Assembly: GCA_028712565.1 (NCBI GenBank) | Contig: JAQTPW010000002.1 | Span: 99,601 to 163,600, forward strand | DNA: 64,000 nt | DNA from: Minisyncoccota bacterium | GTDB lineage: Bacteria; Patescibacteriota; Minisyncoccia; Minisyncoccales; JAQTPW01 | Reading direction: 5' to 3' | Part shown: positions 1 through 64,000 of the stretch, in pieces | How positions within the stretch are numbered: position 1 is the first letter of the stretch | Layout of the letters: every line of letters starts with the position of its first letter | Program-made: the position numbers and the translations under genes | The notes under the pieces: generated by a model | Database searches by the model: none | What the model was told of the DNA's origin: nothing | What the model saw: the letters and a program-made list of their open reading frames with translations, nothing else

Positions 1-51
1 CTATAACCCCCGCGATGTAAACGCGATGCTCTACCATTGAGCTAGTCGTCC
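1..51 (-). tRNA. tRNA-Val(UAC), 5' portion only (gene runs off window start)
   Basis: Reverse complement reads GGACGAC-UA-GCUC-AAUGGUA-GAGC-A-UCGCG-UUUACAU-CGCGG: acceptor strand, D arm and anticodon arm (anticodon UAC). The T arm lies outside the window. Confidence 0.8.
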
Positions 52-473
52 ATTTTTTCCATCAGGAAAGCATCGTCTCCGTTTTTGTAATAATTTTTAA
101 TTTCCTTTACAATCTTAAAGCCCAAATTTTTATAAAAATCTACAGCTTTTTTGTTCCAAGTTCTAGTACGAAGGAATATTTTTTTAACTCCAGACCTCTT
201 AAATCTTTTCGTTAAAGAAATTAAAAGTTTTGTTCCAACCCCCTTTTTTCTAAAGTCTTTTTGAACTGCCAGAGATATAATTTTCCCAAGATTATTTTTT
301 GTTTTCCCGATTATATAACCTACTACCTTTTCTTTTTCTATAGCTACAATAAAACTTTCCGAATCCTGAATTTTTTCTAGATAGGATTTAGATAATGGAT
401 CAATAAGCGAACTTTCCATAATTTCTGCAATTCTATCTAAATCAGAAATTTCAAAATCTCGAAAGTTTATCAT
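42..473 (-). CDS. GNAT family N-acetyltransferase (RimI-like)
   Basis: ORF track 42..506. GNAT-type core (VVGYIIG...ISLAVQKDFRKKGVGTKLL). I moved the start to the ATG at 473 (MINFRDFEISD) because the 11 upstream codons overlap the tRNA-like gene at 480-563. The stop overlaps the tRNA-Val 5' end by about 10 nt. Confidence 0.8.
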   Translation of the reverse strand: MINFRDFEISDLDRIAEIMESSLIDPLSKSYLEKIQDSESFIVAIEKEKVVGYIIGKTKNNLGKIISLAVQKDFRKKGVGTKLLISLTKRFKRSGVKKIFLRTRTWNKKAVDFYKNLGFKIVKEIKNYYKNGDDAFLMEKMDD

Positions 474-479
474 AACGGG

Positions 480-563
480 TGGGCGGGGAGGGACTTGCAC
501 CCTCACGCCATAAATGGCCTGCGCCCCTCAAACGCAGCTGTCTGCTAATTTCAGCACTCGCCC
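480..563 (-). tRNA. tRNA-Leu(GAG)-like, type II cloverleaf with non-canonical D and T loops
   Basis: The minus strand folds as GGGCGAG-UG-CUG-AAAUUAGCAGA-CAG-C-UGCGU-UUGAGGG-GCGCA-GGCCAUUUAUGGCGU-GAGGG-UGCAAGU-CCCUC-CCCGCCC-A (84 nt). Anticodon is GAG and the variable arm is a long hairpin. Deviations: one A6:C67 mismatch, no G18G19 in the D loop, and G instead of U at position 55. Confidence 0.5.
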
Positions 564-1205
564 GTTTCGTTTATTATCAATTTTAATTGCGTTTTTTATT
601 TTGTTATATTTTCTTTCTAAGCAGGGTAAATTTTTTCTGTGATACATTCTTGAAAACAATATTCGGGATTCCTTCTTGGCATAACATAAATTCCAAACAC
701 CTTTAGATTTTTTTATACGTCCTTTTATACCCAAAATTTTTTCACTAGTATTTCTAAGCCATTCGAGATAAGTTAAACTGCTCGAATAAAAAGAAATATA
801 AATCATAAAACTGCTTTTCCATCGTGGATCCCAGTAATTGTAGGTGCACCCATCTCCATCGAAGAAGCCCCTCAAAAAATCAGCAAAAAATTTTCCAGGT
901 ATTTTTATTTTTCCTAAAGTTTTACTTTTCTTTGGTGTTAATCCTATAGATAAGAGCCAGTTGTATAATTTTACATTACCAAACTGAATGCGCGGATATT
1001 TTTTTTCAGAAAAACCACTATTTTTAAAACCAATCTTATTTTTTAGTCCTAGACAATTTTTAAATGTGTTTATGAGCTGGAGGTCCTTCGAAGTAAAATC
1101 AATATGCCGTCCATCTTTAGAAAGACTGCCATCGGTAGATATTAAACCGATAACATAGGCAAGATTCGATGACCATTTAATTTCCCCCTCTTTTTTAAAT
1201 TCCAT
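528..1205 (-). CDS. LAGLIDADG family homing endonuclease (two-motif, free-standing)
   Basis: Two LAGLIDADG motifs are present: LAYVIGLISTDGSL and FLRGFFDGDGCT. The last 12 codons and the TGA stop lie inside the 5' half and anticodon loop of the tRNA-Leu-like gene. Confidence 0.85.
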   Translation of the reverse strand: MEFKKEGEIKWSSNLAYVIGLISTDGSLSKDGRHIDFTSKDLQLINTFKNCLGLKNKIGFKNSGFSEKKYPRIQFGNVKLYNWLLSIGLTPKKSKTLGKIKIPGKFFADFLRGFFDGDGCTYNYWDPRWKSSFMIYISFYSSSLTYLEWLRNTSEKILGIKGRIKKSKGVWNLCYAKKESRILFSRMYHRKNLPCLERKYNKIKNAIKIDNKRNGRVLKLADSCV

Positions 1206-1225
1206 TCTTTAATTCTATCAAATCT

Positions 1226-1271
1226 GGAAAATTCTCAAAGTGTACGTGTCTGCCACGTCCGCGCTTGAGAA
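1226..1271 (-). terminator. Hairpin plus U-tract directly after the rplS stop; contains a tRNA-Leu 5'-fragment-like sequence
   Basis: Minus strand reads UUCUCAAG-CGCGG-ACGUG-GCAGA-CACGU-ACA-CUUUGAGAA-UUUUCC. The inner sequence GCGGACGUGG..CAGACAC matches the 5' end of tRNA-Leu(CAG) at 58450 (10 + 7 nt) with a 9-nt D-loop deletion. Confidence 0.55.
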
Positions 1272-1649
1272 TTATTTATTTTCTTTTGCAGGCGTTTCGG
1301 GAATTTCCTCTCTCTTTAATCTGGCTCTCTTTCCTTTTGCAGTTCTCAAATAATAAAGCTTTGCTCTTCTGGCTTTTCCTCTTTTTACTATCTCCATTTT
1401 CAGGATAGTTGGAGAATGGATTGGGAATACTTTTTCTACCCCAACTCCGGAAATCACTCTTCTTGCTGTAATAGTTGAAGAGATTCCTTTTCCATGTTTT
1501 CTAGCCAAAATCATTCCCTCAAAATCCTGAACCTTTTCCTTTCCTCCCTCCGTCACTTTTTGAGAAATCAAAACCGTGTCCCCGGGCTTTATTTCGGGCA
1601 GGTTCTTTTTTATCTGAAGATTATTAAAATTTTCTATTTTGTTTGCCAT
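1272..1649 (-). CDS. rplS: 50S ribosomal protein L19
   Basis: 125 aa. Typical L19 sequence (PGDTV...QDFEGMILARKHGKGISSTITARRV...GVEKVFPIHSP). Confidence 0.95.
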   Translation of the reverse strand: MANKIENFNNLQIKKNLPEIKPGDTVLISQKVTEGGKEKVQDFEGMILARKHGKGISSTITARRVISGVGVEKVFPIHSPTILKMEIVKRGKARRAKLYYLRTAKGKRARLKREEIPETPAKENK

Positions 1650-1659
1650 ATTTTTAATT

Positions 1660-2280
1660 TTAATTTAAATTTTTTAATGATTCCCGAAGGTCTTCCGGAA
1701 GTTCTGATTTAAATTCGCAAGCTTTGCCATTTGGCAAGGTTATTCTTAAATTACTTGCGTGCAGAAACTGCCTTTTTAAACCTCCCGGCCCCTTCTGATT
1801 TTTAAAGCTATAAAGCTTGTCTCCGGCAATGGGATGTCCCAAATAGGACAGATGCGCTCTGATTTGGTGTTTTCTGCCGGTTTTGGGCTCAACCTCAATC
1901 AAATCATAATTTTCAAATCTTTGCAATAATTTAAAATGGGTAATTGCTAATCTTTTATCTCCGGCCTCCGGCTCATTTTGAAGATAAACCTTCTGTTTTC
2001 TTCTATCTCCCGGAGATCTGCCAAGCAAGGTTTCGATATTCCCCTCGTCTCTATTTAGATGACCCACAATAAGAGCTATATATTTCTTTTCTGTTTTTCT
2101 TTCTTCGAATTGTTTTTGCAAAAACTCAAGGGCTTTTTCATTTTTTGCTACTACTAAAACTCCTGAAGTATCTTTATCTAACCTGTGAGCCCGAAGAGGG
2201 AAATCGTCAGAATTTATTCCTGCAGGTTTGTCATAAACCACCAAATCGTCGTCTTCGTAAATTATTTTTAATTTTTCCAT
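1660..2280 (-). CDS. RluA-family pseudouridine synthase (no S4 domain)
   Basis: Catalytic motif HRLDKDTSGVLVVAK and the C-terminal KHQIRAHL motif. Confidence 0.85.
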   Translation of the reverse strand: MEKLKIIYEDDDLVVYDKPAGINSDDFPLRAHRLDKDTSGVLVVAKNEKALEFLQKQFEERKTEKKYIALIVGHLNRDEGNIETLLGRSPGDRRKQKVYLQNEPEAGDKRLAITHFKLLQRFENYDLIEVEPKTGRKHQIRAHLSYLGHPIAGDKLYSFKNQKGPGGLKRQFLHASNLRITLPNGKACEFKSELPEDLRESLKNLN

Positions 2281-2319
2281 TTTAATTTAACAATAGTTTA
2301 TCCTGAACTTGTCGAAGAG

Positions 2320-2391
2320 TGGGCGGTATAGGGGTCGAACCTATAACCTCATACACGTCAAGTACGCGCTCTGCCATTGAGCTAACCGCCC
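2320..2391 (-). tRNA. tRNA-Val(GAC)
   Basis: GGGCGGU-UA-GCUC-AAUGGCA-GAGC-G-CGUAC-UUGACGU-GUAUG-AGGUU-AUAGG-UUCGACC-CCUAU-ACCGCCC-A. The overlapping ORF 2282..2512 is spurious. Confidence 0.9.
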
Positions 2392-2547
2392 AGATAGATG
2401 TGATATACCATTTTTTTAGCGAAATTTCAATATAAAAAAATAAGCCCTTTTGGCTTAAATCTATATAGGACGTAAATAAATTTTCTGCGGAAAATTTACA
2501 CGTCCCTACCACGTGAATAATTTTGCCAAGACAAAATTATTTTTACG

Positions 2548-2622
2548 TGGTGCGCGTGGAAGGAGTCGAGCCTTCTACCTCCTCTTTATAAGAGAGGCGT
2601 TCTACCGGTGAACTACACGCGC
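2548..2622 (-). tRNA. tRNA-Ile(UAU) with encoded CCA
   Basis: GCGCGUG-UA-GUUC-ACCGGUA-GAAC-G-CCUCU-CUUAUAA-AGAGG-AGGUA-GAAGG-CUCGACU-CCUUC-CACGCGC-A-CCA. Anticodon loop CUUAUAA gives anticodon UAU. The T loop begins with C (CUCGACU) rather than U. Confidence 0.8.
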
Positions 2623-3284
2623 CTTTTATTATAATTGTCAGCGAATACTTTTAAACTCATTATTACTCTCTCGGCCAATCTCGAATTGCCGAATCTCATA
2701 TTGCATGTCCCGTGTCCAAATCCGCCCTTGTGATTTATCCTGTTCTTCGATGTTTTTTTAATGTATGGTTTTGTGAATTGGCTGAAAGGAATTTCTAATA
2801 TTTCTGACCAATAGTTGACCTCTTCTTTTATATTCATATCATTGTATAATTGAAGTTGTATTTGTAGTCTTTCTTTCGGCACTTTCATTGATTTAGTAAG
2901 CCAAGCTACAAAAAATTTTATAATACTTGGATCGGTGTTTGAAATTGAAAGGCTTGTTTGATTTTTTGCTCCTTCGCCCCAATAAAGGAATAAGCCGGCT
3001 AATATAAACTCCCGTTTGGTTAGAGGAAGAAGTTTGGTTTTTTGCTCATTATAATATTGTTTAAGTCTTGTTTCATGCTTCCTCCGCATTGTTTCTCTAT
3101 ACCTTTCTATTCTTTGTTCGTTCCAGTCACGAAGTTCTCTTATTCTTTGTTTTGATAGGGGATAATCTTTCAACCAAAGACTAAGGGTGCTTTTACTCAA
3201 ATTTAGGATTTGTTTAATTTGGCTATAGCTCATCCCCTTCTTTCTCAGGGATAGCGCTTTCTCTCTGTCTTTTAATCTTGCCAT
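2613..3284 (-). CDS. HTH-domain protein with LAGLIDADG-like core (putative homing-endonuclease-like)
   Basis: N-terminal HTH-like segment (LRKKGMSYSQIKQILNLSKSTLSLWLK). It is followed by ILAGLFLYWGEGAK...SLSISNTDPSIIKFFVAWL, which resembles a single LAGLIDADG motif. Paralog of the 19757..20450 gene. The stop overlaps the tRNA-Ile 5' end by 10 nt. Confidence 0.55.
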   Translation of the reverse strand: MARLKDREKALSLRKKGMSYSQIKQILNLSKSTLSLWLKDYPLSKQRIRELRDWNEQRIERYRETMRRKHETRLKQYYNEQKTKLLPLTKREFILAGLFLYWGEGAKNQTSLSISNTDPSIIKFFVAWLTKSMKVPKERLQIQLQLYNDMNIKEEVNYWSEILEIPFSQFTKPYIKKTSKNRINHKGGFGHGTCNMRFGNSRLAERVIMSLKVFADNYNKRRV

Positions 3285-3330
3285 AGTTGAGCCTTAAATT
3301 GGATATTGCTTAGAATGTAATTGTTGGTTC

Positions 3331-3359
3331 ATTATAGCGAGAATGGCTTTTAAGAGCAA
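3331..3359 (-). promoter_or_regulatory. Sigma-70-type promoter for the 2613..3284 gene
   Basis: Minus strand reads TTGCTC-17 nt-TATAAT. Confidence 0.5.
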
Positions 3360-3388
3360 GTGATTTTTTTATATCGCAACATCGGTTA

Positions 3389-5341
3389 TTAAAATTGTCT
3401 GACTTTAACTTTGATAGATTTTTCTTTTTTTGTCAAAGGTTTGGAAGGGTTTTTTGCGATAACTTTTTGGGGTTTGGCGGACTCATTTTTTCCTTTCATT
3501 ATTGCGTCAAATTCTTCTTTTTCAATTGTTTCTTTTTCAACTAGGGTTTTGGCAATTTTTTCCAGTAGCTGCTTCCTTTTTGCTAAAATATTTTGAGCAG
3601 TATTTTCTGCATCTTTTATTATTTTTTCAACCTCTTTATCAATTTGGGAGGCAACTTTTTCAGAATAATTTCTGACTTCGCCAAATTCTTGTCCCAAAAA
3701 TAAAGATTCTTCTCTTTCCCCAAAAGCAATCGGTCCTAATTTTGACATCCCATATACTTTTACCAGCTTTCTTGCCAACGCAGAAGCTTTTTCCAAATCA
3801 TTTGCCGCGCCAGTCGTAATATCCCCGAATTTTAATTTTTCTGCATAGTACCCGCCCAATAAAGTTGAAATTTCTGATAAAAATTCTTTTTTCGTTTTTA
3901 TTTTTCTTTCTTCGGCCGGCATTTTCAAGGTATATCCCGCTGCCATGCCTCTGGCGACAATTGAAACCTTTCGCACGGGTTCAGAATCAGGGAGCGAAGA
4001 AGAAACTAAGGCATGGCCTGCTTCGTGATAAGCGGCAATTTCCTTTTCTTTTTTTGATAAAATATGGCTTTTTCTTTCGGGCCCCAATAATACTTTTTCA
4101 ATTGATTCCAAAAATTCTTCCTGAAATATTTGATGTTTATTCCTACGGGCTGCCAAAAGCGCAGCTTCGTTAGCCAAATTTGCCAAATCTGCTCCGGAAA
4201 ATCCAGGAGTTCTTTCAGAAATTTCCCGCAGATTCACATTCAAAGCCAAAGGTTTGCCCTTGCAATGGATCTTTAAAATTTCTTCCCTGTCATTGACATC
4301 AGGCAAATCCAAAACAATTCTTCTGTCAAACCTGCCTGGCCTCAATAGCGCCGGATCCAAAACGTCAGGCCTGTTAGTAGCGGCAATTACGACCCTGCCG
4401 TCGTCTCTTTCAAAGCCATCCATTTCAGCCAAAATTTGGTTTAGGGTCTGTTCTCTTTCTTCATGGCCGCCGGTTACCCCCATTCCTCTTACTCTTCCTA
4501 TGCTGTCAATTTCATCAATAAAAATTATCGCTCGAGTGGCCCTTTTTGCCTGAGAAAAAAGATCACGAACTCTGCTTGCTCCTACTCCTACAAACAATTC
4601 AATAAATTCAGAGCCGGAAATCGAAAAGAAGGGCACACTCGCTTCATTAGCTATTGCTTTTGCCAAAAGCGTTTTCCCGGTTCCCGGAGGGCCTACCAAT
4701 AAAACTCCTTTTGGAATTCTAGCTCCAATTTGCAGATATTTTTTCGGATTTTTTAAAAAGTCCACTACTTCTTCCAATTCCTGCTTTGCCTCTTTCAACC
4801 CCGCCACGTCTTTGAAAGTAATTTTTTCTTTTGGTTGGCCATCTGCTCCAAATAATCTAGCTCGGGCTTTTGTAAAATCAAATGCCTGCATTGCATTCCC
4901 TTTTGCCTGTCTGAAAATCATCATAAAAAATATTATAAAAAAGACTATCGGCAAAACATAAATTAATACAGGCCCTAGCCAGCTCCAGACGCTAGTTGTC
5001 GCGGCAACGCCAATGTTGACACTGCTTAATTTCGCCGGATCAACTTCTAAATCATTTAATGTTTGAGTCAGCCCGACGCCGCTTTCTTTTAATGATTTTA
5101 CCTGGGTATTGTCTTGATAGGTAATTGTTAGGTTGTCTCCAGAGATAGTTATTGATTTAATTTTCCCTTGGTTGATTTCTTGGACAACCTGGCTAATGTT
5201 TATTTCTTTTAATTGCTGCGATCTTGAGAATAAACTGAAAATCGCAGAAATTATCAGAAAAATTATTAATATAAAAATAAAATTTTTAAATAGGGTTTTC
5301 ATATGCTCTTTTAAAATACCATAAATTTTCTGAAAATTCAA
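3389..5341 (-). CDS. ftsH: ATP-dependent zinc metalloprotease FtsH
   Basis: 650 aa. N-terminal TM segments, Walker [12 protein letters not shown] region and zinc motif HEAGHAL. Confidence 0.97.
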
Positions 5342-5353
5342 TTAAAAAAAATC

Positions 5354-5396
5354 AAAAAAAAACAGGCGCTGGAGGATAATAATTATCACAGCGCCT
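5354..5396 (-). terminator. Rho-independent terminator (bidirectional shape) after the 5455..6645 gene
   Basis: AGGCGCUG...CAGCGCCU stem, flanked by an A-run on one side and a T-run on the other. Confidence 0.7.
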
Positions 5397-5454
5397 TTTT
5401 TCGCTACAATTCTTAGGGTAAGGGCAAATAGTAGGGAATCAAGTAAGGTATAGG

Positions 5455-6645
5455 TTAGGTATTGGCAAGTTTGTTAAGTCCCGTTTCGGTTGAGAATAGC
5501 TTACGGGAGTTGTCAGTTGTCTTGCCATACATGGCTCGAAGGAATCTTTGCAATGGTTGAGGAATGCCCTCAAATTTTTCCCGCTCCGTGTATGGTTCCT
5601 GGCAATTTTGCACCCAGTCCTCTAGATGCTTTGGTATTCCTCGGATTTGGATGCATTTAATTCCGTTTTGCTCCGTCCGCTCCATCAACAGAACCGGGCG
5701 CGAAATCCAGATTTCTTTGCCATCGGGCAGTAGGTCTTGCCAGGCCTCTTCAAAGTCAAGCAGACACATGCCAATTTTCTTTTCAATAAAGAAATCATTG
5801 GCAGTCAGTTTTGCCTGAAATTTGGCTTTGCTAATCCATCTGTCAAACGCTATTCCGCGCTTGACTAGGTGCCAAAACATCTGGGTTTTGGCATTTTTTT
5901 CAGTTTTTTCGGTTAATGTTGGGGGATTAGTCCAGCTCAGGGACCGAGTTGAAATTTTTACTCCGAGTTTGGCAGCTTCGGAAACTTCATTTACGATTTT
6001 GCTGCTACCGATTATTTCAACCGGGGCTAAGTAGCCGGATTCTGATTTTACAATCAGCACGCCGCCAGCCCGCCATCTTGGCCCGAGGCCGGTAGTGAAT
6101 TTTTCCGGAGGCACAAACAGGTTTAGTTGCCCTTCTTTCCCAGCCAACATATCGTTGACTGACAAAGTGGCGACCTGCTCCAAAACCTTGCGGACTTGCC
6201 TTTTGAAAACCTCGAATTGGCGGTTTATTTCCGCAAGATCCTCCTCTTCAAAAAAAGATTCTGCAGAAACTGTGTAGCTCTTGCCAAGGACGGTCAAAGT
6301 GCCCTTTGGGTCCTCCAGGAAGAGCTTTTCTGAAACCATAAAAGCAATGGTTTCTTCCACCTCTTTCTTTGAAGAAAACTCACGAAACAGGTTAAAGCTT
6401 ATTAGGGCTTTCCACACTTCTCGGCGCACGGTGGGATTTTCATGGAATTTATTGCTTTCCAGGCAAGCGCGCGCTGCTTGAATTTTTTCTCGTAGTCTTT
6501 CCCGAGTAGCGCGATTTTCGCCACTCGTCATTTCGAGAAATGCTATGGCCGATTGGACCTCGGCGGATTTTTGCCGGGCGTCCTTCTCGTCAGCTGTCCC
6601 CTCCTCCCGTGCTTTTTGGATCAAAGAAAAATCAAATGTGGTCAT
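5455..6645 (-). CDS. Hypothetical protein, 396 aa, no family recognised; compositionally atypical
   Basis: ORF track 5455..6663 (TTG start). I prefer the ATG at 6645, which is preceded by GAGAAGGAGGATTCTT (strong SD, unlike most genes here). Visibly higher GC than its neighbours. It has its own consensus promoter and terminator. Confidence 0.8.
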   Translation of the reverse strand: MTTFDFSLIQKAREEGTADEKDARQKSAEVQSAIAFLEMTSGENRATRERLREKIQAARACLESNKFHENPTVRREVWKALISFNLFREFSSKKEVEETIAFMVSEKLFLEDPKGTLTVLGKSYTVSAESFFEEEDLAEINRQFEVFKRQVRKVLEQVATLSVNDMLAGKEGQLNLFVPPEKFTTGLGPRWRAGGVLIVKSESGYLAPVEIIGSSKIVNEVSEAAKLGVKISTRSLSWTNPPTLTEKTEKNAKTQMFWHLVKRGIAFDRWISKAKFQAKLTANDFFIEKKIGMCLLDFEEAWQDLLPDGKEIWISRPVLLMERTEQNGIKCIQIRGIPKHLEDWVQNCQEPYTEREKFEGIPQPLQRFLRAMYGKTTDNSRKLFSTETGLNKLANT

Positions 6646-6697
6646 AAGAATCCTCCTTCTCAAAACCTTCCCTATTAAATTGTAGCGAACTATCGTT

Positions 6698-6725
6698 ATT
6701 ATATAGGAAATGCGTAATTTGTCAA
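6698..6725 (-). promoter_or_regulatory. Near-consensus sigma-70 promoter of the 5455..6645 gene
   Basis: Minus strand reads TTGACA-16 nt-TATAAT (gttcTTGACAaattacgcatttcctaTATAATaac). Confidence 0.65.
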
Positions 6726-6727
6726 GA

Positions 6728-6753
6728 ACAAAAAACAGCGGTGAATCCGCTGT
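6728..6753 (-). terminator. Rho-independent terminator after the NYN gene
   Basis: Minus strand reads ACAGCGG-AUUCA-CCGCUGU followed by UUUUUUG. Confidence 0.7.
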
Positions 6754-6760
6754 AGAATTT

Positions 6761-7279
6761 TTATTCTTGGCTGGAAAGAATATAAATCATTTTTTCTTTT
6801 GTATTTGGTTTTCTGTTTATGTGAGGTATCAGATTACTAGACAAGGATTCCAAATCGCTGGAAATGATTCCAGTGTCCAATCCATGAAGGGAGGCTTCTT
6901 TGAGCAAAGTTTCAAAATCACTATCTCCGCTGCCTAAGAAAAAATGAGTAATGGCTGGCATTTCAGATATCATTTTTTCTCCTAGTTTTATAATGATCTC
7001 ATCGGTCGTATCTTTTTCTTGCCCGTCTTTTGTTTTTACTTTTGGGCAGACAATTAAGAAAAAGTTTTCTTTATAAAGCGTCTCCCCAAATGTAATTTGG
7101 GTTTGGTAGGGGGCAAAAACAAACACTCCAATAATTTCTCCAATTTCTTTGGCAATTTGCCGCAAGGCTTTGTTAAGTTCATCTATGAATGACGGACGGG
7201 AAAATTTGAAATTAATGAAAAGATTATCAAAGTCCAAAAATATAAGCACTCTGTTTCTCTTTACTTTTTTATTAAACAT
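6761..7279 (-). CDS. NYN/LabA-like (PIN-related) domain protein
   Basis: VLIFLDFDNL near the N-terminus and FFLGSGDSDFETLL later match the acidic-residue pattern of NYN/LabA (DUF88) nucleases. This is recognition by motif only. Confidence 0.6.
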   Translation of the reverse strand: MFNKKVKRNRVLIFLDFDNLFINFKFSRPSFIDELNKALRQIAKEIGEIIGVFVFAPYQTQITFGETLYKENFFLIVCPKVKTKDGQEKDTTDEIIIKLGEKMISEMPAITHFFLGSGDSDFETLLKEASLHGLDTGIISSDLESLSSNLIPHINRKPNTKEKMIYILSSQE

Positions 7280-7380
7280 TTTTCTTTCCTTCTCTCAAAA
7301 AAATGATTTTAATGTACAACTAAAGCTATTCAGAAGATACAATAAAATTACTATTTTGTCAAGAAAAAACTAGATAAATC

Positions 7381-7403
7381 AAAAAACGGCGGTGCGCGCC
7401 GTT
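7381..7403 (-). terminator. Rho-independent terminator after the S1-domain gene
   Basis: Minus strand reads AACGGCG-CGCAC-CGCCGUU followed by UUUUUGAUUU. Confidence 0.7.
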
Positions 7404-7429
7404 AAATTTTTCCTATTATTTTTGATAAA

Positions 7430-8578
7430 TTACTTTTTTTCTTCTTTTTCTTTTTTTTCCACCAGCTTTAAGCTCATTCTGTGCTCTACGGGTTGGATTT
7501 CCAAAATTTCAAATTCGTAAGTATCTCCGATTTTTAATATTTCTTCCATTTTTGTTCTGGTTCCAAATTCAGAAATATGACAAAGGCCTTGGATTTTTGG
7601 GGTAATCTGGACAAAAGCTCCAAAAGGGTTAAATTTAGTCACCTTGCCTGAAATCCTGCTTCCTTTTTTGTAATCGGTTTCAACATCCTGCCACGGGTCT
7701 TTTTTCAAAGATTTCAAAGAAAGGGAAACCCTGTCGTCTTTTATTTCAATAATTTTTGCTTTTATTTTTTCTCCGACTTTTACAATTTCAGCCGGGTCTG
7801 AAACGATTGACCAGTCAAGTTCTGAAATATGAATTAAGCCCTCTAGATTTTCTCTTCCGCCTGCATCGTCTGTGCCGGAAGCATTGCGGGCAGGAAATTT
7901 CATAAAAGCGCCAAAATCCACAAGCCCTGTAATTTCTCCTTCAACTATGTCTCCAACTTTATAATTTTTTAAAATTTCCTTTATTTTTTCAGTTTCTTTT
8001 GCTTTTTCAGATAAAATTAACTTGCCTTCTCTGGCGTCTAAATCAAAAATTTTCAATTCCATTTCTGTCCCAATAAATTTCTGAAGTTCTTTTAAAATCT
8101 TGTTTGTATCTCCGCCTTCAACTCTGGGATAATTCTGGGCAGATAATTGGGAAACCGGCAAAAATGCTGAAATGCCAGAAATCTCTGCCAGAAGCCCGCC
8201 CTTATTGGCTCCGGTTATTTTTACTGGAATTAATTCTCCGGTTTCTTTCTTTTGCCTTAATTTTTCCCAGCTTAATTCCTGGCCTGCCTGGCTTAAAGAC
8301 AATTCAATATAGCCCTCTTCGTTTTCAAGATCTATTACTTTTACAAAAATATCGTCTCCGATTTTTAAATTCTTCAAAATGTCTTTTGCGTTGTAAAATT
8401 CCCTTCCATAAATTATTCCTGCTCCGATTGGACCCAAATCAACATAAACCGCAGCTCTTTTTAAGCCGATTATTTTCCCTTCAATGATTTCGCCGACTCT
8501 CGGGGGCTTGATCTGGATTTCCTGCTGGAGAGAGGATTTTTTTTGAAGCAAATTGTTTTTTTCCAATAAATCTTCCAT
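7430..8578 (-). CDS. rpsA: 30S ribosomal protein S1-like (four S1 domains)
   Basis: Repeated S1 OB-fold units (GEIIEGKIIG..., G.IPVKITGANKGGLL..., GDIVEGEITGLVDFGAFMKF..., GSRISGKVTKFNPFGAFVQI...). Start moved to the ATG at 8578 (MEDLLEKNN) because the upstream 35 codons look like AT-rich read-through. Confidence 0.8.
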   Translation of the reverse strand: MEDLLEKNNLLQKKSSLQQEIQIKPPRVGEIIEGKIIGLKRAAVYVDLGPIGAGIIYGREFYNAKDILKNLKIGDDIFVKVIDLENEEGYIELSLSQAGQELSWEKLRQKKETGELIPVKITGANKGGLLAEISGISAFLPVSQLSAQNYPRVEGGDTNKILKELQKFIGTEMELKIFDLDAREGKLILSEKAKETEKIKEILKNYKVGDIVEGEITGLVDFGAFMKFPARNASGTDDAGGRENLEGLIHISELDWSIVSDPAEIVKVGEKIKAKIIEIKDDRVSLSLKSLKKDPWQDVETDYKKGSRISGKVTKFNPFGAFVQITPKIQGLCHISEFGTRTKMEEILKIGDTYEFEILEIQPVEHRMSLKLVEKKEKEEKK

Positions 8579-8721
8579 ATAATAATTTAAATAACATATA
8601 TTTTCCACAGATGCAAGGGTTGAGAAAAAGTTATTTTTATGGTAATATTTAATTAATAAAAATAAATAAAAACTTAATGTCAAAGTAAAATTAAATTTGG
8701 CATTTTAATTTTGGAATTATT

Positions 8722-9375
8722 ATGCAAATTATTTGGAAAGGACAATCTTGTTTTCAATTGCTGGCGCAAAAAGCAAAAAATAATCAGGTAAGCATTGTAA
8801 TAGATCCTTTTCAGGACGAAATAGGCCTAAAAGCCCCTTCTTTGGAGGCCGATATTTTATTAATTACTCACGACCACCACGATCATAATAATGAAAAAGC
8901 AGTTTCCGGAAGCCCTTTTTTGATAAACGGTCCGGGAGAGTACGAAGTAAAAGAAGTTTATATCCAAGGCATCCTCAGTTTTCATGACGACGCTCAAGGC
9001 AAAGAAAGGGGAGACAATACTATTTACACAATTGATGTTGAAGATTTGCGGATTTGCCATTTGGGAGATTTGGGCCAAAAAGAACTGACCAATGAGCAGT
9101 TGGAAAAAATCGGCGAGGTTGATGTTTTAATGATTCCGGTCGGCGGAAATTTTACTATTTCAGCAAAAGAAGCTTTGAAAATTATGTCCCAGATAGAGCC
9201 CAGCATTACGATTCCTATGCATTACCAGATTCCAAAGCTAAAGGAAAAATTAGAAGGGGTTGATAAATTTTTAAAAAGTTTGGGAATAAAATCAGCAAAT
9301 CCTGAAACAAAATTTTCAATAAAAAAGAAAGATATTGTTCCGGAAGAAGCAAAAGTTATTTTATTAAAACCTTAA
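8722..9375 (+). CDS. MBL-fold metal-dependent hydrolase (UPF0173-like)
   Basis: HDHHDH metal-binding motif. Size and layout are typical of small beta-lactamase-fold hydrolases. Confidence 0.75.
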   Translation: MQIIWKGQSCFQLLAQKAKNNQVSIVIDPFQDEIGLKAPSLEADILLITHDHHDHNNEKAVSGSPFLINGPGEYEVKEVYIQGILSFHDDAQGKERGDNTIYTIDVEDLRICHLGDLGQKELTNEQLEKIGEVDVLMIPVGGNFTISAKEALKIMSQIEPSITIPMHYQIPKLKEKLEGVDKFLKSLGIKSANPETKFSIKKKDIVPEEAKVILLKP

Positions 9376-9393
9376 ATTTAAAATTGCAGGGAC

Positions 9394-9639
9394 TTGATGA
9401 AATTTCTAGAAAAAATCCAAAATCTGCCGGAAAGGAAAAGAAAAATAATTTTATGGATTCTGGTTTCATTGATTGGAATAATTCTTTTGTTTTGGTATGT
9501 AAAAGTTTTCCAGTCAAGATTTAAAAGTTTTAACAAAGAGGAAATCCAAAAAGAGTTGAACCTTCCGGATTTAAAAGAAAAAATGCAGGATTTGCCCGCA
9601 TTTGGCCTTCCAAATTTAAATGCGACATCTGCACAATAA
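9394..9639 (+). CDS. Small single-TM membrane protein, hypothetical
   Basis: 81 aa with one hydrophobic helix (IILWILVSLIGIILLFWYV). Same strand and tight spacing with gyrA. The antisense ORF 9378..9698 is judged a shadow. Confidence 0.45.
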   Translation: MMKFLEKIQNLPERKRKIILWILVSLIGIILLFWYVKVFQSRFKSFNKEEIQKELNLPDLKEKMQDLPAFGLPNLNATSAQ

Positions 9640-9645
9640 TTTTTT

Positions 9646-12159
9646 ATGGCAAAAGAAAAACCTAATAAAAAAATAAATAAGCCGGTAAAGCCAGACAAGC
9701 CAATTAATGAAATAGGAAAAATAAAGAGCAGAGAGATTACCGAGGAAATGAAAGATTCCTACATTGATTATGCAATGTCGGTTATTGTTTCCAGGGCTCT
9801 TCCCGACGTCAGAGATGGATTAAAGCCGGTCCACCGGAGGATTTTATATGCTATGCATGAAGACGGGTTAAGGCATGATGCAAAATTCAGAAAATCAGCC
9901 ACGGTAGTCGGCAGCTGCTTGGGGAGATACCATCCGCACGGAGATGTTGCGGTTTACGATGCTTTGGCCAGAATGGCCCAAGATTTTTCCCTAAGATATC
10001 CTTTGATTGACGGTCAGGGAAATTTCGGTTCAATAGACGACTCGCCGGCAGCTATGAGATATACCGAGTGCCGGATGTCAAAAATTGGAGAAGAAACACT
10101 AAAAGATATTGAAAAAGAAACAGTTGGTTTTGTTGATAACTATGACGGCACCAGAAAAGAACCGACAGTTTTGCCCAGCCCAGTTCCCCAGCTTTTGCTG
10201 AATGGTTCCTTGGGGATTGCAGTTGGCATGGCAACAAATATTCCAACTCATAATTTGTCAGAAGTTTGCGACGCCATAAACCATTTGATTGATAATCCCA
10301 AAGCCGACACCGAAGACCTTTTTATGTTTGTAAAAGGACCTGACTTTCCAACCGGCGGAGAAATTTTTGACCAAAAAGGGATAATCCAGGCCTATTCTCA
10401 AGGCAAGGGCCCGATTTTGACTCGCGGCAAAACAGAAGTAGTGGAGCAGGAAAAAACCGGACGCCAACAGATTATTATTACCGAAATCCCTTTCCAGGTT
10501 TCAAAGTCAACTTTAATTGAACAGTTTGCAAATTTGGTTCAGGAAAAAAAGATTGACGGGATAAAAGACATTAGAGACGAGTCAGACAAGGAGGGCTTGA
10601 GAATAGTAATTGATTTGCAAAAAGACGCTTTCCCCCAGAAAATATTGAACCGGCTTTATAAATTTTCCGATCTCCAGAGAACTTTTCATTTGAATATGCT
10701 GGCTTTAGTAGATGGAATTCAGCCGAGAGTTTTAAATTTGGTTGAAATTTTAAGCTATTTTATTGAGCACAGAAAAGAAGTCGTTTTCAAAAGAACAAAA
10801 TACGATTTAGATAAGGCAAAAGAAAGGGCTCATATTTTGGAAGGCTTGCATAAATGCTTGGCCCACATTGATGAAGTAATACGCATTATTAAAAATTCCG
10901 CCAGCCGAGAAGATGCCCAAAAGAATTTGATGAGAAGATTCAAGCTGACCGAAATCCAGGCAAATGCGATTTTGGAAACAAAACTCGCAGCTTTGGCAAA
11001 ATTGGAAAGGCAAAAAATTGAGGATGAATTGAAGGAGCTTCAGGGGAAAATTAAAGAATACACCGCAATTTTAAAAAGCCCGCAGAAAATAAAAGAAATT
11101 GTAAAAAAAGAAGTAAGGGAAATAAAAGAAAATTTCGGCGACGAAAGAAGGACAAAAATCCATGTTCAGCAGGTTGGCGAAATTGCCGAGGAAGATTTAA
11201 TTCCTTCAGAAGAGACGATTATTACCTTGACCCAAGGCGGGTACATAAAAAGAATAAATCCGGAAGTTTATAAAATCCAGAAAAGAGGAGGCAAGGGTTT
11301 AGTTGGCATGAAAACAGTTGGCGAAGATATAGTGGAGCATTTCTTAACCGCCAATACTCATGACAATCTTTTATTTTTTTCTGATTCAGGCAAAGTTTTC
11401 AGAAGCCCGGTTTATGAAATACCCGAAGGCCAAAGAGTGGCAAAGGGAAGAGGGCTTTTGAATTTCTTGGAAATTTCCCCGCAGGACAAAATTTTGTCTT
11501 TAATCGCTTTGGGAAAAAATGATCTGGGCTTGGGGATAAAATATTTAGTGATGGTAACTAAAGATGGTATAATCAAAAAAACCGAATTATCTGAATTTGA
11601 AAATGTCAGAAGGTCGGGTTTAATAGCCATTACCCTCAAAAAAGACGATTTGCTAAGAGGCGTTTCCAAAAGCACAGGCGAAGATGACATAATTTTGGTG
11701 ACCAAAAAGGGAAAGAGCATCCGCTTTAAAGAAAAAGCAATGAGAGATATGGGGAGAGCGGCCTCCGGAGTTAGGGGAATCAGATTGGGCGGAGGAGACA
11801 AATTGGTTGGCATGGACGTTATCCAGAATATAAAAGCCGGCGACAAGCAAAAGCCAGAAAAACAATATTTATTTGTTTTAACTGAAAATGGTTACGGAAA
11901 GAAAACTGATTTGAAAGAATACAGGTTGCAGGGAAGAGGAGGCAGCGGGATTAAAACCTCAAAAGTTACTTCAAAAACCGGAGAAATAGTGGCTTCCAAA
12001 GTTTTGACTCAAGAAGAAGATTTAATTGTTATTTCAAGAGGCGGCCAAGTCATAAGAACAGAAATAAAAAGTATTCCGGTTTTGAGCAGGGGGACACAAG
12101 GAGTCAGAATTATGAAGCTTGGCGAGGGCGACAAAGTGGCATCGGCGGTGTGCATATAA
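9646..12159 (+). CDS. gyrA: DNA gyrase subunit A
   Basis: 837 aa. Contains [17 protein letters not shown], the active-site AAMRYTE region and C-terminal beta-pinwheel repeats. Confidence 0.97.
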
Positions 12160-12162
12160 TAT

Positions 12163-12211
12163 TAGTAGCTAGTAGTTAGTAACTGGTAACTAGTAACTAG
12201 AATTTAGCAAA
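12163..12211. repeat. Heptamer-periodic spacer (7 units: tagtagc tagtagt tagtaac tggtaac tagtaac tagaatt tagcaaa)
   Basis: Fills essentially the whole gyrA-to-methyltransferase spacer. TAG recurs every 7 nt, so stops fall in all three frames. Confidence 0.85.
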
Positions 12212-12212
12212 T

Positions 12213-12728
12213 ATGGAAGGATTTTTAAACCCAGTAGAAGTTTTAAAAAATCTGGAGCTCGAAAAATATATGGTAGCTGCCGATTTTGGTTCGGGCTCTG
12301 GCGGATGGGTAATTCCTTTGGCAAAAAAACTGGAAGACGGCAGGGTTTTTGCAATTGATATTTTATTGCAGCCCTTGTCTGTTTTGGAGAGTCGGGCAAA
12401 AATGGAAAAGTTATTTAATATTCAAACTATAAAAACCGATATCGAAGCTGGTTCAAAATTGCGCCAAGAATCATGCGATTTGGTTTTGCTGACTAATTTG
12501 TTATTTGAAGCCAAAGATAAAAAGGGAATCTTAAAAGAAGCGGGGCGAGTTTTAAAACCAACCGGGAAAATTTTAATAGCTGACTGGAAAAAAGACGCAT
12601 CTTTCGGGCCGAAAGAAGGCAGAGTATCTTCTGACGAGATAGAAAAAATGGCAAAAGATCTGGATTTTAAAGTTGAAAAAAGGTTTGACGCCGGGCTTTA
12701 CCATTGGGGACTAATTCTGGTAAAATAA
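12213..12728 (+). CDS. Class I SAM-dependent methyltransferase
   Basis: Motif I VAADFGSGSGGW and a later LKPTGKILIADW segment. Confidence 0.75.
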   Translation: MEGFLNPVEVLKNLELEKYMVAADFGSGSGGWVIPLAKKLEDGRVFAIDILLQPLSVLESRAKMEKLFNIQTIKTDIEAGSKLRQESCDLVLLTNLLFEAKDKKGILKEAGRVLKPTGKILIADWKKDASFGPKEGRVSSDEIEKMAKDLDFKVEKRFDAGLYHWGLILVK

Positions 12729-12734
12729 CCTAAT

Positions 12735-13805
12735 ATGAAAAAATTTTTACCTATTTTTTTAACCGCATTTTTAGTTTTAATCTTTAGTATTTTAGTATTC
12801 AATTCTGTTTCTGCGTGCACTAATGACAGCGAGTGCAACGCCGATTATTATTGTGGTGCGAATGGCTTAAAATATACATATCGTTGCTGTACGTCGCCCG
12901 GTGATTGTGAAGATTCGTACGGGAAATGCGTGATTAACGTAGGCAGTGCCTCTTGCGATAATGACTGTTGCGCTGCTTCTTGCGGCGGTCAAGGCTGCTG
13001 CACTGTCAGCGGTTGTTTTTGCGGTCCCTGCGCGAATGAAAATGAGGCTTGTACGATTGATACAAAGTGCCATAGTCCTCTTTTATGCTGTCCCGTTGGC
13101 TCAGGTTATAAATGCAAGACGGCTTGTACGATACCATGCCAGCCGGATGGATGTAATAACATTTGTCCTGAGGGTTGTTTTACTGCAGACCAAGATCCAG
13201 ATTGCGGGTGTAAAAGCGGCGATAATTGCTGCGGAATAGGTTGCAATAATTCTGATTCAGATTGCGATAGTTCGTGTTTAGACAGAGGGGCAGCGTGTAC
13301 CGATTCTAATAAATGTTGTTCAAAAAAATGTAGTGATGAGTCGTCAGCCTGTTATGGATTAAGCAATCTTGATGCTCATCAGGCGTGTTATGATGGCAAT
13401 GAATGCAAAAGCGGCGAGTGTATGGGGCCTATGATGGCAGGAGTTCCAGGACTTTGCATAGCAGGGAGTAGCGATGGTGGTGATGACGATGGCAAGGATG
13501 GCAATGGCAATGGCAATGAGGATGGCAATGGTTCTGGATTTAGTTTTTCAATACCAAATCCCTTAAAAGCTGCTTCCTTCGAAGAGTTAATAAATGCAAT
13601 TATTGGTTTTGTTCTTATAGTAAGTTTCGCAATAGTTCCTTTGATGATTTTAATTTCAGCTTTTTACTTTATGACTTCCGGAGGAGATCCGGCAAAAACA
13701 AAAATTGCAAAAGATATTTTGCTTTACACTATAATCGGTTTTGCAGTTATACTTTTTTCCAAGGGCTTGATTTTGGTAATTCAAAATATATTAGGAGTTA
13801 AATAA
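12735..13805 (+). CDS. Secreted cysteine-rich protein fused to a C-terminal TrbC/VirB2-like (T4SS-pilin-type) two-TM domain
   Basis: Signal peptide, then about 215 aa very rich in Cys (roughly a quarter of residues; CC/CxC/CxxC patterns). A D/G/N-rich linker follows. The C-terminus (...AFYFMTSGGDPAKTKIAKDILLYTIIGFAVILF) is recognised from memory as the pilin-type domain common in CPR. Confidence 0.7.
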   Translation: MKKFLPIFLTAFLVLIFSILVFNSVSACTNDSECNADYYCGANGLKYTYRCCTSPGDCEDSYGKCVINVGSASCDNDCCAASCGGQGCCTVSGCFCGPCANENEACTIDTKCHSPLLCCPVGSGYKCKTACTIPCQPDGCNNICPEGCFTADQDPDCGCKSGDNCCGIGCNNSDSDCDSSCLDRGAACTDSNKCCSKKCSDESSACYGLSNLDAHQACYDGNECKSGECMGPMMAGVPGLCIAGSSDGGDDDGKDGNGNGNEDGNGSGFSFSIPNPLKAASFEELINAIIGFVLIVSFAIVPLMILISAFYFMTSGGDPAKTKIAKDILLYTIIGFAVILFSKGLILVIQNILGVK

Positions 13806-13845
13806 TAAAAAGGTCGGCCAAATATATATTTAGAAAAGAAATCAA

Positions 13846-14271
13846 ATGAAAAAATTTTTTTCGGCCATATCGTTGTTGAGCATTCTAGTTGTAATAATTA
13901 TGCCATTTACGGTTTTGGCAGTTCAGGGAGCTCCCGAAGCGTGCGAAATTAGCGCCAGAAATATTGAAAGAATGAATAACAATACGGATTTGCAATGTAC
14001 GGCAGGTGTTTGTAATTTCACGAATTCTAAATGCGGAATGTGCTGTTTGTTGAATACTTTTTACACAATTACTGATTGGATTTTCTTTTTCCTGATTGGA
14101 TTAGCTGTAATATTTGTTATTGTGGCAGGATTCCATTTCCTTTTCTCAGGCGGTTCTCCAGAAAAAACATTAATGGCAAGGAATTATTTAATTTATGCCG
14201 CTGTCGGCATTGCAGTCGGGCTTTTAGCTAGAGCAATTCCATCTTTGGTTAAAATGTTGACTGGAGTTTAG
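13846..14271 (+). CDS. TrbC/VirB2-like (T4SS-pilin-type) small membrane protein
   Basis: Signal peptide, short Cys-containing segment, then two TM helices around FSGGSPEKTLMARNYLIYAAVG. Paralogous to the C-terminus of the preceding gene. Confidence 0.65.
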   Translation: MKKFFSAISLLSILVVIIMPFTVLAVQGAPEACEISARNIERMNNNTDLQCTAGVCNFTNSKCGMCCLLNTFYTITDWIFFFLIGLAVIFVIVAGFHFLFSGGSPEKTLMARNYLIYAAVGIAVGLLARAIPSLVKMLTGV

Positions 14272-14299
14272 TCATAAAACTTGGAATTCTATAAAATTT

Positions 14300-14418
14300 A
14301 GCCCCCACACATATTCCATAAAGATTTGTGGTTATCTTGAGCGCATAAGGTAAATCCGCCTCGCGGCTCTTGAAAATTTGGTACTGCAAATCATCACAAG
14401 AATAGGTGTGGGGGCTTG
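14300..14418 (+). other. Long imperfect hairpin (about 118 nt), unassigned: extended terminator or small RNA candidate
   Basis: AGCCCCCACACAUAUUC (14300-14316) pairs with GAAUAGGUGUGGGGGCU (14402-14418). UUGUGGUUAU pairs with AUCAUCACAA. The apical CCGCCUCGCGG forms a hairpin. GCGUUUUCUAUU follows the structure. Confidence 0.4.
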
Positions 14419-14443
14419 CGTTTTCTATTAAATAAAATAGAAT
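14416..14443 (+). promoter_or_regulatory. Candidate promoter of tRNA-Leu(UAG)
   Basis: TTGCGT-16 nt-TAGAAT, about 22 nt upstream of the tRNA 5' end. Confidence 0.45.
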
Positions 14444-14464
14444 TTAAAAATAAACAGCATCTTT

Positions 14465-14546
14465 GCCCTCGTGGCGGAATTGGAATACGCGTATGGCTTA
14501 GGACCATATGTCGAAAGACTTGTGGGTTCGAGTCCCACCGAGGGCA
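14465..14546 (+). tRNA. tRNA-Leu(UAG)
   Basis: GCCCUCG-UG-GCG-GAAUUGGAAUA-CGC-G-UAUGG-CUUAGGA-CCAUA-UGUCGAAAGACUU-GUGGG-UUCGAGU-CCCAC-CGAGGGC-A. Confidence 0.9.
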
Positions 14547-14614
14547 CCGAGTCAAACTCGGTTCGCAAAACGAGTTTGCGAGGTAGGCGCGTCTGACGCG
14601 CCACCAGGTTATCG

Positions 14615-14643
14615 AAAAGCGCGGCCTCGTGGCCGCGCTTTTT
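14615..14643. terminator. Bidirectional rho-independent terminator (tRNA-Leu transcript / hsp20)
   Basis: AAAAGCGCGGCC-UCGU-GGCCGCGCUUUU lies between convergent units. Confidence 0.75.
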
Positions 14644-14650
14644 GTGATTA

Positions 14651-15304
14651 CTAATTTTCCTGTCCTCTTACTTGAATTTTCCTTTTTTTATCCCGGTCTA
14701 TTTTTGGTATTCTTACGGTCAAAATTCCGTCTTTTAAAGTGGCTTCCGTCCTTGAAGGATCTACCTCAACTGATAAAATAATTTGCCTTGAGAATGGGCC
14801 CCAGAAACATTCTTGATAAAAATAATTTCTTTCAGTTTCTTCGGCTGGTTTTTCCCTTATGCCTTTTATTAAAATCATATCTCCTTCAATGGAAATATCC
14901 AAGCTGTCTGGTTTTACTCCGGCAATGGCTGATTGGATGACCAGATTTTCTTCAGTTTGGTAAACATCAATTGCCAATTGCCCTTCGGCCTCTTTGCTGA
15001 AAGCTGCCCATTTGTCCTCTTTATCGTTCTGAATTTTCGTAGAAACTGGCAAAGATTCGGAACTTTTCTCTTTTTCTATTTTTATTTCTTCTTTTTCCAC
15101 TGGTTTTTCAATTTTATTTTCAACTGGCTTTTCTTCGATCTCGGGTTCAGCCCACTTTTTTATTTTTTGCTTCTTTGGTTTTTCAGCCGGTTCTTCCCTT
15201 GATTCGTCTTGCGGCTCTTTAGACTCTTCTTTTATTTCTTCCTCAACATTTTCCGGAAGATCCTCGGTTTTCATCCCCCTTTTTAATTTATCGAAAAAAG
15301 ACAT
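14651..15304 (-). CDS. Hsp20/alpha-crystallin small heat-shock protein with E/K-rich N-terminal extension
   Basis: C-terminal alpha-crystallin domain (LAIDVYQTEENLVIQSAIAGVKPDSLDISIEGDMILIKG...GILTVRIPK). Confidence 0.85.
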   Translation of the reverse strand: MSFFDKLKRGMKTEDLPENVEEEIKEESKEPQDESREEPAEKPKKQKIKKWAEPEIEEKPVENKIEKPVEKEEIKIEKEKSSESLPVSTKIQNDKEDKWAAFSKEAEGQLAIDVYQTEENLVIQSAIAGVKPDSLDISIEGDMILIKGIREKPAEETERNYFYQECFWGPFSRQIILSVEVDPSRTEATLKDGILTVRIPKIDRDKKRKIQVRGQEN

Positions 15305-15356
15305 AGTAGTATTTCAAAAATATTTAATTTTTGATTTTTAATATTTGATATTTTTA

Positions 15357-16091
15357 TTATATTTTACAAACGCTTTTTAATTTTTTTAATTTTCTAAAGC
15401 AAAAGCCTATCAAAACAACCAGTCCCACAAAAATGCTAATCAGGGAAACAGTGGAAAAAATAGATAATTGCTGGTTTTTGCTCTCCAATAACTTTATTAT
15501 ATAAAAATTGTAAAGCCCATGCAATAAAATTGAAATCATTATTCCAAGGGCAAATAATTTATCTCTTTTTTTTGTTTCATACAAAGATAGGGCGAGGAAG
15601 AAACCGATAATTCCAGAGCAGAGAGCGTGCAAAAAAGTGGCGCTGATAAACCGGTATCCGGCCAAACTAAGAGTTTGGCTTATTGAATATCCAAAGGCAT
15701 TTGGAGATAAAAAAATTAGGATATTTTCAAGGGCGGCAAAACCCATAGCCGAAGTTATCATATAAACCATAACATCCGTTGGCTCGTCAAATTCAGGATG
15801 CAAAAGCACTTTTTCCCTTACTACCAGATATTTCAAAGATTCTTCTATTGCCGCTACTCCTAAAACCATATAAAAAAATAAAAAAATCCCATTTCCAAGA
15901 TAAGAATCTTTTACAAAAAAGAATTTAAACCCGTTTTCCATCAAATACGCCGGAATTGTTGCCAGGGCTCCGTAAAAGAAAATTTTTAAAATCATCCCTT
16001 TTGATTCGGGATGGACATCTCGGCTCAAAAAAATCAAAAGCCAGATTACGCTCGGTAAAAGGCCTATGAATAAGCAAAATGGGTAGTACAT
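15357..16091 (-). CDS. PrsW-family intramembrane protease-like membrane protein
   Basis: Polytopic membrane protein with AAIEESLKY and FLHALCSG motifs. Start placed at the ATG at 16091 (MYYPF), which abuts the valS stop. Confidence 0.55.
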   Translation of the reverse strand: MYYPFCLFIGLLPSVIWLLIFLSRDVHPESKGMILKIFFYGALATIPAYLMENGFKFFFVKDSYLGNGIFLFFYMVLGVAAIEESLKYLVVREKVLLHPEFDEPTDVMVYMITSAMGFAALENILIFLSPNAFGYSISQTLSLAGYRFISATFLHALCSGIIGFFLALSLYETKKRDKLFALGIMISILLHGLYNFYIIKLLESKNQQLSIFSTVSLISIFVGLVVLIGFCFRKLKKLKSVCKI

Positions 16092-16092
16092 T

Positions 16093-18204
16093 TTATTTTG
16101 GCCAATTTTCAACCATTAAAAATTTTTGTTTATCTTTAAATGGAAAATTTTGATAAATTTCCTCCGTGATAAAAGGCACAAAAGGATGCAAAATTTTTAG
16201 GGAAGAAAAAAGCACAAAAGCAAGAACATTTTTACTTTCTTTGCCACCTTCCTTTTTTGATATTTCAATGTAGCTGTCGCAAAAATCATGCCAGAAAAAT
16301 TCATAAACTCTATGGGCGGCTTGGCCGAATTCAAAACTATCAAAACTTTTATCAATAAATTTTATTGTTTCTTCCAGAGATTTTAGTATTTTTTTGTCAG
16401 CCGGAGTAAGATTTTTTGAATTAAAGGCCGATTTTGCATTTTCTATTTTATTTTGTCCCGATTGGAACAGAACAAAACGGCTGGCGTTCCAGACTTTGTT
16501 GCAAAACTTTTTTCCCATCATTATATTGTCTTCCAAAAATTTAATGTCTTGGCCTCCCATAATCTGGAAAGCGATTCCAAATCTTGTGGCATCAGCCCCG
16601 TATTTATCAATTAATAATATGGGATCAATTCCAGTTCCCAAAGATTTTGACATTCTTTTTCCCTCTTTTGTTAAAACTGTTGGGTGAATATAAACGCGGC
16701 TGAAAGGTATTTTTTTCATAAATTCCATGCCTGAAAAAATCATTCGAGAAACCCACAAATTCAAAATATCTCGGGCTGTGCTCAAAACATCAGTTGGATA
16801 AAAATTTTGCAAATCGTTCTTTTGGGCTTTGCCCTCCGTAGCTTTAGCGGAGGAGGGCCATCCCAGTGTTGCGAAAGGCCAGAGTGCAGAAGAAAACCAG
16901 GTGTCTAAAACATCTTCTGACCCTTCAATTGGGATTTTGTGTCCCCACCAGATTTGGCGGGAAATGCACCAATCTTTGACGTTTTTTAACCATTCCAAAT
17001 ATGGCTTTTCAAAGTTTTTGGGATAAAATTTTATTTTTCCAGATTTTACAGCTTTAATTGCCATTTCGGCTAAACCTCCGCCTTGGGCGGACATTTTCAA
17101 AAACCATTGTTCAGAAGGAATTAACTCAATTGTCGTATTGCATCTATAACATTTTGGAATTTGGTGGATGTAATCTTCAACTTTTTCCAAAAGCCCTAAA
17201 TTTTGAAGATCGGAAATTATTTTTTCCCTCGCTTCCAAAACTGAAAGGCCTTGGTAGGGAAGAGGAGCGTCTTTGGTAATTTTTCCTCTTTCATCAATTA
17301 CTTGTTTGATTCCGAGTTTGTGGCGAAAACCAATGTCTGCATCAACTAAATCGTGGGCAGGGGTTACTTTTACAGCCCCTGTTCCAAATTCTAAATCAAC
17401 TAATCTGTCGGCAATAATCGGGATTTCAATATTTACCAAAGGTAAAACAACATTTTGCCCGACTAAATTTTTATATCTTTCATCTTTTGGATTTACTGCG
17501 ACTGCCATATCCCCCAGCATAGTTTCGGGCCTCGTCGTCGCGACCGTTACATATTTTTGATTTTTGATATTTGATTTTTGATCTATCGGGTATCTTATGT
17601 ACCACAATTTTCCTTTTTCTTCTTTAAATTCAATTTCCAAATCTGACAAAGATGTTTGGCATCTTGGACACCAATTAACAACTCTTTTGCCCCGATAAAT
17701 CAGGCCTTTTTCATAATAATGCAAAAAAGCCGCCTTTACTGCCAGAGTGTAGCCCTCATCCATAGTAAAGCGGGTTCTCGACCAATCCATGGAGGAACCC
17801 ATTTTTTTGAATTGTTCCAAAATTATATTTCCGTATTTTTCTTTCCATTGCCAAACTCTTTCAATGAATTTTTCTTTTCCCAAATCAAACCTTGAAAGCC
17901 CTTCTTTTTTCAATTCTTTTTCAACTACATTTTGAGTGGCAATTCCTGCATGGTCAGTCCCCGGCAGCCAGAGAGTTTTAAATCCCTGAAGCCTTTTCCA
18001 GCGGATTAAAATATCTTGGACAGTTAAATTTAACGCGTGCCCCATGTGCAAGACCCCGGTAATATTTGGCGGGGGAACAACAATTGTGTAGCTTTTTTTC
18101 CTTTTTCCCGGAAGGTAATCCGGATTAAAAAAACCTGACTCCTGCCAGAGTTTATAAATTTTATCTTCAACTTGTTTTGGATCGTAAGCTTTAGATAGTT
18201 CCAT
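16093..18204 (-). CDS. valS: Valine--tRNA ligase (short form lacking the C-terminal coiled coil)
   Basis: PPPNITGVLHMGHAL (HIGH region), TRPETMLGD and KMSKSLGT (KMSKS). 703 aa. Confidence 0.92.
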   Translation of the reverse strand: MELSKAYDPKQVEDKIYKLWQESGFFNPDYLPGKRKKSYTIVVPPPNITGVLHMGHALNLTVQDILIRWKRLQGFKTLWLPGTDHAGIATQNVVEKELKKEGLSRFDLGKEKFIERVWQWKEKYGNIILEQFKKMGSSMDWSRTRFTMDEGYTLAVKAAFLHYYEKGLIYRGKRVVNWCPRCQTSLSDLEIEFKEEKGKLWYIRYPIDQKSNIKNQKYVTVATTRPETMLGDMAVAVNPKDERYKNLVGQNVVLPLVNIEIPIIADRLVDLEFGTGAVKVTPAHDLVDADIGFRHKLGIKQVIDERGKITKDAPLPYQGLSVLEAREKIISDLQNLGLLEKVEDYIHQIPKCYRCNTTIELIPSEQWFLKMSAQGGGLAEMAIKAVKSGKIKFYPKNFEKPYLEWLKNVKDWCISRQIWWGHKIPIEGSEDVLDTWFSSALWPFATLGWPSSAKATEGKAQKNDLQNFYPTDVLSTARDILNLWVSRMIFSGMEFMKKIPFSRVYIHPTVLTKEGKRMSKSLGTGIDPILLIDKYGADATRFGIAFQIMGGQDIKFLEDNIMMGKKFCNKVWNASRFVLFQSGQNKIENAKSAFNSKNLTPADKKILKSLEETIKFIDKSFDSFEFGQAAHRVYEFFWHDFCDSYIEISKKEGGKESKNVLAFVLFSSLKILHPFVPFITEEIYQNFPFKDKQKFLMVENWPK
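17554..17581. repeat. Heptamer repeat inside valS (tttttga tttttga tatttga tttttga)
   Basis: Translated in frame on the minus strand as ...DQKSNIKNQKY.... Belongs to the same AT-rich heptamer family seen in intergenic spacers at 15321-15356 and 18232-18270. Confidence 0.8.
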
Positions 18205-18339
18205 ATATTCAATTATTTTAACACAAAAAAAGAAATTCTAAATCCTAATATCTAAATCTTAAACAATTGGTAAATTCAAAATTTTAAACACATTTTGCTT
18301 TTTGAAATTTGTATTTGTTTAGTTTTTAGGATTTTTGAT

Positions 18340-19503
18340 TTAGGATTTGTCGATTCTAAGATTAGCTTTGGCTTCAATATCGGGATACTTTTTCTTTGGA
18401 TTTTTCAAATAATTAAAATAGGCAGCCAAACCCACCATTGCCGCATTATCAGTAGAAAATTTAGTTTCAGGAACAAAAAATTTTACATTTGGAAGCTCTT
18501 TTTCAATCTTTTCTTTGAATTGTTTTCTTAATTCTTCATTCGCAGTAACTCCGCCGCCCAAAATTACACTTTTTGCTTTAAAATCTTTTGCAGCTTTTAG
18601 GGCTTTCTTCAATAAAACATCAATTATTGCTTGCTGGACTTCGGCGCACATTGCATTTATATATTCTTTCGATTTTTGGGTTTTCCCGCCCGAGGCGGGT
18701 CCGCCTTGGGCGGAGATATTTGATTTTTGATATTTGTATAGTACTGCGGTTTTCAGACCAGAAAAGCTGAAATCGTAATTTTTCTGCGCCATCATAGGCC
18801 GCGGAAGTTTTATTTGTGATTTGTGATTTGTAATTTGTAATTTTGCAGCCGCGGCTGCAATTGCTGGTCCTCCCGGATATCCTAATCCTAAAATTCTGGC
18901 AACCTTATCAAAGCATTCCCCAGCCGCATCGTCTCTTGTTTCACCTAAAATTTGGTATTTTCCAAGACCTTTAGCCAAAATCAACTGCGTATGGCCGCCG
19001 CTCACCACGAGGCACACCGCCGGAAGCAAATTTTTGTAATTTGTAATTTGTAATTTGTAATTTGAGCGAATGAAATTCGCTAAGATGTGGGCTTCGATGT
19101 GGTTAGTGGGCACGATTGGAAGGTTCATTTTCTTTGCTAAATCTTTTGCAAAATTTATTCCCGTCCACAAACAAGGCTCTAACCCCGGACCGTTAGTTAC
19201 AGCAATTAGATCAATTTTTGGTTTCTTTTTGAAGATTGAAAATTGATCATTGAAAATTCCAAAACCTGCTTCTTTTAACGCCCTTTTAAAAACAATAGGC
19301 AAGTTTTTTTGGTGTTCTCTTTTTGCTAGAGACGGAAAAACTCCGCCGTATTTTGCGTGGAGTTTAACTTGTGAGGAAACAATATTGCTAAGAATTTCTA
19401 ATTTCCAATTTTTCCCGCCCGAGGCGGGTCCGCCTTGGGCGGATATTTCCAAAATCGCGATTGCGGTGTCGTCGCAGGAAGTTTCAATAGCGAGGATAAT
19501 CAT
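18340..19503 (-). CDS. tsaD: tRNA N6-adenosine threonylcarbamoyltransferase TsaD, carrying about 50 extra residues in five loop insertions
   Basis: IETSCDDT, VSGGHTQL, DFSFSGLKT and TDNAAM motifs. 387 aa, compared with about 337 aa for the E. coli TsaD sequence I recall. Confidence 0.92.
   Translation of the reverse strand: MIILAIETSCDDTAIAILEISAQGGPASGGKNWKLEILSNIVSSQVKLHAKYGGVFPSLAKREHQKNLPIVFKRALKEAGFGIFNDQFSIFKKKPKIDLIAVTNGPGLEPCLWTGINFAKDLAKKMNLPIVPTNHIEAHILANFIRSNYKLQITNYKNLLPAVCLVVSGGHTQLILAKGLGKYQILGETRDDAAGECFDKVARILGLGYPGGPAIAAAAAKLQITNHKSQIKLPRPMMAQKNYDFSFSGLKTAVLYKYQKSNISAQGGPASGGKTQKSKEYINAMCAEVQQAIIDVLLKKALKAAKDFKAKSVILGGGVTANEELRKQFKEKIEKELPNVKFFVPETKFSTDNAAMVGLAAYFNYLKNPKKKYPDIEAKANLRIDKS
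18681..18742. repeat. GC-rich double-palindrome element copy 1 plus adjacent heptamers, in frame in tsaD
   Basis: ttttcccgcccgaggcgggtccgccttgggcgga (34 nt, identical to 19410-19443) followed by gatattt gattttt gatattt. The element encodes ...SAQGGPASGGK.... Confidence 0.85.
18812..18846. repeat. Heptamer repeat (atttgtg x2, atttgta x2) in frame in tsaD
   Basis: Encodes KLQITNHKSQIK. Confidence 0.8.
19029..19065. repeat. Heptamer repeat (aatttgt x4-5) in frame in tsaD
   Basis: Encodes SNYKLQITNYK. Confidence 0.8.
19393..19443. repeat. Heptamers plus GC-rich double-palindrome element copy 2, in frame in tsaD
   Basis: aatttct aatttcc aattttt followed by the same 34-nt cccgcccgaggcgggtccgccttgggcgga element. 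Encodes SAQGGPASGGK a second time. Confidence 0.85.
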
Positions 19504-19504
19504 A

Positions 19505-19574
19505 CCAGGTAGTAGAATTCGACTTAAGCTATTAATTTCACTGCCGCGGCAGTGGTCGAATTTTCACTACCTGG
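19505..19574. promoter_or_regulatory. 70-nt strong hairpin abutting the tsaD start codon
   Basis: CCAGGTAGTAGAATTCGAC (19505-19523) pairs with GTCGAATTTTCACTACCTGG (19555-19574): 19 bp with one bulge. There is an inner palindrome CACTGCCGCGGCAGTG. The stem ends 1 nt from the tsaD ATG (19503). Confidence 0.5.
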
Positions 19575-19580
19575 CATAGC

Positions 19581-19609
19581 TTTACAAATAACACAATTTT
19601 GTTTAGAAT
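19581..19609 (+). promoter_or_regulatory. Candidate promoter of tRNA-Glu
   Basis: TTTACA-17 nt-TAGAAT, 27 nt upstream of the tRNA. Confidence 0.45.
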
Positions 19610-19636
19610 TAAAGAGAAATTATTTGTTATTTTTAT

Positions 19637-19711
19637 GGCGCCATCGTCTAGTCTGGTCTAGGACACCACGCCTTCAATGTGGTAACTCGGGTTCAAATCC
19701 CGATAGCGCCG
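19637..19711 (+). tRNA. tRNA-Glu(UUC) with C at position 33
   Basis: GGCGCCA-UC-GUCU-AGUCUGGUCUA-GGAC-A-CCACG-CCUUCAA-UGUGG-UAAC-UCGGG-UUCAAAU-CCCGA-UAGCGCC-G. Overall very similar to bacterial tRNA-Glu. The anticodon loop CCUUCAA has C33 instead of U33, and there is one C6:A67 mismatch. Confidence 0.8.
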
Positions 19712-19756
19712 CATTTCTATTTTGTACCAAAGATGTTATAATATAATAATACATCT

Positions 19757-20450
19757 ATGGTACAAAATGATTTGCATCAAAAAGCTATTGCTTTGCGGCT
19801 GAAAGGAAAAAGCTATGGCGAGATAAAAAAAAGAGCTCAATGTTCCGAAGAGCACGCTTTCGAGTTGGTTTAAAAAATTTGTTTTGCCGGAATCTGTCAA
19901 AAAAATTCTAGAAGAAAAAAGGAGGGCTCCTCGGAAACAATTAGTAGAGTTTAATCGTCGCCGGACGCAAAGTATTCAAATAGAGAATAAAAAGGTGCTT
20001 AAAGATGCTGCAAGCGAAATTAAAAATATTTCAAGATATGAATTGTTATTAATTGGAGCTGCGTTGTACTGGGCAGAGGGATATAATAAACAAGAAGGTA
20101 GGGTGCATAGTCCTTATCTTAGTTTTGGCAATTCAAATCCCGGCATGGTTAATTTATTTATTCATTTTCTTAAAGAAGCGATGCAAACCCCAATGGAAAA
20201 GATGAGGCCATTTGTTCAAATCCATAATAATATTGATGCGGAATCGGCGATTACATTTTGGGCGAAAATTTGCAATATACCTAAAGAGCGTTTTCGCGTT
20301 ACTCATCAAATCAGCAGAGCAAGCAAAGGTCGGCGTCCGCACAATTCGCTTCCTTACGGGACATTTAAGTTGGATGTTAGCGGCCGGCAGAACTTTTTCA
20401 AGGTTAAAGGATGGATTGATGGAATAATTAAAAATAGCACCGCTGAATAA
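19757..20450 (+). pseudogene. HTH + LAGLIDADG-like protein, paralog of 2613..3284, frame-shifted in an A8 run
   Basis: The ATG at 19757 gives MVQNDLHQKAIALRLKGKSYGEIKK, then the frame breaks. Removing one A from the A8 tract (19826-19833) restores ...ELNVPKSTLSSWFKKFVLPESVKKILEE, which joins ORF 19884..20450 (LIGAALYWAEGYNK core). Confidence 0.7.
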
Positions 20451-20469
20451 AAATCGTCGCTTTGGACGA

Positions 20470-20590
20470 TTTTTTATTTACCTCGAGCCGTATTGAAAGG
20501 GTTTAACCCATCCGAAGCTTTAGCGAAGGAGGGCTTGTCCTGAGTCATATCGAAGGGCTTGCCCTGAGCCGTGTCAAAGGGTACAATAAA
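20470..20590. repeat. GC-rich degenerate repeat cluster (gagccgtattgaaaggg / gagtcatatcgaagggc / gagccgtgtcaaaggg; ccgaagctttagcgaagg)
   Basis: Three to four related units of about 25 nt, in an otherwise AT-rich intergenic region. Confidence 0.7.
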
Positions 20591-20617
20591 CTAATTAATA
20601 ATTAACTCATAAAATAT

Positions 20618-21565
20618 ATGGAAGAAATAAATGGAGCGCAAAATAGCAATAAAACTATATTACCCACAAAAACGAAAATCGCCACGATTTGGCTTATGGT
20701 ATTGAGTATTTTGTTTTTTGCACTTATTGCTGTTTTTTTTCTGCTTATTGTGTACGAAAACTCTAAACCCAGTTTAGGCATAAATGATTTCGCAGGACTT
20801 GAATGGATCTTTTTTACAGTAACCAGCCTTATTCTCGCAGTTCCTGGAATTTTACTTTTTTTATCCGCTAAATTTATATTCAAAGCCAAAAAATGGGCAT
20901 GGCTTTTGGGCCTAATTTCTACATTGATTTTATTCTTTGTGCTGGTTGGGGTTGGATTAGAGTCAATCAGGGAAATATTAAATCCCAAACCTTATACTGG
21001 TCCGATACCGATTTATTTCCCAATAATTTGTTTTGCAATTTCATTTATATTTTTGGTTCCTGCCATTCTTCTCCTTCTTGCTAGAAAAAATTTCTGGAAG
21101 GCGACAAAACTCAGGGAGCAAACAAAAAATATTGCACAGGATAATAAAATTATATTTCCTGTAAAAACAGAAATCGCGGCGTGGTTGATTATGATTGCGA
21201 GCATTTTCTTTTTAATATCCGTTCCTCTTTTTTCATTAACGGTTAGTTTTAACAGTCTTATCCTTATTGGTGGTTTTATTGCCCTCTTCTTTTTATCCGC
21301 CATCTCTATATTAAAATCGCAAAAACTAGCATGGTTTTTGGGTTTAATTATCTCTTTTGTAGCAGCTACGTATGCACTGGTTTCATGTGTAAATTATTTA
21401 AATAATTATATTCAATATATCCAAGAAATTAACAAAATTACTTATTATGTAAAATTTTCTTTTAATTCAGCTCATTTATTGTATCTTTTAATCCCTGCTT
21501 TTTTATTCATTCCTCCGATTCTTCTCCTCCTCGACCGTAAAAACTTCTGGAAAATAGCGAGATAA
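20618..21565 (+). CDS. Polytopic membrane protein: internal tandem duplication of the ~150-aa LPTKTKIA...KNFWK module
   Basis: Two halves each start with (L/F)P(T/V)KT(K/E)IA..W(L) and end with LLLL(A/D)RKNFWK. Paralogous to the next two genes. Confidence 0.75.
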   Translation: MEEINGAQNSNKTILPTKTKIATIWLMVLSILFFALIAVFFLLIVYENSKPSLGINDFAGLEWIFFTVTSLILAVPGILLFLSAKFIFKAKKWAWLLGLISTLILFFVLVGVGLESIREILNPKPYTGPIPIYFPIICFAISFIFLVPAILLLLARKNFWKATKLREQTKNIAQDNKIIFPVKTEIAAWLIMIASIFFLISVPLFSLTVSFNSLILIGGFIALFFLSAISILKSQKLAWFLGLIISFVAATYALVSCVNYLNNYIQYIQEINKITYYVKFSFNSAHLLYLLIPAFLFIPPILLLLDRKNFWKIAR

Positions 21566-21639
21566 TAATTAGCCAATAGCCAATAGCCACTAGTCGATAG
21601 CCACTAGTCGATAGCCACTAGTAATTAGTAATTAAAAAC
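21563..21639. repeat. Heptamer-periodic spacer, 11 units starting at the stop codon (taataat tagccaa tagccaa tagccac tagtcga tagccac tagtcga tagccac tagtaat tagtaat taaaaac)
   Basis: Strict 7-nt phasing of TAG/TAA from the stop codon of 20618..21565 almost to the next start. Confidence 0.9.
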
Positions 21640-21648
21640 AATAAATCT

Positions 21649-22101
21649 ATGGAAACAGAGCATGTAAATTGGGAAAACGAGGAATCAAACAAAATAATAA
21701 AGCCGCCGACAGAAACAAAAAAAGGAGTTATAGATAAAGGACCTCTTCCTACAAAAACAAAAATCGCAACATTCTGGATGTTAAGTATTGGAGGGATTAT
21801 GTTGCTTTATGGTTTGATAAAATTATTTCAAAAGTGTGAAGAATTTTATTGTTCTTCGCCGGCGAAAGGACTAATTTTTGGTCCCTTGCTGATAATTTCG
21901 GCACTCGGCTTATTAAAACTGAAAAGGAAGTATATCTGGGTTTTTATTGTTTCAATAACTATCGAACCATTTTTAATTGATTCACTAAGGGACGTCTTCG
22001 TATTTAGAAGCGCTATAGATTTTTTAAACGGTATTTTATTCCTAGTTCCTTTAGTGCTTTTTCTGATCGATAGCGGAAATTTTTGGAAAATAGCAAAATA
22101 A
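21649..22101 (+). CDS. Membrane protein, single LPTKTKIA...GNFWKIAK module
   Basis: 150 aa. Shares the PLPTKTKIATFWM N-terminal motif and the LFLIDSGNFWKIAK C-terminus with its neighbours. Confidence 0.75.
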   Translation: METEHVNWENEESNKIIKPPTETKKGVIDKGPLPTKTKIATFWMLSIGGIMLLYGLIKLFQKCEEFYCSSPAKGLIFGPLLIISALGLLKLKRKYIWVFIVSITIEPFLIDSLRDVFVFRSAIDFLNGILFLVPLVLFLIDSGNFWKIAK

Positions 22102-22161
22102 TAATTAGCCACTAGCCAATAGTATTTAGCCAATAGTAACTAGTTAATAATTAATTAATAA
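22099..22161. repeat. Heptamer-periodic spacer, 9 units starting at the stop codon (taataat tagccac tagccaa tagtatt tagccaa tagtaac tagttaa taattaa ttaataa)
   Basis: Same architecture as 21563-21639. Confidence 0.9.
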
Positions 22162-22166
22162 AAAAT

Positions 22167-22769
22167 ATGGAACAAATCGAACAGCAAGGCGTAGAAAATA
22201 AATTACCCACAAAAACGAAAATCGCGGCGTGGTGGATGGTGGGTTTGGGAATTTATTTTGCATTTCAAGATATAAGCGCAAAAATTTTCGATACCTCTTC
22301 TATTTTTGTTAGTCTTTTATTTATTCTCCCTCCGATCATTTTGCTTCTTAGTAGTAACGAATGGGCCTGGTTTTTTAGTTTTGTTATAATTTTTTTTCTT
22401 TTCACCCCAGCTATTTTTCAAATGCTAACAGAAAAAAGTTTTTTTGCTATCATTCACGGGCTTTTGACAACAGCCCCGATAGTGTTTTTTATTATTGACT
22501 ATAAGAATTTCAAGAGATTGTCATCGAGGAGCCAATTTAAAAAAGCATCAACTCCCGCTGTGGTTAGGGTTTTTGCTATGCTTTTAATTGTTTTAGTACC
22601 TTTATTTATGGCTTCATTAGTTTTGGGGTTTCTTGTTACAAGTGCGTTTTCTAATTATCCCTCTGAATACCCTTTTACGCAACTTGTATTTATTGTATTT
22701 TTGGTGGCAATAATAATTAGTGTTTTGAGTATTATTGCCGGGATACGGTTATATAGAATAAAAAAATAA
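22167..22769 (+). CDS. Membrane protein with one LPTKTKIA...YKNFKR module plus extra C-terminal TM helices
   Basis: 200 aa. N-terminus KLPTKTKIAAWWM and mid-protein FFIIDYKNFKRL. Confidence 0.7.
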   Translation: MEQIEQQGVENKLPTKTKIAAWWMVGLGIYFAFQDISAKIFDTSSIFVSLLFILPPIILLLSSNEWAWFFSFVIIFFLFTPAIFQMLTEKSFFAIIHGLLTTAPIVFFIIDYKNFKRLSSRSQFKKASTPAVVRVFAMLLIVLVPLFMASLVLGFLVTSAFSNYPSEYPFTQLVFIVFLVAIIISVLSIIAGIRLYRIKK

Positions 22770-22929
22770 GATTGTATTTATTTTCTGCGCTCCGTTTGAA
22801 ATTTTTCAGCTTACTTATGGACTTGCAATTAAGTAATTTTTTAATGCTCCTCTGATTTTTATTTTGCCGATTTTCCTAATCTATTTTTGAGCAATTAGAA
22901 AAAAGTTTAACTAAATTTTGTTAAGTTCC

Positions 22930-22955
22930 AAAAATCCGCCCGCGGGCGGATTTTT
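22930..22955. terminator. Bidirectional rho-independent terminator
   Basis: AAAAAUCCGCCCGCGGGCGGAUUUUU. Confidence 0.75.
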
Positions 22956-23040
22956 GTTTTATTCTAAATGAATTCCCCAGTACCAGTCCGTTCTTGGGCG
23001 GACGGTACGGGGCTTCGCTTGTTTTATTCTAAATGTATTC
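22954..23040. repeat. Direct duplication of the recG 3' end (22 nt, 1 mismatch) flanking a 43-nt hairpin
   Basis: ttgttttattctaaatgAattc (22954-22975) and ttgttttattctaaatgTattc (23019-23040). Between them, CCCCAGUACCAGUCCG-UUCUUGGG-CGGACGGUACGGGG folds as a hairpin. Confidence 0.85.
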
Positions 23041-25201
23041 GTGTCTTGTATTCCTTTATTTTTTCCCTTAACAATGGATAGTTTTTTAATTCGGGGTCTT
23101 CTTCCAATAATTCTTTTGCGTCGTTTCTGGCTTTGGAAACCAAAATAGTGTCTGTTAAAGAAGCCATTGCCAGGTCTGGTATTCCCCATTGCCGCTGTCC
23201 CGTAAAATCTCCCGGGCCTCTGATTTGTAAATCTTTTTCCGCTAACTCAAAGCCGTTGTCGCAGGTAATCAATGCCTTTAATCTTCTGTTATAAATAAAG
23301 CCTTCGGTATCGGTGAACAAAAAGCAATACGATTGAAAATCAGATCTTCCCACCCTGCCTCGGAACTGGTGGAGCTGGGCCAAACCAAATTTTTCCGAAC
23401 CCTCAATCATCATAACCGTTGCATTTGGAATATCCACTCCCACTTCGACGACAGAAGTTGAAACCAAAACATCAATAATTTTTTCCTTGAATTCAGTCAT
23501 TACGTTCTCTTTTTCTTGCGTCTTCATCTTCCCGTGCAGCATGCCAACTTTTAAATCCGGAAAAATTTCTTCTGCCATTTTTTTATATTCCTGTTTTACA
23601 GCTTTTACATCCATCCAAGACAACGCCCTTTCGTCAAACAGCCCTCGTTCTAAATTTTCCGGAGAAGCTTTAGGAGGTTCTATTCTCGGACAGATCACAA
23701 ATGCCTGCCTGCCTTCTTTTACTTGCTGCCTTATAAATTCGTAAGTCGCTTTTTTATCTTTTGGCTGGATTATTTTTGTAATTATTTTTTTTCTGCCTTT
23801 CGGAAGTTCGTCAATGATTGATAAATCAAGATCCCCGTAAATAGTTAAAGAGAGCGTGCGGGGGATAGGGGTGGCGGTCATGCTCAAAAAGTGCGGTATC
23901 GTTTTTTGGGCAGTTTTTAATTTGTAGCTGTTAGTTATTAGTTTGGCTCTTTGTTCCACTCCAAAACGATGCTGTTCGTCGATAATTACAAAAGCCAAAT
24001 TATTAAACTGGACAGGGGTTTTTTTAGGGGTTTCGGGATCCGTATCTTGGATTATTGCGTGAGTGCCGATTAAAATATTGGTTTTGCCGTCTTTTACGTT
24101 TTCCAAAAGTTTTTTTCTTTCTATTTTTTGATTTTTATAATAGCTTTCTTTGCCGGTAATTAGCCCCACATTTATATCAAATTTTTCCAAAAGATTATTT
24201 ATGGTTTTGAAATGCTGTTTTGCTAAAATTTCAGTTGGAGCAAGGAGCGCAACTTGATATCCTGATTTCGTCGCATTTAAAGCCGCCATCGCCGCCACAA
24301 CTGTTTTTCCAGAGCCGACATCTCCTTCCAAAAGCCGGTTCATTGGCCTTGGCCTTTCCAAATCTTTTAAAATCTGCCAAGCGGATTTTTTCTGGGCATC
24401 GGTTAATTTATAAGGCAAACTTTCGGTAAATTCTTTCATAAGCCCTACATCCAAAGGTATGGCCGGGGCTGTTTCTTTTGCCAATTTCATTCTTTCTCTC
24501 AAAACAAAAAGGGCAAGCTGGAATAATTCTTCAAAAGAAAACCTTTTTTTGGCTTCCTCCGCATCTTTTAAGGAATCGGGAAAATGTATCTGCCAGATTG
24601 CTTTTTGAAATGGCAGAAAATTGTATTTTTGGGAAATTTTTGAAGGAAGAGAATCTTCAATTTTGTTTCCCAACTCTGTCAAAATCGGCTTTACAATAAA
24701 CCTTAGCCATTTTGAAGACAGTCCCTCGGTTTCAGGATATATAGGAATTAATCCGCCGGTATGATTCAATTCAAAATCCACTTCTTTGTAGTTTGAAGGA
24801 ATTCTTTCATAAGCCGGGCTGGAAAAATATTTTGAGCTTTTTTTGCCCTTTACTTTGCCGGCCAGACAGACAAAAGTTCCTTTTTTCAAAGTGTTTATCA
24901 AATAGGGCTGGTTAAACCAGAGAGCTTTTATTTTTCCAGTTTCGTCCTCGACAGTTGCCTGAGTCAGCATCATTTTCCTTCTGAAGGCCCGGAAAGTTTT
25001 AATATCTGTTATTTTCCCCTGGACAGAAAAGGGACCTCCTTCTTCAGCTTGAGAAATCAAAATTAAATTTGAAAAATCCTCATAGCGATGAGGAAAATGG
25101 AAAATTAGCTGGCCAACGGTTTTAATGTTCAGCTTTTTCAGCCTTCTTTGATAAGCCGGGCCAACATGAGGAATTTCTTCAACTGAAGTTGAAAGGTTCA
25201 T
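23024..25201 (-). CDS. recG: ATP-dependent DNA helicase RecG
   Basis: Wedge/OB N-terminus, helicase motifs GDVGSGKT, DEQHRFG and QLHQFRGRVGR. Start placed at the ATG at 25201 (MNLSTSVEEI) because the longer ORF reads across tRNA-Arg. Confidence 0.93.
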   Translation of the reverse strand: MNLSTSVEEIPHVGPAYQRRLKKLNIKTVGQLIFHFPHRYEDFSNLILISQAEEGGPFSVQGKITDIKTFRAFRRKMMLTQATVEDETGKIKALWFNQPYLINTLKKGTFVCLAGKVKGKKSSKYFSSPAYERIPSNYKEVDFELNHTGGLIPIYPETEGLSSKWLRFIVKPILTELGNKIEDSLPSKISQKYNFLPFQKAIWQIHFPDSLKDAEEAKKRFSFEELFQLALFVLRERMKLAKETAPAIPLDVGLMKEFTESLPYKLTDAQKKSAWQILKDLERPRPMNRLLEGDVGSGKTVVAAMAALNATKSGYQVALLAPTEILAKQHFKTINNLLEKFDINVGLITGKESYYKNQKIERKKLLENVKDGKTNILIGTHAIIQDTDPETPKKTPVQFNNLAFVIIDEQHRFGVEQRAKLITNSYKLKTAQKTIPHFLSMTATPIPRTLSLTIYGDLDLSIIDELPKGRKKIITKIIQPKDKKATYEFIRQQVKEGRQAFVICPRIEPPKASPENLERGLFDERALSWMDVKAVKQEYKKMAEEIFPDLKVGMLHGKMKTQEKENVMTEFKEKIIDVLVSTSVVEVGVDIPNATVMMIEGSEKFGLAQLHQFRGRVGRSDFQSYCFLFTDTEGFIYNRRLKALITCDNGFELAEKDLQIRGPGDFTGQRQWGIPDLAMASLTDTILVSKARNDAKELLEEDPELKNYPLLREKIKEYKTRIHLE

Positions 25202-25236
25202 AGGTTTACACTGAGCGAGTAAAGCGAGTCGAAGTG

Positions 25237-25309
25237 TGCCCCCAGTAGGATTCGAACCTACAGTCACAAGGTCCGCAACCTCGTATTTTATCCATTAAAC
25301 CATGGGGGC
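25237..25309 (-). tRNA. tRNA-Arg(GCG)
   Basis: GCCCCCA-UG-GUUU-AAUGGAUA-AAAU-A-CGAGG-UUGCGGA-CCUUG-UGACU-GUAGG-UUCGAAU-CCUAC-UGGGGGC-A. Confidence 0.88.
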
Positions 25310-25422
25310 AAGCTTATTCAAAATAACATAAAAAACCCCAAAAAACAACCGGCCATTGCCATATCTGTTATCATCTTTCAGCAATATTTACACTATGGTA
25401 TAATTTATACTAGAATAAAGAT

Positions 25423-25983
25423 ATGGGGAAAATTACAAAAATAAAAGTTGAATGTTATTCTAAAGAAATTTTAAAGTATCTTTTGCTAACGGGTGCGGTT
25501 TGTATTGCCGCGACCTCGCCTTATTTTTGCGTAAATTTAATGAAAGGCATTCTTAAGGCAAAGCCTCAAAAGAAAAAATCTGTTTATGCTTTTGATTATT
25601 TAAAAAAGAGAGGGATGATCCAATTAAAAAGAGAGGGGCCGGACGTAATAATTGCGCTGACTAAAGAAGGGAGAAAACGTGCCAGAAAGTATCAGATAGA
25701 TGATTTAAAAATTGAAAAACCGAAGAAATGGGACGGGTTGTGGCGATTAGTTATATTCGATATTCCCAGTTCTTCCCGGATAATTCGGGATATTTTCAGG
25801 AGAAAACTAAAGGAATTTGGATTTTACCAGCTTCAAAAAAGCATTTGGGCTTTTCCTTACCATTGCAATAAAGAAGTAAGTCTTTTGAGAGAATTTCTAG
25901 GAGCGGATAAAAGACAAATTCAGATTTTAGAGGTAAGTAAGCTTGAGAATGATAAAAATCTTAAAAAATATTTTAATCTCTAA
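25423..25983 (+). CDS. PaaX-like / Cas2-fold (VapD-like) domain protein with putative winged-helix segment
   Basis: WDGLWRLVIFDIPSSSRIIRDIFRRKLKEFGFYQLQKSIWAFPY resembles the Cas2-like C-terminal domain of PaaX-family regulators. Recognition from memory, no search run. Confidence 0.5.
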   Translation: MGKITKIKVECYSKEILKYLLLTGAVCIAATSPYFCVNLMKGILKAKPQKKKSVYAFDYLKKRGMIQLKREGPDVIIALTKEGRKRARKYQIDDLKIEKPKKWDGLWRLVIFDIPSSSRIIRDIFRRKLKEFGFYQLQKSIWAFPYHCNKEVSLLREFLGADKRQIQILEVSKLENDKNLKKYFNL

Positions 25984-26001
25984 TGTTTCCAACGTTTAAT
26001 A

Positions 26002-26037
26002 TTAGTAATATTTACACCATGGCGTAAACATTACTAA
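26002..26037. promoter_or_regulatory. 36-bp near-perfect palindrome centred on CCATGG (possible operator or hairpin)
   Basis: ttagtaatatttacaccatggcgtaaacattactaa. Its core (aatatttacacCatggCGtaa) recurs at 25383-25403 (aatatttacacTatggTAtaa), where it overlaps the extended -10 of the 25423 gene. Confidence 0.45.
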
Positions 26038-26191
26038 ATAAAAAGGGGTGATATGGCGGGCGATATGGAGGAGGGGTTTGCTGGTTGATTTCTGGTCTGG
26101 AAAAATTTTGAGAATTGGAAAATTTTGGAAAAACGGAGAATCTAAAAAGATTTGAAAAAATAATAAATTTAAGTTAATCTTTAAATATAAC

Positions 26192-26281
26192 GGAGAGGTG
26201 GCTGAGTGGCCGAAAGCGGCACGCTGCTAATGTGTTAGGGGAGAAATCCCCTCGTGGGTTCGAATCCCACCCTCTCCGCCA
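26192..26281 (+). tRNA. tRNA-Ser(GCU) with encoded CCA
   Basis: GGAGAGG-UG-GCU-GAGUGGCCGAA-AGC-G-GCACG-CUGCUAA-UGUGU-UAGGGGAGAAAUCCCCUC-GUGGG-UUCGAAU-CCCAC-CCUCUCC-G-CCA. Confidence 0.9.
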
Positions 26282-26309
26282 GTTAGTAAAATTATAATCA
26301 TTTAATTTT

Positions 26310-26624
26310 ATGACTATAAATTTTTATTTTAAAAAAGCCGATAAGGGTTGCGAAGAACAAATTAGAAATCATTTTACAAAAGAAAAACAAGGCAGGATAA
26401 CTCGTTTTTTACAACACGGAAATTTAGACCTTGCTGATTTGAAAATAAACGTAGAATATCTTTCGCATCACAATAATTTTTCAGTTGAATTTATTTTGAT
26501 TATTAAAAAGCATAAATTGGTTGCAGAGAAAACAGCTTTTAAATTATTGGAAGCGTTTGACACGGCTTTGGATAATTTGGTTTTTCAATTAAGAAAATCA
26601 GAAGAGATATTGCACGATAAATAA
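26310..26624 (+). CDS. hpf: Ribosome hibernation factor (HPF/RaiA/YfiA family, short form)
   Basis: 104 aa. The beta-alpha-beta-beta-beta-alpha pattern and the ...LVAEKTAFKLLEAFDTALDNLVFQLRK tail are typical of the family. Confidence 0.6.
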   Translation: MTINFYFKKADKGCEEQIRNHFTKEKQGRITRFLQHGNLDLADLKINVEYLSHHNNFSVEFILIIKKHKLVAEKTAFKLLEAFDTALDNLVFQLRKSEEILHDK

Positions 26625-26628
26625 AAAT

Positions 26629-26870
26629 GGAGAGGTGGCTGAGCGGTTGAAAGCAGCAGTCTTGCCACGTACGAAAGCGGAGGGTTGGCTGAGAGGACTA
26701 TAGCGCTGGTCTTGAAAACCAGTTGGGGAGAAATCCCCTCGGAGGTTCGAATCCTCCACCCTCCGCTTTCTGACGTGGTCTGCGGAAAAACATTGGAATC
26801 GAAGTGAGCCTGCCCCGTATAATCCGAGCGGAGCGAAGATTTGTACGGGGTTCGAATCTCACCCTCTCCG
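26629..26870 (+). other. Split tRNA-Ser-like gene (5' half 26629-26664; 3' half ~26779-26870) interrupted by tRNA-Ser(UGA) and by a 42-nt hairpin inside the T arm
   Basis: The 5' part GGAGAGGUGGCUGAGCGGUUGAAAGCAGCA matches tRNA-Ser(GCU) at 26 of 30 positions. The 3' part is GUGAG[42-nt insert]UUCGAAU-CUCAC-CCUCUCC-G. The acceptor strands are perfectly complementary. See findings. Confidence 0.5.
26679..26765 (+). tRNA. tRNA-Ser(UGA)
   Basis: GGAGGGU-UG-GCU-GAGAGGACUAU-AGC-G-CUGGU-CUUGAAA-ACCAG-UUGGGGAGAAAUCCCCUC-GGAGG-UUCGAAU-CCUCC-ACCCUCC-G. Confidence 0.9.
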
Positions 26871-26997
26871 CCTTCGCTCCGCCGAAGCCCTAAAGGGCGG
26901 AGGCGGGCTTCGCCAGAGCTTCGGCGTGACAAGTCCGCAACGTAATAAATTTTCTGAGAAAATTTAAACGTTGCTGAAAAATTTTTATATTAAATTT

Positions 26998-27171
26998 ATG
27001 GAACATAAAGAGGCGATTAAAGTTTTAATGAAATTACTAGACAAAAAGGTGCTTGATAAAAAAGAAAAGGAAGCAGTTTTGACTTCTATAGGAATTTTGG
27101 ACTGGACCTCAAGGACTAAAAATAGAATAAAATTAATAAAAGACAAAAAAGAAAGGGATTTGAAATGGTAA
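26998..27171 (+). CDS. Small hypothetical protein (57 aa, K/E-rich)
   Basis: ORF track 26971..27171; ATG at 26998 (MEHKEAIKVL). No recognisable family. Confidence 0.35.
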   Translation: MEHKEAIKVLMKLLDKKVLDKKEKEAVLTSIGILDWTSRTKNRIKLIKDKKERDLKW

Positions 27172-27186
27172 ATTTTTAGCCAAAGC

Positions 27187-27213
27187 AAAAAATCGACCCG
27201 CGGGTCGATTTTT
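27187..27213. terminator. Bidirectional rho-independent terminator
   Basis: AAAAAAUCGACCCGCGGGUCGAUUUUUUU lies between convergent genes. Confidence 0.75.
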
Positions 27214-27921
27214 TTATTCTTCCCTTGCCACCACAACTCCCCAAACTTCAAAAGCGCCTGAACCCTTTAAAGCTCCCGCGCATTCTTCCATGGTTGAGCC
27301 GGTTGTGTAAACGTCGTCGACTAAAAGAATTTTTTTATCTTTTATTTTTTCTGCATTTTCAACCGCAAAAACTCCTTTTATATTTTCCATTCTTTCCTCG
27401 GCTGAAAGCTCCATTTGCGGCCGGGTTTCTTTTATTTTAATTAGGCAATCAGCCAGTAGGGGAAGGTTTAAATTTTTGGCCAATTCTTTTGCGATTTCTT
27501 CAGACGGATTGAAGCCCCTTAATTTTTTTCTCTTTTTAGTAACCGGGACAGGGATTAAAACAGAGTTATCCCTATCAAAAGACTTCTGGATTGTTAATAA
27601 ATGGGTTATAATTAAAGAAGATAAAGAAACAGACAATTCTTTGACATAAGGGTCGTATTTAAATTGGTGGATTAAATTTTTGACTAAATTATTTTTGTAA
27701 GAAATTGCAAAGTATAACCCGTTAAGTTTCTTTGCCTGGCATCTGTAGCATTTTCCGGCTTGGGGCAATCTTTGAGGGTTTTTGCAGAGGCAAAAAGAGG
27801 AATTTAGAATATCCAAAGTTGACATGCAGTCCTGGCAAAGAAAGCTCCCCTCTTTTTTGCAGCGAAAACAGAATTTCGGGAAAAGAAGGTCTAGAAAAAA
27901 GTTTTCAACATTAGTCCGCAT
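27214..27921 (-). CDS. comFC: ComF-family protein (ComFC-like phosphoribosyltransferase with N-terminal Cys-rich region)
   Basis: N-terminal CxxC...CxxC pairs and the PRT motif ILLVDDVYTTGSTMEE. Confidence 0.85.
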   Translation of the reverse strand: MRTNVENFFLDLLFPKFCFRCKKEGSFLCQDCMSTLDILNSSFCLCKNPQRLPQAGKCYRCQAKKLNGLYFAISYKNNLVKNLIHQFKYDPYVKELSVSLSSLIITHLLTIQKSFDRDNSVLIPVPVTKKRKKLRGFNPSEEIAKELAKNLNLPLLADCLIKIKETRPQMELSAEERMENIKGVFAVENAEKIKDKKILLVDDVYTTGSTMEECAGALKGSGAFEVWGVVVAREE

Positions 27922-27970
27922 CTTGTTTTTATTATATAATATTAAAAAGGGAAAATAGTAAATAAGAAGA

Positions 27971-29032
27971 ATGATTTGGTTTCCATTTAAAGTATCTTAT
28001 AAAAATCTTTTGGGGATTGATATCGGGACTTCTTCAATAAAAATTGTTGAATTGTCCCGTCGAGGTGATAAAATAAAACTAGAGAATTACGGAGAAATGT
28101 CCGCTGATGCTTTTTACGAAAAGCCATTCAGAAGTTCAGACGGAAGCATGCTATTGCTTTCAAACAGCGAAATTGCAAAAGCAATTTTGGCAATTCTTGA
28201 AGAAGCAAAAATTTCAGAAAAGAAAGCTAATTTTTCCATACCGGATTTTTCAACTTTTTTTGTGGATTTTGAGCTTCCGCCAATGACAAAGAACGAGCTG
28301 CCGGAAGCTGTAAGATTTTCCGCAAAGCAGTACATCCCCATGCCTTTGTCCGAAGTGACTCTTGACTGGGCAATAATAGAGGGCGCTCCAAAAAATGGAG
28401 GCCTTAGTTCTTCGTCAAAAATTTTACTGGTTGCAATACCTAACACAATTATCAGGCAATATCAAGAAATCGCTTCTCTTGCCAATTTAAAGCTTCAATC
28501 AATTGAGGCAGAGGCCTTTGGGCTATTGCGGGCTCTTGTAAAAGAAGATAAAAAAACCATTTGCTTGGTTGATATCGGCGCCCAGAGCGTGACAGTCAAT
28601 ATTGTTGACAAAGGAATTTTAAAAAAGAGTCACAGCTTTGATATTTCCGGGAACGAAATAACCCAAGTAATTTCAAAATCGTTGAATGTTGATGTAAAAG
28701 AAGCAGAATATTTAAAAAGAGAAAAAGGGCTTTTATTGCCCGAACTTGCAAAAGTGCTGATTCCTTTAGTTGATTTCATAATAGCCGAAATTGAAAAAAC
28801 TTCCCACAATTTCCGCCAAACCGACGGCAAAGAAATAGAAAAAATAATTTTGGCAGGAGGGTCATCTTTATTGCCGGGATTAAAAAAATATTTTTTAGAA
28901 GCGCTTAAAACAGAAGTGGAAATTGGAGATCCGTTTTTGGGCATTTTATATCCAGAAGTTCTTTCAGAATCATTAGCAAAATTTAGCCCTTCCTACGCCA
29001 TCGCCGTGGGAATGGCTTTAAAAGGTTTATAA
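27971..29032 (+). CDS. pilM: Type IV pilus assembly ATPase-fold protein PilM
   Basis: LLGIDIGTSSIKIVEL actin-like N-terminus. First gene of the pilus cluster. Confidence 0.85.
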   Translation: MIWFPFKVSYKNLLGIDIGTSSIKIVELSRRGDKIKLENYGEMSADAFYEKPFRSSDGSMLLLSNSEIAKAILAILEEAKISEKKANFSIPDFSTFFVDFELPPMTKNELPEAVRFSAKQYIPMPLSEVTLDWAIIEGAPKNGGLSSSSKILLVAIPNTIIRQYQEIASLANLKLQSIEAEAFGLLRALVKEDKKTICLVDIGAQSVTVNIVDKGILKKSHSFDISGNEITQVISKSLNVDVKEAEYLKREKGLLLPELAKVLIPLVDFIIAEIEKTSHNFRQTDGKEIEKIILAGGSSLLPGLKKYFLEALKTEVEIGDPFLGILYPEVLSESLAKFSPSYAIAVGMALKGL

Positions 29033-29047
29033 TTAATTTTAAAAAAT

Positions 29048-29569
29048 ATGGCAATTCAAGTTCCAAAAACAGACGTAAAAATACCTTCGTGGATAAACAT
29101 ATTGTTATATGCCTCAATAATTTTACTGGCGGTCACATTATTGAGCTATGCGGCCTTTTCTTTTCTTATCATACAGGGCAACAAAAGCCTCAAGGTAGTT
29201 AACGATGGCCTGGTAAAAACGCAGGATGAAATGGCTTTGGAAAATGAAGTTTGGGGATATAAGGAAAAAATTGATAATTTTGCGATACTTCTTAAAAACC
29301 ATCTTTTAAATTCAAATTTATTCTCCTTATTTGAAAAAGTTTCCCATCCTAAAATCTGGATTTCAGAACTGGATTTAAAATCCAAAGAAGGCAAGATTGA
29401 ATTTTCCGGAGTTTCCGACGACTTTAAGTCGCTCGGCCAGCAATTGCTGATTCTGGAAAAAGAAGATTCATTTAGAGGAGTTAATTTAACTAATGTTTCT
29501 TTTGGAAAAAAAGAGGAAATCGAATTTACTTTCGGTTCCCTTTTAAATCCAAAATTATTTAAAAAATGA
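29048..29569 (+). CDS. pilN: PilN-like bitopic pilus assembly protein
   Basis: Single N-terminal TM helix. Called from its position after pilM (synteny only). Confidence 0.5.
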   Translation: MAIQVPKTDVKIPSWINILLYASIILLAVTLLSYAAFSFLIIQGNKSLKVVNDGLVKTQDEMALENEVWGYKEKIDNFAILLKNHLLNSNLFSLFEKVSHPKIWISELDLKSKEGKIEFSGVSDDFKSLGQQLLILEKEDSFRGVNLTNVSFGKKEEIEFTFGSLLNPKLFKK

Positions 29570-30252
29570 AAAAACCATTTATAATAATTATTTGTTTGGC
29601 AGCTGTTTTTGTCGCCTGGAAATGGCTGGCATCGCCAAAATACGTAGAATTTACTTTTGTTTCGCGCCAGTTGAAAGAAAAAGCAGCCGCTCTTAAAGAG
29701 AAAAAAGCTTATTTTGAAAAATTAGCTGGATTTTCTTACGATTTAAAAAAATATCCAGAGCAGTTAAAAAAAATAGATTCTGCTCTTCCTGAAGGAGAAT
29801 CTCTGCCGTCTGTTTTGGATTTTCTGCAGAAAAACGCCGCAGAAACGGGATTATATTTTACTGAAATAGGCAAGGTTTTAACCACGCTTCCCAAAGAAAA
29901 CCCGAGTTTAAAAGAATCCCGTTTTGACATTTCTTTATCCGGGCCTTACTCGGCTTTTAAAAATTTTCTGGCAAATGTGGAAAAATCCTCCCGGCTCATT
30001 GAAATTGAAGAAATCAAATATTCTTACCCGAAAGAAAAAGAATTGTCATCTTCCTTTAATTTAAAAATAAAATTCAGCTCAGCAAAACCAAGCTCCCAAG
30101 TAGCAGCAAACAAAACTGTTGCGCCGGAAATAAATTTTAAATTGTTAGAAGAAAGCGGCTCAGATCCGCTTTTCGGAAGCCTTCAGTTATTTGAAAAAAT
30201 ACAGCCATTTGAGGGAGAAGTCGGGAGAGATAATCCTTTCATACCTTTTTAA
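29566..30252 (+). CDS. pilO: PilO-like bitopic pilus assembly protein
   Basis: N-terminal TM helix plus coiled-coil segment. The 4-nt overlap with the preceding gene suggests translational coupling. Called by synteny. Confidence 0.5.
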   Translation: MKKPFIIIICLAAVFVAWKWLASPKYVEFTFVSRQLKEKAAALKEKKAYFEKLAGFSYDLKKYPEQLKKIDSALPEGESLPSVLDFLQKNAAETGLYFTEIGKVLTTLPKENPSLKESRFDISLSGPYSAFKNFLANVEKSSRLIEIEEIKYSYPKEKELSSSFNLKIKFSSAKPSSQVAANKTVAPEINFKLLEESGSDPLFGSLQLFEKIQPFEGEVGRDNPFIPF

Positions 30253-30255
30253 AAA

Positions 30256-31992
30256 ATGCCAATTTTAATTCAGCAGTTATTAAAAAAAGGGCTTTTAGAC
30301 AAAGAAAAAGCAGCCTCTCTTGAGTATGAGGTTAAGAACTCAGGAAAAAAGGAAGAAGAAGTAATTCTGGAAAAACAGCTGGTTTCAGAAGTTGTTTTAT
30401 TTGCTTTAAAAGGCGAAGAGTTAAAAATTCCTTTTAAAGAAGATGTCCCTGCAGAAGAAGTGTCTTTGACTCTTTTGGAAATGATTCCTGAGGAATCGGC
30501 AAAATATTACAAAATGATTCCTTTGGTAAAAGGGGATGATTTTTTGGAAGTTGGCATGGTTTACCCGGAAGACTTAAGGGCGCAAGAAGCTCTTAAATTT
30601 TTGTCCCGGCAGGGAAAATTCACTTGCCGCATTTTTTTAATAACGCTGACCACCTTTAATAATCTTTTAAAACAGTACAGGACTTTGAGAGGAGAAGTGA
30701 AAAAGGCTTTGGAAGAACTGGAAACCGAACTGAAAGTTGAAAAAGTTGAGCAGACGCCAACAAAGCCGACTGAATTTGAAAGGTTAGTTGAAGAAGCGCC
30801 AATTTCCAAAGTCGTGGCTGTTATTTTGCGCCATGCTGTAGAGGGCGGAGCTTCCGATATCCACATTGAGCCGACAAGAGACAAATTAAGAATCCGTTTC
30901 AGGCTAGACGGCGTGCTTCACTCAAGCATTTTAATGCCTTTGAGAATCCATCCGGCGGTCATTGCCAGAATTAAAATCCTTTCTAACTTAAAGATTGATG
31001 AAACAAGAATTCCTCAAGACGGGAGATTTTCCACAAAAGTTGACGACAAAGAAATTGATTTCAGGGTTTCAACTTTTCCTACGGCTTTGGGGGAAAAAGT
31101 TGCTTTGAGAATTTTGGATCCGGCAGAAGGCTTGAAAAGTTTTGAAGATTTGGGCTTGGAAGGAAGAAATTTCAAAGTTGTAAAGGAAGCAATTGAAAAA
31201 CCGTATGGTTTAATTTTGTCTACGGGCCCTACGGGTTCTGGAAAAACTACGACTTTGTACGCCATTTTAAATATCTTAAATAAAGAAGGGGTAAATATTG
31301 TTACCTTGGAAGACCCAATTGAATATTTTGTTGAGGGAATAAACCAATCCCAGATAAAGCCGGAAATTGGTTATGATTTTGCTACGGGCTTGAGGCATAT
31401 ATTAAGGCAAGATCCAAACATCATTATGGTGGGAGAAATCAGGGATCAGGAAACGGCAAACTTGGCAACTCATGCGGCTTTAACCGGCCATATAGTTTTG
31501 TCAACACTGCACACAAACGACGCCTTGGGAGTGATTCCGAGATTAGTGGATTTGGGAGTAGAGCCTTTTTTGATTTCTCCTACTTTGAGCGTGGCTTTGG
31601 CCCAAAGATTGGTTAGAAAATTGTGCCCGTTTTGCAAAAAAAAGGTAGTTCCGCCCAAAAAAATAAAAGATTTAATTTCAAAAGAGCTGGCAAGCCTTCC
31701 CCTAATTGTTAAAAAGGACATTCCTTTTTCTCTTCAGGATATTTTTGTATTTGAGCCAGTCGGCTGCAAAAAGTGCAATTTTAAGGGTTATTCAGGAAGA
31801 ATCGCGGTTTTTGAAGTTTTATCCATGACTAGCCAGCTGTCCGAAACCATATTAAAAGACCTTTCAGAAAACAAAATTTTTGAAGAGGCAAAGCGCCAAG
31901 GCATGTCTACCATGATACAAGACGGAATTTTAAAAGCTTTGGCAGGAGTTACTTCAATAGAGGAGGTTTTAAGGGTAACAAAAGAAAGATAA
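30256..31992 (+). CDS. pilB: Type IV pilus assembly ATPase PilB (GspE family)
   Basis: Walker A GPTGSGKTTT, Asp/His boxes, and the tetracysteine CPFC...CKKC motif. Confidence 0.93.
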   Translation: MPILIQQLLKKGLLDKEKAASLEYEVKNSGKKEEEVILEKQLVSEVVLFALKGEELKIPFKEDVPAEEVSLTLLEMIPEESAKYYKMIPLVKGDDFLEVGMVYPEDLRAQEALKFLSRQGKFTCRIFLITLTTFNNLLKQYRTLRGEVKKALEELETELKVEKVEQTPTKPTEFERLVEEAPISKVVAVILRHAVEGGASDIHIEPTRDKLRIRFRLDGVLHSSILMPLRIHPAVIARIKILSNLKIDETRIPQDGRFSTKVDDKEIDFRVSTFPTALGEKVALRILDPAEGLKSFEDLGLEGRNFKVVKEAIEKPYGLILSTGPTGSGKTTTLYAILNILNKEGVNIVTLEDPIEYFVEGINQSQIKPEIGYDFATGLRHILRQDPNIIMVGEIRDQETANLATHAALTGHIVLSTLHTNDALGVIPRLVDLGVEPFLISPTLSVALAQRLVRKLCPFCKKKVVPPKKIKDLISKELASLPLIVKKDIPFSLQDIFVFEPVGCKKCNFKGYSGRIAVFEVLSMTSQLSETILKDLSENKIFEEAKRQGMSTMIQDGILKALAGVTSIEEVLRVTKER

Positions 31993-31997
31993 ATAAA

Positions 31998-32366
31998 ATG
32001 AAAAAATCAGTTTTATTAGTTGAAGACGATCCGTTTTTAATTGATATTTACGCGGCCAAATTAAAAGAGGCAGATTATTCAATTGATATCGTTGAGGACG
32101 GGGAGGCAACCAGAAGAAAGCTTCAGGAAAAAACTCCCGATGTCATAGTGCTGGATCTTGTCCTGCCGAAAATTGACGGCTGGGAAATTTTAAAAGAAAT
32201 AAAAGCCGACTCAAAATTAAGCAATATACCCGTAGTAATCCTTTCCAATCTTGGACAAAAATCAGAGGTTGAAAGAGGGTTGGCTATGGGCGCTACAAAA
32301 TATTTAATAAAAGCCCACTATACTCCAAGCGAAGTAATAGAGGAAATTAAAAAGGTTACCCAATAA
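31998..32366 (+). CDS. Single-domain response regulator (CheY-like receiver)
   Basis: VLLVEDD...VIVLDLVLPKIDGWEIL...K receiver signature. Embedded between pilB and pilT. Confidence 0.85.
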   Translation: MKKSVLLVEDDPFLIDIYAAKLKEADYSIDIVEDGEATRRKLQEKTPDVIVLDLVLPKIDGWEILKEIKADSKLSNIPVVILSNLGQKSEVERGLAMGATKYLIKAHYTPSEVIEEIKKVTQ

Positions 32367-32375
32367 ATAAAAAAT

Positions 32376-33440
32376 ATGGCAAATAATATAGAACAATTAG
32401 AAGATTTATTATCAATTACAATCCAGGAACAGGCATCTGATCTTCATATTTCAGCGGGCCATCCGCCGATTTTAAGGATAAGCGGGAGATTAATTCCCTT
32501 GAAAAGAAAAGTTATTTTGCCCGAAGAATCAGAGAGTTTGGCCACGGACCTGATGAACGAGGAACAAAAGCAGAAATTTCTGAGAGAAAAAGAAATTGAT
32601 TTTTCCTACAATTTCAAAGACCAGTCGCGCTTTAGGGTAAATATTTTTTACCAGAGAGGATATGTTTCTCTGGCTTTAAGATTGATTCAGGCAAAAATCA
32701 GGACAATTGAAGAATTAGGGCTTCCTCCTATTTTGCATGAGTTTACAAAAGCCACCCAAGGATTTGTTGTTGTAACCGGGCCGTCTTCGCAGGGAAAGTC
32801 CACAACTCTGGCAGCTTTGATTGATGAAATAAACCATTCAAGGTCAGAGCACGTAATTACTATTGAAGATCCTATAGAATATGTTTTTCAGGATGACAGA
32901 TGCATCATTGAACAGAGGGAAGTTTATATAGATTCTCTTTCTTTTGCCAGTGCCTTGAAGTCAACTTTCCGCCAAGACCCGGATATTATTATGCTAGGAG
33001 AAATGAGGGACCCCGAAAGCACGAGCATTGCCATTACTGCAGCTGAAACCGGACACCTGGTTTTTGCGACTTTACACACAAATTCCGCTTCCCAGACAAT
33101 TCATAGGATAGTTGATTCTTTTCCTCCTGAACAGCAGCAGCAAATCAGGGCGCAGTTATCCAGTTCTCTTTTGGGAGTTATTTCTCAAAGATTAATACCA
33201 AAAATGAAAGGCGGAGTGGCCCCGTCTTGCGAAATAATGATTTCAACTCCGGCTGTGGCAAACTTAATCAGGGAAAATAAAATTCATGAGCTTGACTTGG
33301 TCATTGAAACTTCAGCTGAAGTGGGGATGATTTCTCTAAACAGGTCTTTGGCGGGCTTGGTCAGGGCAAAAGAAGTTTCTCTGGAAACTGCTTTGGGTTA
33401 TTCTTTAAATCCAAATGAATTAAAAAAATTGATTAAATAA
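32376..33440 (+). CDS. pilT: Type IV pilus retraction ATPase PilT
   Basis: ASDLHI N-terminus, Walker A GPSSQGKSTT, and LVFATLHTNSA. Confidence 0.92.
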   Translation: MANNIEQLEDLLSITIQEQASDLHISAGHPPILRISGRLIPLKRKVILPEESESLATDLMNEEQKQKFLREKEIDFSYNFKDQSRFRVNIFYQRGYVSLALRLIQAKIRTIEELGLPPILHEFTKATQGFVVVTGPSSQGKSTTLAALIDEINHSRSEHVITIEDPIEYVFQDDRCIIEQREVYIDSLSFASALKSTFRQDPDIIMLGEMRDPESTSIAITAAETGHLVFATLHTNSASQTIHRIVDSFPPEQQQQIRAQLSSSLLGVISQRLIPKMKGGVAPSCEIMISTPAVANLIRENKIHELDLVIETSAEVGMISLNRSLAGLVRAKEVSLETALGYSLNPNELKKLIK

Positions 33441-33457
33441 TTAATTTTAAAATTAAT

Positions 33458-34663
33458 ATGAAATTCAACTACCAAGCCAGAACAAAAGAAGGGCAAGTCC
33501 AAAAAGGAGTGGTAGAGGCCTCTTCTTCAGATACTGCTTTGATAATTCTGCAAAAATACGGGCTCTATGTCACCTCTTTGGAAGAAGTGGCAAAGGGGCC
33601 GATATATAACAGACAGATAAAGCTTTTTCAAGGAATATCAAAAAAAGATGTGGCTGTTTTCACGCGGCAATTGGCGATTATGTTTAAATCTCAAGTTCCC
33701 ATAGTCGAATCATTAACTGCAATTGCTAGACAGGCTTCAAAAGCGGATTTTAAGGAAAAAATAATGAAGTTAAGCGAAGAAATTGAAGGAGGGAGCCCTT
33801 TATCTTCTGCTTTTAGCATTTATCCCAAACTTTTCTCGCCTTTTTACATTAACATGATAAAGTCCGGGGAAGCCTCGGGAAAACTTACAGAATCTTTGGA
33901 TTATTTAGCCGACCATTTGGAAAAAGAATATAATTTTCAGAATAAAATTAAAGGAGCTATGTTGTACCCTGTTTTTGTCTTTATTGTTTTTGCGGCAGTT
34001 TTTTCGGCTATGATTTTTTTCATTCTGCCTCCTTTAACTCAGGTTTTAAAAGAGACAGGCCAAGAATTGCCGCTAATTACAAAAGCCATAATCGCGTTTT
34101 CTGAATTTTTGAAAAAATGGTTTTGGTTGGCAGTAATTATTCTGGCCGGAGGAATATTTTTCGGCTTAAAATATATTAAAACCGAAGAAGGGAAAAAGGA
34201 TTTCGACAGGTTTTCTTTGAAAATACCCATAATTAGCTCTCTTTTGAAAAAAATTTATTTAACGCGCTTTGCTGAAAACCTTTCTACTTTGATTTCAGGA
34301 GGAATTCCTATTGCCAGGGCCTTGGAGATTTCAGGAGAAGTAGTGGGTAACTATGTTTATAAATCAATTATTTTTACGGCAATGGATGAGGTAAGGAAGG
34401 GAGAACAGATTAGCGCAACTTTGGAAAATTATCCCAATGAAATTTCACCTCTTTTTATCCAAATGGCAATGGTAGGAGAAAAAACAGGAAGATTAGGCAG
34501 CTCTTTGCTGAATATAGTAACTTTTTATCAAGATGAAGTGGATAGGACAATAGACAGTTTAATTAGGCTTTTGGAGCCATTAATGTTAATTGTCCTCGGA
34601 TTAGCGGTAGCCGGATTGCTGGCAGGAGTTTTGCTGCCTCTTTACAGCGTGGGTCTGGGATAG
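33458..34663 (+). CDS. pilC: Type IV pilus platform protein PilC (GspF family)
   Basis: Two GspF repeats and three TM segments. 401 aa. Confidence 0.92.
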   Translation: MKFNYQARTKEGQVQKGVVEASSSDTALIILQKYGLYVTSLEEVAKGPIYNRQIKLFQGISKKDVAVFTRQLAIMFKSQVPIVESLTAIARQASKADFKEKIMKLSEEIEGGSPLSSAFSIYPKLFSPFYINMIKSGEASGKLTESLDYLADHLEKEYNFQNKIKGAMLYPVFVFIVFAAVFSAMIFFILPPLTQVLKETGQELPLITKAIIAFSEFLKKWFWLAVIILAGGIFFGLKYIKTEEGKKDFDRFSLKIPIISSLLKKIYLTRFAENLSTLISGGIPIARALEISGEVVGNYVYKSIIFTAMDEVRKGEQISATLENYPNEISPLFIQMAMVGEKTGRLGSSLLNIVTFYQDEVDRTIDSLIRLLEPLMLIVLGLAVAGLLAGVLLPLYSVGLG

Positions 34664-34676
34664 GAGTTTTCCACAG

Positions 34677-34702
34677 TTGACATCATTATTTTATGCTATA
34701 AT
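34677..34702 (+). promoter_or_regulatory. Candidate promoter of the major pilin gene
   Basis: TTGACA upstream and an extended -10, TGCTATAAT (spacer only 14 nt, so the extended -10 is probably the key element). Confidence 0.45.
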
Positions 34703-34763
34703 TAAGGAATAAAATAAGAAAGGTCGAGTAAGCTTAATTATTTTTAAAATTAGTTTAATCTGT

Positions 34764-35177
34764 ATGAAATTTTTTGCTAAAAAGAAAAAAAGAGGTTTTA
34801 CTTTGATTGAACTTTTGGTTGTCATTGCAATTATCGGAATTTTATCTGCAATAGTTTTAGTGTCATTAAGCAATGCAAGAGACAGAGCTTATGATGCTGA
34901 AATAAAAGGAGAATTGGGGCAAATCAGAGCCGATGCAGAAATTTACTATGATTCAGGTGCAACCTATGCCGGATATACAGTTCCGATCCAATTAGATCCT
35001 CCGGGGTGCAGCGATGATGATGCTGCTTATCAACTCGCAATCGATCCTGCCGATGGTCAGCATTATTTAGCTTTCGCTGATTTGTGCGGAGATACAGGAG
35101 ATTGGTGCGTTGATTCAACAGGCCAAGTAAAAGTAGAAGCAGCTGGAGTTCCTGCGCTTACCTATACTTGCCCATAG
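34764..35177 (+). CDS. pilA: Type IV pilin (probable major pilin)
   Basis: Class III signal KKKRG/FTLIELLVVIAIIGILSAI. The gene has its own promoter and strong terminator. Confidence 0.88.
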   Translation: MKFFAKKKKRGFTLIELLVVIAIIGILSAIVLVSLSNARDRAYDAEIKGELGQIRADAEIYYDSGATYAGYTVPIQLDPPGCSDDDAAYQLAIDPADGQHYLAFADLCGDTGDWCVDSTGQVKVEAAGVPALTYTCP

Positions 35178-35205
35178 TAGTAGGATTATTTTTTCTGATT
35201 TTCAA

Positions 35206-35240
35206 ATTATCCCAAGCCCAAAGGCTTGGGATAATTTATT
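35206..35240 (+). terminator. Rho-independent terminator after pilA
   Basis: AUUAUCCCAAGCC-CAAA-GGCUUGGGAUAAU followed by UUAUUUAU. Confidence 0.75.
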
Positions 35241-35309
35241 TATCCTTGCTTTTGAAAATAAAAATATTAAAATAAGAATAATAGGATTATTCTTTAATTT
35301 TAAATTTAA

Positions 35310-35759
35310 ATGGCATCTTCAAAAAGAAAAGCATTTACTTTAATTGAGTTGTTAGTGGTTATTGCGATAATCGGAATTTTGTCTGCTATTGTTGTTATTT
35401 CTGTAATGGATGCGAGAAATGATGCAAAAAATAAAAGAATGCTAGTTGAACTAAATCAGATCAGGAGCATTGCCGAACTTATTATGGGTGATTCGGGCTC
35501 TTATTCAGACCTTTGTGACGGCACTGACAATACTTTAAACCAATATAATTTAAAATATGGCGAGGAAATAGAAAATCTTGAAGAGAGCTTAAACAATACT
35601 AATGGAAGCAATCCTCCGGCTGCTTGCTATTTAGGCGCGACAAACCAAGATTATTGCGTTTCAATAATAAATGCATCGGGAAACACAGTATGCGTTAGCG
35701 ATGTTGGGCAAATAGGGAATGATACTTGCTCCCTCACAAATTTAGCCTGCGGGCAATAA
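35310..35759 (+). CDS. Type IV pilin, second copy
   Basis: KRKA/FTLIELLVVIAIIGILSAI prepilin signal. Confidence 0.85.
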   Translation: MASSKRKAFTLIELLVVIAIIGILSAIVVISVMDARNDAKNKRMLVELNQIRSIAELIMGDSGSYSDLCDGTDNTLNQYNLKYGEEIENLEESLNNTNGSNPPAACYLGATNQDYCVSIINASGNTVCVSDVGQIGNDTCSLTNLACGQ

Positions 35760-35765
35760 AGGAAA

Positions 35766-36545
35766 ATGCAATTTATTTTTTACGTTTTTGCTTTTATCAT
35801 TGGGTTATTAATCGGCTCTTTTTTAAATTGCGTAATTTATCGTTTGGAAAAAGAAGAGAGCTTTTTAAAAGGCAGGTCTTACTGCCCTTTTTGCAAACAC
35901 CAATTATCATGGCAGGACTTGTTTCCTGTTTTTAGTTTTTTAATTTTAAGAGGAAAATGCCGATATTGCAAAAAGCCAATTTCCTGGCAATATCCTTTAG
36001 TTGAATTAGCCACCGGTTTTTTATTTCTTCTCGTCGCCCAACATTCTTTCCTGAATTTACTAGTTACTAGCTACTGGTTACTAGTTACCAGCCTTCTGAT
36101 TATTATTTTCGTTTTTGATTTAAAACACTTTATAATTCCCGACAAAGTAATTTATGCAGCAATTTTAGCATCTGGCATCTGGTATTTGATAGCTGGCATA
36201 TTTTTACATTTATATAGCGGACAGGAATTATTAATTTTTCTATATTCTGCCTTTTTTGCCGCACTGTTTTTTTTCATAATTGTTTTAATTTCCCGGGGCA
36301 ACTGGATGGGGATTGGAGATATAAAATTGGCTTTTTTTATGGGGCTTTTCTTGGGTTTTCCCAAAATAACAGTCGCTTTATTTTTAGCTTTTCTAATAGG
36401 TGCTATAATAGGAGTAGGGCTGATAATTTCAAGAAAAAGAAAGTTTTCTTCTGAAATACCTTTTGGGCCATTTTTGGTAACTGGAACATTTCTGGCTTTA
36501 TTTTTCGGGCAAAATATAATCAGCTGGTATATAAATTTGTTTTAA
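35766..36545 (+). CDS. pilD: Prepilin peptidase PilD (A24 family)
   Basis: N-terminal CPFC...CRYC zinc motif and a polytopic peptidase domain with GIGDIKL. Confidence 0.9.
   Translation: MQFIFYVFAFIIGLLIGSFLNCVIYRLEKEESFLKGRSYCPFCKHQLSWQDLFPVFSFLILRGKCRYCKKPISWQYPLVELATGFLFLLVAQHSFLNLLVTSYWLLVTSLLIIIFVFDLKHFIIPDKVIYAAILASGIWYLIAGIFLHLYSGQELLIFLYSAFFAALFFFIIVLISRGNWMGIGDIKLAFFMGLFLGFPKITVALFLAFLIGAIIGVGLIISRKRKFSSEIPFGPFLVTGTFLALFFGQNIISWYINLF
36057..36091. repeat. Heptamer repeat inside pilD (ttactag ttactag ctactgg ttactag ttaccag), reverse complement of the tagtaac-type intergenic spacer repeat
   Basis: Translated in the only open frame as LLVTSYWLLVTS. Confidence 0.8.
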
Positions 36546-36549
36546 TTTT

Positions 36550-37101
36550 ATGGCGCTTATTTTAATGAAAAATTCAAATAAAGGGTTTACTCTTGTTGAA
36601 ATCATGGTGGTAATTTCCATTATTGGCATTATGTCTGCGATAACCATTCCAAGGTACAGAAGCGGCCAGAATCATCTCGCCCTGCAAAGAGCAGCCAGCA
36701 AATTAGCGCAAGACATAAGGAGGGCTGAAGAAATGGTGATTTCCTCCGCCGACTGCCCTGCCTGCGGGGGAAGCAGCGCAAGGGGTTACGGGGTTTTTGC
36801 AATTTCTGGCTCTGATAGTTATATATTATATGCCGATACTCAATCACCGGATAAATTTTATTCCGGGTCAGATGCGGTTTTGGAAACAATAAAATTAGAA
36901 AAAAACATTGTTATTTCCGGAATAAATACGCCGCAAAACCAAATAAGCGTAAACTTTGAGCCGCCTGATCCTGCCGTAAATTTAAATTATATGCCCGGCA
37001 GCGAAGTTCCGGAAGCAATAATTACTTTGTCTGTAAACAATAGCCCACTGGAAAATAAAAAAATTCACGTAAATAAAGCGGGGTTAATTTATGTTGAGTA
37101 A
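36550..37101 (+). CDS. Minor pilin (GspH/FimT-like prepilin-type protein)
   Basis: NKG/FTLVEIMVVISIIGIM N-terminal methylation motif. Confidence 0.7.
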   Translation: MALILMKNSNKGFTLVEIMVVISIIGIMSAITIPRYRSGQNHLALQRAASKLAQDIRRAEEMVISSADCPACGGSSARGYGVFAISGSDSYILYADTQSPDKFYSGSDAVLETIKLEKNIVISGINTPQNQISVNFEPPDPAVNLNYMPGSEVPEAIITLSVNNSPLENKKIHVNKAGLIYVE

Positions 37102-37645
37102 AAAATTAAAATCTAAAAGAGGTTTTTCTCTGCTTGAGGTAATTATTTCTGTTTTTATAGTTGCAGTTGGCATAGTTGGAATAACTAATATAATTCCTCA
37201 AATTATTACAACTACGAAAATAAATACTTCGCGCTTGACGGCCGCATATTTGGCGCAAGAAGGCATTGAGATTGTCAGGGCGGTAAGAGACGGGAATTTC
37301 CTGGAAAAAATAAATAATACAAATCCATTGAATACTTGGGACGAAGGATTAACTAATTGTTCGGCAGGCTGTGAAGCGGACTATGCGTGCGCAAATGTTT
37401 CAGATCCCGATCCCTTATCCCAGCCGCAATGCTTTCGGCCATATTCGGAAAATTATTTGAATATAGACGGCAATTTTTATAGTTATTCCAGCGGGATTCC
37501 TACAAAATTTGCAAGGAAAATAACTATAACTCAAGAAGGCACCGGGGACATTTTAAAAGTTTTAGTAGACGTATTTTGGCAGGAAAAAGGAGTAGATAAG
37601 CGGTTTTCTGCCGAGGAAAAAATATACAAATGGATACAAGAATAA
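37091..37645 (+). CDS. Minor pilin (PilV-like)
   Basis: KRG/FSLLEVIISVFIVAVG motif. Confidence 0.65.
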   Translation: MLSKKLKSKRGFSLLEVIISVFIVAVGIVGITNIIPQIITTTKINTSRLTAAYLAQEGIEIVRAVRDGNFLEKINNTNPLNTWDEGLTNCSAGCEADYACANVSDPDPLSQPQCFRPYSENYLNIDGNFYSYSSGIPTKFARKITITQEGTGDILKVLVDVFWQEKGVDKRFSAEEKIYKWIQE

Positions 37646-38205
37646 AAAACAAGGGATTTACTTTAGTTGAAATGATGGTGGCTATTACTATTTTTTCTGT
37701 GATTGTTGGAGCGGCAATCGGAGTTTTCGTTTCGTCTATGAAATCCCAAAGAAAGGTTTTGGCAGAGCAGGAAATTTTGGACCAGACAAGCTATGCTTTA
37801 GAATACATAAGCCGGGCGATAAGAATGGCAAAAAAAGATTCAGGACCCGAATGCCTTTCTCTGGATAATTTGAATTATGAAAAAACCTCAAGCGGAACCG
37901 GGGGGATTAAGTTTAAAACATATCTTGGGGATTATTGCCAGGAATTTTTTAGAGAATGCTCTGGGGGAAAATGTTATTTAGTGGAGAGAAAAACCGAAAT
38001 TGATACAGGTTTTATCACTGAAAATAATTTAACCGCCCCGAATTTAAATGTTGCTTCCTTTAATATCGGGCCTGCAGACACCTGGAGCCAAGATGACAGC
38101 CTCCAGCCGGCAATAACTATTTTTTTTGAGATAGAAGGCAAAGAAAATTCCAAAATAAGCATTCAAACGACAATTTCCCAAAGAAATCTTGATGTTCAAT
38201 ATTAA
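37630..38205 (+). CDS. Minor pilin (PilW-like)
   Basis: NKG/FTLVEMMVAITIFSVIVG motif. Confidence 0.65.
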   Translation: MDTRIKNKGFTLVEMMVAITIFSVIVGAAIGVFVSSMKSQRKVLAEQEILDQTSYALEYISRAIRMAKKDSGPECLSLDNLNYEKTSSGTGGIKFKTYLGDYCQEFFRECSGGKCYLVERKTEIDTGFITENNLTAPNLNVASFNIGPADTWSQDDSLQPAITIFFEIEGKENSKISIQTTISQRNLDVQY

Positions 38206-38206
38206 A

Positions 38207-41749
<3,543 letters not shown>

Positions 41750-41846
41750 CGATATTTTACCCTTGACTGGATATTTAAATTATACGAAAATAAAATAACT
41801 TATCCGGATTTCTGTTGGATATTCTCATAAACAAAAGGAAGGCCCG

Positions 41847-41886
41847 TAAAAAATCCAGCTAAGGTCGAAAATTAAGCTGATTTTTG
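41847..41886. terminator. Bidirectional-shaped rho-independent terminator
   Basis: AAAAAUCCAGCU-(14 nt)-AGCUGAUUUUU. Confidence 0.6.
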
Positions 41887-41973
41887 TTGGGTCTTCCAAT
41901 TTGGATTTTATTAATTCTCAAAATATTGTCAAGAAAATAGAGTTCTTGCCGGATTGGGGATTTCTTTTTGGGC

Positions 41974-42002
41974 TTGACTTCCTTTTTGGCTTAAGCTATA
42001 CT
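41974..42002 (+). promoter_or_regulatory. rpoBC promoter P1
   Basis: TTGACT-17 nt-TATACT. Confidence 0.55.
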
Positions 42003-42024
42003 GAAAATTGGAGTTTTTAGGATA

Positions 42025-42053
42025 TTGACTTTTTTCCCGAAAAGTATTAATAT
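42025..42053 (+). promoter_or_regulatory. rpoBC promoter P2
   Basis: TTGACT-17 nt-TAATAT. Confidence 0.55.
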
Positions 42054-42176
42054 CGAAATAGTTTAAAATTCATTCTTATTTTAAATTGATCTTCTCTTTC
42101 TAAAATAAAAAACAAATTCTCGCCCTAAAATTGCAGCTTAGGGTCTTTTTGATTATTAATTTAATTTCTATTTCTT

Positions 42177-45100
42177 ATGGAAGAAATAAAAATCAAAAAT
42201 TTTGGGAAGACAAAAGTTTTTCTTCCCCTTCCTTATTTGTTGTCTTTGGAAAAAGAAAGCTGGGCTTGGTTTTGGGAAAAGGGCCTAAAAGAGCTTTTCA
42301 AAGAAATTTCTCCAATTAGAGATTATACAGGAAAAGAATTGGAGCTTTGGTTTTTGGATTATAAATTGGATGCGCCAAAATATAAAGATGATTTGGAAGC
42401 AAGATTGAACAACGATTCTTATGAGGCCGCTCTTAGGGTCAAAACGAGATTAGTTAATCTAAAAACTAAAGAAATAAAAGAGCAGGAAATTTTTCTAACT
42501 GATTTTCCTTTAATGACAGAAAGGGGGACTTTTGTTTTAAACGGAGTGGAAAGAGTGGCAATTTCTCAATTAATCCGTTCCCCGGGAGTATTTATAACCA
42601 GCCAGTCCTCTGGCGGAAGAAATTTATTTGGGGCAAAAGTCATTCCAAACCGGGGAGCTTGGCTGGAATTTGAAACCGAACCCACTGGCTTTATAGGAGT
42701 TAAAATAGACAGAAAAAGAAAAGTTGCCGCAACTACTTTATTGCGGGCTTTTGGCGTTGATAACGATTTGTCTATAAAAGAATTATTCCAGGGGCAAAAC
42801 ACAGGAAAAACAAACTATATAGAAGAAACCTTAAAAAGGGACATAACCCACAATCAAGCCGAAGCTCTGGTTGAAATTTACAGCAGATTAAGGCCGGGAG
42901 ATATGGTTACTCCCGATACCGCAAGAGAACTGATTTGGAATATGTTTTTCAACTTTGAAAGATACGATCTTTCAAAGGTTGGAAGATGGAGGACATGGCA
43001 AAGGCTGCCTGAATTAAAGGTAAAATCAAAAAATAAAAAAGAAAAGGCGGAAGAAGAAATTACAGTTCAGGACAGGGTTTTAAAAATAGAAGACATTGTG
43101 GCTACCATAAAAGAAATCATCAGATTAAATAATGATCCGACTGGAAAGCCAGACCAGATTGACCATTTGGGAAACAGAAGAGTAAGGACTTTGGCAGAAT
43201 TAATGATAAACAGAATGAGAATTGGCTTGGTAAGAATGGAAAGGATTATAAAAGACAGAATGTCGACTTTAGATGTCTATACTTTGGCTCCTCTCCAACT
43301 GATCAATCCGAGGCCGGTTATGGTTGTGATAAAAGAATTTTTTACTTCTTCCCAGCTTTCCCAATTTATGGATAATGAAAATCCTTTGGCAGAACTAGAG
43401 CATAAAAGAAGGTTGTCTGCCACAGGTCCTGGAGGCTTAACTAGAGAAAGAGCAGGTTTTGAAGTAAGGGATGTCCAGCCTAGCCACTATGGAAGAATTT
43501 GTCCTATCCAGACCCCAGAAGGTCCAAACATTGGCTTGGTTTCGCATTTGGCTTCTTTTGCAAGAGTCAATCCTTATGGATTTATCGAAACCCCTTATTT
43601 TAAAGTGGAAAAAGGAAGAGTGACTTCTGATATTCATTATCTTAATGCCTATGAGGAAGAGAGGTATATAATAGCTTCTGGCGCTGTTTTGCTTGATGAA
43701 AAAAGAAATATAATTCTAAAAACCGTGAAGTCCCGAATAAACGGCGAGCCAGGATTGGCTGACAGGGATAATATAGATTATATTGATGTTTCTTCAGAGC
43801 AGTCCATTTCAGTTGCCACTTCTTTGATCCCTTTTTTACAAAACGATGATGCCAATAGGGCTTTAATGGGCTCTAATATGCAGCGGCAAGCTACGCCTTT
43901 ATTATTTCCCGATCCGCCATTGGTTGGAACCGGAGTTGAGGAAAGAGTGGCTCGAGATTCTGGCCAGGAAATAATTGCCAAAGAAGACGGGATTGTTGCC
44001 GAAGTGGACGCAAGCCATATTACTATAAAGCCCAAAGATAAAAGTTTAAAATACGAAACTTATAATTTAAGAAATTTTATCGGAACCAATCAATACACTT
44101 GTTTTCACCAAAGGCCGGTAGTTGCAAAAGGAGATGCGATTAAAAAAGGAGATGTTTTAACAGATGGAGGAGCAATTTCTCGCGGAAGATTGGCTTTGGG
44201 AAAAAATATTTTGGTTGCTTTTACTCCCTGGAGAGGATGGAATTTTGAAGATGCTATTTTAATTTCGGAAAGATTGGTTTCCGGAGATGCCTATACTTCA
44301 ATTCATATTGAAAAATTCGGTTGCGATGTCAGGGAAACAAAATTGGGCCCTGAAGTCACCACTTCCGATATTCCGAATGTTTCAGAAGAAAAATTAAAAG
44401 ATTTGGACGAAGAAGGAATTATCAGGATTGGAGCCGAAGTGGGGCCAAATGATATTTTAGTTGGCAAAATTTCTCCAAAAGGTGAAGCCGATTTGACTGC
44501 TGAAGAAAGATTGTTAAAGGCGATTTTCGGAGAAAAGGCAAGAGAGGTAAAAGACACTTCCCTTTTGATGGAGCATGGCAAGCGGGGGAGAGTTGTCGGA
44601 GTTAAAGTTTTTTCCAGAGACCTTGGGCACAAGCTAGAGCCCGGAATCATAAAAAGAATTGAAGTTGAAATTGCGGAAATGAGAAAAATCCAGTCAGGAG
44701 ATAAATTAGCCGGGCGCCATGGAAACAAGGGAGTAATTTCCAAGGTTTTGCCAGTAGAAGAAATGCCGTTTTTAGAAGATGGAACTCCGGTTGATGTGGT
44801 TTTAAATCCTTTGGGAGTTGTTTCCAGAATGAATTTAGGGCAGATTTTGGAAACTCATTTGGCTTTTGCCGCCAAAAAATTAGGATACTATGCCGCTACT
44901 CCGTCTTTGGCAGGAGCTAACGAGACGGACATAAAAGAAGAATTGAAAAAAGCCGGAATCCCGGAAAATGGGAAAGTTACTCTTTATGATGGCAGAACCG
45001 GTCTTCCATTTTCGGAAAAAATTACCGTAGGCATTATTTATATGATGAAGTTAATCCATATGGTTGAAGATAAAATTCATATGAGATCCATTGGCCCCTA

Positions 45101-45392
45101 TTCTTTGATTACTCAACAGCCGCTGGGAGGAAAAGCCCAGTTTGGAGGCCAGAGATTTGGAGAAATGGAGGTTTGGGCGCTTGAAGGTTATGGGGCAGCC
45201 CATATACTTCAGGAAATGCTGACAATCAAATCTGATGACGTTCCCGGAAGAGCAGCTACTTATGAAGCTATTTTGGAAGGGCAGGATATAAAAGAGCCGA
45301 ATGTTCCCGCTTCTTTTTCTTTGCTAATTTCCGAATTGAAATCTTTAGGATTGAACATCGAATTAAAAGAAAAGCCCCAGGAACAGAAATAA
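42177..45392 (+). CDS. rpoB: DNA-directed RNA polymerase subunit beta
   Basis: 1071 aa with conserved beta-subunit blocks throughout (e.g. GRHGNKGVISK, FGEMEVWALEGYGAA). Confidence 0.98.
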   Translation: MEEIKIKNFGKTKVFLPLPYLLSLEKESWAWFWEKGLKELFKEISPIRDYTGKELELWFLDYKLDAPKYKDDLEARLNNDSYEAALRVKTRLVNLKTKEIKEQEIFLTDFPLMTERGTFVLNGVERVAISQLIRSPGVFITSQSSGGRNLFGAKVIPNRGAWLEFETEPTGFIGVKIDRKRKVAATTLLRAFGVDNDLSIKELFQGQNTGKTNYIEETLKRDITHNQAEALVEIYSRLRPGDMVTPDTARELIWNMFFNFERYDLSKVGRWRTWQRLPELKVKSKNKKEKAEEEITVQDRVLKIEDIVATIKEIIRLNNDPTGKPDQIDHLGNRRVRTLAELMINRMRIGLVRMERIIKDRMSTLDVYTLAPLQLINPRPVMVVIKEFFTSSQLSQFMDNENPLAELEHKRRLSATGPGGLTRERAGFEVRDVQPSHYGRICPIQTPEGPNIGLVSHLASFARVNPYGFIETPYFKVEKGRVTSDIHYLNAYEEERYIIASGAVLLDEKRNIILKTVKSRINGEPGLADRDNIDYIDVSSEQSISVATSLIPFLQNDDANRALMGSNMQRQATPLLFPDPPLVGTGVEERVARDSGQEIIAKEDGIVAEVDASHITIKPKDKSLKYETYNLRNFIGTNQYTCFHQRPVVAKGDAIKKGDVLTDGGAISRGRLALGKNILVAFTPWRGWNFEDAILISERLVSGDAYTSIHIEKFGCDVRETKLGPEVTTSDIPNVSEEKLKDLDEEGIIRIGAEVGPNDILVGKISPKGEADLTAEERLLKAIFGEKAREVKDTSLLMEHGKRGRVVGVKVFSRDLGHKLEPGIIKRIEVEIAEMRKIQSGDKLAGRHGNKGVISKVLPVEEMPFLEDGTPVDVVLNPLGVVSRMNLGQILETHLAFAAKKLGYYAATPSLAGANETDIKEELKKAGIPENGKVTLYDGRTGLPFSEKITVGIIYMMKLIHMVEDKIHMRSIGPYSLITQQPLGGKAQFGGQRFGEMEVWALEGYGAAHILQEMLTIKSDDVPGRAATYEAILEGQDIKEPNVPASFSLLISELKSLGLNIELKEKPQEQK

Positions 45393-45431
45393 TTTTAATT
45401 TGAGCTAAAAATTAATTTTTTAAATTATTTT

Positions 45432-48400
45432 ATGAAAGTATCAGATTTAGAATCAATAAAAATAAAAATTGCCTCTCCTGACAATATTTTAAGCTGGTCT
45501 CATGGGGAAGTGACAAAGCCCGAAACTATAAACTACCGCACCCAAAGGGCGGAAAAAGACGGTCTTTTTTGCGAGAAAATTTTCGGCCCTGAAAAAGATT
45601 ACGAATGTTATTGCGGAAAGTACAGAAGAATAAGATATAAGGGAATTGTCTGCGACCGTTGCGGAGTTGAAGTGACAAAGTCGCAAGTAAGAAGAGAAAG
45701 GATGGGCCATATAAAATTAGCCAGCCCCTGCGCGCATATCTGGTTTTTAAAAGGAGTTCCCTCTTCTGTGGGAATGGTTTTGGACATGCCAATGGCGCAA
45801 TTGGAAAGGGTGATTTATTTTGCCGCTTATATTATAACTAATGTAAATCCGGAAGCGAAAAAAAATACTTTGGAGGAAATTGAGAAAGAATATAAGCAAA
45901 AAACAAAAAACATAAAATCTAAGGCAAAAACAAAAAAAGAAGAAAAGTCAGGGCTTGAAGAGCTGACTGCCCTAAGAGATCGGGCAAAAACCGAAGTTGC
46001 GAATTTGAATTTTCTCCGCGTTTTATCCGAAGTGGAATATCATGATTTGTCTTTAAAATATGGAGAGATATTTGAAGCAGGCACTGGAACAGAAACTTTA
46101 AGAAAGATTTTTGAAAAAGTAGATTTAAAAAAGGAAATTGAAAAACTAAAAAAAGACATTGAAGAATCTACTCCGGCAAACAGGAGGAAATTATTGAGGA
46201 GATTAAAATTTTTGCAGGGAATGATAGATAGCAGCCTTCGTCCAGAATGGATGTTTTTAACGGCATTACCTGTCTTGCCTCCGGATTTAAGGCCAATGGT
46301 CCAGTTAGACGGCGGAAGATACGCTTCGTCCGATTTGAATGATTTGTACAGGAGAGTCATTAACAGGAACAACCGCTTAAAATATCTTTTGGAAATAAAT
46401 GCGCCAGACGTCATAGTCAGAAATGAAAAAAGGATGCTGCAGGAAGCAGTAGACGCTTTGATTGATAATGGGATGAGAAAGGGAACTACCACTCAGGCAA
46501 CAACTGGCGGCAGAAGATTATTAAAGTCCTTGGCTGATATGCTAAAAGGAAAGCAAGGAAGATTCCGCCAGAATCTTTTAGGCAAAAGAGTTGATTATTC
46601 TGGAAGGTCGGTAATTGTTGTTGGTCCTGAATTGCGGTTGAACCAATGCGGCTTGCCAAAACAAATGGCTTTGGAGCTTTTCAAACCCTTTGTAATAAGA
46701 AAAATTCTTGAAAAAGAATTAGCTTATAATGTCAGAGGCGCCTCAAGATTAATTGAAGAAGAAACCGACGAGGTCTGGGCAATCCTGGAAGAAGAAGTAA
46801 AAGGAAAATTGGTTTTATTAAACAGAGCTCCCACTTTGCACAGACTTGGGATTCAGGCATTTCAGCCGGTCTTAATTGAAGGAGAATCAATCAGGATACA
46901 TCCTTTGGTCTGCAAGGCCTTTAATGCTGATTTTGATGGAGACCAGATGGCTGTCCATTTGCCGCTTTCGACTGAAGCGCAAACTGAGGCAAGAGAAATT
47001 ATGATGTCTTCATTAAATCTTCTAAAGCCGGCAACCGGGACCCCAATAGTTACTTTATACCAAGATATTTCTCTGGGGTGCTATTGGCTGACAAATATTA
47101 TAGAATCAGGAGAAATTATTTCAAAAATTTACGGCTCTCCCAAAGAAGCAGTTTTAGCTTATGAATTTGGAGATATTTCTATTAAAGAAAAAATAAAGGC
47201 CAAGGGAATAAAGGGGAAAGACCCAAATGAATTTGTGGAGACTTGTGTAGGCCGAATTTTATTTAATGAAACTTTGCCTGCTGACTATCCTTACCAAAAT
47301 TCGCTTATTAAAGTAAAAGATCTGGAAAAAATAACCAGCAGAATTATTTCAAAATACGGATTGGAAATAGCAGAGATTACCTTGGACAAAATAAAGAATT
47401 TGGGGTTTGAATACGCGACAAAGTCAGGGATTAGCTGGGGAATTGATGATTTGGTTATCCCTCCTGAAAAAGGAAAGATTATTGAAGGGGCTGAAAAAGA
47501 AATCAGCCAAGTTGAGGATCATTACCAAAAAGGACTTCTTTCAAAGGAGGAAAAAATTGCCAAAGTTATTGAAATTTGGACAAAAGCGAAATCAGAAGTT
47601 GAAAAACTGGTTCCTCAAGCTTTGCCTAAAAACGGATCTGTTTTCCAAATTGTGGATTCGGGTTCCAGAGGATCTTGGAGCCAGCCAGTCCAGATGGCAG
47701 GGATGAAGGGATTGGTTATAAATCCTGTCGGCCAGATTATTGAATTGCCTGTCATCAGCTCTTTTAAGGAAGGGTTTGATGTTTTGGAATACTTTATTTC
47801 AACGCACGGGGCCAGAAAAGGAACAGCTGATACGGCTTTAAGAACCTCAACTGCCGGGTATTTGACCAGAAGGCTAATTGATGTTGCCCACGAAATAATA
47901 GTTTTTGAAGAAGATTGCAAAACAATAAAAGGAATTGAAATTTCAAGGAAAGAAGCTGACGATCTCGGCCAGAATTATGTTTCAAAAATTGTGGGAAGAG
48001 TAACTTTGGAAGATATAAAATCAGGCCCGGCAAAGCCGGAAAATCAGAGGGCAAAAACAATTGCCAAAGCTGGAGAAATTATTGATTGGGAAAAAGCCGA
48101 GGAAATCGTGGCAACAGGTGTTGAAAAGGTTAATATTAGAAGCCCTCTAAGCTGCAATTCTACAAGAGGCGTTTGCCAAAAATGCTATGGTTGGGATTTA
48201 GGCGCAAATAAGTTAGTAAAAATAGGAGAAGCGGTAGGAACGGTTGCGGCTCAGGCAATTGGGGAGCCGGGAACTCAACTGACAATGAGAACCTTTCATA
48301 CGGGTGGAGTAGCTGGAGGAGGGGATATTACTTTTGGTTTGCCAAGAGTCCAGGAAGTTTTTGAGGCGAGAATCCCCGGAGGAAAAGCTGAAATTTCCGA

Positions 48401-49043
48401 AGTTGATGGAAAGATTTTGGAAATAAATCCTGACAGGATTATAAAAATAAAAGCGGAAAGCGCAGACCCAAAAAGCAAAAAGAAAGAAGTTTTGGAATAC
48501 AGAATCCCATTAAAAAGCGCAATTTTGGTTTCCGTGGGCCAAGATGTTAAAAAGGGAGACCAACTTTGCGAAGGAAGTTTGGATCTAAAGGAATTATTCA
48601 AAATGGTTGGCGTCTCTAAAACCCAGCGCTATATTGTCAATGAAATCCAAAAAATTTATGTTTCCCAAGGAGCTCAAATTCATGACAAGCATATTGAAGT
48701 TATTGTCAAACAAATGTTTTCCAGAGTAAGGATAAAAGATATTGGCGCTTCTTCTTTCACCCCCGGAGAAATTGTGGAAAAATCAGAATTTTTAGAAAAA
48801 AATGCGGCTTTAAGAAAAGCCGGAAAAGAAACTGCAACCTGCGTTCCTATTCTGCTCGGAATTTCTCGGGTTTCTTTGACCACAGATTCTTTCTTATCTG
48901 CTGCTTCTTTCCAGGAAACATCAAGGGTTTTGATAAAAGCTTCTCTTGAGGGGAAAGAAGACAAGCTAAGGGGTTTGAAAGAGAATGTCATAATTGGAAA
49001 ACTAATCCCAGCTGGAACTGGCTTTAAGAAAGAAGAGAAATAA
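45432..49043 (+). CDS. rpoC: DNA-directed RNA polymerase subunit beta'
   Basis: 1203 aa. Zinc motif CYCGKY...CDRCGVEV and catalytic NADFDGDQM. Confidence 0.98.
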   Translation: MKVSDLESIKIKIASPDNILSWSHGEVTKPETINYRTQRAEKDGLFCEKIFGPEKDYECYCGKYRRIRYKGIVCDRCGVEVTKSQVRRERMGHIKLASPCAHIWFLKGVPSSVGMVLDMPMAQLERVIYFAAYIITNVNPEAKKNTLEEIEKEYKQKTKNIKSKAKTKKEEKSGLEELTALRDRAKTEVANLNFLRVLSEVEYHDLSLKYGEIFEAGTGTETLRKIFEKVDLKKEIEKLKKDIEESTPANRRKLLRRLKFLQGMIDSSLRPEWMFLTALPVLPPDLRPMVQLDGGRYASSDLNDLYRRVINRNNRLKYLLEINAPDVIVRNEKRMLQEAVDALIDNGMRKGTTTQATTGGRRLLKSLADMLKGKQGRFRQNLLGKRVDYSGRSVIVVGPELRLNQCGLPKQMALELFKPFVIRKILEKELAYNVRGASRLIEEETDEVWAILEEEVKGKLVLLNRAPTLHRLGIQAFQPVLIEGESIRIHPLVCKAFNADFDGDQMAVHLPLSTEAQTEAREIMMSSLNLLKPATGTPIVTLYQDISLGCYWLTNIIESGEIISKIYGSPKEAVLAYEFGDISIKEKIKAKGIKGKDPNEFVETCVGRILFNETLPADYPYQNSLIKVKDLEKITSRIISKYGLEIAEITLDKIKNLGFEYATKSGISWGIDDLVIPPEKGKIIEGAEKEISQVEDHYQKGLLSKEEKIAKVIEIWTKAKSEVEKLVPQALPKNGSVFQIVDSGSRGSWSQPVQMAGMKGLVINPVGQIIELPVISSFKEGFDVLEYFISTHGARKGTADTALRTSTAGYLTRRLIDVAHEIIVFEEDCKTIKGIEISRKEADDLGQNYVSKIVGRVTLEDIKSGPAKPENQRAKTIAKAGEIIDWEKAEEIVATGVEKVNIRSPLSCNSTRGVCQKCYGWDLGANKLVKIGEAVGTVAAQAIGEPGTQLTMRTFHTGGVAGGGDITFGLPRVQEVFEARIPGGKAEISEVDGKILEINPDRIIKIKAESADPKSKKKEVLEYRIPLKSAILVSVGQDVKKGDQLCEGSLDLKELFKMVGVSKTQRYIVNEIQKIYVSQGAQIHDKHIEVIVKQMFSRVRIKDIGASSFTPGEIVEKSEFLEKNAALRKAGKETATCVPILLGISRVSLTTDSFLSAASFQETSRVLIKASLEGKEDKLRGLKENVIIGKLIPAGTGFKKEEK

Positions 49044-49072
49044 AGCTCGGCAGTCTATTCAGGGAGCACGGC
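48990..49072 (+). repeat. Direct repeat copy 1: last 54 nt of rpoC (including stop) plus 29 nt
   Basis: Identical to 49238-49291 plus 49301-49329 (copy 2 has a 9-nt insertion, attgaaggg). Confidence 0.9.
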
Positions 49073-49205
49073 GTCGGCTTATATGGTAATAAAATTAATT
49101 TCCCGCCGCGCCTATCACTCGCCAAACATTAATTCTTTAATAGCTCATTCTTGGTCAAATGTTTGGCTCCGTAATGCTCCCTTCATATCCTGCCTAGCTC
49201 TTTTT
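49044..49205 (+). other. Highly structured ~160-nt RNA-like segment directly after the rpoC stop (unassigned)
   Basis: AGCUCGGCAG pairs with CUGCCUAGCU. AGGGAGCA pairs with UGCUCCCU. Inner hairpins are CGGCG...CGCCG and GCCAAACAUU...AAUGUUUGGC. CUUUUU follows. Confidence 0.45.
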
Positions 49206-49237
49206 AGAGATTCATTTTTTACTGAAAATTTAATTCT

Positions 49238-49329
49238 ATAATTGGAAAACTAATCCCAGCTGGAACTGGCTTTAAGAAAGAAGAGAAATAAATTGAAGGG
49301 AGCTCGGCAGTCTATTCAGGGAGCACGGC
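49238..49329 (+). repeat. Direct repeat copy 2: non-functional relic of the rpoC 3' end
   Basis: Encodes IIGKLIPAGTGFKKEEK* but is preceded by an in-frame TGA five codons upstream. Confidence 0.9.
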
Positions 49330-49415
49330 AAGGGTTGGAGTGTTTAATTTTATATCTAAAAATCTTTTTGGCTGGGTTTTGGGATGAATGAATGGTATAA
49401 TGAATTAAGAAAAAA

Positions 49416-51563
49416 GTGGCCAAAAATAAAAATCAAAAAAACTTTCAAAAGAAAGCAAAAAAAACAATAAGAATCCCAAAAATTTATTTGCCCGAAGAGG
49501 CAAAAAACTGGATTTGGGGGATTTTATTGTTTATTTTTGCTTCTGTTTTTTTGCTTTCTTTTTTCCATTTGGCAGGAATCGCTGGAGATAAATTAAACGA
49601 ACTTCTTCAAATTTTTATTGGGAAGACCTTTTATCTAATGCCCTTAATTTTTGTTTTGGGCGGAGCGGTTTTTTTTACAACGAAAAACAAAAAATTTATC
49701 GGCCCTACAGTTTTGGCAATTTTAATTTTGGTTTTGGGAATTTCGGGAATTCTTGAGGGGCTTAATCTTAAACCCAGAGACGGGGGGCTTTTGGGATATG
49801 TAATCGCTTTTCCCTTTTTGAAATTTTTCAGCCCTTGGGTAAGCCATATTGTTTTTGGCTCCTTTATTGTTTTTGGCGGATTAATATTTTGGTATCTTTT
49901 AAAAGGATTTGCAAATTCCGCGCCCGTTTCTGAAAAAGATGATGACCTGAAGGAAAAATCCGAAGCTGCTTCCCAGAAGCCGTCTTTTTTGAAAAAAATA
50001 TTTTTTCCAAAGTTTAAGATAAAAGAAATAGAGCCAAAAGATCAAGCTTTGGAAACAAGGCCCGCAAAGCCGCCGGAATTAAAAACAAAAGAGCAGGAAG
50101 TTTCCAGCCCCACATTTCCCTATCAGGCTCCGCCAATAGATTTGCTTGATTCTGGAAAAGAATCGCCAACGAGCGGAGACATTAGGGCGAATTCAGCAAT
50201 AATTAAAAAAACCCTGCAAAATTTTGATATTTCAGTGGAGATGTCAGAGGTGAACATAGGTCCCACTGTGACTCAATACAGTTTTAAACCCGCAGAGGGA
50301 GTTAAATTATCAAAAATTACGGGCCTATCCAATGATTTGTCTTTATCCTTGGCTGCCCATCCCATAAGAATAGAAGCTCCGATTCCCGGAAGATCTTTGG
50401 TTGGAGTTGAAGTTCCAAACAGAGTTAGGGCAAAAGTAAGGTTAAGAGATTTGGTGGCAAACCCTATTTTTCAGCAATCCTCGTCAATTTTAAATCTGGT
50501 TTTAGGAAGAGATGTTTCGGGAAGCCCGGTTTATGCAGACATTTCACGAATGCCGCATTTATTAATTGGCGGCAGCACAGGAACGGGGAAAACCATATTT
50601 TTAAACAGTTTGATTTTGTCTCTTATTTACAGAAATTCTCCGGAAATGCTGAATTTTATTTTAATTGACCCAAAAAGAGTGGAGTTCCCGGTTTATAATG
50701 ATTTGCCGCATTTATTGGCTCCAGTAATTCTCGATGCTTCAAGGGCAGTGAATGCTTTGAAATGGCTGATTTCAGAAATGGAAAGAAGATTTGATGTGTT
50801 GTCTGCGGCAAAGGCCAGAGATATTTTAAGCTACAACCAGCAAATTGCGGAAAAAAGCGAGGTTCTGCCTTACATTGTTGTAATCATTGATGAATTGGCA
50901 GATTTAATGGCAGCAAGAGGCAGAGACATGGAGGCCGGCATTGTAAGATTGGCCCAAATGGCAAGAGCTGTGGGAATTCATTTGGTAGTAGCAACCCAGC
51001 GGCCTTCTGTTGAAGTGATTACGGGTTTGATAAAAGCCAATATTACTTCAAGGGTTACTTTTCAGGTTGCATCTCAAGTTGATTCAAGAACTGTTTTGGA
51101 TGCAGCCGGAGCGGAAAAACTTTTGGGAGCAGGAGATTTGCTTTTTATTTCTGCCGAAATCGGAAAACCAAAAAGAATACAGGGAGCTTATGTTTCTGAT
51201 AAGGAAGTAAAAAGAGTTGTAAATTATATAAAATCAAAAAACATAAAACCGGAATATAAAATAGGCGAAGAAGTTTTAGAAAACCAATTAAGGGAGGACT
51301 TGGAAAAAAGTTTGGACATGCCAGAGAGCGAATTTGACGGATCTTATGGAGACGACCCGCTTTATGAAGAGGCGCAAAGGGTAGTGACCGAAGCCAGAAA
51401 AGCCTCGGCTTCTCTTTTGCAAAGAAGATTGAGAATAGGCTATGCCAGAGCCGCAAGATTAATTGATATGTTAGAGGAAAAAGGCGTGGTTGGGCCGGGA
51501 GAGGGGGCAAAGCCAAGGGAAGTTTTTGTTGCTGCGGAAGAAGAAAAAACGGAAATTATATAA
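49416..51563 (+). CDS. ftsK: DNA translocase FtsK/SpoIIIE
   Basis: GTG start. N-terminal TM helices, motor domain with GSTGTGKT, and a C-terminal gamma wHTH ([18 protein letters not shown]). Confidence 0.93.
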
Positions 51564-51598
51564 TTTTGCAAAATAATTTTTTAATATATAATAAAAAA

Positions 51599-52615
51599 AT
51601 GGCAAAGCAAAAAAAAGAAAATTCTCCAGCCGAAAACGAAGAAAAAAAAGAATTGCAAAATGCTGTTGACGAAATAAAACAAAGGTTTGGCGAGGGGGCA
51701 ATTATGAAATTAAAAGAAGCAAAGCCGGTTAATGTTGATGTGGTTCCAACCGGATCTATTTCTATGGACTTGGCTTTGGGTGTTGGGGGAGTGCCGCGGG
51801 GCAGAGTAATTGAAATTTTTGGCCCTGAATCCAGTGGAAAAACAACGCTTGCTTTGCATATTTTGTCTGAGGCACAGAAAAAAGGCGGAGTGGGAGCTTT
51901 TGTTGACGCAGAACATGCTTTGGATCCCGAATATGCAAAAAGAATTGGAGTAAATGTTGATGAATTATTGATTTCCCAACCCGATTCTGGAGAACAGGCC
52001 TTGCAAATTGTGGAGACTTTGGTTAATTCCGGGGAGGTTGACGTAATAGTAGTGGATTCGGTTGCGGCTTTGGTTCCTCAAAAAGAAATAGAGGGAGAAA
52101 TGGGCGAGTTTCAAATAGGATTGCAGGCGAGATTAATGTCTCAGGCATTGCGAAAACTTTCCGGCATTGTGGCAAAAACCAAAACCATAGTTATATTTTT
52201 AAATCAGACAAGAATGAAAATCGGCATTATGTTTGGAAATCCGGAAACAACCCCCGGAGGTTTGGCTTTGAAATTTTACGCATCAGTCCGAATAGATTTA
52301 AGGAGAACCGCCCAGATAAAACACGGAGATGAGATCATAGGAAATAGGGTAAGGGCCAAAATTGTTAAAAACAAAGTGGCAGCCCCTTTTAAAATTGCTG
52401 AATTTGATATTTATTATAACGAAGGGATTTCCTATTTGGGAGATTTGCTGAATGCAGGATTAAAATACGAGCTGGTAAAAAAAATGGGAAGTTGGCTCCA
52501 GTTTGAAGAAATAAAGCTTGGGCAGGGCATGGAACAGAGCAAAGAATTTTTAAAAGAAAATCCGGATGTTACAAAAAAAATAAAAAAAGCCGTGTTGGAA
52601 CAAGGATTAAAATAA
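51599..52615 (+). CDS. recA: Recombinase RecA
   Basis: [12 protein letters not shown] Walker A and typical RecA core. Start at the ATG at 51599 (MAKQKKENS). Confidence 0.97.
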
Positions 52616-52625
52616 AAAAAGAAAC

Positions 52626-52651
52626 AAAAACAGCCCTCGAGGGCTGTTTTT
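52626..52651. terminator. Bidirectional rho-independent terminator (recA / rpsR)
   Basis: AAAAACAGCCCUCGAGGGCUGUUUUU. Confidence 0.8.
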
Positions 52652-52652
52652 G

Positions 52653-52856
52653 TTAGGGCTGCCTCGTAGTAGAGGACAAAAGCCCCAAGTGCCTTGCTCT
52701 CTTTATCGCGTTGGATAATTTTCTTTGGTGCTTTGCGCAGTTTCCGGTTCTTTTTTTTGACTTGATTTTAGCCAAACCCGAAATAAACCGCTTTAGTAAA
52801 TCAGTTTCTTTAAAATCGATTTCTCTTATATTGTGCTGACAAAAATAACAAGCCAT
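52653..52856 (-). CDS. rpsR: 30S ribosomal protein S18
   Basis: CYFC...IDFKETDLLKRFIS...HQRKLSNAIKRARHLGLL. Confidence 0.93.
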   Translation of the reverse strand: MACYFCQHNIREIDFKETDLLKRFISGLAKIKSKKRTGNCAKHQRKLSNAIKRARHLGLLSSTTRQP

Positions 52857-52965
52857 AAAATTAAATTTCTAATTTTTAATATCTAATTTCTAAACAAATA
52901 TCGAATTCTAAAATTCAAATTTCAAACCCGTTTAGGGTTTAGAAATTAAGATTTAGGATTTTTAG

Positions 52966-53536
<571 letters not shown>

Positions 53537-53540
53537 CATC

Positions 53541-53960
53541 TTACTCACCTAAAATTTCTTCTAATTTTTTTTCAATTTCTTTTATTTCGACCTTTTTAGG
53601 TTTTTCAGTTGCTTTTGCAGTTTCTTCAGCGGCTTTTAGAATGGGCCTTCTTCTTTTAGCTTCTAAGGGTTTTTGCGCTTTTTTATTTAAAATTGCGTAG
53701 CGAATTATTTTTTCCTCGGATTTTAATTTTTTTTCCAAATCCATTATTTTTTCCGGCAAAAAATGAAAATCAAGGCTAGCCAGATACGCAACATCCTGTT
53801 TTTTTACCCTCTGGTCAATCCTTTTTTTTGCGATATCAAAAATCTTATCCAAGGTTCCCTGATTTTCAACTACGAAAGAATTGATTCTTTCTTGCAGAGA
53901 TTTGGCATCTTCTTCGTTCAAATCCGGCAATATTAAATAATTAAGTTGGTATTGTTTCAT
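53541..53960 (-). CDS. rpsF: 30S ribosomal protein S6 (with K/E-rich C-terminal tail)
   Basis: MKQYQLNYLILPDL S6-like N-terminus. Position at the head of the rpsF-ssb-rpsR operon. Confidence 0.8.
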   Translation of the reverse strand: MKQYQLNYLILPDLNEEDAKSLQERINSFVVENQGTLDKIFDIAKKRIDQRVKKQDVAYLASLDFHFLPEKIMDLEKKLKSEEKIIRYAILNKKAQKPLEAKRRRPILKAAEETAKATEKPKKVEIKEIEKKLEEILGE

Positions 53961-53984
53961 ATTTGTTTTTTAATTACAAAACCA

Positions 53985-54013
53985 TAATACCTTGTTATAA
54001 GCCCAATGTCAAC
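53985..54013 (-). promoter_or_regulatory. Promoter of the rpsF-ssb-rpsR operon
   Basis: Minus strand reads TTGACA-17 nt-TATTAT. Confidence 0.55.
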
Positions 54014-54068
54014 AAGCAAAAATACCATAAGGTAGTAAAATTTTTTGCCAGATGATAAAATAAATAAT

Positions 54069-55412
54069 ATGAAAATAAATCAGGCGATTTTCAAAGCATA
54101 TGATATTAGAGGGAAATATCCAGGAGAGATAAATAAAAATTCAGCGTTTCAGATTGGGAAGGGCTTTGCCTCTTTTTTAAAAGTAAGAAAACCCGAAATT
54201 GTAGTAGGAAGGGATAATCGCCTTTCGTCTTTGGATTTATTTTCGGGGATATCCAAAGGTGTTTCTTCTCAGGGGGGCAGAGTAATTAATATCGGGCTTT
54301 CCACGACCCCAATGCTTTATTGGGCGTGCGCAAATTTCAAACACGATGGAGGAATTGAGATTACGGCTAGCCATAATCCGCCAGAGTATAACGGCTTTAA
54401 ATTAGTGAAAAGGCCGGCTTTGCCGATCAGCGAGGTTTCGGGTTTGGAAGAAATTAAAATTTTAGCTGGTAAGAATTTAAAAGAAAAAAAAGGAAATTTT
54501 CCGCTGACAAAAAAAGAAGTTTTGAAAGAATATTCAAAATTCAATTTTGATAAATTTCCAAAGGAAAATTTCAGAAATTTAAAAATTGTTATTGATACGG
54601 CAAATGGCGTATCGGGATTAATAATTCCCGAAATTTCAAAAAAATTCCCTTTTAAAATTTGCCATTTATTTAAAAAACTAGACGGGTCTTTTCCAAACCA
54701 TAATCCTGATCCTTCAAAGTCAGAAAATTTGATTTCTCTGCAAAAAGAAGTGGCAAAGAGAAAGGCGGATTTAGGAGTAGCTTTTGACGGAGACGGCGAT
54801 AGGATAGCATTCGTTAATGAAAATGGTAATATAGTTCCCAATGATTTTATTTTGGCCTTATTGGCTGGATATCTTTTAAGAGAAAATCCAAAAAATAAAA
54901 TTTTATATGATTTGCGTTCGTCAAACATTGTGAGAGAGGTTATTTCAGAAAGTGGGGGAACGCCGGTCATTAGCCGAATAGGGCACTCCTTTATCAAGGA
55001 AAAGATGAGAAAGGAAAATATTTTGTTTGGCGGCGAGCTTTCTGGCCATTTCTATCATAAAGATTATTATTTTTGCGAAGCTCCGATTTTTGTCTTATTA
55101 AAGATTTGCGAGATATTATCTAATGAAAAAAGGAAGCTTTCTGAAATCATTTTTGAATTTGAGAAATATTGCCATTCCGGAGAGATAAATTTTGAAATAA
55201 AAGACAAAGAAGGAAAGATTCGGGAAATAAAAAACCGCTACCAGAGCGGAAAAATCATAGAAATAGACGGTTTAAGAGTTGATTTCGAGGATTGGTGGTT
55301 TTTAGTAAGGCCCTCCAATACCGAACCTTTATTGCGGCTGATTTTAGAAGCAAAAACAAAGGAATTGCTGGAAGAAAAAAGGAAAGAATTGTCAGATTTG
55401 ATAGAAAATTAA
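54069..55412 (+). CDS. Phosphomannomutase/phosphoglucomutase (alpha-D-phosphohexomutase family)
   Basis: FKAYDIRG, active site TASHNPPEYNGFK, and metal site AFDGDGDR. Start at the ATG at 54069. Confidence 0.9.
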   Translation: MKINQAIFKAYDIRGKYPGEINKNSAFQIGKGFASFLKVRKPEIVVGRDNRLSSLDLFSGISKGVSSQGGRVINIGLSTTPMLYWACANFKHDGGIEITASHNPPEYNGFKLVKRPALPISEVSGLEEIKILAGKNLKEKKGNFPLTKKEVLKEYSKFNFDKFPKENFRNLKIVIDTANGVSGLIIPEISKKFPFKICHLFKKLDGSFPNHNPDPSKSENLISLQKEVAKRKADLGVAFDGDGDRIAFVNENGNIVPNDFILALLAGYLLRENPKNKILYDLRSSNIVREVISESGGTPVISRIGHSFIKEKMRKENILFGGELSGHFYHKDYYFCEAPIFVLLKICEILSNEKRKLSEIIFEFEKYCHSGEINFEIKDKEGKIREIKNRYQSGKIIEIDGLRVDFEDWWFLVRPSNTEPLLRLILEAKTKELLEEKRKELSDLIEN

Positions 55413-56386
55413 ATTAATCCCATTTTCTTCTTTACATCCTGCATTGTGGATTGGGCAATAACTTCAGCTCTTTTTGCCCCTTGTTTTAGAATTTCTTTTA
55501 CATAGACTTCCCTTTGAAGAAGTTCTTTTCTTTTCCTGCGGAAGGTTTCCAGTTTTAAAACCAGCAGAGCAGCCAGCTGCTTTTTCAAATCAGCGTATCC
55601 TTTGCCATGGAATTTCTTTTCCACTTCTTTAATTTGAAGGCCTGAAAAAACAGAATAGATAGCTAAAAGATTAGATATGCCCGGCTTTAATTTCGGATTG
55701 TATTTTATTGATTTTCCGGCGTCGGTGACGGCCCTTGAAATTTTTTCTCTTATTATTTCCGGTTCGTCAAAAAGCCCAATAAAGCTTTCGGGGGAATCGC
55801 TTTTTGACATTTTTTTCTCGGGTTTTTGCAAGCTCATAATTTTGGCTCCAATTTTTGGAAGATGGGCCTCCGGAATTTTAAAGGTTTCTCCAAATCTAAG
55901 GTTGAATTTTTTAGCAATTGTTCTCGTTAATTCTACATGCTGGAGCTGGTCTTCGCCAACCGGGACCATTTCTGTTTTGTACAGCAGGATATCAGCCGCC
56001 ATTAACACAGGATAATTTAAAAGCCCGGCATTCAAGTTTTTCTCAAATTTCTTTGCCTTTTCTTTATATTGAGTCATTCTGCTCAAATCTCCGACTGGAG
56101 TTACCGTATTTAACAGCCAGGCCAATTCCGTATGCTCTTTAACTTCTGATTGGACAAAAACAATTGACTTTGCCGGATCAACTCCTGCCGCCATATAAGC
56201 TATGGCTTTTTCTAAAATTAAATCCTGAAGTTTTTTAGGGTCATAAGGAGAAGCAATTGCGTGAAGGTCAACAATGCAAAAAATGCATTCATTTTTTTCC
56301 TGAAGTTCTACCCATTGTTTTAGCGCCCCCAAATAATTTCCTATATGTATTTGTCCTGTCGGCTGGATGCCCGAAAAAATTTTCAT
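55409..56386 (-). CDS. trpS: Tryptophan--tRNA ligase
   Basis: FSGIQPTGQIHIGNYLG (HIGH-type region) and KMSKS. Confidence 0.95.
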   Translation of the reverse strand: MKIFSGIQPTGQIHIGNYLGALKQWVELQEKNECIFCIVDLHAIASPYDPKKLQDLILEKAIAYMAAGVDPAKSIVFVQSEVKEHTELAWLLNTVTPVGDLSRMTQYKEKAKKFEKNLNAGLLNYPVLMAADILLYKTEMVPVGEDQLQHVELTRTIAKKFNLRFGETFKIPEAHLPKIGAKIMSLQKPEKKMSKSDSPESFIGLFDEPEIIREKISRAVTDAGKSIKYNPKLKPGISNLLAIYSVFSGLQIKEVEKKFHGKGYADLKKQLAALLVLKLETFRRKRKELLQREVYVKEILKQGAKRAEVIAQSTMQDVKKKMGLI

Positions 56387-56411
56387 AGCTTAGGAATTTC
56401 AATTAATAATT

Positions 56412-56483
56412 CACCAATCTTACTAATTATACTAATTCTACCAATCATACCCTTTTTACCAGTTATACCAATTTTACCGATTA
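56412..56483. repeat. 9-nt periodic repeat (8 units, TACYAATNN on plus; nnnTTGGTA on minus) filling the rnj-trpS spacer
   Basis: caccaatct tactaatta tactaattc taccaatca taccctttt taccagtta taccaattt taccgatta. On the coding (minus) strand it begins with the rnj stop and gives in-frame TAA/TAA/TGA/TAA in alternate units. Confidence 0.85.
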
Positions 56484-58229
56484 CACTTCAATCACCACGG
56501 GCAATATTATGGGTCTTCTTTGCGTTTTTGTATAGAGGAATTGGCCAATTTTATTCCTTATCTCATCTTTAATATAAACCCAATTCACCGCCCCGCCTGA
56601 AGTTACAGCCCGGTCTACAATACCAATTACTTTTTTTCTTGTTTCTCTCAATAATTCTTTTGATTCTCTAAGGTAAACGAATCCTCTTGATATTATATCG
56701 GGGGAACCCCTGACCTTGCCAGTAGTTTTGTCAACGACGGCAACAATGACAAACATTCCGTCTTTTGCCAGCATTTGTCGGTCTCTCAATACTACCTCTC
56801 CGACATCCCCGATTCCCAAGCCGTCCACCATTACATAGCTTGAAGGGACAGTTTCTTTTTCAATAAAAATCCTTTTTTGGCTTAAGTTGATTATATTTCC
56901 ATTTTCAACAACAATAATATTTTTTTCAGGAATTCCTGTTTCTTTTGCCAGTTCGGCATGAGATACAAGCATTGAATATTGGCCATGTATGGGGAAGAAA
57001 AATTTAGGTTGCATAATTTTTATCATTTCTTTTAATTCTTCCTGCTGGGCGTGGCCGCCGGCATGGATATCCATCATTTTATAGTGAAAAACTCTAACCC
57101 CTTGCCTTAAGATTTCATCTTTCATAACCTGAACCGTTCTTTCGTTCCCGGGGATAACCGAGGAGGAAAAAATTGCCGTGTCTCCCTTTTTTAATTTCAA
57201 AAACCTATGTTCTTTGTTTACAACTCGCATTAAAACCGCCTCTGATTCTCCTTGGGCTCCGGTGCAAAGAACAGTTATTTTTGAATCGGGATAATTTTGG
57301 GCTTCTTTAATGGAAATTAAGGTTCCTCTTTTTGATTTAATATAACCTAGCGTTTTTGCAAGTTCGACATTAGTTTTCATTGAATATCCTTCCAGACAAA
57401 CATACCTGCCATATTTCTCAGAAAGAGTGATAATCTGCTGGACGCGGTTAATCAAAGACGCAAAAGTGGCGGCTATAATCCGGCCCTGGGATCTTCTGAA
57501 AATCTCCTCCATGTTTTTGAAAATGTCGGTTTCGGAAAGAGAATGGCCTTCTTCTTCGGCGCCGGTGGAATCTGACATTAACAATAATATTTTTCTTTTT
57601 CCGAAATCTCTTAATTTTTGAAAATTTGTCGGCAAATCATTTATTGGATTTTGGTCAAATTTAAAATCGGAAGTGTGCAGAATGTTTCCAATCGGAGTTT
57701 CTATAAAGAGCCCCAAATTATCAGGAATATTGTGGTTTTGCCTGAAAAATTCAACTGAAAACGGCCCTAATTTTACTTTGTATCCGTCTTTTACCTCATT
57801 AATATCAAGTTTGGGCTGTTGGGGGAAATCTTCCTGCCTTTTTAAGATTATTCCTCTTGTTAAAGGAGAAGCAAAAATTTCCAAATTAGGATGCCAGATT
57901 TCTTTTAACAAATAAGGGACATTCCCGATGTGGTCATAATGTCCGTGGGTAAAAAAGATGCCTAAAATATTTTTTTCTTTGCCTTTTAAATAACTGATAT
58001 TTGGGACAATGTAATCTATGCCCGGCATATCTTCTGAGGGCATTCTAAAACCCATGTCGCAAATCAAAATCTTCCCTTGTATTTCAAAGATTGTCATATT
58101 CCTTCCCACTTCTCCTAATCCTCCCAAAGGAATTATTTTTAAATTTCCTGCATCAGAAACTTCGTTTCTGCGCGGGACTGATCCAGTACTGAATCTTGTT
58201 CTAGCGCTGGATTGTTGTATTTTTTTCAC
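56481..58229 (-). CDS. rnj: Ribonuclease J
   Basis: GTG start. Beta-lactamase/beta-CASP fold with FFTHGHYDHIG, and GGLGEVGRN near the N-terminus. 582 aa. Confidence 0.93.
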   Translation of the reverse strand: MKKIQQSSARTRFSTGSVPRRNEVSDAGNLKIIPLGGLGEVGRNMTIFEIQGKILICDMGFRMPSEDMPGIDYIVPNISYLKGKEKNILGIFFTHGHYDHIGNVPYLLKEIWHPNLEIFASPLTRGIILKRQEDFPQQPKLDINEVKDGYKVKLGPFSVEFFRQNHNIPDNLGLFIETPIGNILHTSDFKFDQNPINDLPTNFQKLRDFGKRKILLLMSDSTGAEEEGHSLSETDIFKNMEEIFRRSQGRIIAATFASLINRVQQIITLSEKYGRYVCLEGYSMKTNVELAKTLGYIKSKRGTLISIKEAQNYPDSKITVLCTGAQGESEAVLMRVVNKEHRFLKLKKGDTAIFSSSVIPGNERTVQVMKDEILRQGVRVFHYKMMDIHAGGHAQQEELKEMIKIMQPKFFFPIHGQYSMLVSHAELAKETGIPEKNIIVVENGNIINLSQKRIFIEKETVPSSYVMVDGLGIGDVGEVVLRDRQMLAKDGMFVIVAVVDKTTGKVRGSPDIISRGFVYLRESKELLRETRKKVIGIVDRAVTSGGAVNWVYIKDEIRNKIGQFLYTKTQRRPIILPVVIEV

Positions 58230-58359
58230 CCCGTTAGAGGTCTGTCCTATATAGTTTATACGCTAATTTTGGATAGACCTTTATTTTTTGATTAATCCCC
58301 CCGTTATCGCAAGCAAAAAATTTATTTTAAATTTTTTGCCCAAGACCTCTAACGGGGTT
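58227..58359. repeat. 133-bp TIR-bounded palindromic element, copy 2 (tRNA-Leu(CAG)-rnj spacer)
   Basis: Differs from copy 1 by one extra T (ggaTagacc) and one fewer T in a T-run. Its terminal CAC is the GTG start of rnj. The other end lies 6 nt from the tRNA-Leu 3' end. Confidence 0.9.
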
Positions 58360-58365
58360 TTATAG

Positions 58366-58450
58366 TGCGGACGGAGAGATTTGAACTCTCACGGGATTTT
58401 GTCCCCTTGGCTTCTGAGACCAAGGTGTCTGCCAGTTCCACCACGTCCGC
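58366..58450 (-). tRNA. tRNA-Leu(CAG)
   Basis: GCGGACG-UG-GUG-GAACUGGCAGA-CAC-C-UUGGU-CUCAGAA-GCCAA-GGGGACAAAAUCCCGU-GAGAG-UUCAAAU-CUCUC-CGUCCGC-A. Confidence 0.9.
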
Positions 58451-58514
58451 CCCAAAACCACGTTGGGTTTGGGGCTGCCATGTACCCTAAGTGGTGCATG
58501 GCGCCTTCGCCTCC

Positions 58515-59519
58515 CTATTCTTTCATTTTGTTTTTAAGTTCGTCAATAAGCTTGTTTTCAAAAGGATTTATTTTTTGTACTTTAGCAAGATAATACGAAG
58601 TCCAATAAAACAGAATCAAAGAGTTTATTATTTTTTCAAATATCGTCTTTCCGGAAATTTCTATAAAATTTACTTCAGATCCCCGGGATTTTATTATATC
58701 TGCCGTAATATCCATCCTTTTTGAAACTCGGTCATTTTCATCATTTGACTTTAGAATAAGGACTGTGAATTTTGATTCTTTGGAATTGAAAGCTTCAATT
58801 TCATTATGGTCCAATTCCGGGAATTTGTTCCAGAAAGCCGGCATTTTGGAATTTTCATTCAGAAGTATTTTAAATATAAAAGCCAGAGGTTCGTATTTTT
58901 GCGAGCTGTAAATCAGAGGGATTTTGCCGAGAATCTTTTCTGAAAGGCCCCTCCCTTCTTTATCCAATTTTTCCTCATCCAAATTATCAATGATATTTAA
59001 AATATTTTCGCTAACTTCGGGCAGGATATGAGAATTTTCTAAAATTTTCAAAAGTGCGGAAAACTGGTACCCCAAAGCCATTCTCGGGGGAAGCCCGGGC
59101 GGAATAATTGAAAGCGGGACCCCATTTTCTTTGCACAGTTTTTCAATCTCTCCTCCTGAAGATATGGCAATGATATTTAATTTTTTTCCAAGAGATTCTT
59201 TAAATGACGAAATTGTTTCTTCGGTATTGCCAGAATATGATATAGCTACAATTAAGCTGTTTTCGTCAGCCAAAAGCGGAACTTCATAATTTCGATGGAT
59301 AAAAACCGGAATTTTTATTTTCAAGGAATTTGTTAAAAGCTGAAGCAGTTCTCCGGGCAAGGCGCTTCCGCCCATGCCGCAGATAAAGATATTTTTTATT
59401 TTTTTACTGTCTAATTCTGCTCCGGTATTTTTAGCTAAATCAAAACCTGCCGCAAATTGTTTTTTAAAACCTAATATAATATTGCGCATATCCATTTCTA
59501 TATTATTTTTTATTTCCAT
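58515..59519 (-). CDS. Bifunctional phosphoglucose/phosphomannose isomerase (SIS domain)
   Basis: ICGMGGSALPGELL and ISYSGNTEET SIS motifs. 334 aa. Confidence 0.8.
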   Translation of the reverse strand: MEIKNNIEMDMRNIILGFKKQFAAGFDLAKNTGAELDSKKIKNIFICGMGGSALPGELLQLLTNSLKIKIPVFIHRNYEVPLLADENSLIVAISYSGNTEETISSFKESLGKKLNIIAISSGGEIEKLCKENGVPLSIIPPGLPPRMALGYQFSALLKILENSHILPEVSENILNIIDNLDEEKLDKEGRGLSEKILGKIPLIYSSQKYEPLAFIFKILLNENSKMPAFWNKFPELDHNEIEAFNSKESKFTVLILKSNDENDRVSKRMDITADIIKSRGSEVNFIEISGKTIFEKIINSLILFYWTSYYLAKVQKINPFENKLIDELKNKMKE

Positions 59520-61540
59520 ATTCTTTTTATTTTAACATACCAGTTTTCTATTCCAGAAAACCTTTTTGCGGGTTCTATAATTAATTTTTCTTCCACCCCC
59601 TTTATTTTATTTGAAACAAAGTAAATATAATCTGGGCTGTATAGGAACACGGCCGGCGCGTCTTCTATCAATAAATTTTGAAATTCCTCCAATTTTTCTT
59701 TTCTTTCGTTTTCATTCAGATTTTGGCGGGCCTCTTCCAACAGCTCGTCAACTTTTTTATTTTCATAAACTGCCAAATTCAATCCCGGATCCTGTTTTTG
59801 GATGGAATCCCAGAAAGGAAACGGATCGGGAATTTTCCTTAAAACTTCTCCAAACAGTATTGCTTCATAATTTCTCGGCTTCATAATGTCTCTTTCAAAT
59901 TCCGATGAAGTCATGGCCGTAGTTTGTATAACCAGATCTACGCCCAAAGCCTTCCATTGGTCTTTTAAAATATTTGCTATTTCCAGGAGTAATGGCTGGT
60001 CGTTAATAGCTAATGAAATTTTGAGAACCAGCTTTTCTTCCGGAGAGCTAACGCATAATTCGTTTAGTTTTGCCCGCGTGGCTTTTGAAACCGTGCCAGT
60101 CCCCTTTGCCAGCCCGGCCGGATCTAAAATATCTTCTTTATATTTTTCCTGGAACTTAATTACGGCTGCTTTTGTCTTTTGGCCAAAAGATCCGGTAATT
60201 TCTCCATCAGGATAAATCGAGGAATCTTTTGCAAGGCATTTTTGGAGTTCCTCTACTTCAGTTCCCGTAGATCCTACTTCCAGGTCGCTTTTAAACTTAA
60301 AAGCAGGTTCTTTTTTGACAATTTTTTCCCTAATGCCCGATTCTGTTTCTTTGAAGCCGGCTTTATCCAAAAGATTCTTGGCTTTTTCTAAATCAAACTG
60401 ATAAATTTTTTCAGGGTCTTCAAAGCCATAAATTTCCGGCAAAATAGGGGAGTCAACAACTTTAGCTTTTGAATCTGAAATTTTTTCTATAACCTCGGCT
60501 TTATTAGTCCCGTAATTCAGGGCTTGCCTTACATTTATATCAGAAAGGATTTTTGCCTTATCAGGATTAAAAAATACCGCAAAATATCTTGGGAGAGTCA
60601 AATGATAATCCTTGAATCCAAGGTCTTGCAGATAACTATAATTTTTAAAATTAGTCAGAGAAAAACCGTTAATTTCTCCTTTTTTTGCCGCATCTGTCAA
60701 ATTTTCCTCGGTTTCATAGAATCTGAATTTTATTTTTGAAATATTCGGCTTTTCTCCAAAATAATCTTTATTAATCCCCAAGGATAAATAATTTATGTAG
60801 CCCTTCTTGTTTTTATCTAAATTTTCTAATTTGTAGGGGCCGGACCCTATTGGATTTAAATTATACTTTTCAAGAGGAAATTGCTGGGAAGAAATATTCT
60901 GCCATATGTACTGGGGTATTATTTTTAAAGTAAGATTTTCTAGAAATCCGCTGTAAGCATTTTTTAATTTAAACAAAACTTCAAAATCTGAAATTTTTTC
61001 TATATCTACCCCAACCCATTCAGCCCGAAGAGTGCTTTTATAGTCCGGATTCTGGATTGTTTTTACAGTAAAGACCACATCGTCAGCTGTTAGCTTGTGG
61101 GCTTTTGGAGATTTGGGATCTGCCCAAAAAACATTTTCATTTAGAATTACGTAATAACTTTTTCCCTCGTCTTCAATTTTTACTTCTTTGGCAATATCAG
61201 GGACGATTTCGCTGTTTTTTCCGTATTTCATCAGCCCGGAAAAAATAAATTCAACCAAATCTTGGTCAACATTATTGGAAGTTGCGTAAATCGGATTGAT
61301 AAGATTCGGCTGACCAACTGCTCCTTCAACAAACGTTCCTCCTGCTGCTGCCTGAATTTCCGTATTCTTAAAGTAGGCGCTAGTTATCAAAAAAATTGCG
61401 CTGGCAAAAATAAGGATTAATAAAGCGAAGAAAAAAATCTTCTCTTTTCTATTTAAAATTTTAAAAAATTGCCTCCATTGAGGTTTAGATGGCCACTTTA
61501 GAGTGGCAAAAGAGTTTCGGGGTTTGGGAAAACCTAACAT
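59510..61540 (-). CDS. ABC-type substrate-binding protein (family 5, peptide/nickel type) with inserted peptidoglycan-binding domain
   Basis: N-terminal TM anchor and an SBP_bac_5-like body. An internal segment GSTGTEVEELQKCLAKDSSIYPDGEITGSFGQKTKAAVIKFQEKY matches the PG_binding_1 pattern. Confidence 0.7.
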   Translation of the reverse strand: MLGFPKPRNSFATLKWPSKPQWRQFFKILNRKEKIFFFALLILIFASAIFLITSAYFKNTEIQAAAGGTFVEGAVGQPNLINPIYATSNNVDQDLVEFIFSGLMKYGKNSEIVPDIAKEVKIEDEGKSYYVILNENVFWADPKSPKAHKLTADDVVFTVKTIQNPDYKSTLRAEWVGVDIEKISDFEVLFKLKNAYSGFLENLTLKIIPQYIWQNISSQQFPLEKYNLNPIGSGPYKLENLDKNKKGYINYLSLGINKDYFGEKPNISKIKFRFYETEENLTDAAKKGEINGFSLTNFKNYSYLQDLGFKDYHLTLPRYFAVFFNPDKAKILSDINVRQALNYGTNKAEVIEKISDSKAKVVDSPILPEIYGFEDPEKIYQFDLEKAKNLLDKAGFKETESGIREKIVKKEPAFKFKSDLEVGSTGTEVEELQKCLAKDSSIYPDGEITGSFGQKTKAAVIKFQEKYKEDILDPAGLAKGTGTVSKATRAKLNELCVSSPEEKLVLKISLAINDQPLLLEIANILKDQWKALGVDLVIQTTAMTSSEFERDIMKPRNYEAILFGEVLRKIPDPFPFWDSIQKQDPGLNLAVYENKKVDELLEEARQNLNENERKEKLEEFQNLLIEDAPAVFLYSPDYIYFVSNKIKGVEEKLIIEPAKRFSGIENWYVKIKRIWK

Positions 61541-61756
61541 TTAAAAAATTGGACTTAAGAGAGTCAAAATTATGAAAATTGCTCCAAAGACGCAGGTTAA
61601 GATGAAAATTTTTTTCTCAGCGCCTCTTAAAGTTCCATAGAACCCGCTTTCTTGGCCAAAGGAAGAGCCCAAAGCCGTTCCTCTTTGCTGGAGAAGAACT
61701 AAAATTATTAAGATGACGCTAATTCCAATTTGGATAAAAGGCAAAAAAGTTTTCAT
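61541..61756 (-). CDS. secG: Preprotein translocase subunit SecG
   Basis: 71 aa, two TM helices, LLQQRGTALGSSFG motif. Confidence 0.8.
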   Translation of the reverse strand: MKTFLPFIQIGISVILIILVLLQQRGTALGSSFGQESGFYGTLRGAEKKIFILTCVFGAIFIILTLLSPIF

Positions 61757-61865
61757 TTTATTGATTATTGTTTACAGCGGTAATTCTAAATTAAAGGAGA
61801 ATTTATAATCTTTATTGATAGTATCAGAAAAATTTAAAGGAGTCAATAGTTTTGGCAACTAACTG

Positions 61866-63179
61866 TTAGGTGTGTGGAAGAAAATTCTGAAACCTCAGTT
61901 TTTTGTGATAGGAAATAGCAAAGCGGTGGGCTTCGTCTCTTAGCTGCAAAATCAAATTAAAGATTTCTCTGGGTAAAGTTTTAAGCAAGAGCGGCCTTTC
62001 TCTGCCCTCTATATATAACTCATTTTGTCTCTTCGCTATTGCAATTACTGGAATTGTTAATTGTTTGCTTCTAATTGTTATTTGGGCCGCATTTAACTGG
62101 GCCTTTCCGCCATCGATTAAAATTAGGTCAGGATACAGCCATTCTGAATGATTTAACCTTCTAAAAAGTATTTCTTTTATCATGGCAATATCGTTTGGTT
62201 TTCCTGAAATTTTTATTCTAAACCTGCGATAAAAGTTTTTATCCGGTTTTCCTGCAAAAAAGTTCACCATGGAACCCGTTGCCTCTTTCCCTTGGATATT
62301 GGAAATATCATAGGCTTCAATGCGGTTTATTTTCCTGCCGGTCTTTAAAATTTTTTGCAAAATATTTTGGGTTTTTTGCCAGTTATCTTGAGAAATTATT
62401 TCCCCGCCATTAAAGATTTTTGAATTAGACAATACCTTTTCAAAGGCCAGAATCTTGTCTCTTATTTTTGCAGCTTTTTCAAAATCTTTGCTTCTGGAGG
62501 CTCCTTTCATTTCTCTTTTTAATTTCTCTTTAACCCGAGATTCTTTTCCAGAAAGTATTCCAAAAAGGGAAGCGGCATTCCTTTTGGCTTCATTTTCTAA
62601 TTTTTCGCTGATTTTTGGCACTTCCAGAATTTTTGATCTTAGAGTGCAGGGGGCCGGGCATCTGTCCAAATGATACCAAAGGCAAGGCCTTTTTGGTAAA
62701 AATCTGCAGGATCTGTAAGGAAAAACCTTTCTTAATATTTTTAAAGTTTCTTTTAGGGATTTGCCGTCGACAAAAGGTCCGGCAAATTTAGAATATAGAA
62801 TATAGGATTTAGAATTTAGCTTTGGTTGGTGGGTGATGAAGATTTGGGGAAAAGGTTCTTGCGTTTTTCCAACAAAAAAATAATTTTTGTCGTCTTTCCA
62901 GACGATATTATATTTTGGCTGGTATTTTTTAATTAAATTTGCCTCCAAAATCAAAGCTTCAATTTCAGAATTGGTTTTGAAATAGCCAATCTTATTAACT
63001 TTATCTATAAATTGTTTATCCCAGAAATTCGGCTGAAAAAAATGATTTTTCACCCGCTCTTTTAGGTTAGCCGCCTTTCCGATATATAATAACTTTCCTT
63101 TTTCTTTGAAAATATAAACTCCGGCTTCTTTGGGAAGTTTTGGTATATTATCTTTTAAAATAAATTTAAATTTTATCAC
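61866..63179 (-). CDS. uvrC: Excinuclease ABC subunit C (short form, no C-terminal HhH pair)
   Basis: GIY-YIG N-terminus (GVYIFKEKGKLLYIGKAANLKERV), a Cys-rich segment, and an RNase H-like endonuclease region (RIEAYDISN). Confidence 0.8.
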   Translation of the reverse strand: MIKFKFILKDNIPKLPKEAGVYIFKEKGKLLYIGKAANLKERVKNHFFQPNFWDKQFIDKVNKIGYFKTNSEIEALILEANLIKKYQPKYNIVWKDDKNYFFVGKTQEPFPQIFITHQPKLNSKSYILYSKFAGPFVDGKSLKETLKILRKVFPYRSCRFLPKRPCLWYHLDRCPAPCTLRSKILEVPKISEKLENEAKRNAASLFGILSGKESRVKEKLKREMKGASRSKDFEKAAKIRDKILAFEKVLSNSKIFNGGEIISQDNWQKTQNILQKILKTGRKINRIEAYDISNIQGKEATGSMVNFFAGKPDKNFYRRFRIKISGKPNDIAMIKEILFRRLNHSEWLYPDLILIDGGKAQLNAAQITIRSKQLTIPVIAIAKRQNELYIEGRERPLLLKTLPREIFNLILQLRDEAHRFAISYHKKLRFQNFLPHT

Positions 63180-63292
63180 ACCTTTAATTTAGATTAATTT
63201 CTTTAAATTTTCAATTCTGAAAAACAAGACCCCCGAGCTTTAAAACTTTTGACAGTTTGAAAGCTTCGGGGGTAGAGGAGAAGATAATGAAT

Positions 63293-63751
63293 TTATTCAG
63301 TAAAAACCTTAAGGGTCAACGGATCTTCGACCATAGGCGGAATTATTACTCTTGTTAAGTCCGCAAAGGTCGTCTTACTTTCAGAAACCTTTACCGTAAA
63401 GGTTTCTGATGATCCAGCAGCCACTATGATTTCTCCCGCATAGTGTTCACTATTGCTGCTCAGGAAAACCGTTTCTAGTTCGGGCCAGAATATCCCCTCC
63501 ATAAATGGCTTAATGGCTTCAAAGCTTATCCGCATGGGATAAATAGAAGCATTTGTAATCCGGACTTCCCCAGAGACTATTTCGTCTCCGGGTTTGAGAT
63601 ATACCACATGCCTTTCACCTTGCCAATCCCAGTTATAGGTATATGAGACTTCTTTTGGGATTGGGGTGGGGATGGGCGTCTCGATGAAGGTGGCGGGCGT
63701 ACAACCAGCCAGACAAACAACTGCTGCTAGAATTGCGATAATCTTTTTCAT
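63293..63751 (-). CDS. Lipoprotein, hypothetical
   Basis: Lipobox LAGC after the signal peptide MKKIIAILAAVVCLAGC. Higher GC than neighbours and a strong SD (AAAGGAGAG). Confidence 0.75.
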   Translation of the reverse strand: MKKIIAILAAVVCLAGCTPATFIETPIPTPIPKEVSYTYNWDWQGERHVVYLKPGDEIVSGEVRITNASIYPMRISFEAIKPFMEGIFWPELETVFLSSNSEHYAGEIIVAAGSSETFTVKVSESKTTFADLTRVIIPPMVEDPLTLKVFTE

Positions 63752-63840
63752 TTCTCTCCTTTATCTGCCGTATTTCGGCAGAATTTTTTATTTTTCTTTA
63801 AGATGACAAAGAACTTTGAAACTATCTAAATAATACTTCT

Positions 63841-63869
63841 ATTATAGCAAATTTTGGATAATTTGTCAA
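63841..63869 (-). promoter_or_regulatory. Consensus sigma-70 promoter of the lipoprotein gene
   Basis: Minus strand reads TTGACA-17 nt-TATAAT (ttaTTGACAaattatccaaaatttgcTATAAT). The TTGACAAATTA start is shared with the promoter at 6698-6725. Confidence 0.65.
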
Positions 63870-63885
63870 TAACTATGTTTTCTAG

Positions 63886-64000
63886 TCAATAGCTTCGCAC
63901 CACTTCAATAGGTGTTTTGTAATCCAAAGCCATGTGCGGTCTTTCTGAATTGTAGTACCGGATATACTCTGGTATTTCTTTTTGCCAGGATCTCAGACTC
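63886..64000 (-). mobile_element. C-terminal end of a DDE (rve-type, IS3/IS481-like) transposase, truncated by the window edge
   Basis: Minus-strand frame reads ...SLRSWQKEIPEYIRYYNSERPHMALDYKTPIEVVRSY*. YYN.ERPH..L...TP is the classic integrase-core C-terminal signature. Confidence 0.75.

Follow-up and report, generated by a model that had tools for sequence, protein, structure and literature searches.

Phased heptanucleotide repeats at the gene junctions of a Candidatus Paceibacterota genome as probable slippage-born filler

The stretch of DNA analysed here (the window, 64,000 nucleotides) carries three tandem paralogous membrane-protein genes, and the two junctions between them are arrays of TAGCCA-type heptamers (Table 1). 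The focal array reads TAATAAT TAGCCAA TAGCCAA TAGCCAC TAGTCGA TAGCCAC TAGTCGA TAGCCAC TAGTAAT TAGTAAT TAAAAAC, and reading of the sequence confirmed what the first-pass annotation had described, namely 11 heptamers that keep their phase from the stop codon onward. Unit 1 takes in the TAA with which the upstream paralog ends, and the last unit is followed by a gap of 9 nt and the ATG at 21649. TRF found period 7 at 21570-21621 and also period 14 in this array, which was (TAGCCACTAGTCGA) x 3.8 at 92% match, and this 14-nt sub-repeat was private to the first paralog spacer. The second spacer reads TAATAAT TAGCCAC TAGCCAA TAGTATT TAGCCAA TAGTAAC TAGTTAA TAATTAA TTAATAA; here too the earlier unit count of nine held, with the phased TAG missing from the final two units, and a gap of 5 nt separates the array from the ATG at 22167. 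Both spacers have in common the junction ...FWKIA[RK]-TAA-TAA-T-TAGCCA, and their unit counts are 11 and 9. The two paralog spacers are a single evolutionary event, which means one duplication with later divergence by a 14-nt expansion, probably through slippage. In a repeat-family comparison, no dispersed near-identical copies of the focal array were found, and the sole related copies were those of the adjacent paralog spacer.

The array between gyrA and the methyltransferase gene had been listed as the same architecture. Its 7 units and its end 1 nt short of the ATG at 12213 were found as described, but one unit reads TGG instead of TAG, and, counted from the first base of the stop codon of gyrA, the array begins after 6 nt, not 7. 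Each of the three TAG-family spacers closes every forward frame 4-6 times, so the claimed closure of all three frames is real. The AT-rich 7-nt spacers that had been put in a different family are real as well (15319-15353, 18205-18339 and 52857-52984). The elements at 18205-18339 and 52857-52984 are homologous palindromes with inverted arms built of heptamers, and the stop codon of TsaD (18340-18342) falls within the 18205-18348 array. Three copies of a different palindromic heptamer family were seen in the relative L126. The 9-nt unit described after rnj, with in-frame TAA or TGA in alternate units, was confirmed as a 9/18-nt repeat on the minus strand, and it is a different class from the heptamers. 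Altogether, of the 40 spacers in the window that measure 20 nt or more, 6 are built of heptamers.

Table 1 Repeat arrays and associated genes in the window
Feature	Position	Strand	Details
TAGTAAC-family array	12163..12211	+	7 units; from gyrA (9646-12159) to SAM methyltransferase (12213-12728)
AT-rich heptamer array	15319..15353	-	Fills PrsW-to-HSP20 junction (TRF, period scan)
In-frame array in LeuRS	17553..17582	-	CAAAAAT on sense strand; translation QKSNIKNQK
Palindromic spacer of inverted heptamer arrays (TCCTAAA ... TTTAGGA)	18205..18348	-	Between TsaD and LeuRS
Three in-frame arrays in TsaD	18812..19258	-	18812-18843, KLQITNHKSQI; 19033-19064, NYKLQITNYK; 19229-19258, FGIFNDQFSIF
Three tandem paralogous membrane-protein genes	20618..22769	+	20618-21565 (two domain copies), 21649-22101, 22167-22769; junctions are the two TAGCCA arrays
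Focal array	21563..21639	+	11 heptamers in strict phase, 77 nt; TAGCCAA/TAGCCAC/TAGTCGA/TAGTAAT family
Paralogous array	22099..22161	+	9 units; begins on stop of 21649-22101
In-frame TTACTAG array in prepilin peptidase	36057..36091	+	Single TAG due in frame reads TGG
Second copy of palindromic heptamer element	52857..52984		AATTTCT arm, TTTAGGA arm; fold z = -2.95
9/18-nt tandem repeat	56413..56482	-	After rnj stop; in-frame TAA/TGA in alternate 9-mers
In-frame CTAAATT array in UvrC	62785..62819	-	In-frame TAA reads TAT

The period of seven that had been read from the letters was also borne out by counting within the window. A period scan found 10 arrays at period 7 where 0.15 were expected from third-order Markov simulations; counts were also raised at 14 and 21, which are multiples of 7, and at 18, which is the 9/18-nt rnj array, and no other period exceeded 3. 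The 6-unit TAG-phase pattern had 5 matches, against 0 in 100 shuffles, and identity at lag 7 in intergenic DNA was 0.327 compared with 0.305-0.309 at lags 6 and 8. The TAG-family arrays, with 11, 9 and 7 units, qualify as head-to-tail 7-nt tandems of at least 3 copies. Five of the window's arrays lie in 5.2 kb of intergenic DNA and five in 58 kb of coding DNA, and when the window was taken together with 7 syntenic relatives (197.5 kb) there were 57 arrays, of which 13 lay between genes (0.72 per kb) and 44 within CDS (0.25 per kb), so the intergenic density was 3- to 11-fold that of coding DNA. It is true that the genome has 35-40% G+C and that its spacers are AT-rich, but the shuffles and the Markov simulations make chance low-complexity sequence extremely improbable; the same is to be said of an assembly artefact, since a sequencing read is longer than the arrays and independent assemblies show the phenomenon too. 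Matches to the general TAG-phase pattern were found in at least 120 viral contigs, where the units were numerous and unrelated and the telomere-like TAGGGTT was among them; no more can be read from this than that arrays of this kind are common. A TsaD scan of the genome collection led to a single unrelated Bacteroidetes locus with 9 arrays, a number that is ascertainment-biased because the locus was chosen through a heptamer-encoded peptide pattern.

Half of the window's strongest arrays lie within genes, which the first-pass annotation had missed. The repeat families of the stop-bearing spacers are also found there, with the in-frame stop mutated. Of the consensus units of the 44 CDS arrays in the window and its 7 syntenic relatives, 12 had a sense-strand stop and 24 an antisense one, with a random expectation of 45%. 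Two TsaD loops have kept their length (28 and 19 residues) with an own homogenised unit in each lineage, and a protein lag-7 scan detected the lag-7 peptide signature in 92 of 120 homologs. The nearest TsaD homolog is 66% identical. An identical 30-nt double GC hairpin was also seen twice in frame in TsaD, adjoining heptamers, and its occurrence at two positions means that small elements do spread in this genome.

Several known kinds of element were compared with the arrays. No stable fold was found in the three TAG arrays (z = -0.55, -1.37 and -1.90), and the same three arrays had no terminal inverted repeats; such a palindromic feature was present only in the element at 52857-52984. At gathering score the Rfam families found were tRNAs only, and two sub-threshold matches inside an ORF were due to chance. 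An intrinsic terminator was rejected: the arrays gave only weak minus-strand matches, the overall count equalled the shuffled expectation, and there was no stable fold. The unit is much too short for CRISPR. A TRAP-type site has 9-11 (G/U)AG triplets that are 2-3 nt apart and works with the TRAP (MtrB) protein, and the spacing of 4 nt here is wrong for it. By reasoning, a DNA-uptake sequence does not fit units that vary between arrays, nor do programmed-frameshift slippery heptamers fit units that lack the X XXY YYZ pattern. Curvature, which had been named as a possible role, is unlikely from geometry, since three units make 21 bp or two helical turns and successive units stand 240 degrees apart, so that their bends would cancel and planar curvature would hardly arise.

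The same junctions were then compared in syntenic relatives. The gyrA-methyltransferase junction has a length of 4-5 nt in L127 and L129 and of 20 nt in L126, and that of L003 and L128 is not heptameric; the 12163-12211 array was absent at this junction in L003, L127, L128 and L129. Between TsaD and LeuRS, L002, L003, L127 and L128 have -4 to 8 nt, where the window has 135 nt and L126 has 120 nt of heptamers, while the LeuRS-PrsW junction is an overlap in the window and heptameric in L002, L126, L127 and L128. Distant homologs of the focal paralog have an identical NFWKIAS C-terminus and stop position and then run into non-heptameric DNA; no TAG array was found downstream of these homologs, which are at most 30% identical. 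With orthologous junctions of 4-8 nt or without heptamers, the spacer arrays are lineage-specific gains. Clean presence or absence at junctions is also what small mobile-element remnants or cargo (MITE/REP-like) would leave, if the arrays reached their junctions by transposition or recombination and not by growth in place. The homologous palindromes with heptamer arms, the three copies of another palindromic family in L126 and the repeated TsaD hairpin all speak for it. But the three TAG-family arrays have neither inverted termini nor a significant fold, there are no dispersed near-identical copies besides the paralog duplicate, no transposase was found near the arrays, and the private 14-nt sub-repeat indicates growth in place, so we consider a mobile origin quite unlikely.

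The first-pass annotation had also asked for a test of whether the arrays are oriented with the upstream gene, and a broad sample of 129 TAGCCAN arrays from metagenomes showed no such bias. Between co-directional genes, 25 of these arrays were sense and 22 antisense; the arrays were equally close to gene 3' ends in the two orientations, with a gene stop within 21 nt for 30 of 60 sense arrays and 28 of 65 antisense arrays; and within CDS the ratio was 15 to 1 in favour of the stop-free strand. In this sample, orientation relative to genes is random, and inside genes the stop-free strand alone is tolerated. Other arrays on the TAGCCAN contigs were stop-bearing on the sense strand only in 9 cases and on the antisense strand only in 6. 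In the clade, that is the window and its relatives, all 10 co-directional intergenic arrays had sense-strand stops, with 45% expected, and 7 of the 10 had antisense stops; where the consensus unit has a stop on a single strand, which is so for 3 of the co-directional intergenic arrays, that strand was always the sense strand. A sense-strand preference may exist within the clade, and it is what a functional model would predict, but the sample is small and AT-richness also lifts the antisense figure.

Such a functional model would be translational control, in which AU-rich or UAG-repeat leaders or protein-binding sites (S1, Csp, CsrA-like) set downstream initiation, or make it independent of the gene before, with stops in every frame removing ribosomes that have read through or shifted frame. 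The geometry agrees with it: the arrays begin at or across the stop codon of the gene before, and 1, 9 and 5 nt remain from their ends to the following ATG. SD-like 4-mers were found upstream of only 9 of 59 genes, which means that there are nearly no Shine-Dalgarno sites, and besides the 10 of 10 sense-strand stops in the clade there is the precedent of the Beggiatoaceae TAACTGA repeats, which have the same geometry and a strong forward bias (PMC4679880). However, the arrays are not kept at orthologous junctions or after homologs of the focal gene, most spacers are free of them, no common binding motif exists because unit sequences vary between arrays, the same repeat families occur inside genes with the stop mutated, and the broad TAGCCAN sample has no orientation bias. 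On this balance translational control is unlikely, and the all-frame translational insulation that had been offered as a role is left unsupported, although a regulatory or insulating role of arrays may exist.

We consider it probable that the spacers are heptanucleotide simple-sequence repeats of the STRR or long-SSR type, and slippage-born filler under purifying selection; the genome, which belongs to Candidatus Paceibacterota (CPR), is one that favours 7-nt tandem repeats in general, and among the three options that the first-pass annotation had offered, slippage-prone filler is the one favoured by the evidence. Replication slippage at minimal gene junctions would give rise to the arrays. 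The only duplicable DNA at such a junction would include the stop codon, and the units would then inherit TAA or TAG and the array would begin on the stop. Arrays would be kept at junctions because they are harmless there, and purifying selection would sort them, so that stop-bearing units survive only outside genes, at gene ends, or after the in-frame stop has mutated; an array at a gene end would cap the ORF within 21 nt. As 7 is not a multiple of 3, such survivorship would yield three-frame closure with no designed insulator, and the array stop codons look like a by-product and not a purpose-built insulator. A real stop codon shared the phase of the array stops at only about one in two of the junctions that were inspected by eye, a proportion that makes seeding by the stop codon suggestive only.

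Single-unit slippage fails to account for the arrays inside genes, where steps of 3 units are required. It is possible, though we hold it with some doubt, that a lineage-wide DNA-level process in Paceibacterota makes and continually homogenises heptamer arrays, with the spacers being its visible edge. In such a process, a 7-nt unit inside an essential protein may become a heptapeptide loop in which all three frames are read. If true, this would imply concerted evolution by 21-nt steps or an unknown templated mechanism, and the insertions that are typical of CPR proteins would have in heptamer arrays a source that has gone unrecognised. We found no paper on clade-wide homogenised in-frame heptamer arrays in the literature searched, and the possibility that the in-frame arrays of essential proteins evolve in concert across the clade is of more interest than the spacer arrays.

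These results add a CPR lineage to the organisms with intergenic heptamer repeats, and they illustrate that three-frame stops need not mean design. A compact, tiny genome that tolerates many 7-nt repeats at minimal junctions and in loops of essential enzymes is a clean natural system for asking what makes 7 nt the preferred slippage unit of prokaryotes and by what route repeats turn into protein insertions. In addition, the arrays determine where stop codons and the boundaries of genes fall and lengthen the proteins, and therefore affect annotation and alignment of CPR genomes.

Rickettsia palindromic elements (RPE) insert in frame in genes, and likeness to REP/REPIN, MITE or RPE is limited here to the palindromic heptamer spacers and the in-frame 30-nt GC hairpin of TsaD; unlike these elements, the focal TAG arrays are direct repeats with no inverted termini and no transposase seen. 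Cyanobacterial STRR units are CCCCAGT, TTGGTCA and CAACAGT, and no tandem of any of them was found in the window. The STRR heptamers of cyanobacteria are those of Calothrix and Nostoc (Mazel 1990, as cited in PMC4692102), and unlike the classical STRR, the units of the window are AT-rich or TAG-bearing and many arrays are in frame in essential genes. The GGGAATC/GGGGAYT repeats of Xanthomonas and Nostoc (Rehm 2015, PMC4692102) are also intergenic heptamer SSRs, some of them in inverted pairs, but they are G-rich and quadruplex-forming, whereas the arrays of the window are AT-rich or TAG-bearing and have no G-runs.

According to Mrazek 2007, as summarised in PMC4679880 and PMC4692102, heptanucleotide repeats are the most abundant long-SSR class in most of the prokaryote genomes surveyed, and stop-bearing ones have already been described, so the earlier statement that spacers of this kind are not an ordinary bacterial feature was too strong. 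The arrays of the window resemble these long heptamer SSRs: they are head-to-tail, over-represented at period 7, enriched in intergenic DNA and lineage- and locus-specific in unit, they may also be variable between related loci, and in both cases the function is not established and polymerase slippage is proposed (by PMC4679880 and PMC4692102, citing Mrazek 2007). Long SSRs with units of 5-11 nt are said to be typical of large genomes, while the host here has a reduced CPR genome. The same geometry is seen in the TAACTGA direct repeats between genes of marine Beggiatoaceae and of some Cyanobacteria and Bacteroidetes (MacGregor 2015, PMC4679880), which place stops in three forward frames, overlap with the upstream stop codon by up to 18 nt, and in the largest class end 1 nt before the start; reverse-orientation copies are translated inside ORFs. 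MacGregor proposed translational regulation, as the repeats are close to starts and SD sites are rare (PMC4679880). The window has 4 single copies of TAACTGA and no tandem, but shares with that system the three-frame forward stops, the overlap with the upstream stop, the end a few nt before the start and the rarity of SD sites; in the TAACTGA system a single unit, strongly biased to the forward orientation, is used in 2-6 copies throughout the genome, whereas the window has many unit families in 7-11 copies.

Heptamer arrays are present in the window beyond chance. About 20 period-7 arrays were identified with TRF, and a period scan gave 10 arrays of period 7 versus the 0.15 expected from third-order Markov simulations; counts were otherwise raised only at 14 and 21, both multiples of 7, and at 18, owing to the 9/18-nt array at rnj, with all other periods at 3 or less. 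The six-unit TAG-phase pattern had 5 matches versus 0 in 100 shuffles, and identity in intergenic DNA peaked at lag 7, with 0.327 compared with 0.305 (lag 6) and 0.309 (lag 8). Of the spacers 20 nt or longer, 40 in all, only six were built of heptamers, and five of the 10 strongest arrays lay within genuine genes, namely those for LeuRS, TsaD (two arrays), prepilin peptidase and UvrC. The source of the window is a 163.6-kb contig of a Candidatus Pacebacteria/Paceibacterota (CPR) metagenome-assembled genome, and the window is compact with a G+C content of about 37%. CTAG is strongly depleted in it (64 observed versus 218 expected from base composition), and 11 of the 64 sites fall within four TAG-family arrays, which make up about 0.4% of the window.

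The first-pass annotation had described the array behind the focal paralog gene as eleven 7-nt units in strict phase, the first containing the TAA stop of that gene, and the sequence is exactly as claimed. The array after the next paralog is real and has nine units, but TAG is gone from the last two. The gyrA array is also real, with seven units and its end 1 nt before an ATG, but one unit has TGG and the array starts 6 nt, not 7 nt, past the first base of the gyrA stop. All three forward frames are indeed closed, with 4-6 stops per frame in each of the three spacers. Both paralog spacers have the junction ...FWKIA[R/K]-TAA-TAA-T-TAGCCA in common, so both come from one duplication and are not independent arrays. 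The focal array carries a private 14-nt higher-order repeat, (TAGCCACTAGTCGA) x 3.8 with 92% match, which the sister array does not have; this is probably the signature of in-place growth by slippage after the duplication. A 24-nt tandem repeat of 2.2 copies, with a GC hairpin (AGGGCTTGCCCT) in each, lies just 5' of the focal paralog gene.

The three TAG arrays showed no folding advantage over shuffled sequence (z = -0.55, -1.37 and -1.90), matched no Rfam family and had no terminator-like features, and neither inverted termini nor dispersed copies were found for them. A mobile-element origin of the arrays fits them more poorly than it fits the palindromic AT-rich spacers, the second of which in the window folded better than shuffles (z = -2.95), and we regard such an origin as quite improbable. 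These inverted-heptamer spacers are long AU-rich palindromes in small dispersed families, and they occupy the entire stop-to-start gap.

Coordinates of the repeat features (window coordinates unless a locus is named)
Feature	Position	Context
TAG array, focal	21563-21639	after ORF 20618-21565
TAG array, sister	22099-22161	after next paralog
TAG array	12163-12211	after gyrA
In-frame heptamer arrays	18812-18843, 19033-19064, 19229-19258	TsaD
In-frame heptamer array	17553-17582	LeuRS
In-frame heptamer array	36057-36091	prepilin peptidase
In-frame heptamer array	62785-62819	UvrC
Inverted-heptamer spacers, ~120-135 nt	18205-18339, 52857-52984	window
Inverted-heptamer spacers, ~120-135 nt	5135-5275, 8385-8510, 10760-10882	relative L126
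Inverted-heptamer spacer, ~120-135 nt	8211-8331	relative L003
24-nt tandem repeat	20530-20581	5' of focal paralog gene
18-nt repeat	56387-56483 (minus)	past rnj stop
30-nt double GC hairpin	18685-18714, 19414-19443 (minus)	TsaD, in frame
Half copy of double hairpin	17077-17091	LeuRS
55-nt repeat	48990-49044, 49238-49292	rpoC end including stop; downstream copy
135-nt repeat	53402-53536, 58225-58359	intergenic
tRNA-Ser(tga)	26679-26766
Partial tRNA-Ser copies (5' and 3')	26626-26658, 26830-26871	flanking tRNA-Ser(tga)
Period-7 arrays (examples)	152-344, 3923-4009, 11737-11798	L001, CAVQDS010000002.1

The junctions were compared with the loci of seven relatives, whose TsaD is 56-66% identical. 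The TsaD-LeuRS adjacency was kept in six of the seven, and the wider block TsaD-LeuRS-PrsW-HSP20 ... pilin-methyltransferase-gyrA in five. Between gyrA and the methyltransferase gene the window has 53 nt with the TAG heptamer array, and the relatives have 4-5 nt (L127, L129), 20 nt (L126) or 73 and 88 nt that are non-heptameric (L003, L128). The TsaD to LeuRS junction consists of 135 nt of heptamers in the window and 120 nt of heptamers in L126, and measures -4 to 8 nt in L002, L003, L127 and L128. LeuRS and PrsW overlap in the window, and their junction is heptameric in L002, L126, L127 and L128. The focal paralog has distant homologs with the same NFWKIAS-stop end, and what follows there is ordinary DNA. 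Taken with these array-free homologs, the junction comparison shows that the arrays are lineage-specific gains, appearing and disappearing at junctions that in their ground state are a handful of bases long.

The window and its relatives (197.5 kb) contained 57 arrays, at a density of 0.72 per kb in intergenic DNA (13 arrays) and 0.25 per kb within genes (44 arrays). Inside genes the consensus unit was stop-bearing on the sense strand in 12 of 44 arrays and on the antisense strand in 24 of 44, where random expectation is 45% per strand. Between co-directional genes the figures were 10 of 10 sense and 7 of 10 antisense, and this excess was not significant. In stop-bearing units within genes, precisely the in-frame stop was altered: the TTACTAG array of prepilin peptidase reads ...AGC TAC TGG... 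in place of TAG, and the CTAAATT array of UvrC reads ...TCC TAT ATT... in place of TAA. Arrays adjoining gene ends provide the gene's stop, and TsaD extends by three codons (DKS) into a TCCTAAA array and ends at a stop within it.

Orientation was also analyzed in a metagenome scan for TAGCCANTAGCCANTAGCCA, which has stops on one strand only; it gave at least 129 arrays on at least 120 contigs of 29-71% G+C from many organisms, with genes taken as longest-ORF calls and our own genome surveyed within 64 kb. Among the matches listed, the TAG strand was sense in 25 and antisense in 22 arrays between co-directional genes, and inside genes the TAG strand was sense in 1 versus 15 with the stop-free strand sense. 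A gene stop lay within 21 nt for 30 of 60 sense and 28 of 65 antisense arrays listed, and other arrays on the listed contigs were stop-bearing on the sense strand only in 9 cases and on the antisense strand only in 6. So heptamer arrays lie near gene 3' ends in either orientation. This goes part of the way to refuting the first-pass annotation on its own terms: of the anchoring at stops and the orientation with the upstream gene that it had proposed to test, the proximity is present and the bias, in the listed matches, is not. A weak Shine-Dalgarno-like 4-mer was upstream in only 9 of 59 window genes and the leaders were A/T-rich, so translation initiation in this genome appears to be SD-independent. 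This lack of SD sites, the position of arrays directly before start codons and the sense-strand stops of all ten intergenic arrays between co-directional genes in the clade would suit a translational role as leader, protein-binding site or insulator, which we hold to be unlikely; the stop content is better read as the result of filtering than as a purpose.

In-frame heptamer arrays were also noted for the relatives' loci (L002, L003, L004 and L126-L129). In two TsaD loops, the distance between the flanking conserved motifs was 28 residues in 6 of 8 lineages and 19 residues in 6 of 8, and each lineage had its own internally homogeneous array (for example, the window has AAATTAC x 4, L003 has AACTTAC x 4.7 without mismatch, L128 has AATTTYC and L127 has AATTCCC-like units). 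Because a unit is translated in three frames in turn, no internal peptide repeat is offered to selection, and the homogeneity must therefore come about at the DNA level. This points to concerted evolution of the loop arrays at the DNA level, presumably in steps of 21 nt. Lag-7 runs of identical residues were found in 92 of the 120 closest TsaD homologs, with 180 runs versus 14 in shuffled sequences and 0-22 at other lags. The in-frame arrays of TsaD deserve attention separately from the spacer arrays.

Several other repeats were seen in the window. An identical 30-nt double GC hairpin (TCCGCCCAAGGCGGACCCGCCTCGGGCGGG) occurs twice in TsaD, encoding SAQGGPASGG and adjoining heptamer repeats at both copies, and its first hairpin occurs once in LeuRS; it resembles palindromic elements that sit in frame in genes, among them the RPEs of Rickettsia. 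The 18-nt repeat past rnj reads *SVKLV*LVKRV*LVELV*LVRLVNY* in frame, with a stop every other 9-mer, and is open all through in an alternative frame (GKIGITGKKGMIGRISIISKIG); a decayed C-terminal repeat is one possible origin among others. A perfect duplicate of the final 55 nt of rpoC lies 248 nt further downstream, and the same motif of about 28 nt (GCTCGGCAGTCTATTCAGGGAGCACGGC) comes after each copy, suggesting a partial tandem duplication or a gene-end insertion. The 135-nt repeat (95% identity) has two unrelated contexts, one downstream of a convergent pair by rpsS6 and the other upstream of rnj by tRNA-Leu, and may be a small RNA or mobile element. The partial tRNA-Ser copies may be duplication or integration-site remnants.

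The reading we favour, and consider fairly probable, is that the arrays are slippage-born heptamer SSRs that grow at minimal junctions, are harmless there and are sorted by purifying selection. What was observed directly is that period 7 is enriched, that arrays come and go between orthologous junctions, that the focal array has a 14-nt expansion of its own, and that units are filtered by strand. Heptamer SSRs would expand by slippage at minimal gene junctions, where a duplicated unit would naturally take in the stop codon; we infer both this generating step and the seeding by the stop codon. Arrays at junctions would be kept as harmless, and purifying selection would set where each unit type survives. 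Of the options in the first-pass annotation, slippage-prone filler is supported and the insulator is not.

Mrazek et al. (2007), as summarised in PMC4679880 and PMC4692102, surveyed prokaryote genomes and found that in most of them heptanucleotide repeats are the commonest class of long SSR, and these summaries give their proposal that 7 nt corresponds to the DNA segment gripped by polymerase, so that slippage would be favoured. The intergenic GGGAATC and GGGGAYT heptamers of Xanthomonas and Nostoc have the same flanking genes in related species and are highly variable in length and sequence (PMC4692102); that paper also cites the STRR heptamers of Calothrix. TAACTGA repeats occur in Beggiatoaceae, cyanobacteria and Bacteroidetes; forward copies stop all three frames, which limits ORF-end overlap to 18 nt or less, the largest class ends 1 nt short of the following start codon, SD sites are scarce in that setting, and reverse copies are translated within ORFs (PMC4679880). 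An unrelated Bacteroidetes locus (L001) had nine period-7 arrays in 21 kb, a count biased because the locus was picked via a heptamer-encoded peptide pattern, and its arrays agree with the long heptamer arrays reported in Bacteroidetes (PMC4679880). No paper on heptamer repeats of this kind in CPR bacteria turned up in the literature searched, and the named units of known heptamer repeats had no tandem occurrence in the window. By sequence, the window arrays are heptanucleotide SSRs, neither STRR sensu stricto nor TAACTGA-type. Their anatomy is like that of the TAACTGA repeats (PMC4679880) with a different unit, and they probably work like the known heptamer repeats.

Follow-up and report, generated by a model that had tools for sequence, protein, structure and literature searches.

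Positions 26629-26870 of the window (the whole 64-kb stretch of DNA analysed here) hold the two halves of a tRNA-Ser-like gene flanking an intact tRNA-Ser(UGA), together with a 42-nt hairpin in the T arm of the outer gene. This nested architecture is real and far beyond chance. The MFE fold of 26629-26873 reproduces it at -108.1 kcal/mol (z = -4.99), and 0/200 shuffled sequences fold equally well. Coordinates and sequences of the nest, as given in a preliminary description, were borne out by the letters themselves, by ARAGORN, by Rfam and by the fold. We consider it probable that the nest arose by a recurrent process in which stalked replacement-tRNA cassettes, along with GC-rich palindromes, insert into resident tRNA genes, in which case the inner tRNA would work and the outer relic would be dead. 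The evidence points to a way of tRNA gene replacement that is undescribed; in the literature searched, we found no description of nested bacterial tRNAs.

The nest lies directly behind hpf, which encodes an HPF/RaiA ribosome hibernation factor (26310-26624, + strand; identified by its ORF, Pfam PF02482 and synteny), and the outer relic starts 4 nt past the hpf stop codon. According to ORFs and Pfam matches, the neighbouring genes are recG, a PaaX-like gene, hpf, comF and pilM, and Pfam found no mobility-related domains among them. A weak promoter-like site is present at 26547-26576 in the hpf region, and hpf is the probable source of transcription into the nest. Downstream, a GC-rich multi-hairpin trailer (26871-26935, +), recognized by its inverted repeats, occupies the place of the plain terminator of relatives; two of these, L001 and L300, have simple terminators at this position.

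The 5' part of the relic (26629-26664, +) comprises the acceptor 5' strand, the D arm, the anticodon-stem 5' strand and loop positions 32-35 (CTTG). It reads GGAGAGG-TG-GCTG-AGCGGTTGAA-AGCA-GCAG..CTTG and stops between anticodon bases G35 and A36; as previously noticed, 26 of its first 30 nt match the window's tRNA-Ser(GCU) at 26192. On the far side of the inner tRNA, alignment to L001/L002 and an ARAGORN run on a spliced construct define a scrambled middle (26779-26803, +). This segment opens with TCTGCGG, whose CTGC pairs with the GCAG at 26656-26659, followed by remnants of the anticodon-loop 3' side, the stem 3' strand and a collapsed, helix-less variable arm that is about 8 nt shorter in the L001/L002 alignment. 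Next come the T-stem 5' strand GTGAG (26804-26808, +), which is the same in L001 and pairs with 26858-26862, and, past the T-arm hairpin, the T loop, T-stem 3' strand, acceptor 3' strand and G73 (26851-26870, +; TTCGAAT-CTCAC-CCTCTCC-G). The perfect pairing of the outer acceptor strands stood up (7/7, the 3' strand with 26629-26635), the outer T stem pairs 5/5, and the D arm is intact. Overall, the acceptor, D and T parts of the relic carry 0/53 substitutions and the middle is scrambled. The T stem reads GTGAG/CTCAC versus GTGGG/CCCAC in the window's tRNA-Ser(GCU), but we rejected a compensatory change, because L001 has GTGAG/CTCAC too and the difference is thus inherited.

Neither ARAGORN nor Rfam calls a tRNA for the outer gene. 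When both inserts are deleted in silico, ARAGORN returns a weak "Thr(tgt)" call and not a serine tRNA; of the two genes proposed in the preliminary description, a tRNA search with and without the inserts recovers the inner one and leaves the outer one uncalled or poorly called. The spliced construct has two anticodon-stem mismatches, no UGA loop and an unstructured 20-nt variable loop with no variable-arm helix. The variable-arm helix is the main serine identity element in established tRNA biology. Judging from its sequence, the outer gene is most likely dead.

We found relatives of the locus with ComF as query, as an hpf query matched only itself. Five relatives with ComF proteins 64-69% identical to that of the window have, at the spot of the nest, one ordinary tRNA-Ser(UGA) or a gap fitting only one. 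A normal tRNA-Ser(UGA) begins 5-6 nt past the hpf stop codon in L001 and L004, lies about 45 nt downstream of hpf in L300, and is located in the same recG-comF interval in L002/L003, where hpf was not called; on the P0007 contig the comF-hpf gap measures 190 nt, versus 590 nt in the window. The intact tRNA-Ser(UGA) of L001 is identical to the outer pieces over 26/26 nt (5') and 27/27 nt (3', GTGAG included). These comparisons show, or at least strongly support, that the outer halves represent the remains of the lineage's original single tRNA-Ser(UGA) downstream of hpf. At the syntenic locus, nests occur in distant relatives (RecG 38-43% and ComF 27-35% identical), and the close relatives are un-nested; this distance and the varying position of the cassette point to independent events. 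Among the three alternatives raised earlier, a pseudogene wrecked by insertions, local GC-rich palindromes among them, fits best, with an ordinary orthologue in relatives and both the anticodon loop and the variable-arm helix lost from the relic. The stalk, the 35/36 break and the T-arm hairpin recur in many unrelated contigs, however, and the nest is therefore more than a random wreck.

The inner gene is an intact tRNA-Ser(UGA) whose positions 1-72 span 26679-26764 (+). ARAGORN calls it at 26679-26766 and Rfam at 26679-26765, with a tRNA score of 57 bits; its G73 is 26765, and CCA is not encoded. As the sole tRNA-Ser(UGA) within the 64-kb window, it is the predicted working gene. The inner tRNA is only 79% identical to the resident type and so is no local self-copy; its closest matches, at 84%, are the cassette tRNAs of other contigs. 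It sits atop an interrupted stalk, as the preliminary description had it, formed by a leader arm (CCACGTACGAAAGC; 26665-26678, +; seen in the inverted repeat, the fold and the covariation across 18 cassettes) and a trailer arm (GCTTTCTGACGTGG; 26765-26778, +; seen in the fold and the inverted repeat). The underlying 21-nt inverted repeat, 26665-26685 / 26758-26778, is 90% complementary. In the fold, the stalk consists of a 5-nt/1-nt asymmetric loop, 6 bp, a 2x2 internal loop and another 6 bp. G73 and C74 pair with leader positions -1 and -2, and through the pairing of trailer and leader the acceptor stem of the inner tRNA lengthens to an interrupted helix of about 19 bp plus the 2x2 internal loop. 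Twelve of the 14 stalk positions are paired, compared with 2-6/14 for the other eight tRNAs of the window. The cassette thus delimited is about 114-120 bp long (14-nt leader, complete tRNA-Ser(UGA), 14-nt trailer) and is present in one copy only in the window. Of the tRNA segment from the crossover to the 3' end, only GTCT is directly repeated in the window; we rejected a target-site duplication as a general feature, as GTCT(TG) is repeated in the window and not in L091, L034 and L175.

Alignment of the stalks of 18 cassettes supports a conserved structure. Overall, 84.9% of cells are paired, a percentage that is partly circular because the sequences were picked for having a stalk; 0/500 shuffles attain the observed value, and slid controls give 46-52%. 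The covariation is not circular in this way, and 12 of the 14 stalk pairs have changes on both sides. The GC at -2/-1 and 73/74 is invariant (18/18 cassettes), and a central internal loop is common to all 18 cassettes, which occur in unrelated contexts. Non-nested tRNAs have no stalks.

The T arm of the relic is interrupted by a 42-nt GC-rich palindromic insertion (CCTG + CCCCGTA...TACGGGG; 26809-26850, +), confirmed in the fold and located between T-stem position 53 and T-loop position 54, with a stem of 11 bp. A homologue with the same loop (AGCGGAGCGARGAT) occupies the same position in the relic tRNA-Arg of L034. The hairpin's loop, GCGGAGCGAAG (26828-26838), is perfectly complementary to 11 nt of the trailer, as had been reported; the complement lies at 26872-26882, one base to the right of the 26871-81 originally given. 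This pairing is missing in L034 and is for that reason probably not functional.

The layout of a tRNA within a dead tRNA occurs in at least 16 further distinct loci of other assemblies. A genome-wide search with the pattern TGGCTGAGNGG..TGGCTGAGNGG was loose, with 117 chance matches among the 120 listed, and the matches listed include 3 further nests, all Ser(UGA). A metagenome scan returned 54 stretches, which represent 37 distinct cases of a 5' fragment plus an intact tRNA-Ser; 19 of the 37 have a leader/trailer stalk paired at 9 or more of 14 positions. L034, from Kerfeldbacteria, contains three consecutive nests, one Arg-in-Arg and two Ser-in-Ser. The cassette position differs among nests (after CTTG/CTCG, in the D loop, or in the anticodon stem), and a junction motif following CTTG, (T)CCNCG(A)TAC, is common to the window, L091, L172, L175, L103 and L145. 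Two Ser(CGA) alleles, A and B, are each the relic in some loci and the insert in others; similarly, the insert type of L103 is the broken relic in L145. We infer from this reciprocal occupancy, from L103/L145 and from the triple nest of L034 that cassettes turn over.

The fate of the relic differs between nests. Its 3' half is missing in L143 and present in L134, decayed in L176 and intact in L167 and L168, and also lost or decayed in L150 and L103, where the inserts are intact. Population SNPs of nests fall in the relic and spacer, never in the insert. Judged by the loss of 3' halves and the SNPs in these other nests, the relic reads as dispensable. The outer halves had been expected to decay freely in relatives if the outer gene were a dead pseudogene; this holds for L143, L176 and L150, but not for the window, where they are pristine (0/53), nor for L167 and L168, whose relic halves are identical to each other at 30/32 and 51/52 positions, with stalks and spacers diverged. 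Such pristine halves would fit very recent or independent invasions, and would also fit selection on the relic. In L091 and L165 the insert and relic are nearly identical (identical in L165), and a local copying mechanism could operate in some cases.

Clustering of ORFs over 26 nest loci recovered synteny genes only (recG, comF and the PaaX-like gene) and no common recombinase family. No transposase, integrase or nuclease gene was found near any nest, and in the inserts Rfam matched neither a small ribozyme nor any other known RNA family. Viral scans for a phage copy of the nest or cassette gave chance matches or tandem repeats only, and we rejected a phage origin on this basis. With no mobility enzyme near the nests and no phage copy, mobility of the cassette is inferred from its distribution only.

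The data show, or strongly support, that a cassette broke the resident tRNA-Ser(UGA) between anticodon positions 35 and 36, and we propose the following course of events. Transcription would enter through the resident promoter or from hpf and run on across the 5' part of the relic and then the cassette. The inner tRNA could next be freed by RNase P and 3'-end processing enzymes, possibly following a double-strand cut in the stalk, and CCA would be added after release; the relic halves would be by-products that are never rejoined. The cassette would be one of a widespread class of replacement tRNAs flanked by a stalk, which enter a same-type resident tRNA at its 5' half or anticodon loop, replace the lost function and borrow the resident's transcription. 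GC-rich palindromes (TCCCG..CGGGA, CCCCGTA..TACGGGG and CCGCC..GGCGG) may come with the cassettes or enter the dead copy later.

More tentatively, and we regard this as somewhat unlikely, stalk-flanked tRNA cassettes might constitute a selfish or mobile element of a class not recognised before, present in Patescibacteria and some other bacteria and homing to resident tRNAs of the same specificity in successive waves of replacement. Such an element would be a unit of about 115-130 bp made of a leader, a complete tRNA and a complementary trailer, often with ends of the TCCCG..CGGGA type. It would home to the anticodon loop or 5' half, kill the resident, supply its own tRNA and use the resident promoter. 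A-in-B and B-in-A arrangements and three-level nests would be traces of successive waves. Insertion might use the conserved tRNA halves as homology arms, or involve an HUH-type single-strand transposase acting in trans.

Two alternatives retain a function for the relic. A functional intervened or split tRNA, with outer halves that rejoin or stay paired, had been suggested earlier and would amount to a bacterial tRNA intron of a new kind; it is not supported, and we consider it highly improbable. It draws on the pairing of the outer acceptor and T stem, on the intact D arm, on the homologous T-arm hairpin at the same position in L034, and on the break itself, as self-splicing group I introns of Patescibacteria tRNA-Asn/Asp sit at the same 35/36 site (PMC13011429). 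Yet we rejected a group I intron: Rfam gave no Intron_gpI match even at E <= 10 in 26100-27100, and none in six other nests, and the relic 5' exon ends in ...CTTG (G35) versus the U expected for the group I P1 G-U pair. A bulge-helix-bulge intron was rejected as well, with a fold that has no 3-4-3 motif and joined exons that do not make a canonical tRNA. Splicing would give a product without a proper anticodon loop and stem or a variable-arm helix, and no serine tRNA. Moreover, other nests have close variants whose relic 3' halves are gone or decayed, L034 (4/7) and L091 show mismatched relic acceptors, and one plain gene suffices in relatives. Alternatively, the acceptor/T-arm minihelix of the relic might be retained as a processing scaffold for RNase P/RNase Z cuts, setting the 3' end of the hpf mRNA and freeing a compact precursor. 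The unsubstituted acceptor, D and T parts around a scrambled middle, the start of the relic 4 nt past the hpf stop and the L167/L168 halves, highly conserved between diverged spacers, all agree with this idea. We nevertheless find it unlikely: the inner tRNA alone offers RNase P/Z a full substrate, which makes the relic superfluous; L143, L176, L103 and L150 have kept an intact insert with a relic 3' half that is missing or decayed; and the T arm is broken by 42 nt.

The remaining alternatives concern origin. In one, a single local accident (partial duplication, template switch or snap-back synthesis) made the nest, palindromes came later, and no dedicated mobile cassette is involved. Other bacteria commonly show stalkless tandem duplications of "leader + 5' half" (L147, L158, L159), and L091 and L165 are suggestive in this respect: the L165 insert and relic are identical, and in L091 the insert trailer equals the relic's own trailer over 15 nt and the leader resembles its reverse complement, exactly the pattern that snap-back priming from the acceptor stem would yield. 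In the window, however, the insert is nearer to the cassette tRNAs of other contigs (84%) than to the resident type (79%). Eighteen cassettes in unrelated contexts have a common stalk architecture with invariant GC/GC and the central internal loop, the junction motif is common to the window and five other loci, and alleles A and B replace each other reciprocally. We thus see little likelihood in this account. A scar of tyrosine-integrase activity, left at an anticodon-loop attachment site by an element later deleted to about 120 bp, appears to us very improbable. In 2002, Williams is said to have named the anticodon loop and T loop as the classical integrase crossover sublocations in tRNA genes, and both breaks of the nest lie at these loops. 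An integrase-like ORF is found just downstream of the tRNA in L130, and in archaea a 5' fragment and a new tRNA are separated by a recombinase element (PMC3293823). But neither the window nest nor the other stalked nests have an integrase within +/-6 kb, the tRNA 3' part is not directly repeated, and the restored tRNA is a complete foreign gene and no hybrid. An att scar would also leave the compensatory changes in the stalk unexplained, and the crossover segment is not duplicated in L091, L034 and L175.

The reading that we favour, cassette insertion into resident tRNA genes, has partial parallels in known systems. Phages and islands that integrate into tRNA genes measure kilobases, encode an integrase, restore a hybrid gene and leave a direct repeat. 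Like them, the nests show an anticodon- or T-loop target, a supplied working replacement and a displaced tRNA fragment; unlike them, the insert measures about 120 bp, lacks a protein gene, carries a whole tRNA on a stalk and is flanked by both halves of the resident. Pieces of archaeal tRNAs that are split, permuted or have introns at non-canonical positions are joined by the splicing endonuclease at a bulge-helix-bulge to give functional tRNAs. Disrupted archaeal tRNAs resemble the nest in having interruptions in the anticodon and T arms and a 5' fragment upstream of a newer gene. This last arrangement is known from the Caldiarchaeum tRNA-Thr model, in which the 5' fragment of an older copy lies upstream of the newer gene and a mobile-element origin was proposed (PMC3293823). 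The nest differs in its bacterial host, in having no bulge-helix-bulge, in a spliced product that is no tRNA-Ser, and in an "intron" that is itself a functional tRNA by prediction. The group I introns of Patescibacteria tRNA-Asn/Asp, situated at 35/36 with a conserved core and self-splicing shown in vitro, come from the same phylum and the same unusual anticodon-loop position, and were likewise overlooked by standard tRNA finders (PMC13011429). In contrast to these introns (PMC13011429), the nest insert has no group I core by Rfam and is a tRNA.

REP/REPIN, MITE and PATE-type repeats are likewise short GC-rich non-coding hairpins with conserved termini, inserted without target duplication or with an unclear one. 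The MITE/REP-type traits seen here are the 21-nt inverted repeat (90%) of the cassette, the 11-bp stem of the T-arm element, and small, non-coding character. We know of no REP/REPIN, MITE or PATE-type family with a complete tRNA in its loop or a preference for tRNA loops, and the cassette stalk, unlike these repeats, keeps pairing and not sequence between copies. In rRNA operons, RNase III leader/trailer stalks surround 16S and 23S rRNA; to our knowledge, no such processing stalks have been described for single bacterial tRNA genes. The likeness lies in a long helix flanking a structured RNA gene and in compensatory evolution, and the difference is that the nest helix continues straight into the acceptor stem and pairs G73 and C74.

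Patescibacteria have tiny genomes with single-copy tRNA genes, so that insertion into such a gene should be lethal. The nests suggest a route by which an essential tRNA gene can be overwritten in place with its function kept, and this route has apparently been followed more than once and in either direction. Should the cassettes be mobile, they would rank among the smallest mobile units that carry a gene and would represent a new type, in which the cargo tRNA is part of the element's own hairpin. The covarying stalk also raises the question of how bacteria mature a tRNA whose leader and trailer are fully paired. For annotation, tRNA finders report the inner gene only, and the halves of a relic could be misread as a split or intron-containing tRNA; in other genomes, real genes may be concealed by GC-rich palindromes in tRNA loops. 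Hairpins with similar termini occur at 22972-23023 in the window and in L034, and related palindrome copies are found in the window at 22972-23023, 18680 and 19410, and also in other genomes.

The window, a low-GC bacterial segment (~37%; gene content including recG, comF, pilM/O, a type IV pilus ATPase gene and hpf) holds an intact tRNA-Ser(UGA) at 26679-26766, called by ARAGORN and scoring 57 bits in Rfam, lodged inside an older, broken tRNA-Ser-like gene, an arrangement we term a nest. Database proteins identical to the window's hpf and comF products are assigned to a 'Candidatus Pacebacteria' MAG, within Patescibacteria/CPR. The 5' part of the outer gene spans 26629-26664 and is followed directly by a 14-nt leader, complementary to a 14-nt trailer 3' of the inner tRNA; we call the pairing of the two the stalk, and leader, tRNA and trailer together the cassette. 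A scrambled stretch then leads to the outer T-stem strand GTGAG (26804-26808), a 42-nt T-arm hairpin (26809-26850), and TTCGAAT-CTCAC-CCTCTCC-G, which ends at 26870. The break in the outer gene directly follows CTTG and separates anticodon bases G35 and A36. Like several other tRNAs of the window, the inner tRNA carries G73 but lacks an encoded CCA. Folding of 26629-26873 reproduces the nested architecture (z = -5), and the layout that the preliminary description drew across 26629-26870 is confirmed. That description also paired the hairpin loop with sequence 3' of the gene: an 11-nt complement exists, one base from where it had been placed, at 26872-26882.

We collected orthologous loci from relatives through ComF homologues. 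Two of these (L001 and L004) carry one ordinary tRNA-Ser(UGA) starting 5-6 nt past the hpf stop, a third (L300) has one ~45 nt 3' of hpf, and L002/L003 have one within the same recG-comF interval, where hpf was not called. The P0007 contig has 190 nt between comF and hpf, compared with 590 nt in the window, too little space for a nest. ComF of these un-nested relatives is 64-69% identical to that of the window. The first 26 nt of the outer 5' part are identical to the L001 tRNA, as are the 27 nt of GTGAG plus TTCGAATCTCACCCTCTCCGCC; by sequence identity, then, the outer halves are the ancestral tRNA-Ser(UGA) resident at this locus. An apparent compensatory change in the T stem relative to the window's tRNA-Ser(GCU) was rejected, as it is simply inherited.

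The outer gene had been proposed to be a pseudogene or, alternatively, a novel spliced tRNA. Neither ARAGORN nor Rfam calls it, and in silico deletion of 26665-26778 and 26809-26850 gives only a weak "tRNA-Thr(tgt)" call. In the spliced construct the anticodon stem contains two mismatches and the 20-nt variable loop is unstructured; compared with L001, the outer gene has a disrupted anticodon loop and a variable arm that is ~8 nt shorter and no longer forms a helix. Serine identity rests mainly on the long variable-arm helix, and since it is lost, even perfect removal of both inserts would yield no serine tRNA. Moreover, an Rfam search found no group I core in the nest region, and its predicted fold contains no bulge-helix-bulge geometry. 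A spliced tRNA thus finds no support and the pseudogene proposal is essentially right: we regard the outer gene as a relic, with the inner tRNA as the working gene.

A scan with a loose pattern, run on a single genome per species and with mostly chance matches, returned at least three further nests, all tRNA-Ser(UGA) among the matches listed: L034 (a Candidatus Kerfeldbacteria MAG), L091 (from a MAG with the label Gammaproteobacteria, and with recG and PaaX-like synteny in common with the window) and L103. A tighter pattern applied to metagenome contigs gave 54 stretches, or 37 distinct cases once collapsed; in each, an intact tRNA-Ser with anticodon UGA, CGA, GCU or GGA lies within 10-30 nt 3' of a 5' tRNA-Ser fragment. 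These are of two kinds: 19 stalked cassettes, the window's among them, and plain tandem duplications (the rest), in which "leader + 5' half" is copied without a stalk, mostly on higher-GC contigs. In the stalked cassettes the leader ends in ...GC directly 5' of G1, and the trailer, whose first two bases are G73 and C74, folds back to pair with the leader. GC-rich hairpins of the CCGCC..GGCGG or TCCCG..CGGGA type often come next; in stalked nests these sit immediately 3' of the relic's anticodon-loop CTTG/CTCG, and the relic picks up at AAAA. The architecture is recurrent, structured and apparently self-renewing across many Patescibacteria-like genomes.

We aligned 18 cassettes, each comprising 14-nt leader, tRNA and 14-nt trailer, and counted stalk pairs. 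Because these cassettes were picked for having a stalk, the level of pairing (84.9% of stalk cells) is partly built in; the sequence diversity with pairing kept is not, and 12 of the 14 pairs are altered on both sides. No shuffle matches the observed score (0/500), and sliding the partner by 1-3 columns lowers pairing to 46-52%. Positions -2/-1 (GC) and 73/74 (GC) are invariant, and unpaired cells concentrate mid-stalk in columns 7-8, the site of a 2x2 internal loop in the window. Stalks are missing from ordinary tRNAs: within the window, the nested tRNA scores 12/14 and the eight other tRNAs score 2-6/14. Among those tRNAs of all loci that had not been flagged as nested, three score 11/14, and two of the three turned out to be nested on inspection. 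The stalk is a conserved structure.

Syntenic recG/comF nests (L034, L091, L165, L131 and L172) belong to organisms distant from that of the window (RecG 38-43% and ComF 27-35% identical), whereas the window's much closer relatives are un-nested at this locus. Moreover, the cassette's site within the relic differs: the window, L091, L034, L172 and L175 have it 3' of CTTG/CTCG, L165 has it in the D loop, and in L131, L134 and L168 it replaces the 5' strand of the anticodon stem. Nests therefore arose several times. Roles also turn over: for tRNA-Ser(CGA), allele A is relic and B insert in L167, L168 and L176, with the reverse in L150 and L174, and the broken relic of L145 is of the insert type of L103. 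The window's insert shares just 79% identity with the resident type, and its closest matches, at 84%, are cassette tRNAs of other contigs. In L091 and L165 insert and relic are almost identical, and the L091 insert trailer copies the relic's own trailer, so some nests may have formed by local copying. In L174, compared with L150, the 5' relic is allele B and the 3' relic downstream of the insert is of the insert's own type; this locus resembles a palimpsest left by at least two rounds of replacement.

In the window, the relic has 0/53 substitutions across its acceptor, D and T parts and a scrambled middle, which points to recent rearrangement, not slow decay; alternatively, some constraint may act on the unchanged parts. 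Five population variants (L127, L132, L148, L170 and L173) have three polymorphic sites, two in relic pieces and one in the spacer, and none in insert or stalk. L143 has the relic 5' part, cassette and first hairpin in common with L134, with different flanks and the relic 3' half missing. That half is decayed in L176 and intact in L167 and L168, whose relic halves are 30/32 and 51/52 identical while their spacers and stalks, the latter with at least two compensatory changes, have diverged. This identity counts against simple neutrality of the relic: either diverged cassettes separately and recently entered conserved resident genes, or the halves are retained for a purpose, for instance as homology arms or a processing handle.

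Nesting is not specific to serine tRNAs, since L034 carries at 4110-5270 three consecutive nests, with Arg(GCG) in a relic Arg, Ser(GCU) in a relic Ser(GCU) and Ser(UGA) in a relic Ser(UGA); a further third-level 3' remnant lies downstream (~4940-4965). Its relic tRNA-Arg has a hairpin, GTCCCGTGGATTCTAGCGGAGCGAGGATCTATAGGGG, just 5' of the T loop that by sequence is clearly homologous to the window's 26809-26850 hairpin, CCCCGTATAATCCGAGCGGAGCGAAGATTTGTACGGGG, with the same position (53/54) and fold, and a second CCCCGTA..TACGGGG hairpin 3' of the anticodon loop. L091 also has a hairpin in the relic T loop. The loop-to-trailer complementarity of the window hairpin is absent in L034.

GC-rich hairpins occur elsewhere. 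A 47-nt palindrome at 22972-23023 (flanks 22955-23040; minus strand GCGAAGCCCCGTACC...GGTACTGGGGAAT), with termini similar to those of the T-arm hairpin, is bounded by a 17-nt direct repeat, CATTTAGAATAAAACAA, containing the recG stop codon, and has the appearance of an insertion that duplicated a long target. A double hairpin, CCCGCCCGAGGCGGGTCCGCCTTGGGCGGA, has two copies near tRNA-Glu (18680-18712 and 19413-19445), and elements of its type lie within relic anticodon loops in L131 and L134. Multi-hairpin blocks directly 3' of tRNA-Leu(UAG) (14549-14641) and 5' of tRNA-Leu(CAG) (58451-58516) have no relic tRNA fragments around them. In L138, L160 and L162, dead 5' tRNA fragments upstream of tRNA-Ser(UGA) have perfect TCCCG..CGGGA-type palindromes in the D loop, e.g. 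TCCCGATAGCTATCGGGA, which suggests that palindromes of this type colonise non-functional tRNA copies.

Our data support a model in which the resident gene is inactivated by an insert bearing a complete replacement tRNA. Lying downstream of the resident transcription start, the insert could be expressed without its own promoter; 26547-26576 weakly resembles a promoter, and no terminator was found before 27187. RNase P and 3'-end processing enzymes would free the inner tRNA, a double-strand-specific nuclease might open the stalk, as in rRNA operons, and the relic RNA would be discarded. Cassettes could enter by single-strand (HUH-type) transposition 3' of a tetranucleotide; IS91 uses CTTG/GTTC, and IS200/IS605 elements use other tetranucleotides. 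Candidate routes also include recombination after DNA uptake with the conserved tRNA halves as arms, and snap-back synthesis with the acceptor stem as primer, a process expected to yield a leader that is the trailer's reverse complement. The nests have no integrase, transposase or nuclease nearby, viral scans found no phage copy of the cassette, and target duplication is not general among nests.

The nearest analogues are tRNA-targeting integrative elements, which restore the gene they split; archaeal disrupted tRNAs and the Caldiarchaeum model are also close (PMC3293823). Patescibacterial tRNA-Asn/Asp contain true group I introns at 35/36, in a study that does not mention tRNA-Ser, nesting or hairpins (PMC13011429). 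Literature searches found no bacterial example of a complete stalked tRNA lying within a relic of its own tRNA type. We place nests with DNA that, by moving or rearranging, breaks a tRNA gene and at the same time provides a replacement, a kind already known; that they form a distinct new class of tRNA-carrying mobile cassette we consider less likely than not.

A 66-aa ORF (26971-27171) between nest and comF matches no Pfam family and is missing from the relatives examined, where unrelated genes occupy that gap. In the un-nested L300, a small ORF with a GIY-YIG nuclease domain (4839-5084) adjoins hpf. The window also encodes a tRNA-Ile with anticodon UAU (2548-2622, minus strand), an uncommon bacterial way of reading AUA codons.

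Follow-up and report, generated by a model that had tools for sequence, protein, structure and literature searches.

A candidate structured element after rpoC and a partial duplication of the rpoC end in a Minisyncoccota bacterium

The rpoC end and its second copy

We analyzed the spacer between rpoC and ftsK in a stretch of DNA of 64,000 nt, referred to here as the window. Its RpoC protein is 100% identical to an NCBI protein from a Candidatus Pacebacteria metagenome-assembled genome, and the gene order downstream is rpoC, ftsK (start at 49416) and recA. The features of the locus are listed below, in which E denotes a structured element that begins directly after the rpoC stop codon, and P1 to P3 are helices of its predicted fold.

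45432 to 49043, plus strand: rpoC (beta' subunit), 1203 aa, C-terminus IIGKLIPAGTGFKKEEK before the stop codon, from the ORF list
48990 to 49043, plus strand: repeat part A, copy 1; final 51 coding nt of rpoC with its TAA, functional
49044 to 49072, plus strand: repeat part B, copy 1; 25-nt 5' arm of helix P1 of E and first 4 nt of P2, pairing with 49175-49199
49044 to 49199, plus strand: element E, about 156 nt, predicted three-way junction (minimum free energy -52.8 kcal/mol, z -5.0)
49044-49053 with 49190-49199: helix P1a of E (predicted)
49056-49058 with 49185-49187: middle part of helix P1 (predicted)
49061-49068 with 49175-49182: helix P1b (predicted)
49070-49078 with 49105-49112: helix P2 (predicted)
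49121-49130 with 49158-49167: helix P3 (predicted)
49200 to 49205, plus strand: CUUUUU tract, a terminator-like tail directly 3' of the closing helix of E
49206 to 49237, plus strand: AT-rich tail from E to copy 2, with an in-frame TGA (49223-49225) that truncates the relic
49238 to 49291, plus strand: repeat part A, copy 2; remnant of the 3' end of rpoC, non-coding
49293 to 49301, plus strand: 9 nt present only in copy 2 (TTGAAGGGA), from the alignment
49301 to 49329, plus strand: repeat part B, copy 2; 5' arm of E on its own, its partner arm being absent downstream
49393 to 49401, plus strand: extended -10-like box TGGTATAAT before ftsK, aligned in the spacers of four other loci (L002, L003, L004 and L006)
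22954 to 23035, minus strand: recG gene-end repeat, the 17-nt CATTTAGAATAAAACAA including the stop codon, at 23019-23035 and 22954-22970

The duplication of the rpoC end, reported in the initial annotation, is confirmed in the assembled sequence. Positions 48990-49044 (55 nt) recur exactly at 49238-49292, and 49044-49072 (29 nt) recur exactly at 49301-49329, so that the copies are spaced by 248 nt in part A and by 257 nt in part B. In the alignment, the copies differ solely by 9 additional nt in copy 2 (TTGAAGGGA / ATTGAAGGG). The repeat far exceeds chance, with zero 29-mer matches expected in shuffled sequences and a local alignment score of 145 vs 18.5 +/- 2.3 in shuffles. Copy 2 was also correctly described as dead: the in-frame TGA at 49223-49225 lies upstream of it, and it has no start codon. 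On its right-hand side the repeat stops within E, after the first 4 nt of P2, and the stretch downstream of part B in copy 2 does not fold above background (z +0.5). The segment that follows copy 1 (segment X) showed no significant similarity to upstream rpoC or to the downstream spacer, and its origin as a decayed copy is accordingly unsupported.

The duplication was absent from all 59 other rpoC ends that were checked. When spacers were compared in search of empty sites, the relatives had single rpoC ends; their spacers were non-alignable with that of the window because their RpoC proteins are at most 80% identical. The ftsK promoter was the sole part of the rpoC-ftsK spacer that could be aligned among the six close relatives compared, and a promoter scan of 48800-49600 on both strands found none. 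Elsewhere in the window there is a 135-nt MITE-like repeat bounded by terminal inverted repeats of 17 nt, and tRNA-Ser gene fragments adjoin intact tRNA-Ser genes.

Element E and its homologue in a distant relative

The long multi-helix fold proposed for this region was confirmed. AGCUCGGCAG pairs with CUGCCUAGCU with one C.U mismatch, and AGGGAGCA pairs with UGCUCCCU as had been claimed, but the 7x7 internal loop drawn between these helices in fact holds three central pairs, UAU/AUA. The two inner hairpins (GGCG.CGGC/GCCGCGCC and GCCAAACAUU/AAUGUUUGGC) and the CUUUUU that follows the structure are also as described, and the strands of the junction are C, UAUCACUC and UCCGUAA. In terms of sequence, E has the parts of an intrinsic terminator, namely a GC-rich closing helix that ends at 49199 and then a U-tract, 3' of a stop codon. 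A simple terminator scanner missed it because the loop is longer than 8 nt.

A homologue of E was found by nhmmer at positions 3080-3213 of locus L017, 34 nt past the rpoC stop codon. L017 belongs to a distant Parcubacteria relative, and the closest named relatives of its RpoC are Staskawiczbacteria. The window and L017 are 64% identical in E and 63% identical in the adjacent rpoC 3' DNA. Both sequences retain each of the 31 consensus pairs, nine of them through compensatory changes on both sides. In controls, slid alignments left 29-48% of the pairs, and 1 of 500 shuffles was as good; these statistics are thin because there are only two sequences. On its own, the L017 element folds to the same three-way junction (-66.3 kcal/mol, z -5.8). 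The strings GCUCGGCA, GGAGCACGGCG, CGCGCCUA..CUCG, AAUGC and CUGCCU.GCU followed by a U-run are conserved between the two, and the junction strings are among these conserved parts. UUUU follows the closing helix in L017 at the position equivalent to the CUUUUU of the window, and AGAG (49206-49209 in the window) is common to both. In L017, a canonical terminator lies 3' of E, and E is dispensable for termination there because this separate terminator follows. An 8-mer match before E in L017, considered as a relic rpoC end, has a p value of about 0.04 and was dismissed as evidence.

Several features bear on the strand of E. The minus strand of the region folds better still in the window (-64.5 kcal/mol, z = -7.45), and in both the window and L017 both strands fold well, the minus strand as well as or better than the plus strand. 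The wobble pairs point both ways, and the U-run and the orientation to rpoC favor the plus strand. The plus strand is the putative transcribed strand.

A covariance model (R1) based on E of the window and of L017 gave these sequences scores of 189.8 and 161.9 bits, and when run with filters off it detected no second E in the 64-kb window. E has two clear members, the window and L017, besides a weak hairpin match of 14 bits in L002, where a long hairpin beginning GCUCGGCAAU follows rpoC. Its distribution is patchy because it is absent from closer relatives of both hosts (L001, L003-L006, L009, L011, L093 and L094). Plain terminators occupy the position of E in L001, L002, L004, L005 and L094, and the two additional relatives of L017, L093 and L094, have plain terminators and lack E. 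The terminator of L001, directly after the rpoC stop codon, has the GGAGCAC/GUGCUCC helix of E; the match of TATTCAGGGAGCAC / TATCCAGGAGCAC to the L001 spacer is alone not significant.

The Rfam comparison suggested with the initial annotation was carried out, and E falls in no Rfam 15 family. At gathering thresholds, only tRNAs were detected in the whole window. In E-value scans, the best score was 18.7 bits against a threshold of 76 for 48900-49500 and 18.6 bits against a threshold of 66 for the L017 element. 6S RNA was rejected as an identity, considering that E is a three-way junction rather than a rod with a central bubble and that no 6S match appeared even at E-value <= 10. A hammerhead-like reading of the junction was likewise dismissed after visual inspection and the Rfam scans. 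When 49044-49237 was compared by BLAST with phage and plasmid sequences, only chance matches were returned. The arm pattern had no match in GTDB representative genomes and two in viral contigs, both in GC-rich coding DNA and attributable to chance; the conserved E pattern had no match in viral contigs. The back-translated rpoC C-terminus had no match in JGI metagenome contigs, and in GTDB its four matches were in genomes that are unrelated or distant, have short spacers and lack the element.

Of the origins offered at first, an undescribed 3'-UTR RNA is the one that agrees with these results, as far as the structured part is concerned: it has a homologue in L017 with the same junction and with compensatory changes, and no Rfam match. 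Therefore, judged from sequence comparison, E seems to be a structured element of the rpoC 3' region that has not been described before.

Origin of the duplication

The 9 extra nt of copy 2 are informative about how the repeat may have arisen. The 10-mer at 49294-49303, which comprises eight of the nine extra nt and the next GC, was found by a k-mer search to be the exact reverse complement of 49176-49185, and the latter is the inner 3' arm of E. This inverted copy points to template switching during replication rather than to an integrase or a transposon. In the proposed route, a piece of about 84 nt, containing the last 54 nt of rpoC and the first 29 nt of E, would have been recopied 248 nt downstream, most likely through slippage of replication or a template switch around the hairpin-forming E, leaving behind a non-functional gene end together with a 5' arm of E that lacks its partner. 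Such an inverted copy is the signature of short-range template switching, a general mechanism (PMC7954356, PMC8421209). As in quasipalindrome template switching (PMC7954356) and the templated insertions of MMBIR (PMC8421209), there is a local duplication at a hairpin-forming sequence and a short patch for which the opposite strand of a hairpin arm served as template, here with a 10-nt exact inverted match. On the other hand, two of the three joints show very little microhomology: the slip-back joint (..AATTCT|ATAATTGG) and the joint between part B and the downstream spacer (segment Z) have nearly none. Typical quasipalindrome corrections are also smaller, whereas here 84 nt were copied and 165 nt skipped, and the path would require a single complex event or else a tandem duplication with a later deletion and indel.

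A parallel at smaller scale, also described in the initial annotation, exists at recG (23024-25267, minus strand). Between its two 17-nt repeats there is a 48-nt GC-rich hairpin, and a canonical terminator then follows. The repeat extends to GAAT[A/T]CATTTAG..., as the two copies share four further bases, GAAT, immediately ahead of a single mismatch at the junction. If the recG case shares the cause, this genome would offer a natural example of hairpin-associated template switching that makes relics of gene ends.

We consider that E is a resident conserved structure of the rpoC 3'-UTR and that the repeat is a private, probably recent rearrangement, and we assign this joint reading a probability of about 0.5.

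An assembly artefact is an improbable explanation. In this case, two strain alleles, A-B-X and A-9nt-B-Z, would have been threaded in series, and no single genome would carry the repeat. The source is a metagenome-assembled genome, no independent assembly of the species was found among GTDB representatives or JGI contigs, and the longer repeat block measures exactly 55 nt, a size that metagenome assemblers commonly use as their largest k-mer. However, the serial path demands real k-mers over the joint 49237|49238, which neither allele alone supplies. The recG repeat has the identical layout and spans only 82 nt, within single short reads, and the templated 9-nt patch reads as the signature of a biological rearrangement.

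We regard it as quite unlikely that the locus is a scar of site-specific integration, in which a circular element with an 84-nt rpoC-end att site decayed to about 165 nt and left the copies as attL and attR. The description of the locus as having this footprint was accurate: an intact gene end, intervening DNA and a relic end is the layout of genomic islands integrated at gene 3' ends (tRNA, tmRNA or protein-gene att sites), and the tRNA-Ser fragments beside intact genes indicate that integration may have happened in this genome. The interpretation as a decayed integrated element was not supported, in that 127 of the 165 nt of the supposed insert belong to conserved E, and E follows rpoC in L017 where the duplication is absent. 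Since the 5' arm of E is itself part of the repeat, the repeat boundary cuts a resident structure rather than flanking a foreign one. Unlike genomic islands, the interval is only 165 nt, gene-free and not foreign. It contains no integrase or other element gene, its one ORF (52 aa) has no gene-like signs, and searches of phages, viral contigs and plasmids found nothing similar. Despite the near-total interior deletion that this explanation requires, the repeats are 100% identical.

A similarly low probability applies to a maintained RNA switch, in which, upon read-through, the 3' arm of E and its U-tract would pair with copy 2 and remodel the rpoC-ftsK mRNA junction. When 48985-49345 is folded as one RNA, the 3' arm of E does pair with copy 2 instead of copy 1, and the 9 extra nt add about 12 pairs to this helix, the U-tract included. 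However, the fold of the whole region is no better than those of shuffles (z -1.0), the helix extension depends on four G-U pairs, and the alternative pairing is possible only once the terminator has been passed. The arrangement occurs in no other genome, and accordingly shows no sign of selection.

Least probable is a miniature non-autonomous transposon with long variable target duplications (84 nt at rpoC and 17 nt at recG) resembling IS1634 and IS1549, whose direct repeats span 8-514 bp (PMC2266710): the layout at two loci within 64 kb, the very unequal repeats and the presence of the 135-nt MITE-like repeat in the window agree with it, but the rpoC and recG inserts are unrelated in sequence and lack terminal inverted repeats (49073-49237 starts with GTCGGCTT and ends in AATTCT), a transposase and other copies, none of 49073-49237 being found in the window, 92 loci, phage and plasmid collections or pattern scans, while the rpoC insert is largely resident E, which itself has no flanking target duplication and whose 3' part (49175-49199) pairs with the supposed target, part B, as is unexpected for an unrelated insertion. 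What looks like a textbook integration footprint can instead come from local copying around a resident hairpin.

Putative function of E

Under the preferred reading of a resident E and a private rearrangement, E would most likely be transcribed as the tail of the rpoB-rpoC mRNA. Its architecture is predicted to be a long interrupted closing helix that bears two variable hairpins, with conserved unpaired strands at the junction. The closing helix and the U-tract could end the transcript or protect its 3' end, and we infer a putative role as a terminator or 3'-end structure. Like intrinsic (Rho-independent) terminators, E has a GC-rich closing helix followed at once by a U-tract, just past a stop codon. 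In contrast to them, it is about 156 nt long, and its three-way junction, two additional hairpins and conserved unpaired junction strands are all features that termination alone does not need. The conserved junction suggests an additional binding partner.

More speculatively, and with a low likelihood in our judgment, E may found an RNA class of Parcubacteria linked to the rpoC 3' end, its junction binding a factor such as RNA polymerase or a ribonuclease that sets beta/beta' expression, and the rpoC and recG duplications may result from recurrent hairpin-driven copying that is able to create RNA switches with alternative pairing.

Patescibacteria (CPR) have tiny genomes, in which few regulators are known and few non-coding RNAs have been catalogued. 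A branched RNA that two distant lineages conserve at the end of their RNA polymerase operon would be a candidate regulatory or stabilizing element for a core gene. A curated cis-regulatory RNA next to rpoC is the rpsL leader motif of Pelagibacter (PMC2704228), which resembles E as a conserved structured RNA in the spacer after rpoC. However, that motif is the 5' leader of rpsL, whereas the genes downstream of E differ, being ftsK in the window and a 72-aa ORF behind a terminator in L017.

A structured element following rpoC

The region 3' of rpoC forms a structured element, E (49044-49199), whose predicted fold is a three-way junction.

45432-49043, + strand: rpoC ORF; its product is 100% identical to a protein from a Candidatus Pacebacteria MAG at NCBI
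49044-49053/49190-49199: outer part of closing helix P1, with one C.U mismatch
P1, middle: three central pairs
49061-49068/49175-49182: inner part of P1
49070-49078/49105-49112: hairpin P2
49121-49130/49158-49167: hairpin P3
49200-49205: CUUUUU tract, directly after E
49416-51563: ftsK, downstream of rpoC, with recA next

When E was queried against all retrieved loci with nhmmer, a match was obtained in L017, a JGI contig whose closest named RpoC relatives are annotated as Staskawiczbacteria. Direct reading revealed a clear homologue at 3080-3213, 34 nt 3' of the L017 rpoC stop. The two sequences share GCUCGGCA, GGAGCACGGCG, CGCGCCUA..CUCG, AAUGC and CUGCCU.GCU, with a U-run after the last, and at the positions of P2 and P3 L017 carries two hairpins with sequences unlike those in the window. 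Folded alone, the L017 element adopts the same junction (-66.3 kcal/mol, z -5.8). The consensus structure contains 31 pairs, of which 31/31 are formed in both sequences; nine differ at both positions and two at a single position. This structural conservation was matched by just 1 of 500 shuffles, and slid controls paired 29-48% of cells. Sequence identity is 64% for E and 63% for the adjoining rpoC coding DNA. We conclude that E is not foreign DNA and is a resident, conserved element.

A covariance model built from both homologues (R1) recovered only the window and L017 from 508 kb of rpoC-linked loci, and with filters off it gave no additional copy within the window. E is absent from two closer relatives of L017, which carry plain terminators. 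In the relative L002, the match to E is weak and confined to P1; a long-stem hairpin of ~100 nt (7257-7359) lies directly 3' of the rpoC stop, starting at its 5' side with GCUCGGCAAU / GCGCUCGGCAAU and ending with AUUGCCUCAC, with GCCGCGCC common to E, and is followed by a separate canonical terminator. This hairpin may be related to E in a rearranged or reduced form. The Rfam comparison proposed in the initial annotation returned no family for either the window E or the L017 copy. On the one hand, its reading of an undescribed 3'-UTR RNA is supported for the structured part, given the homologue, the compensatory pairs and the lack of an Rfam family; on the other hand, strand and function are predicted. 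We regard E as a new RNA motif linked to the rpoC gene of CPR bacteria, thinly sampled with two clear members.

Gene context and proposed role of E

The nearest RpoC relatives of the window are just ~80% identical. Close relatives keep the order rpoB-rpoC-ftsK-recA, with short rpoC-ftsK spacers (~25-220 nt where ftsK follows) in which the ftsK promoter is the sole alignable part. In the relative L001, a plain terminator with GGAGCAC/GUGCUCC lies directly 3' of the rpoC stop codon. A 79%-identical relative (P0003, JGI sample 3300075153) has a 340-nt gap and an additional 119-aa ORF without a Pfam match between rpoC and ftsK, indicating that this spacer is a variable spot in the clade.

The window and L017 agree in having E 3' of rpoC, on the rpoC strand, with a U-run after it. 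In the window, E is the sole terminator-like feature ahead of ftsK; the L017 copy has a canonical terminator behind it. Considering that the genes downstream of E differ between the two, E belongs to rpoC rather than to a downstream leader. We infer that E probably forms the folded tail of the rpoB-rpoC mRNA, where it would act as a terminator or 3'-end protector; conservation of the unpaired strands at the junction suggests that it has a further partner. Folding of the minus strand is as good as or better than that of the plus strand (49040-49210: -64.5 kcal/mol, z -7.45, and -52.8 kcal/mol, z -5.0, respectively), and wobble pairs point both ways, favouring neither strand.

Duplication of the rpoC end

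As the initial annotation described, the rpoC end is duplicated. A repeat search identified an exact 55-nt direct repeat (48990-49044 and 49238-49292) and a second block, B, of 29 nt (49044-49072), recurring without mismatch at 49301-49329; reading of 48700-49700 and pairwise alignment agree that the copies differ solely by 9 extra nt in copy 2. Since B had no match in 100 shuffles and the repeat alignment scored 145 against 18.5 +/- 2.3 for shuffles, a chance origin is excluded. The second gene end is indeed dead, being preceded by an in-frame TGA (49223-49225) and lacking a start codon. The joint between the E tail and this relic creates TCTATAAT (49235-49242), a perfect -10 hexamer, for which a promoter scan found no matching -35.

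B comprises the 5' strand of P1 and four bases of P2, so that B and 127 of the 165 nt between the copies (the insert) constitute one unit, E. The right-hand boundary of the duplication thus falls inside E; copy 2 carries the E 5' arm alone, and its downstream sequence does not fold. No second rpoC end was found within 1.2 kb of any of 59 rpoC ends from relatives, nor in L017, indicating that the duplication is a separate, private event over a resident element.

A simple tandem duplication was ruled out, as the arrangement amounts to 1.34 copies of a 248-nt unit. To arise, the duplication would need either one multi-step template-switch event or a tandem duplication with a subsequent deletion and indel. 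Eight of the 9 extra nt lie in the 10-mer TGAAGGGAGC (49294-49303), whose reverse complement occurs exactly at 49176-49185, in the inner 3' arm of E. This match points to a patch templated by the opposite hairpin strand, a pattern known from short-range template switching (PMC7954356, PMC8421209). The case is weakened by the minimal microhomology that the other junctions show.

The same layout was recognized at recG, on a smaller scale, as the initial annotation had stated.

23024-25267, - strand: recG, ending in CATTTAGAATAAAACAA including the stop codon
22954-23035, - strand: recG-end repeat region, with the 17-mer CATTTAGAATAAAACAA recurring 65 nt downstream

The repeat reaches 22 nt with one mismatch (GAAT[A/T]CATTTAG...), and a 48-nt GC-rich hairpin (-24.5 kcal/mol) lies between the copies, with a canonical terminator next. 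The rpoC and recG repeats are the sole short-range repeats around a strongly folded insert in the window, and none was found in ~90 kb of relatives' loci. The recG case hints at a recurrent hairpin-associated process.

Among the alternatives, misassembly, in which two strain alleles were joined by the assembler, is unlikely, although it survives best. The sequence comes from a MAG, and the length of one repeat block is exactly 55 nt, but the join would require real k-mers across 49237|49238, and the similar recG layout fits within single short reads, which speaks for layouts of this kind being real here. Considerably more doubtful is an integration scar at the rpoC 3' end: E is resident and conserved in L017, the repeat cuts through it, and the locus has no element genes, so the decayed integrated element proposed initially is not supported. 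About as improbable is that the duplication would serve as an RNA switch; the whole-region fold pairs the E 3' arm with copy 2, aided by the 9 extra nt, but is no better than shuffles, and the arrangement occurs in no other genome examined. A miniature transposon whose target duplications are long and variable, akin to the miniature insertion raised initially, has precedent in the 8-514 bp repeats of IS1634 and IS1549 (PMC2266710), but is the least probable, and the insertion reading is likewise not supported: the insert lacks terminal inverted repeats, has no other copy in the window or in 92 loci, and pairs with its supposed target.

Other repeats in the window

A 135-nt repeat (53402-53536 and 58225-58359, 95% identical) is MITE-like in view of its ~17-nt terminal inverted repeats, CCCCGTTAGAGGTCT / AGACCTCTAACGGGG; one copy adjoins the rpsF end and the other lies between RNase J and a tRNA (58366-58450, minus strand). 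The TsaD ORF (18340-19503) contains a 34-37-nt GC-rich double hairpin, TTTTCCCGCCCGAGGCGGGTCCGCCTTGGGCGGA, twice (18681-18717 and 19410-19446). Because its Pfam match spans 323 residues against a 264-position profile, these may be in-frame palindromic insertions. Within 26189-26872, two intact tRNA-Ser genes (26192-26281, GCT; 26679-26766, TGA) occur together with partial tRNA-like copies at 26626-26658 (85% to the 5' half) and 26830-26871 (71% to the 3' half), which may be integration or duplication scars. Two 14-nt tandem-repeat arrays (TAGCCAATAGCCAC-like; 21570-21622 and 22099-22151), separated by 500 nt, flank short ORFs in which 65-nt segments are repeated (20652, 21147, 22195).
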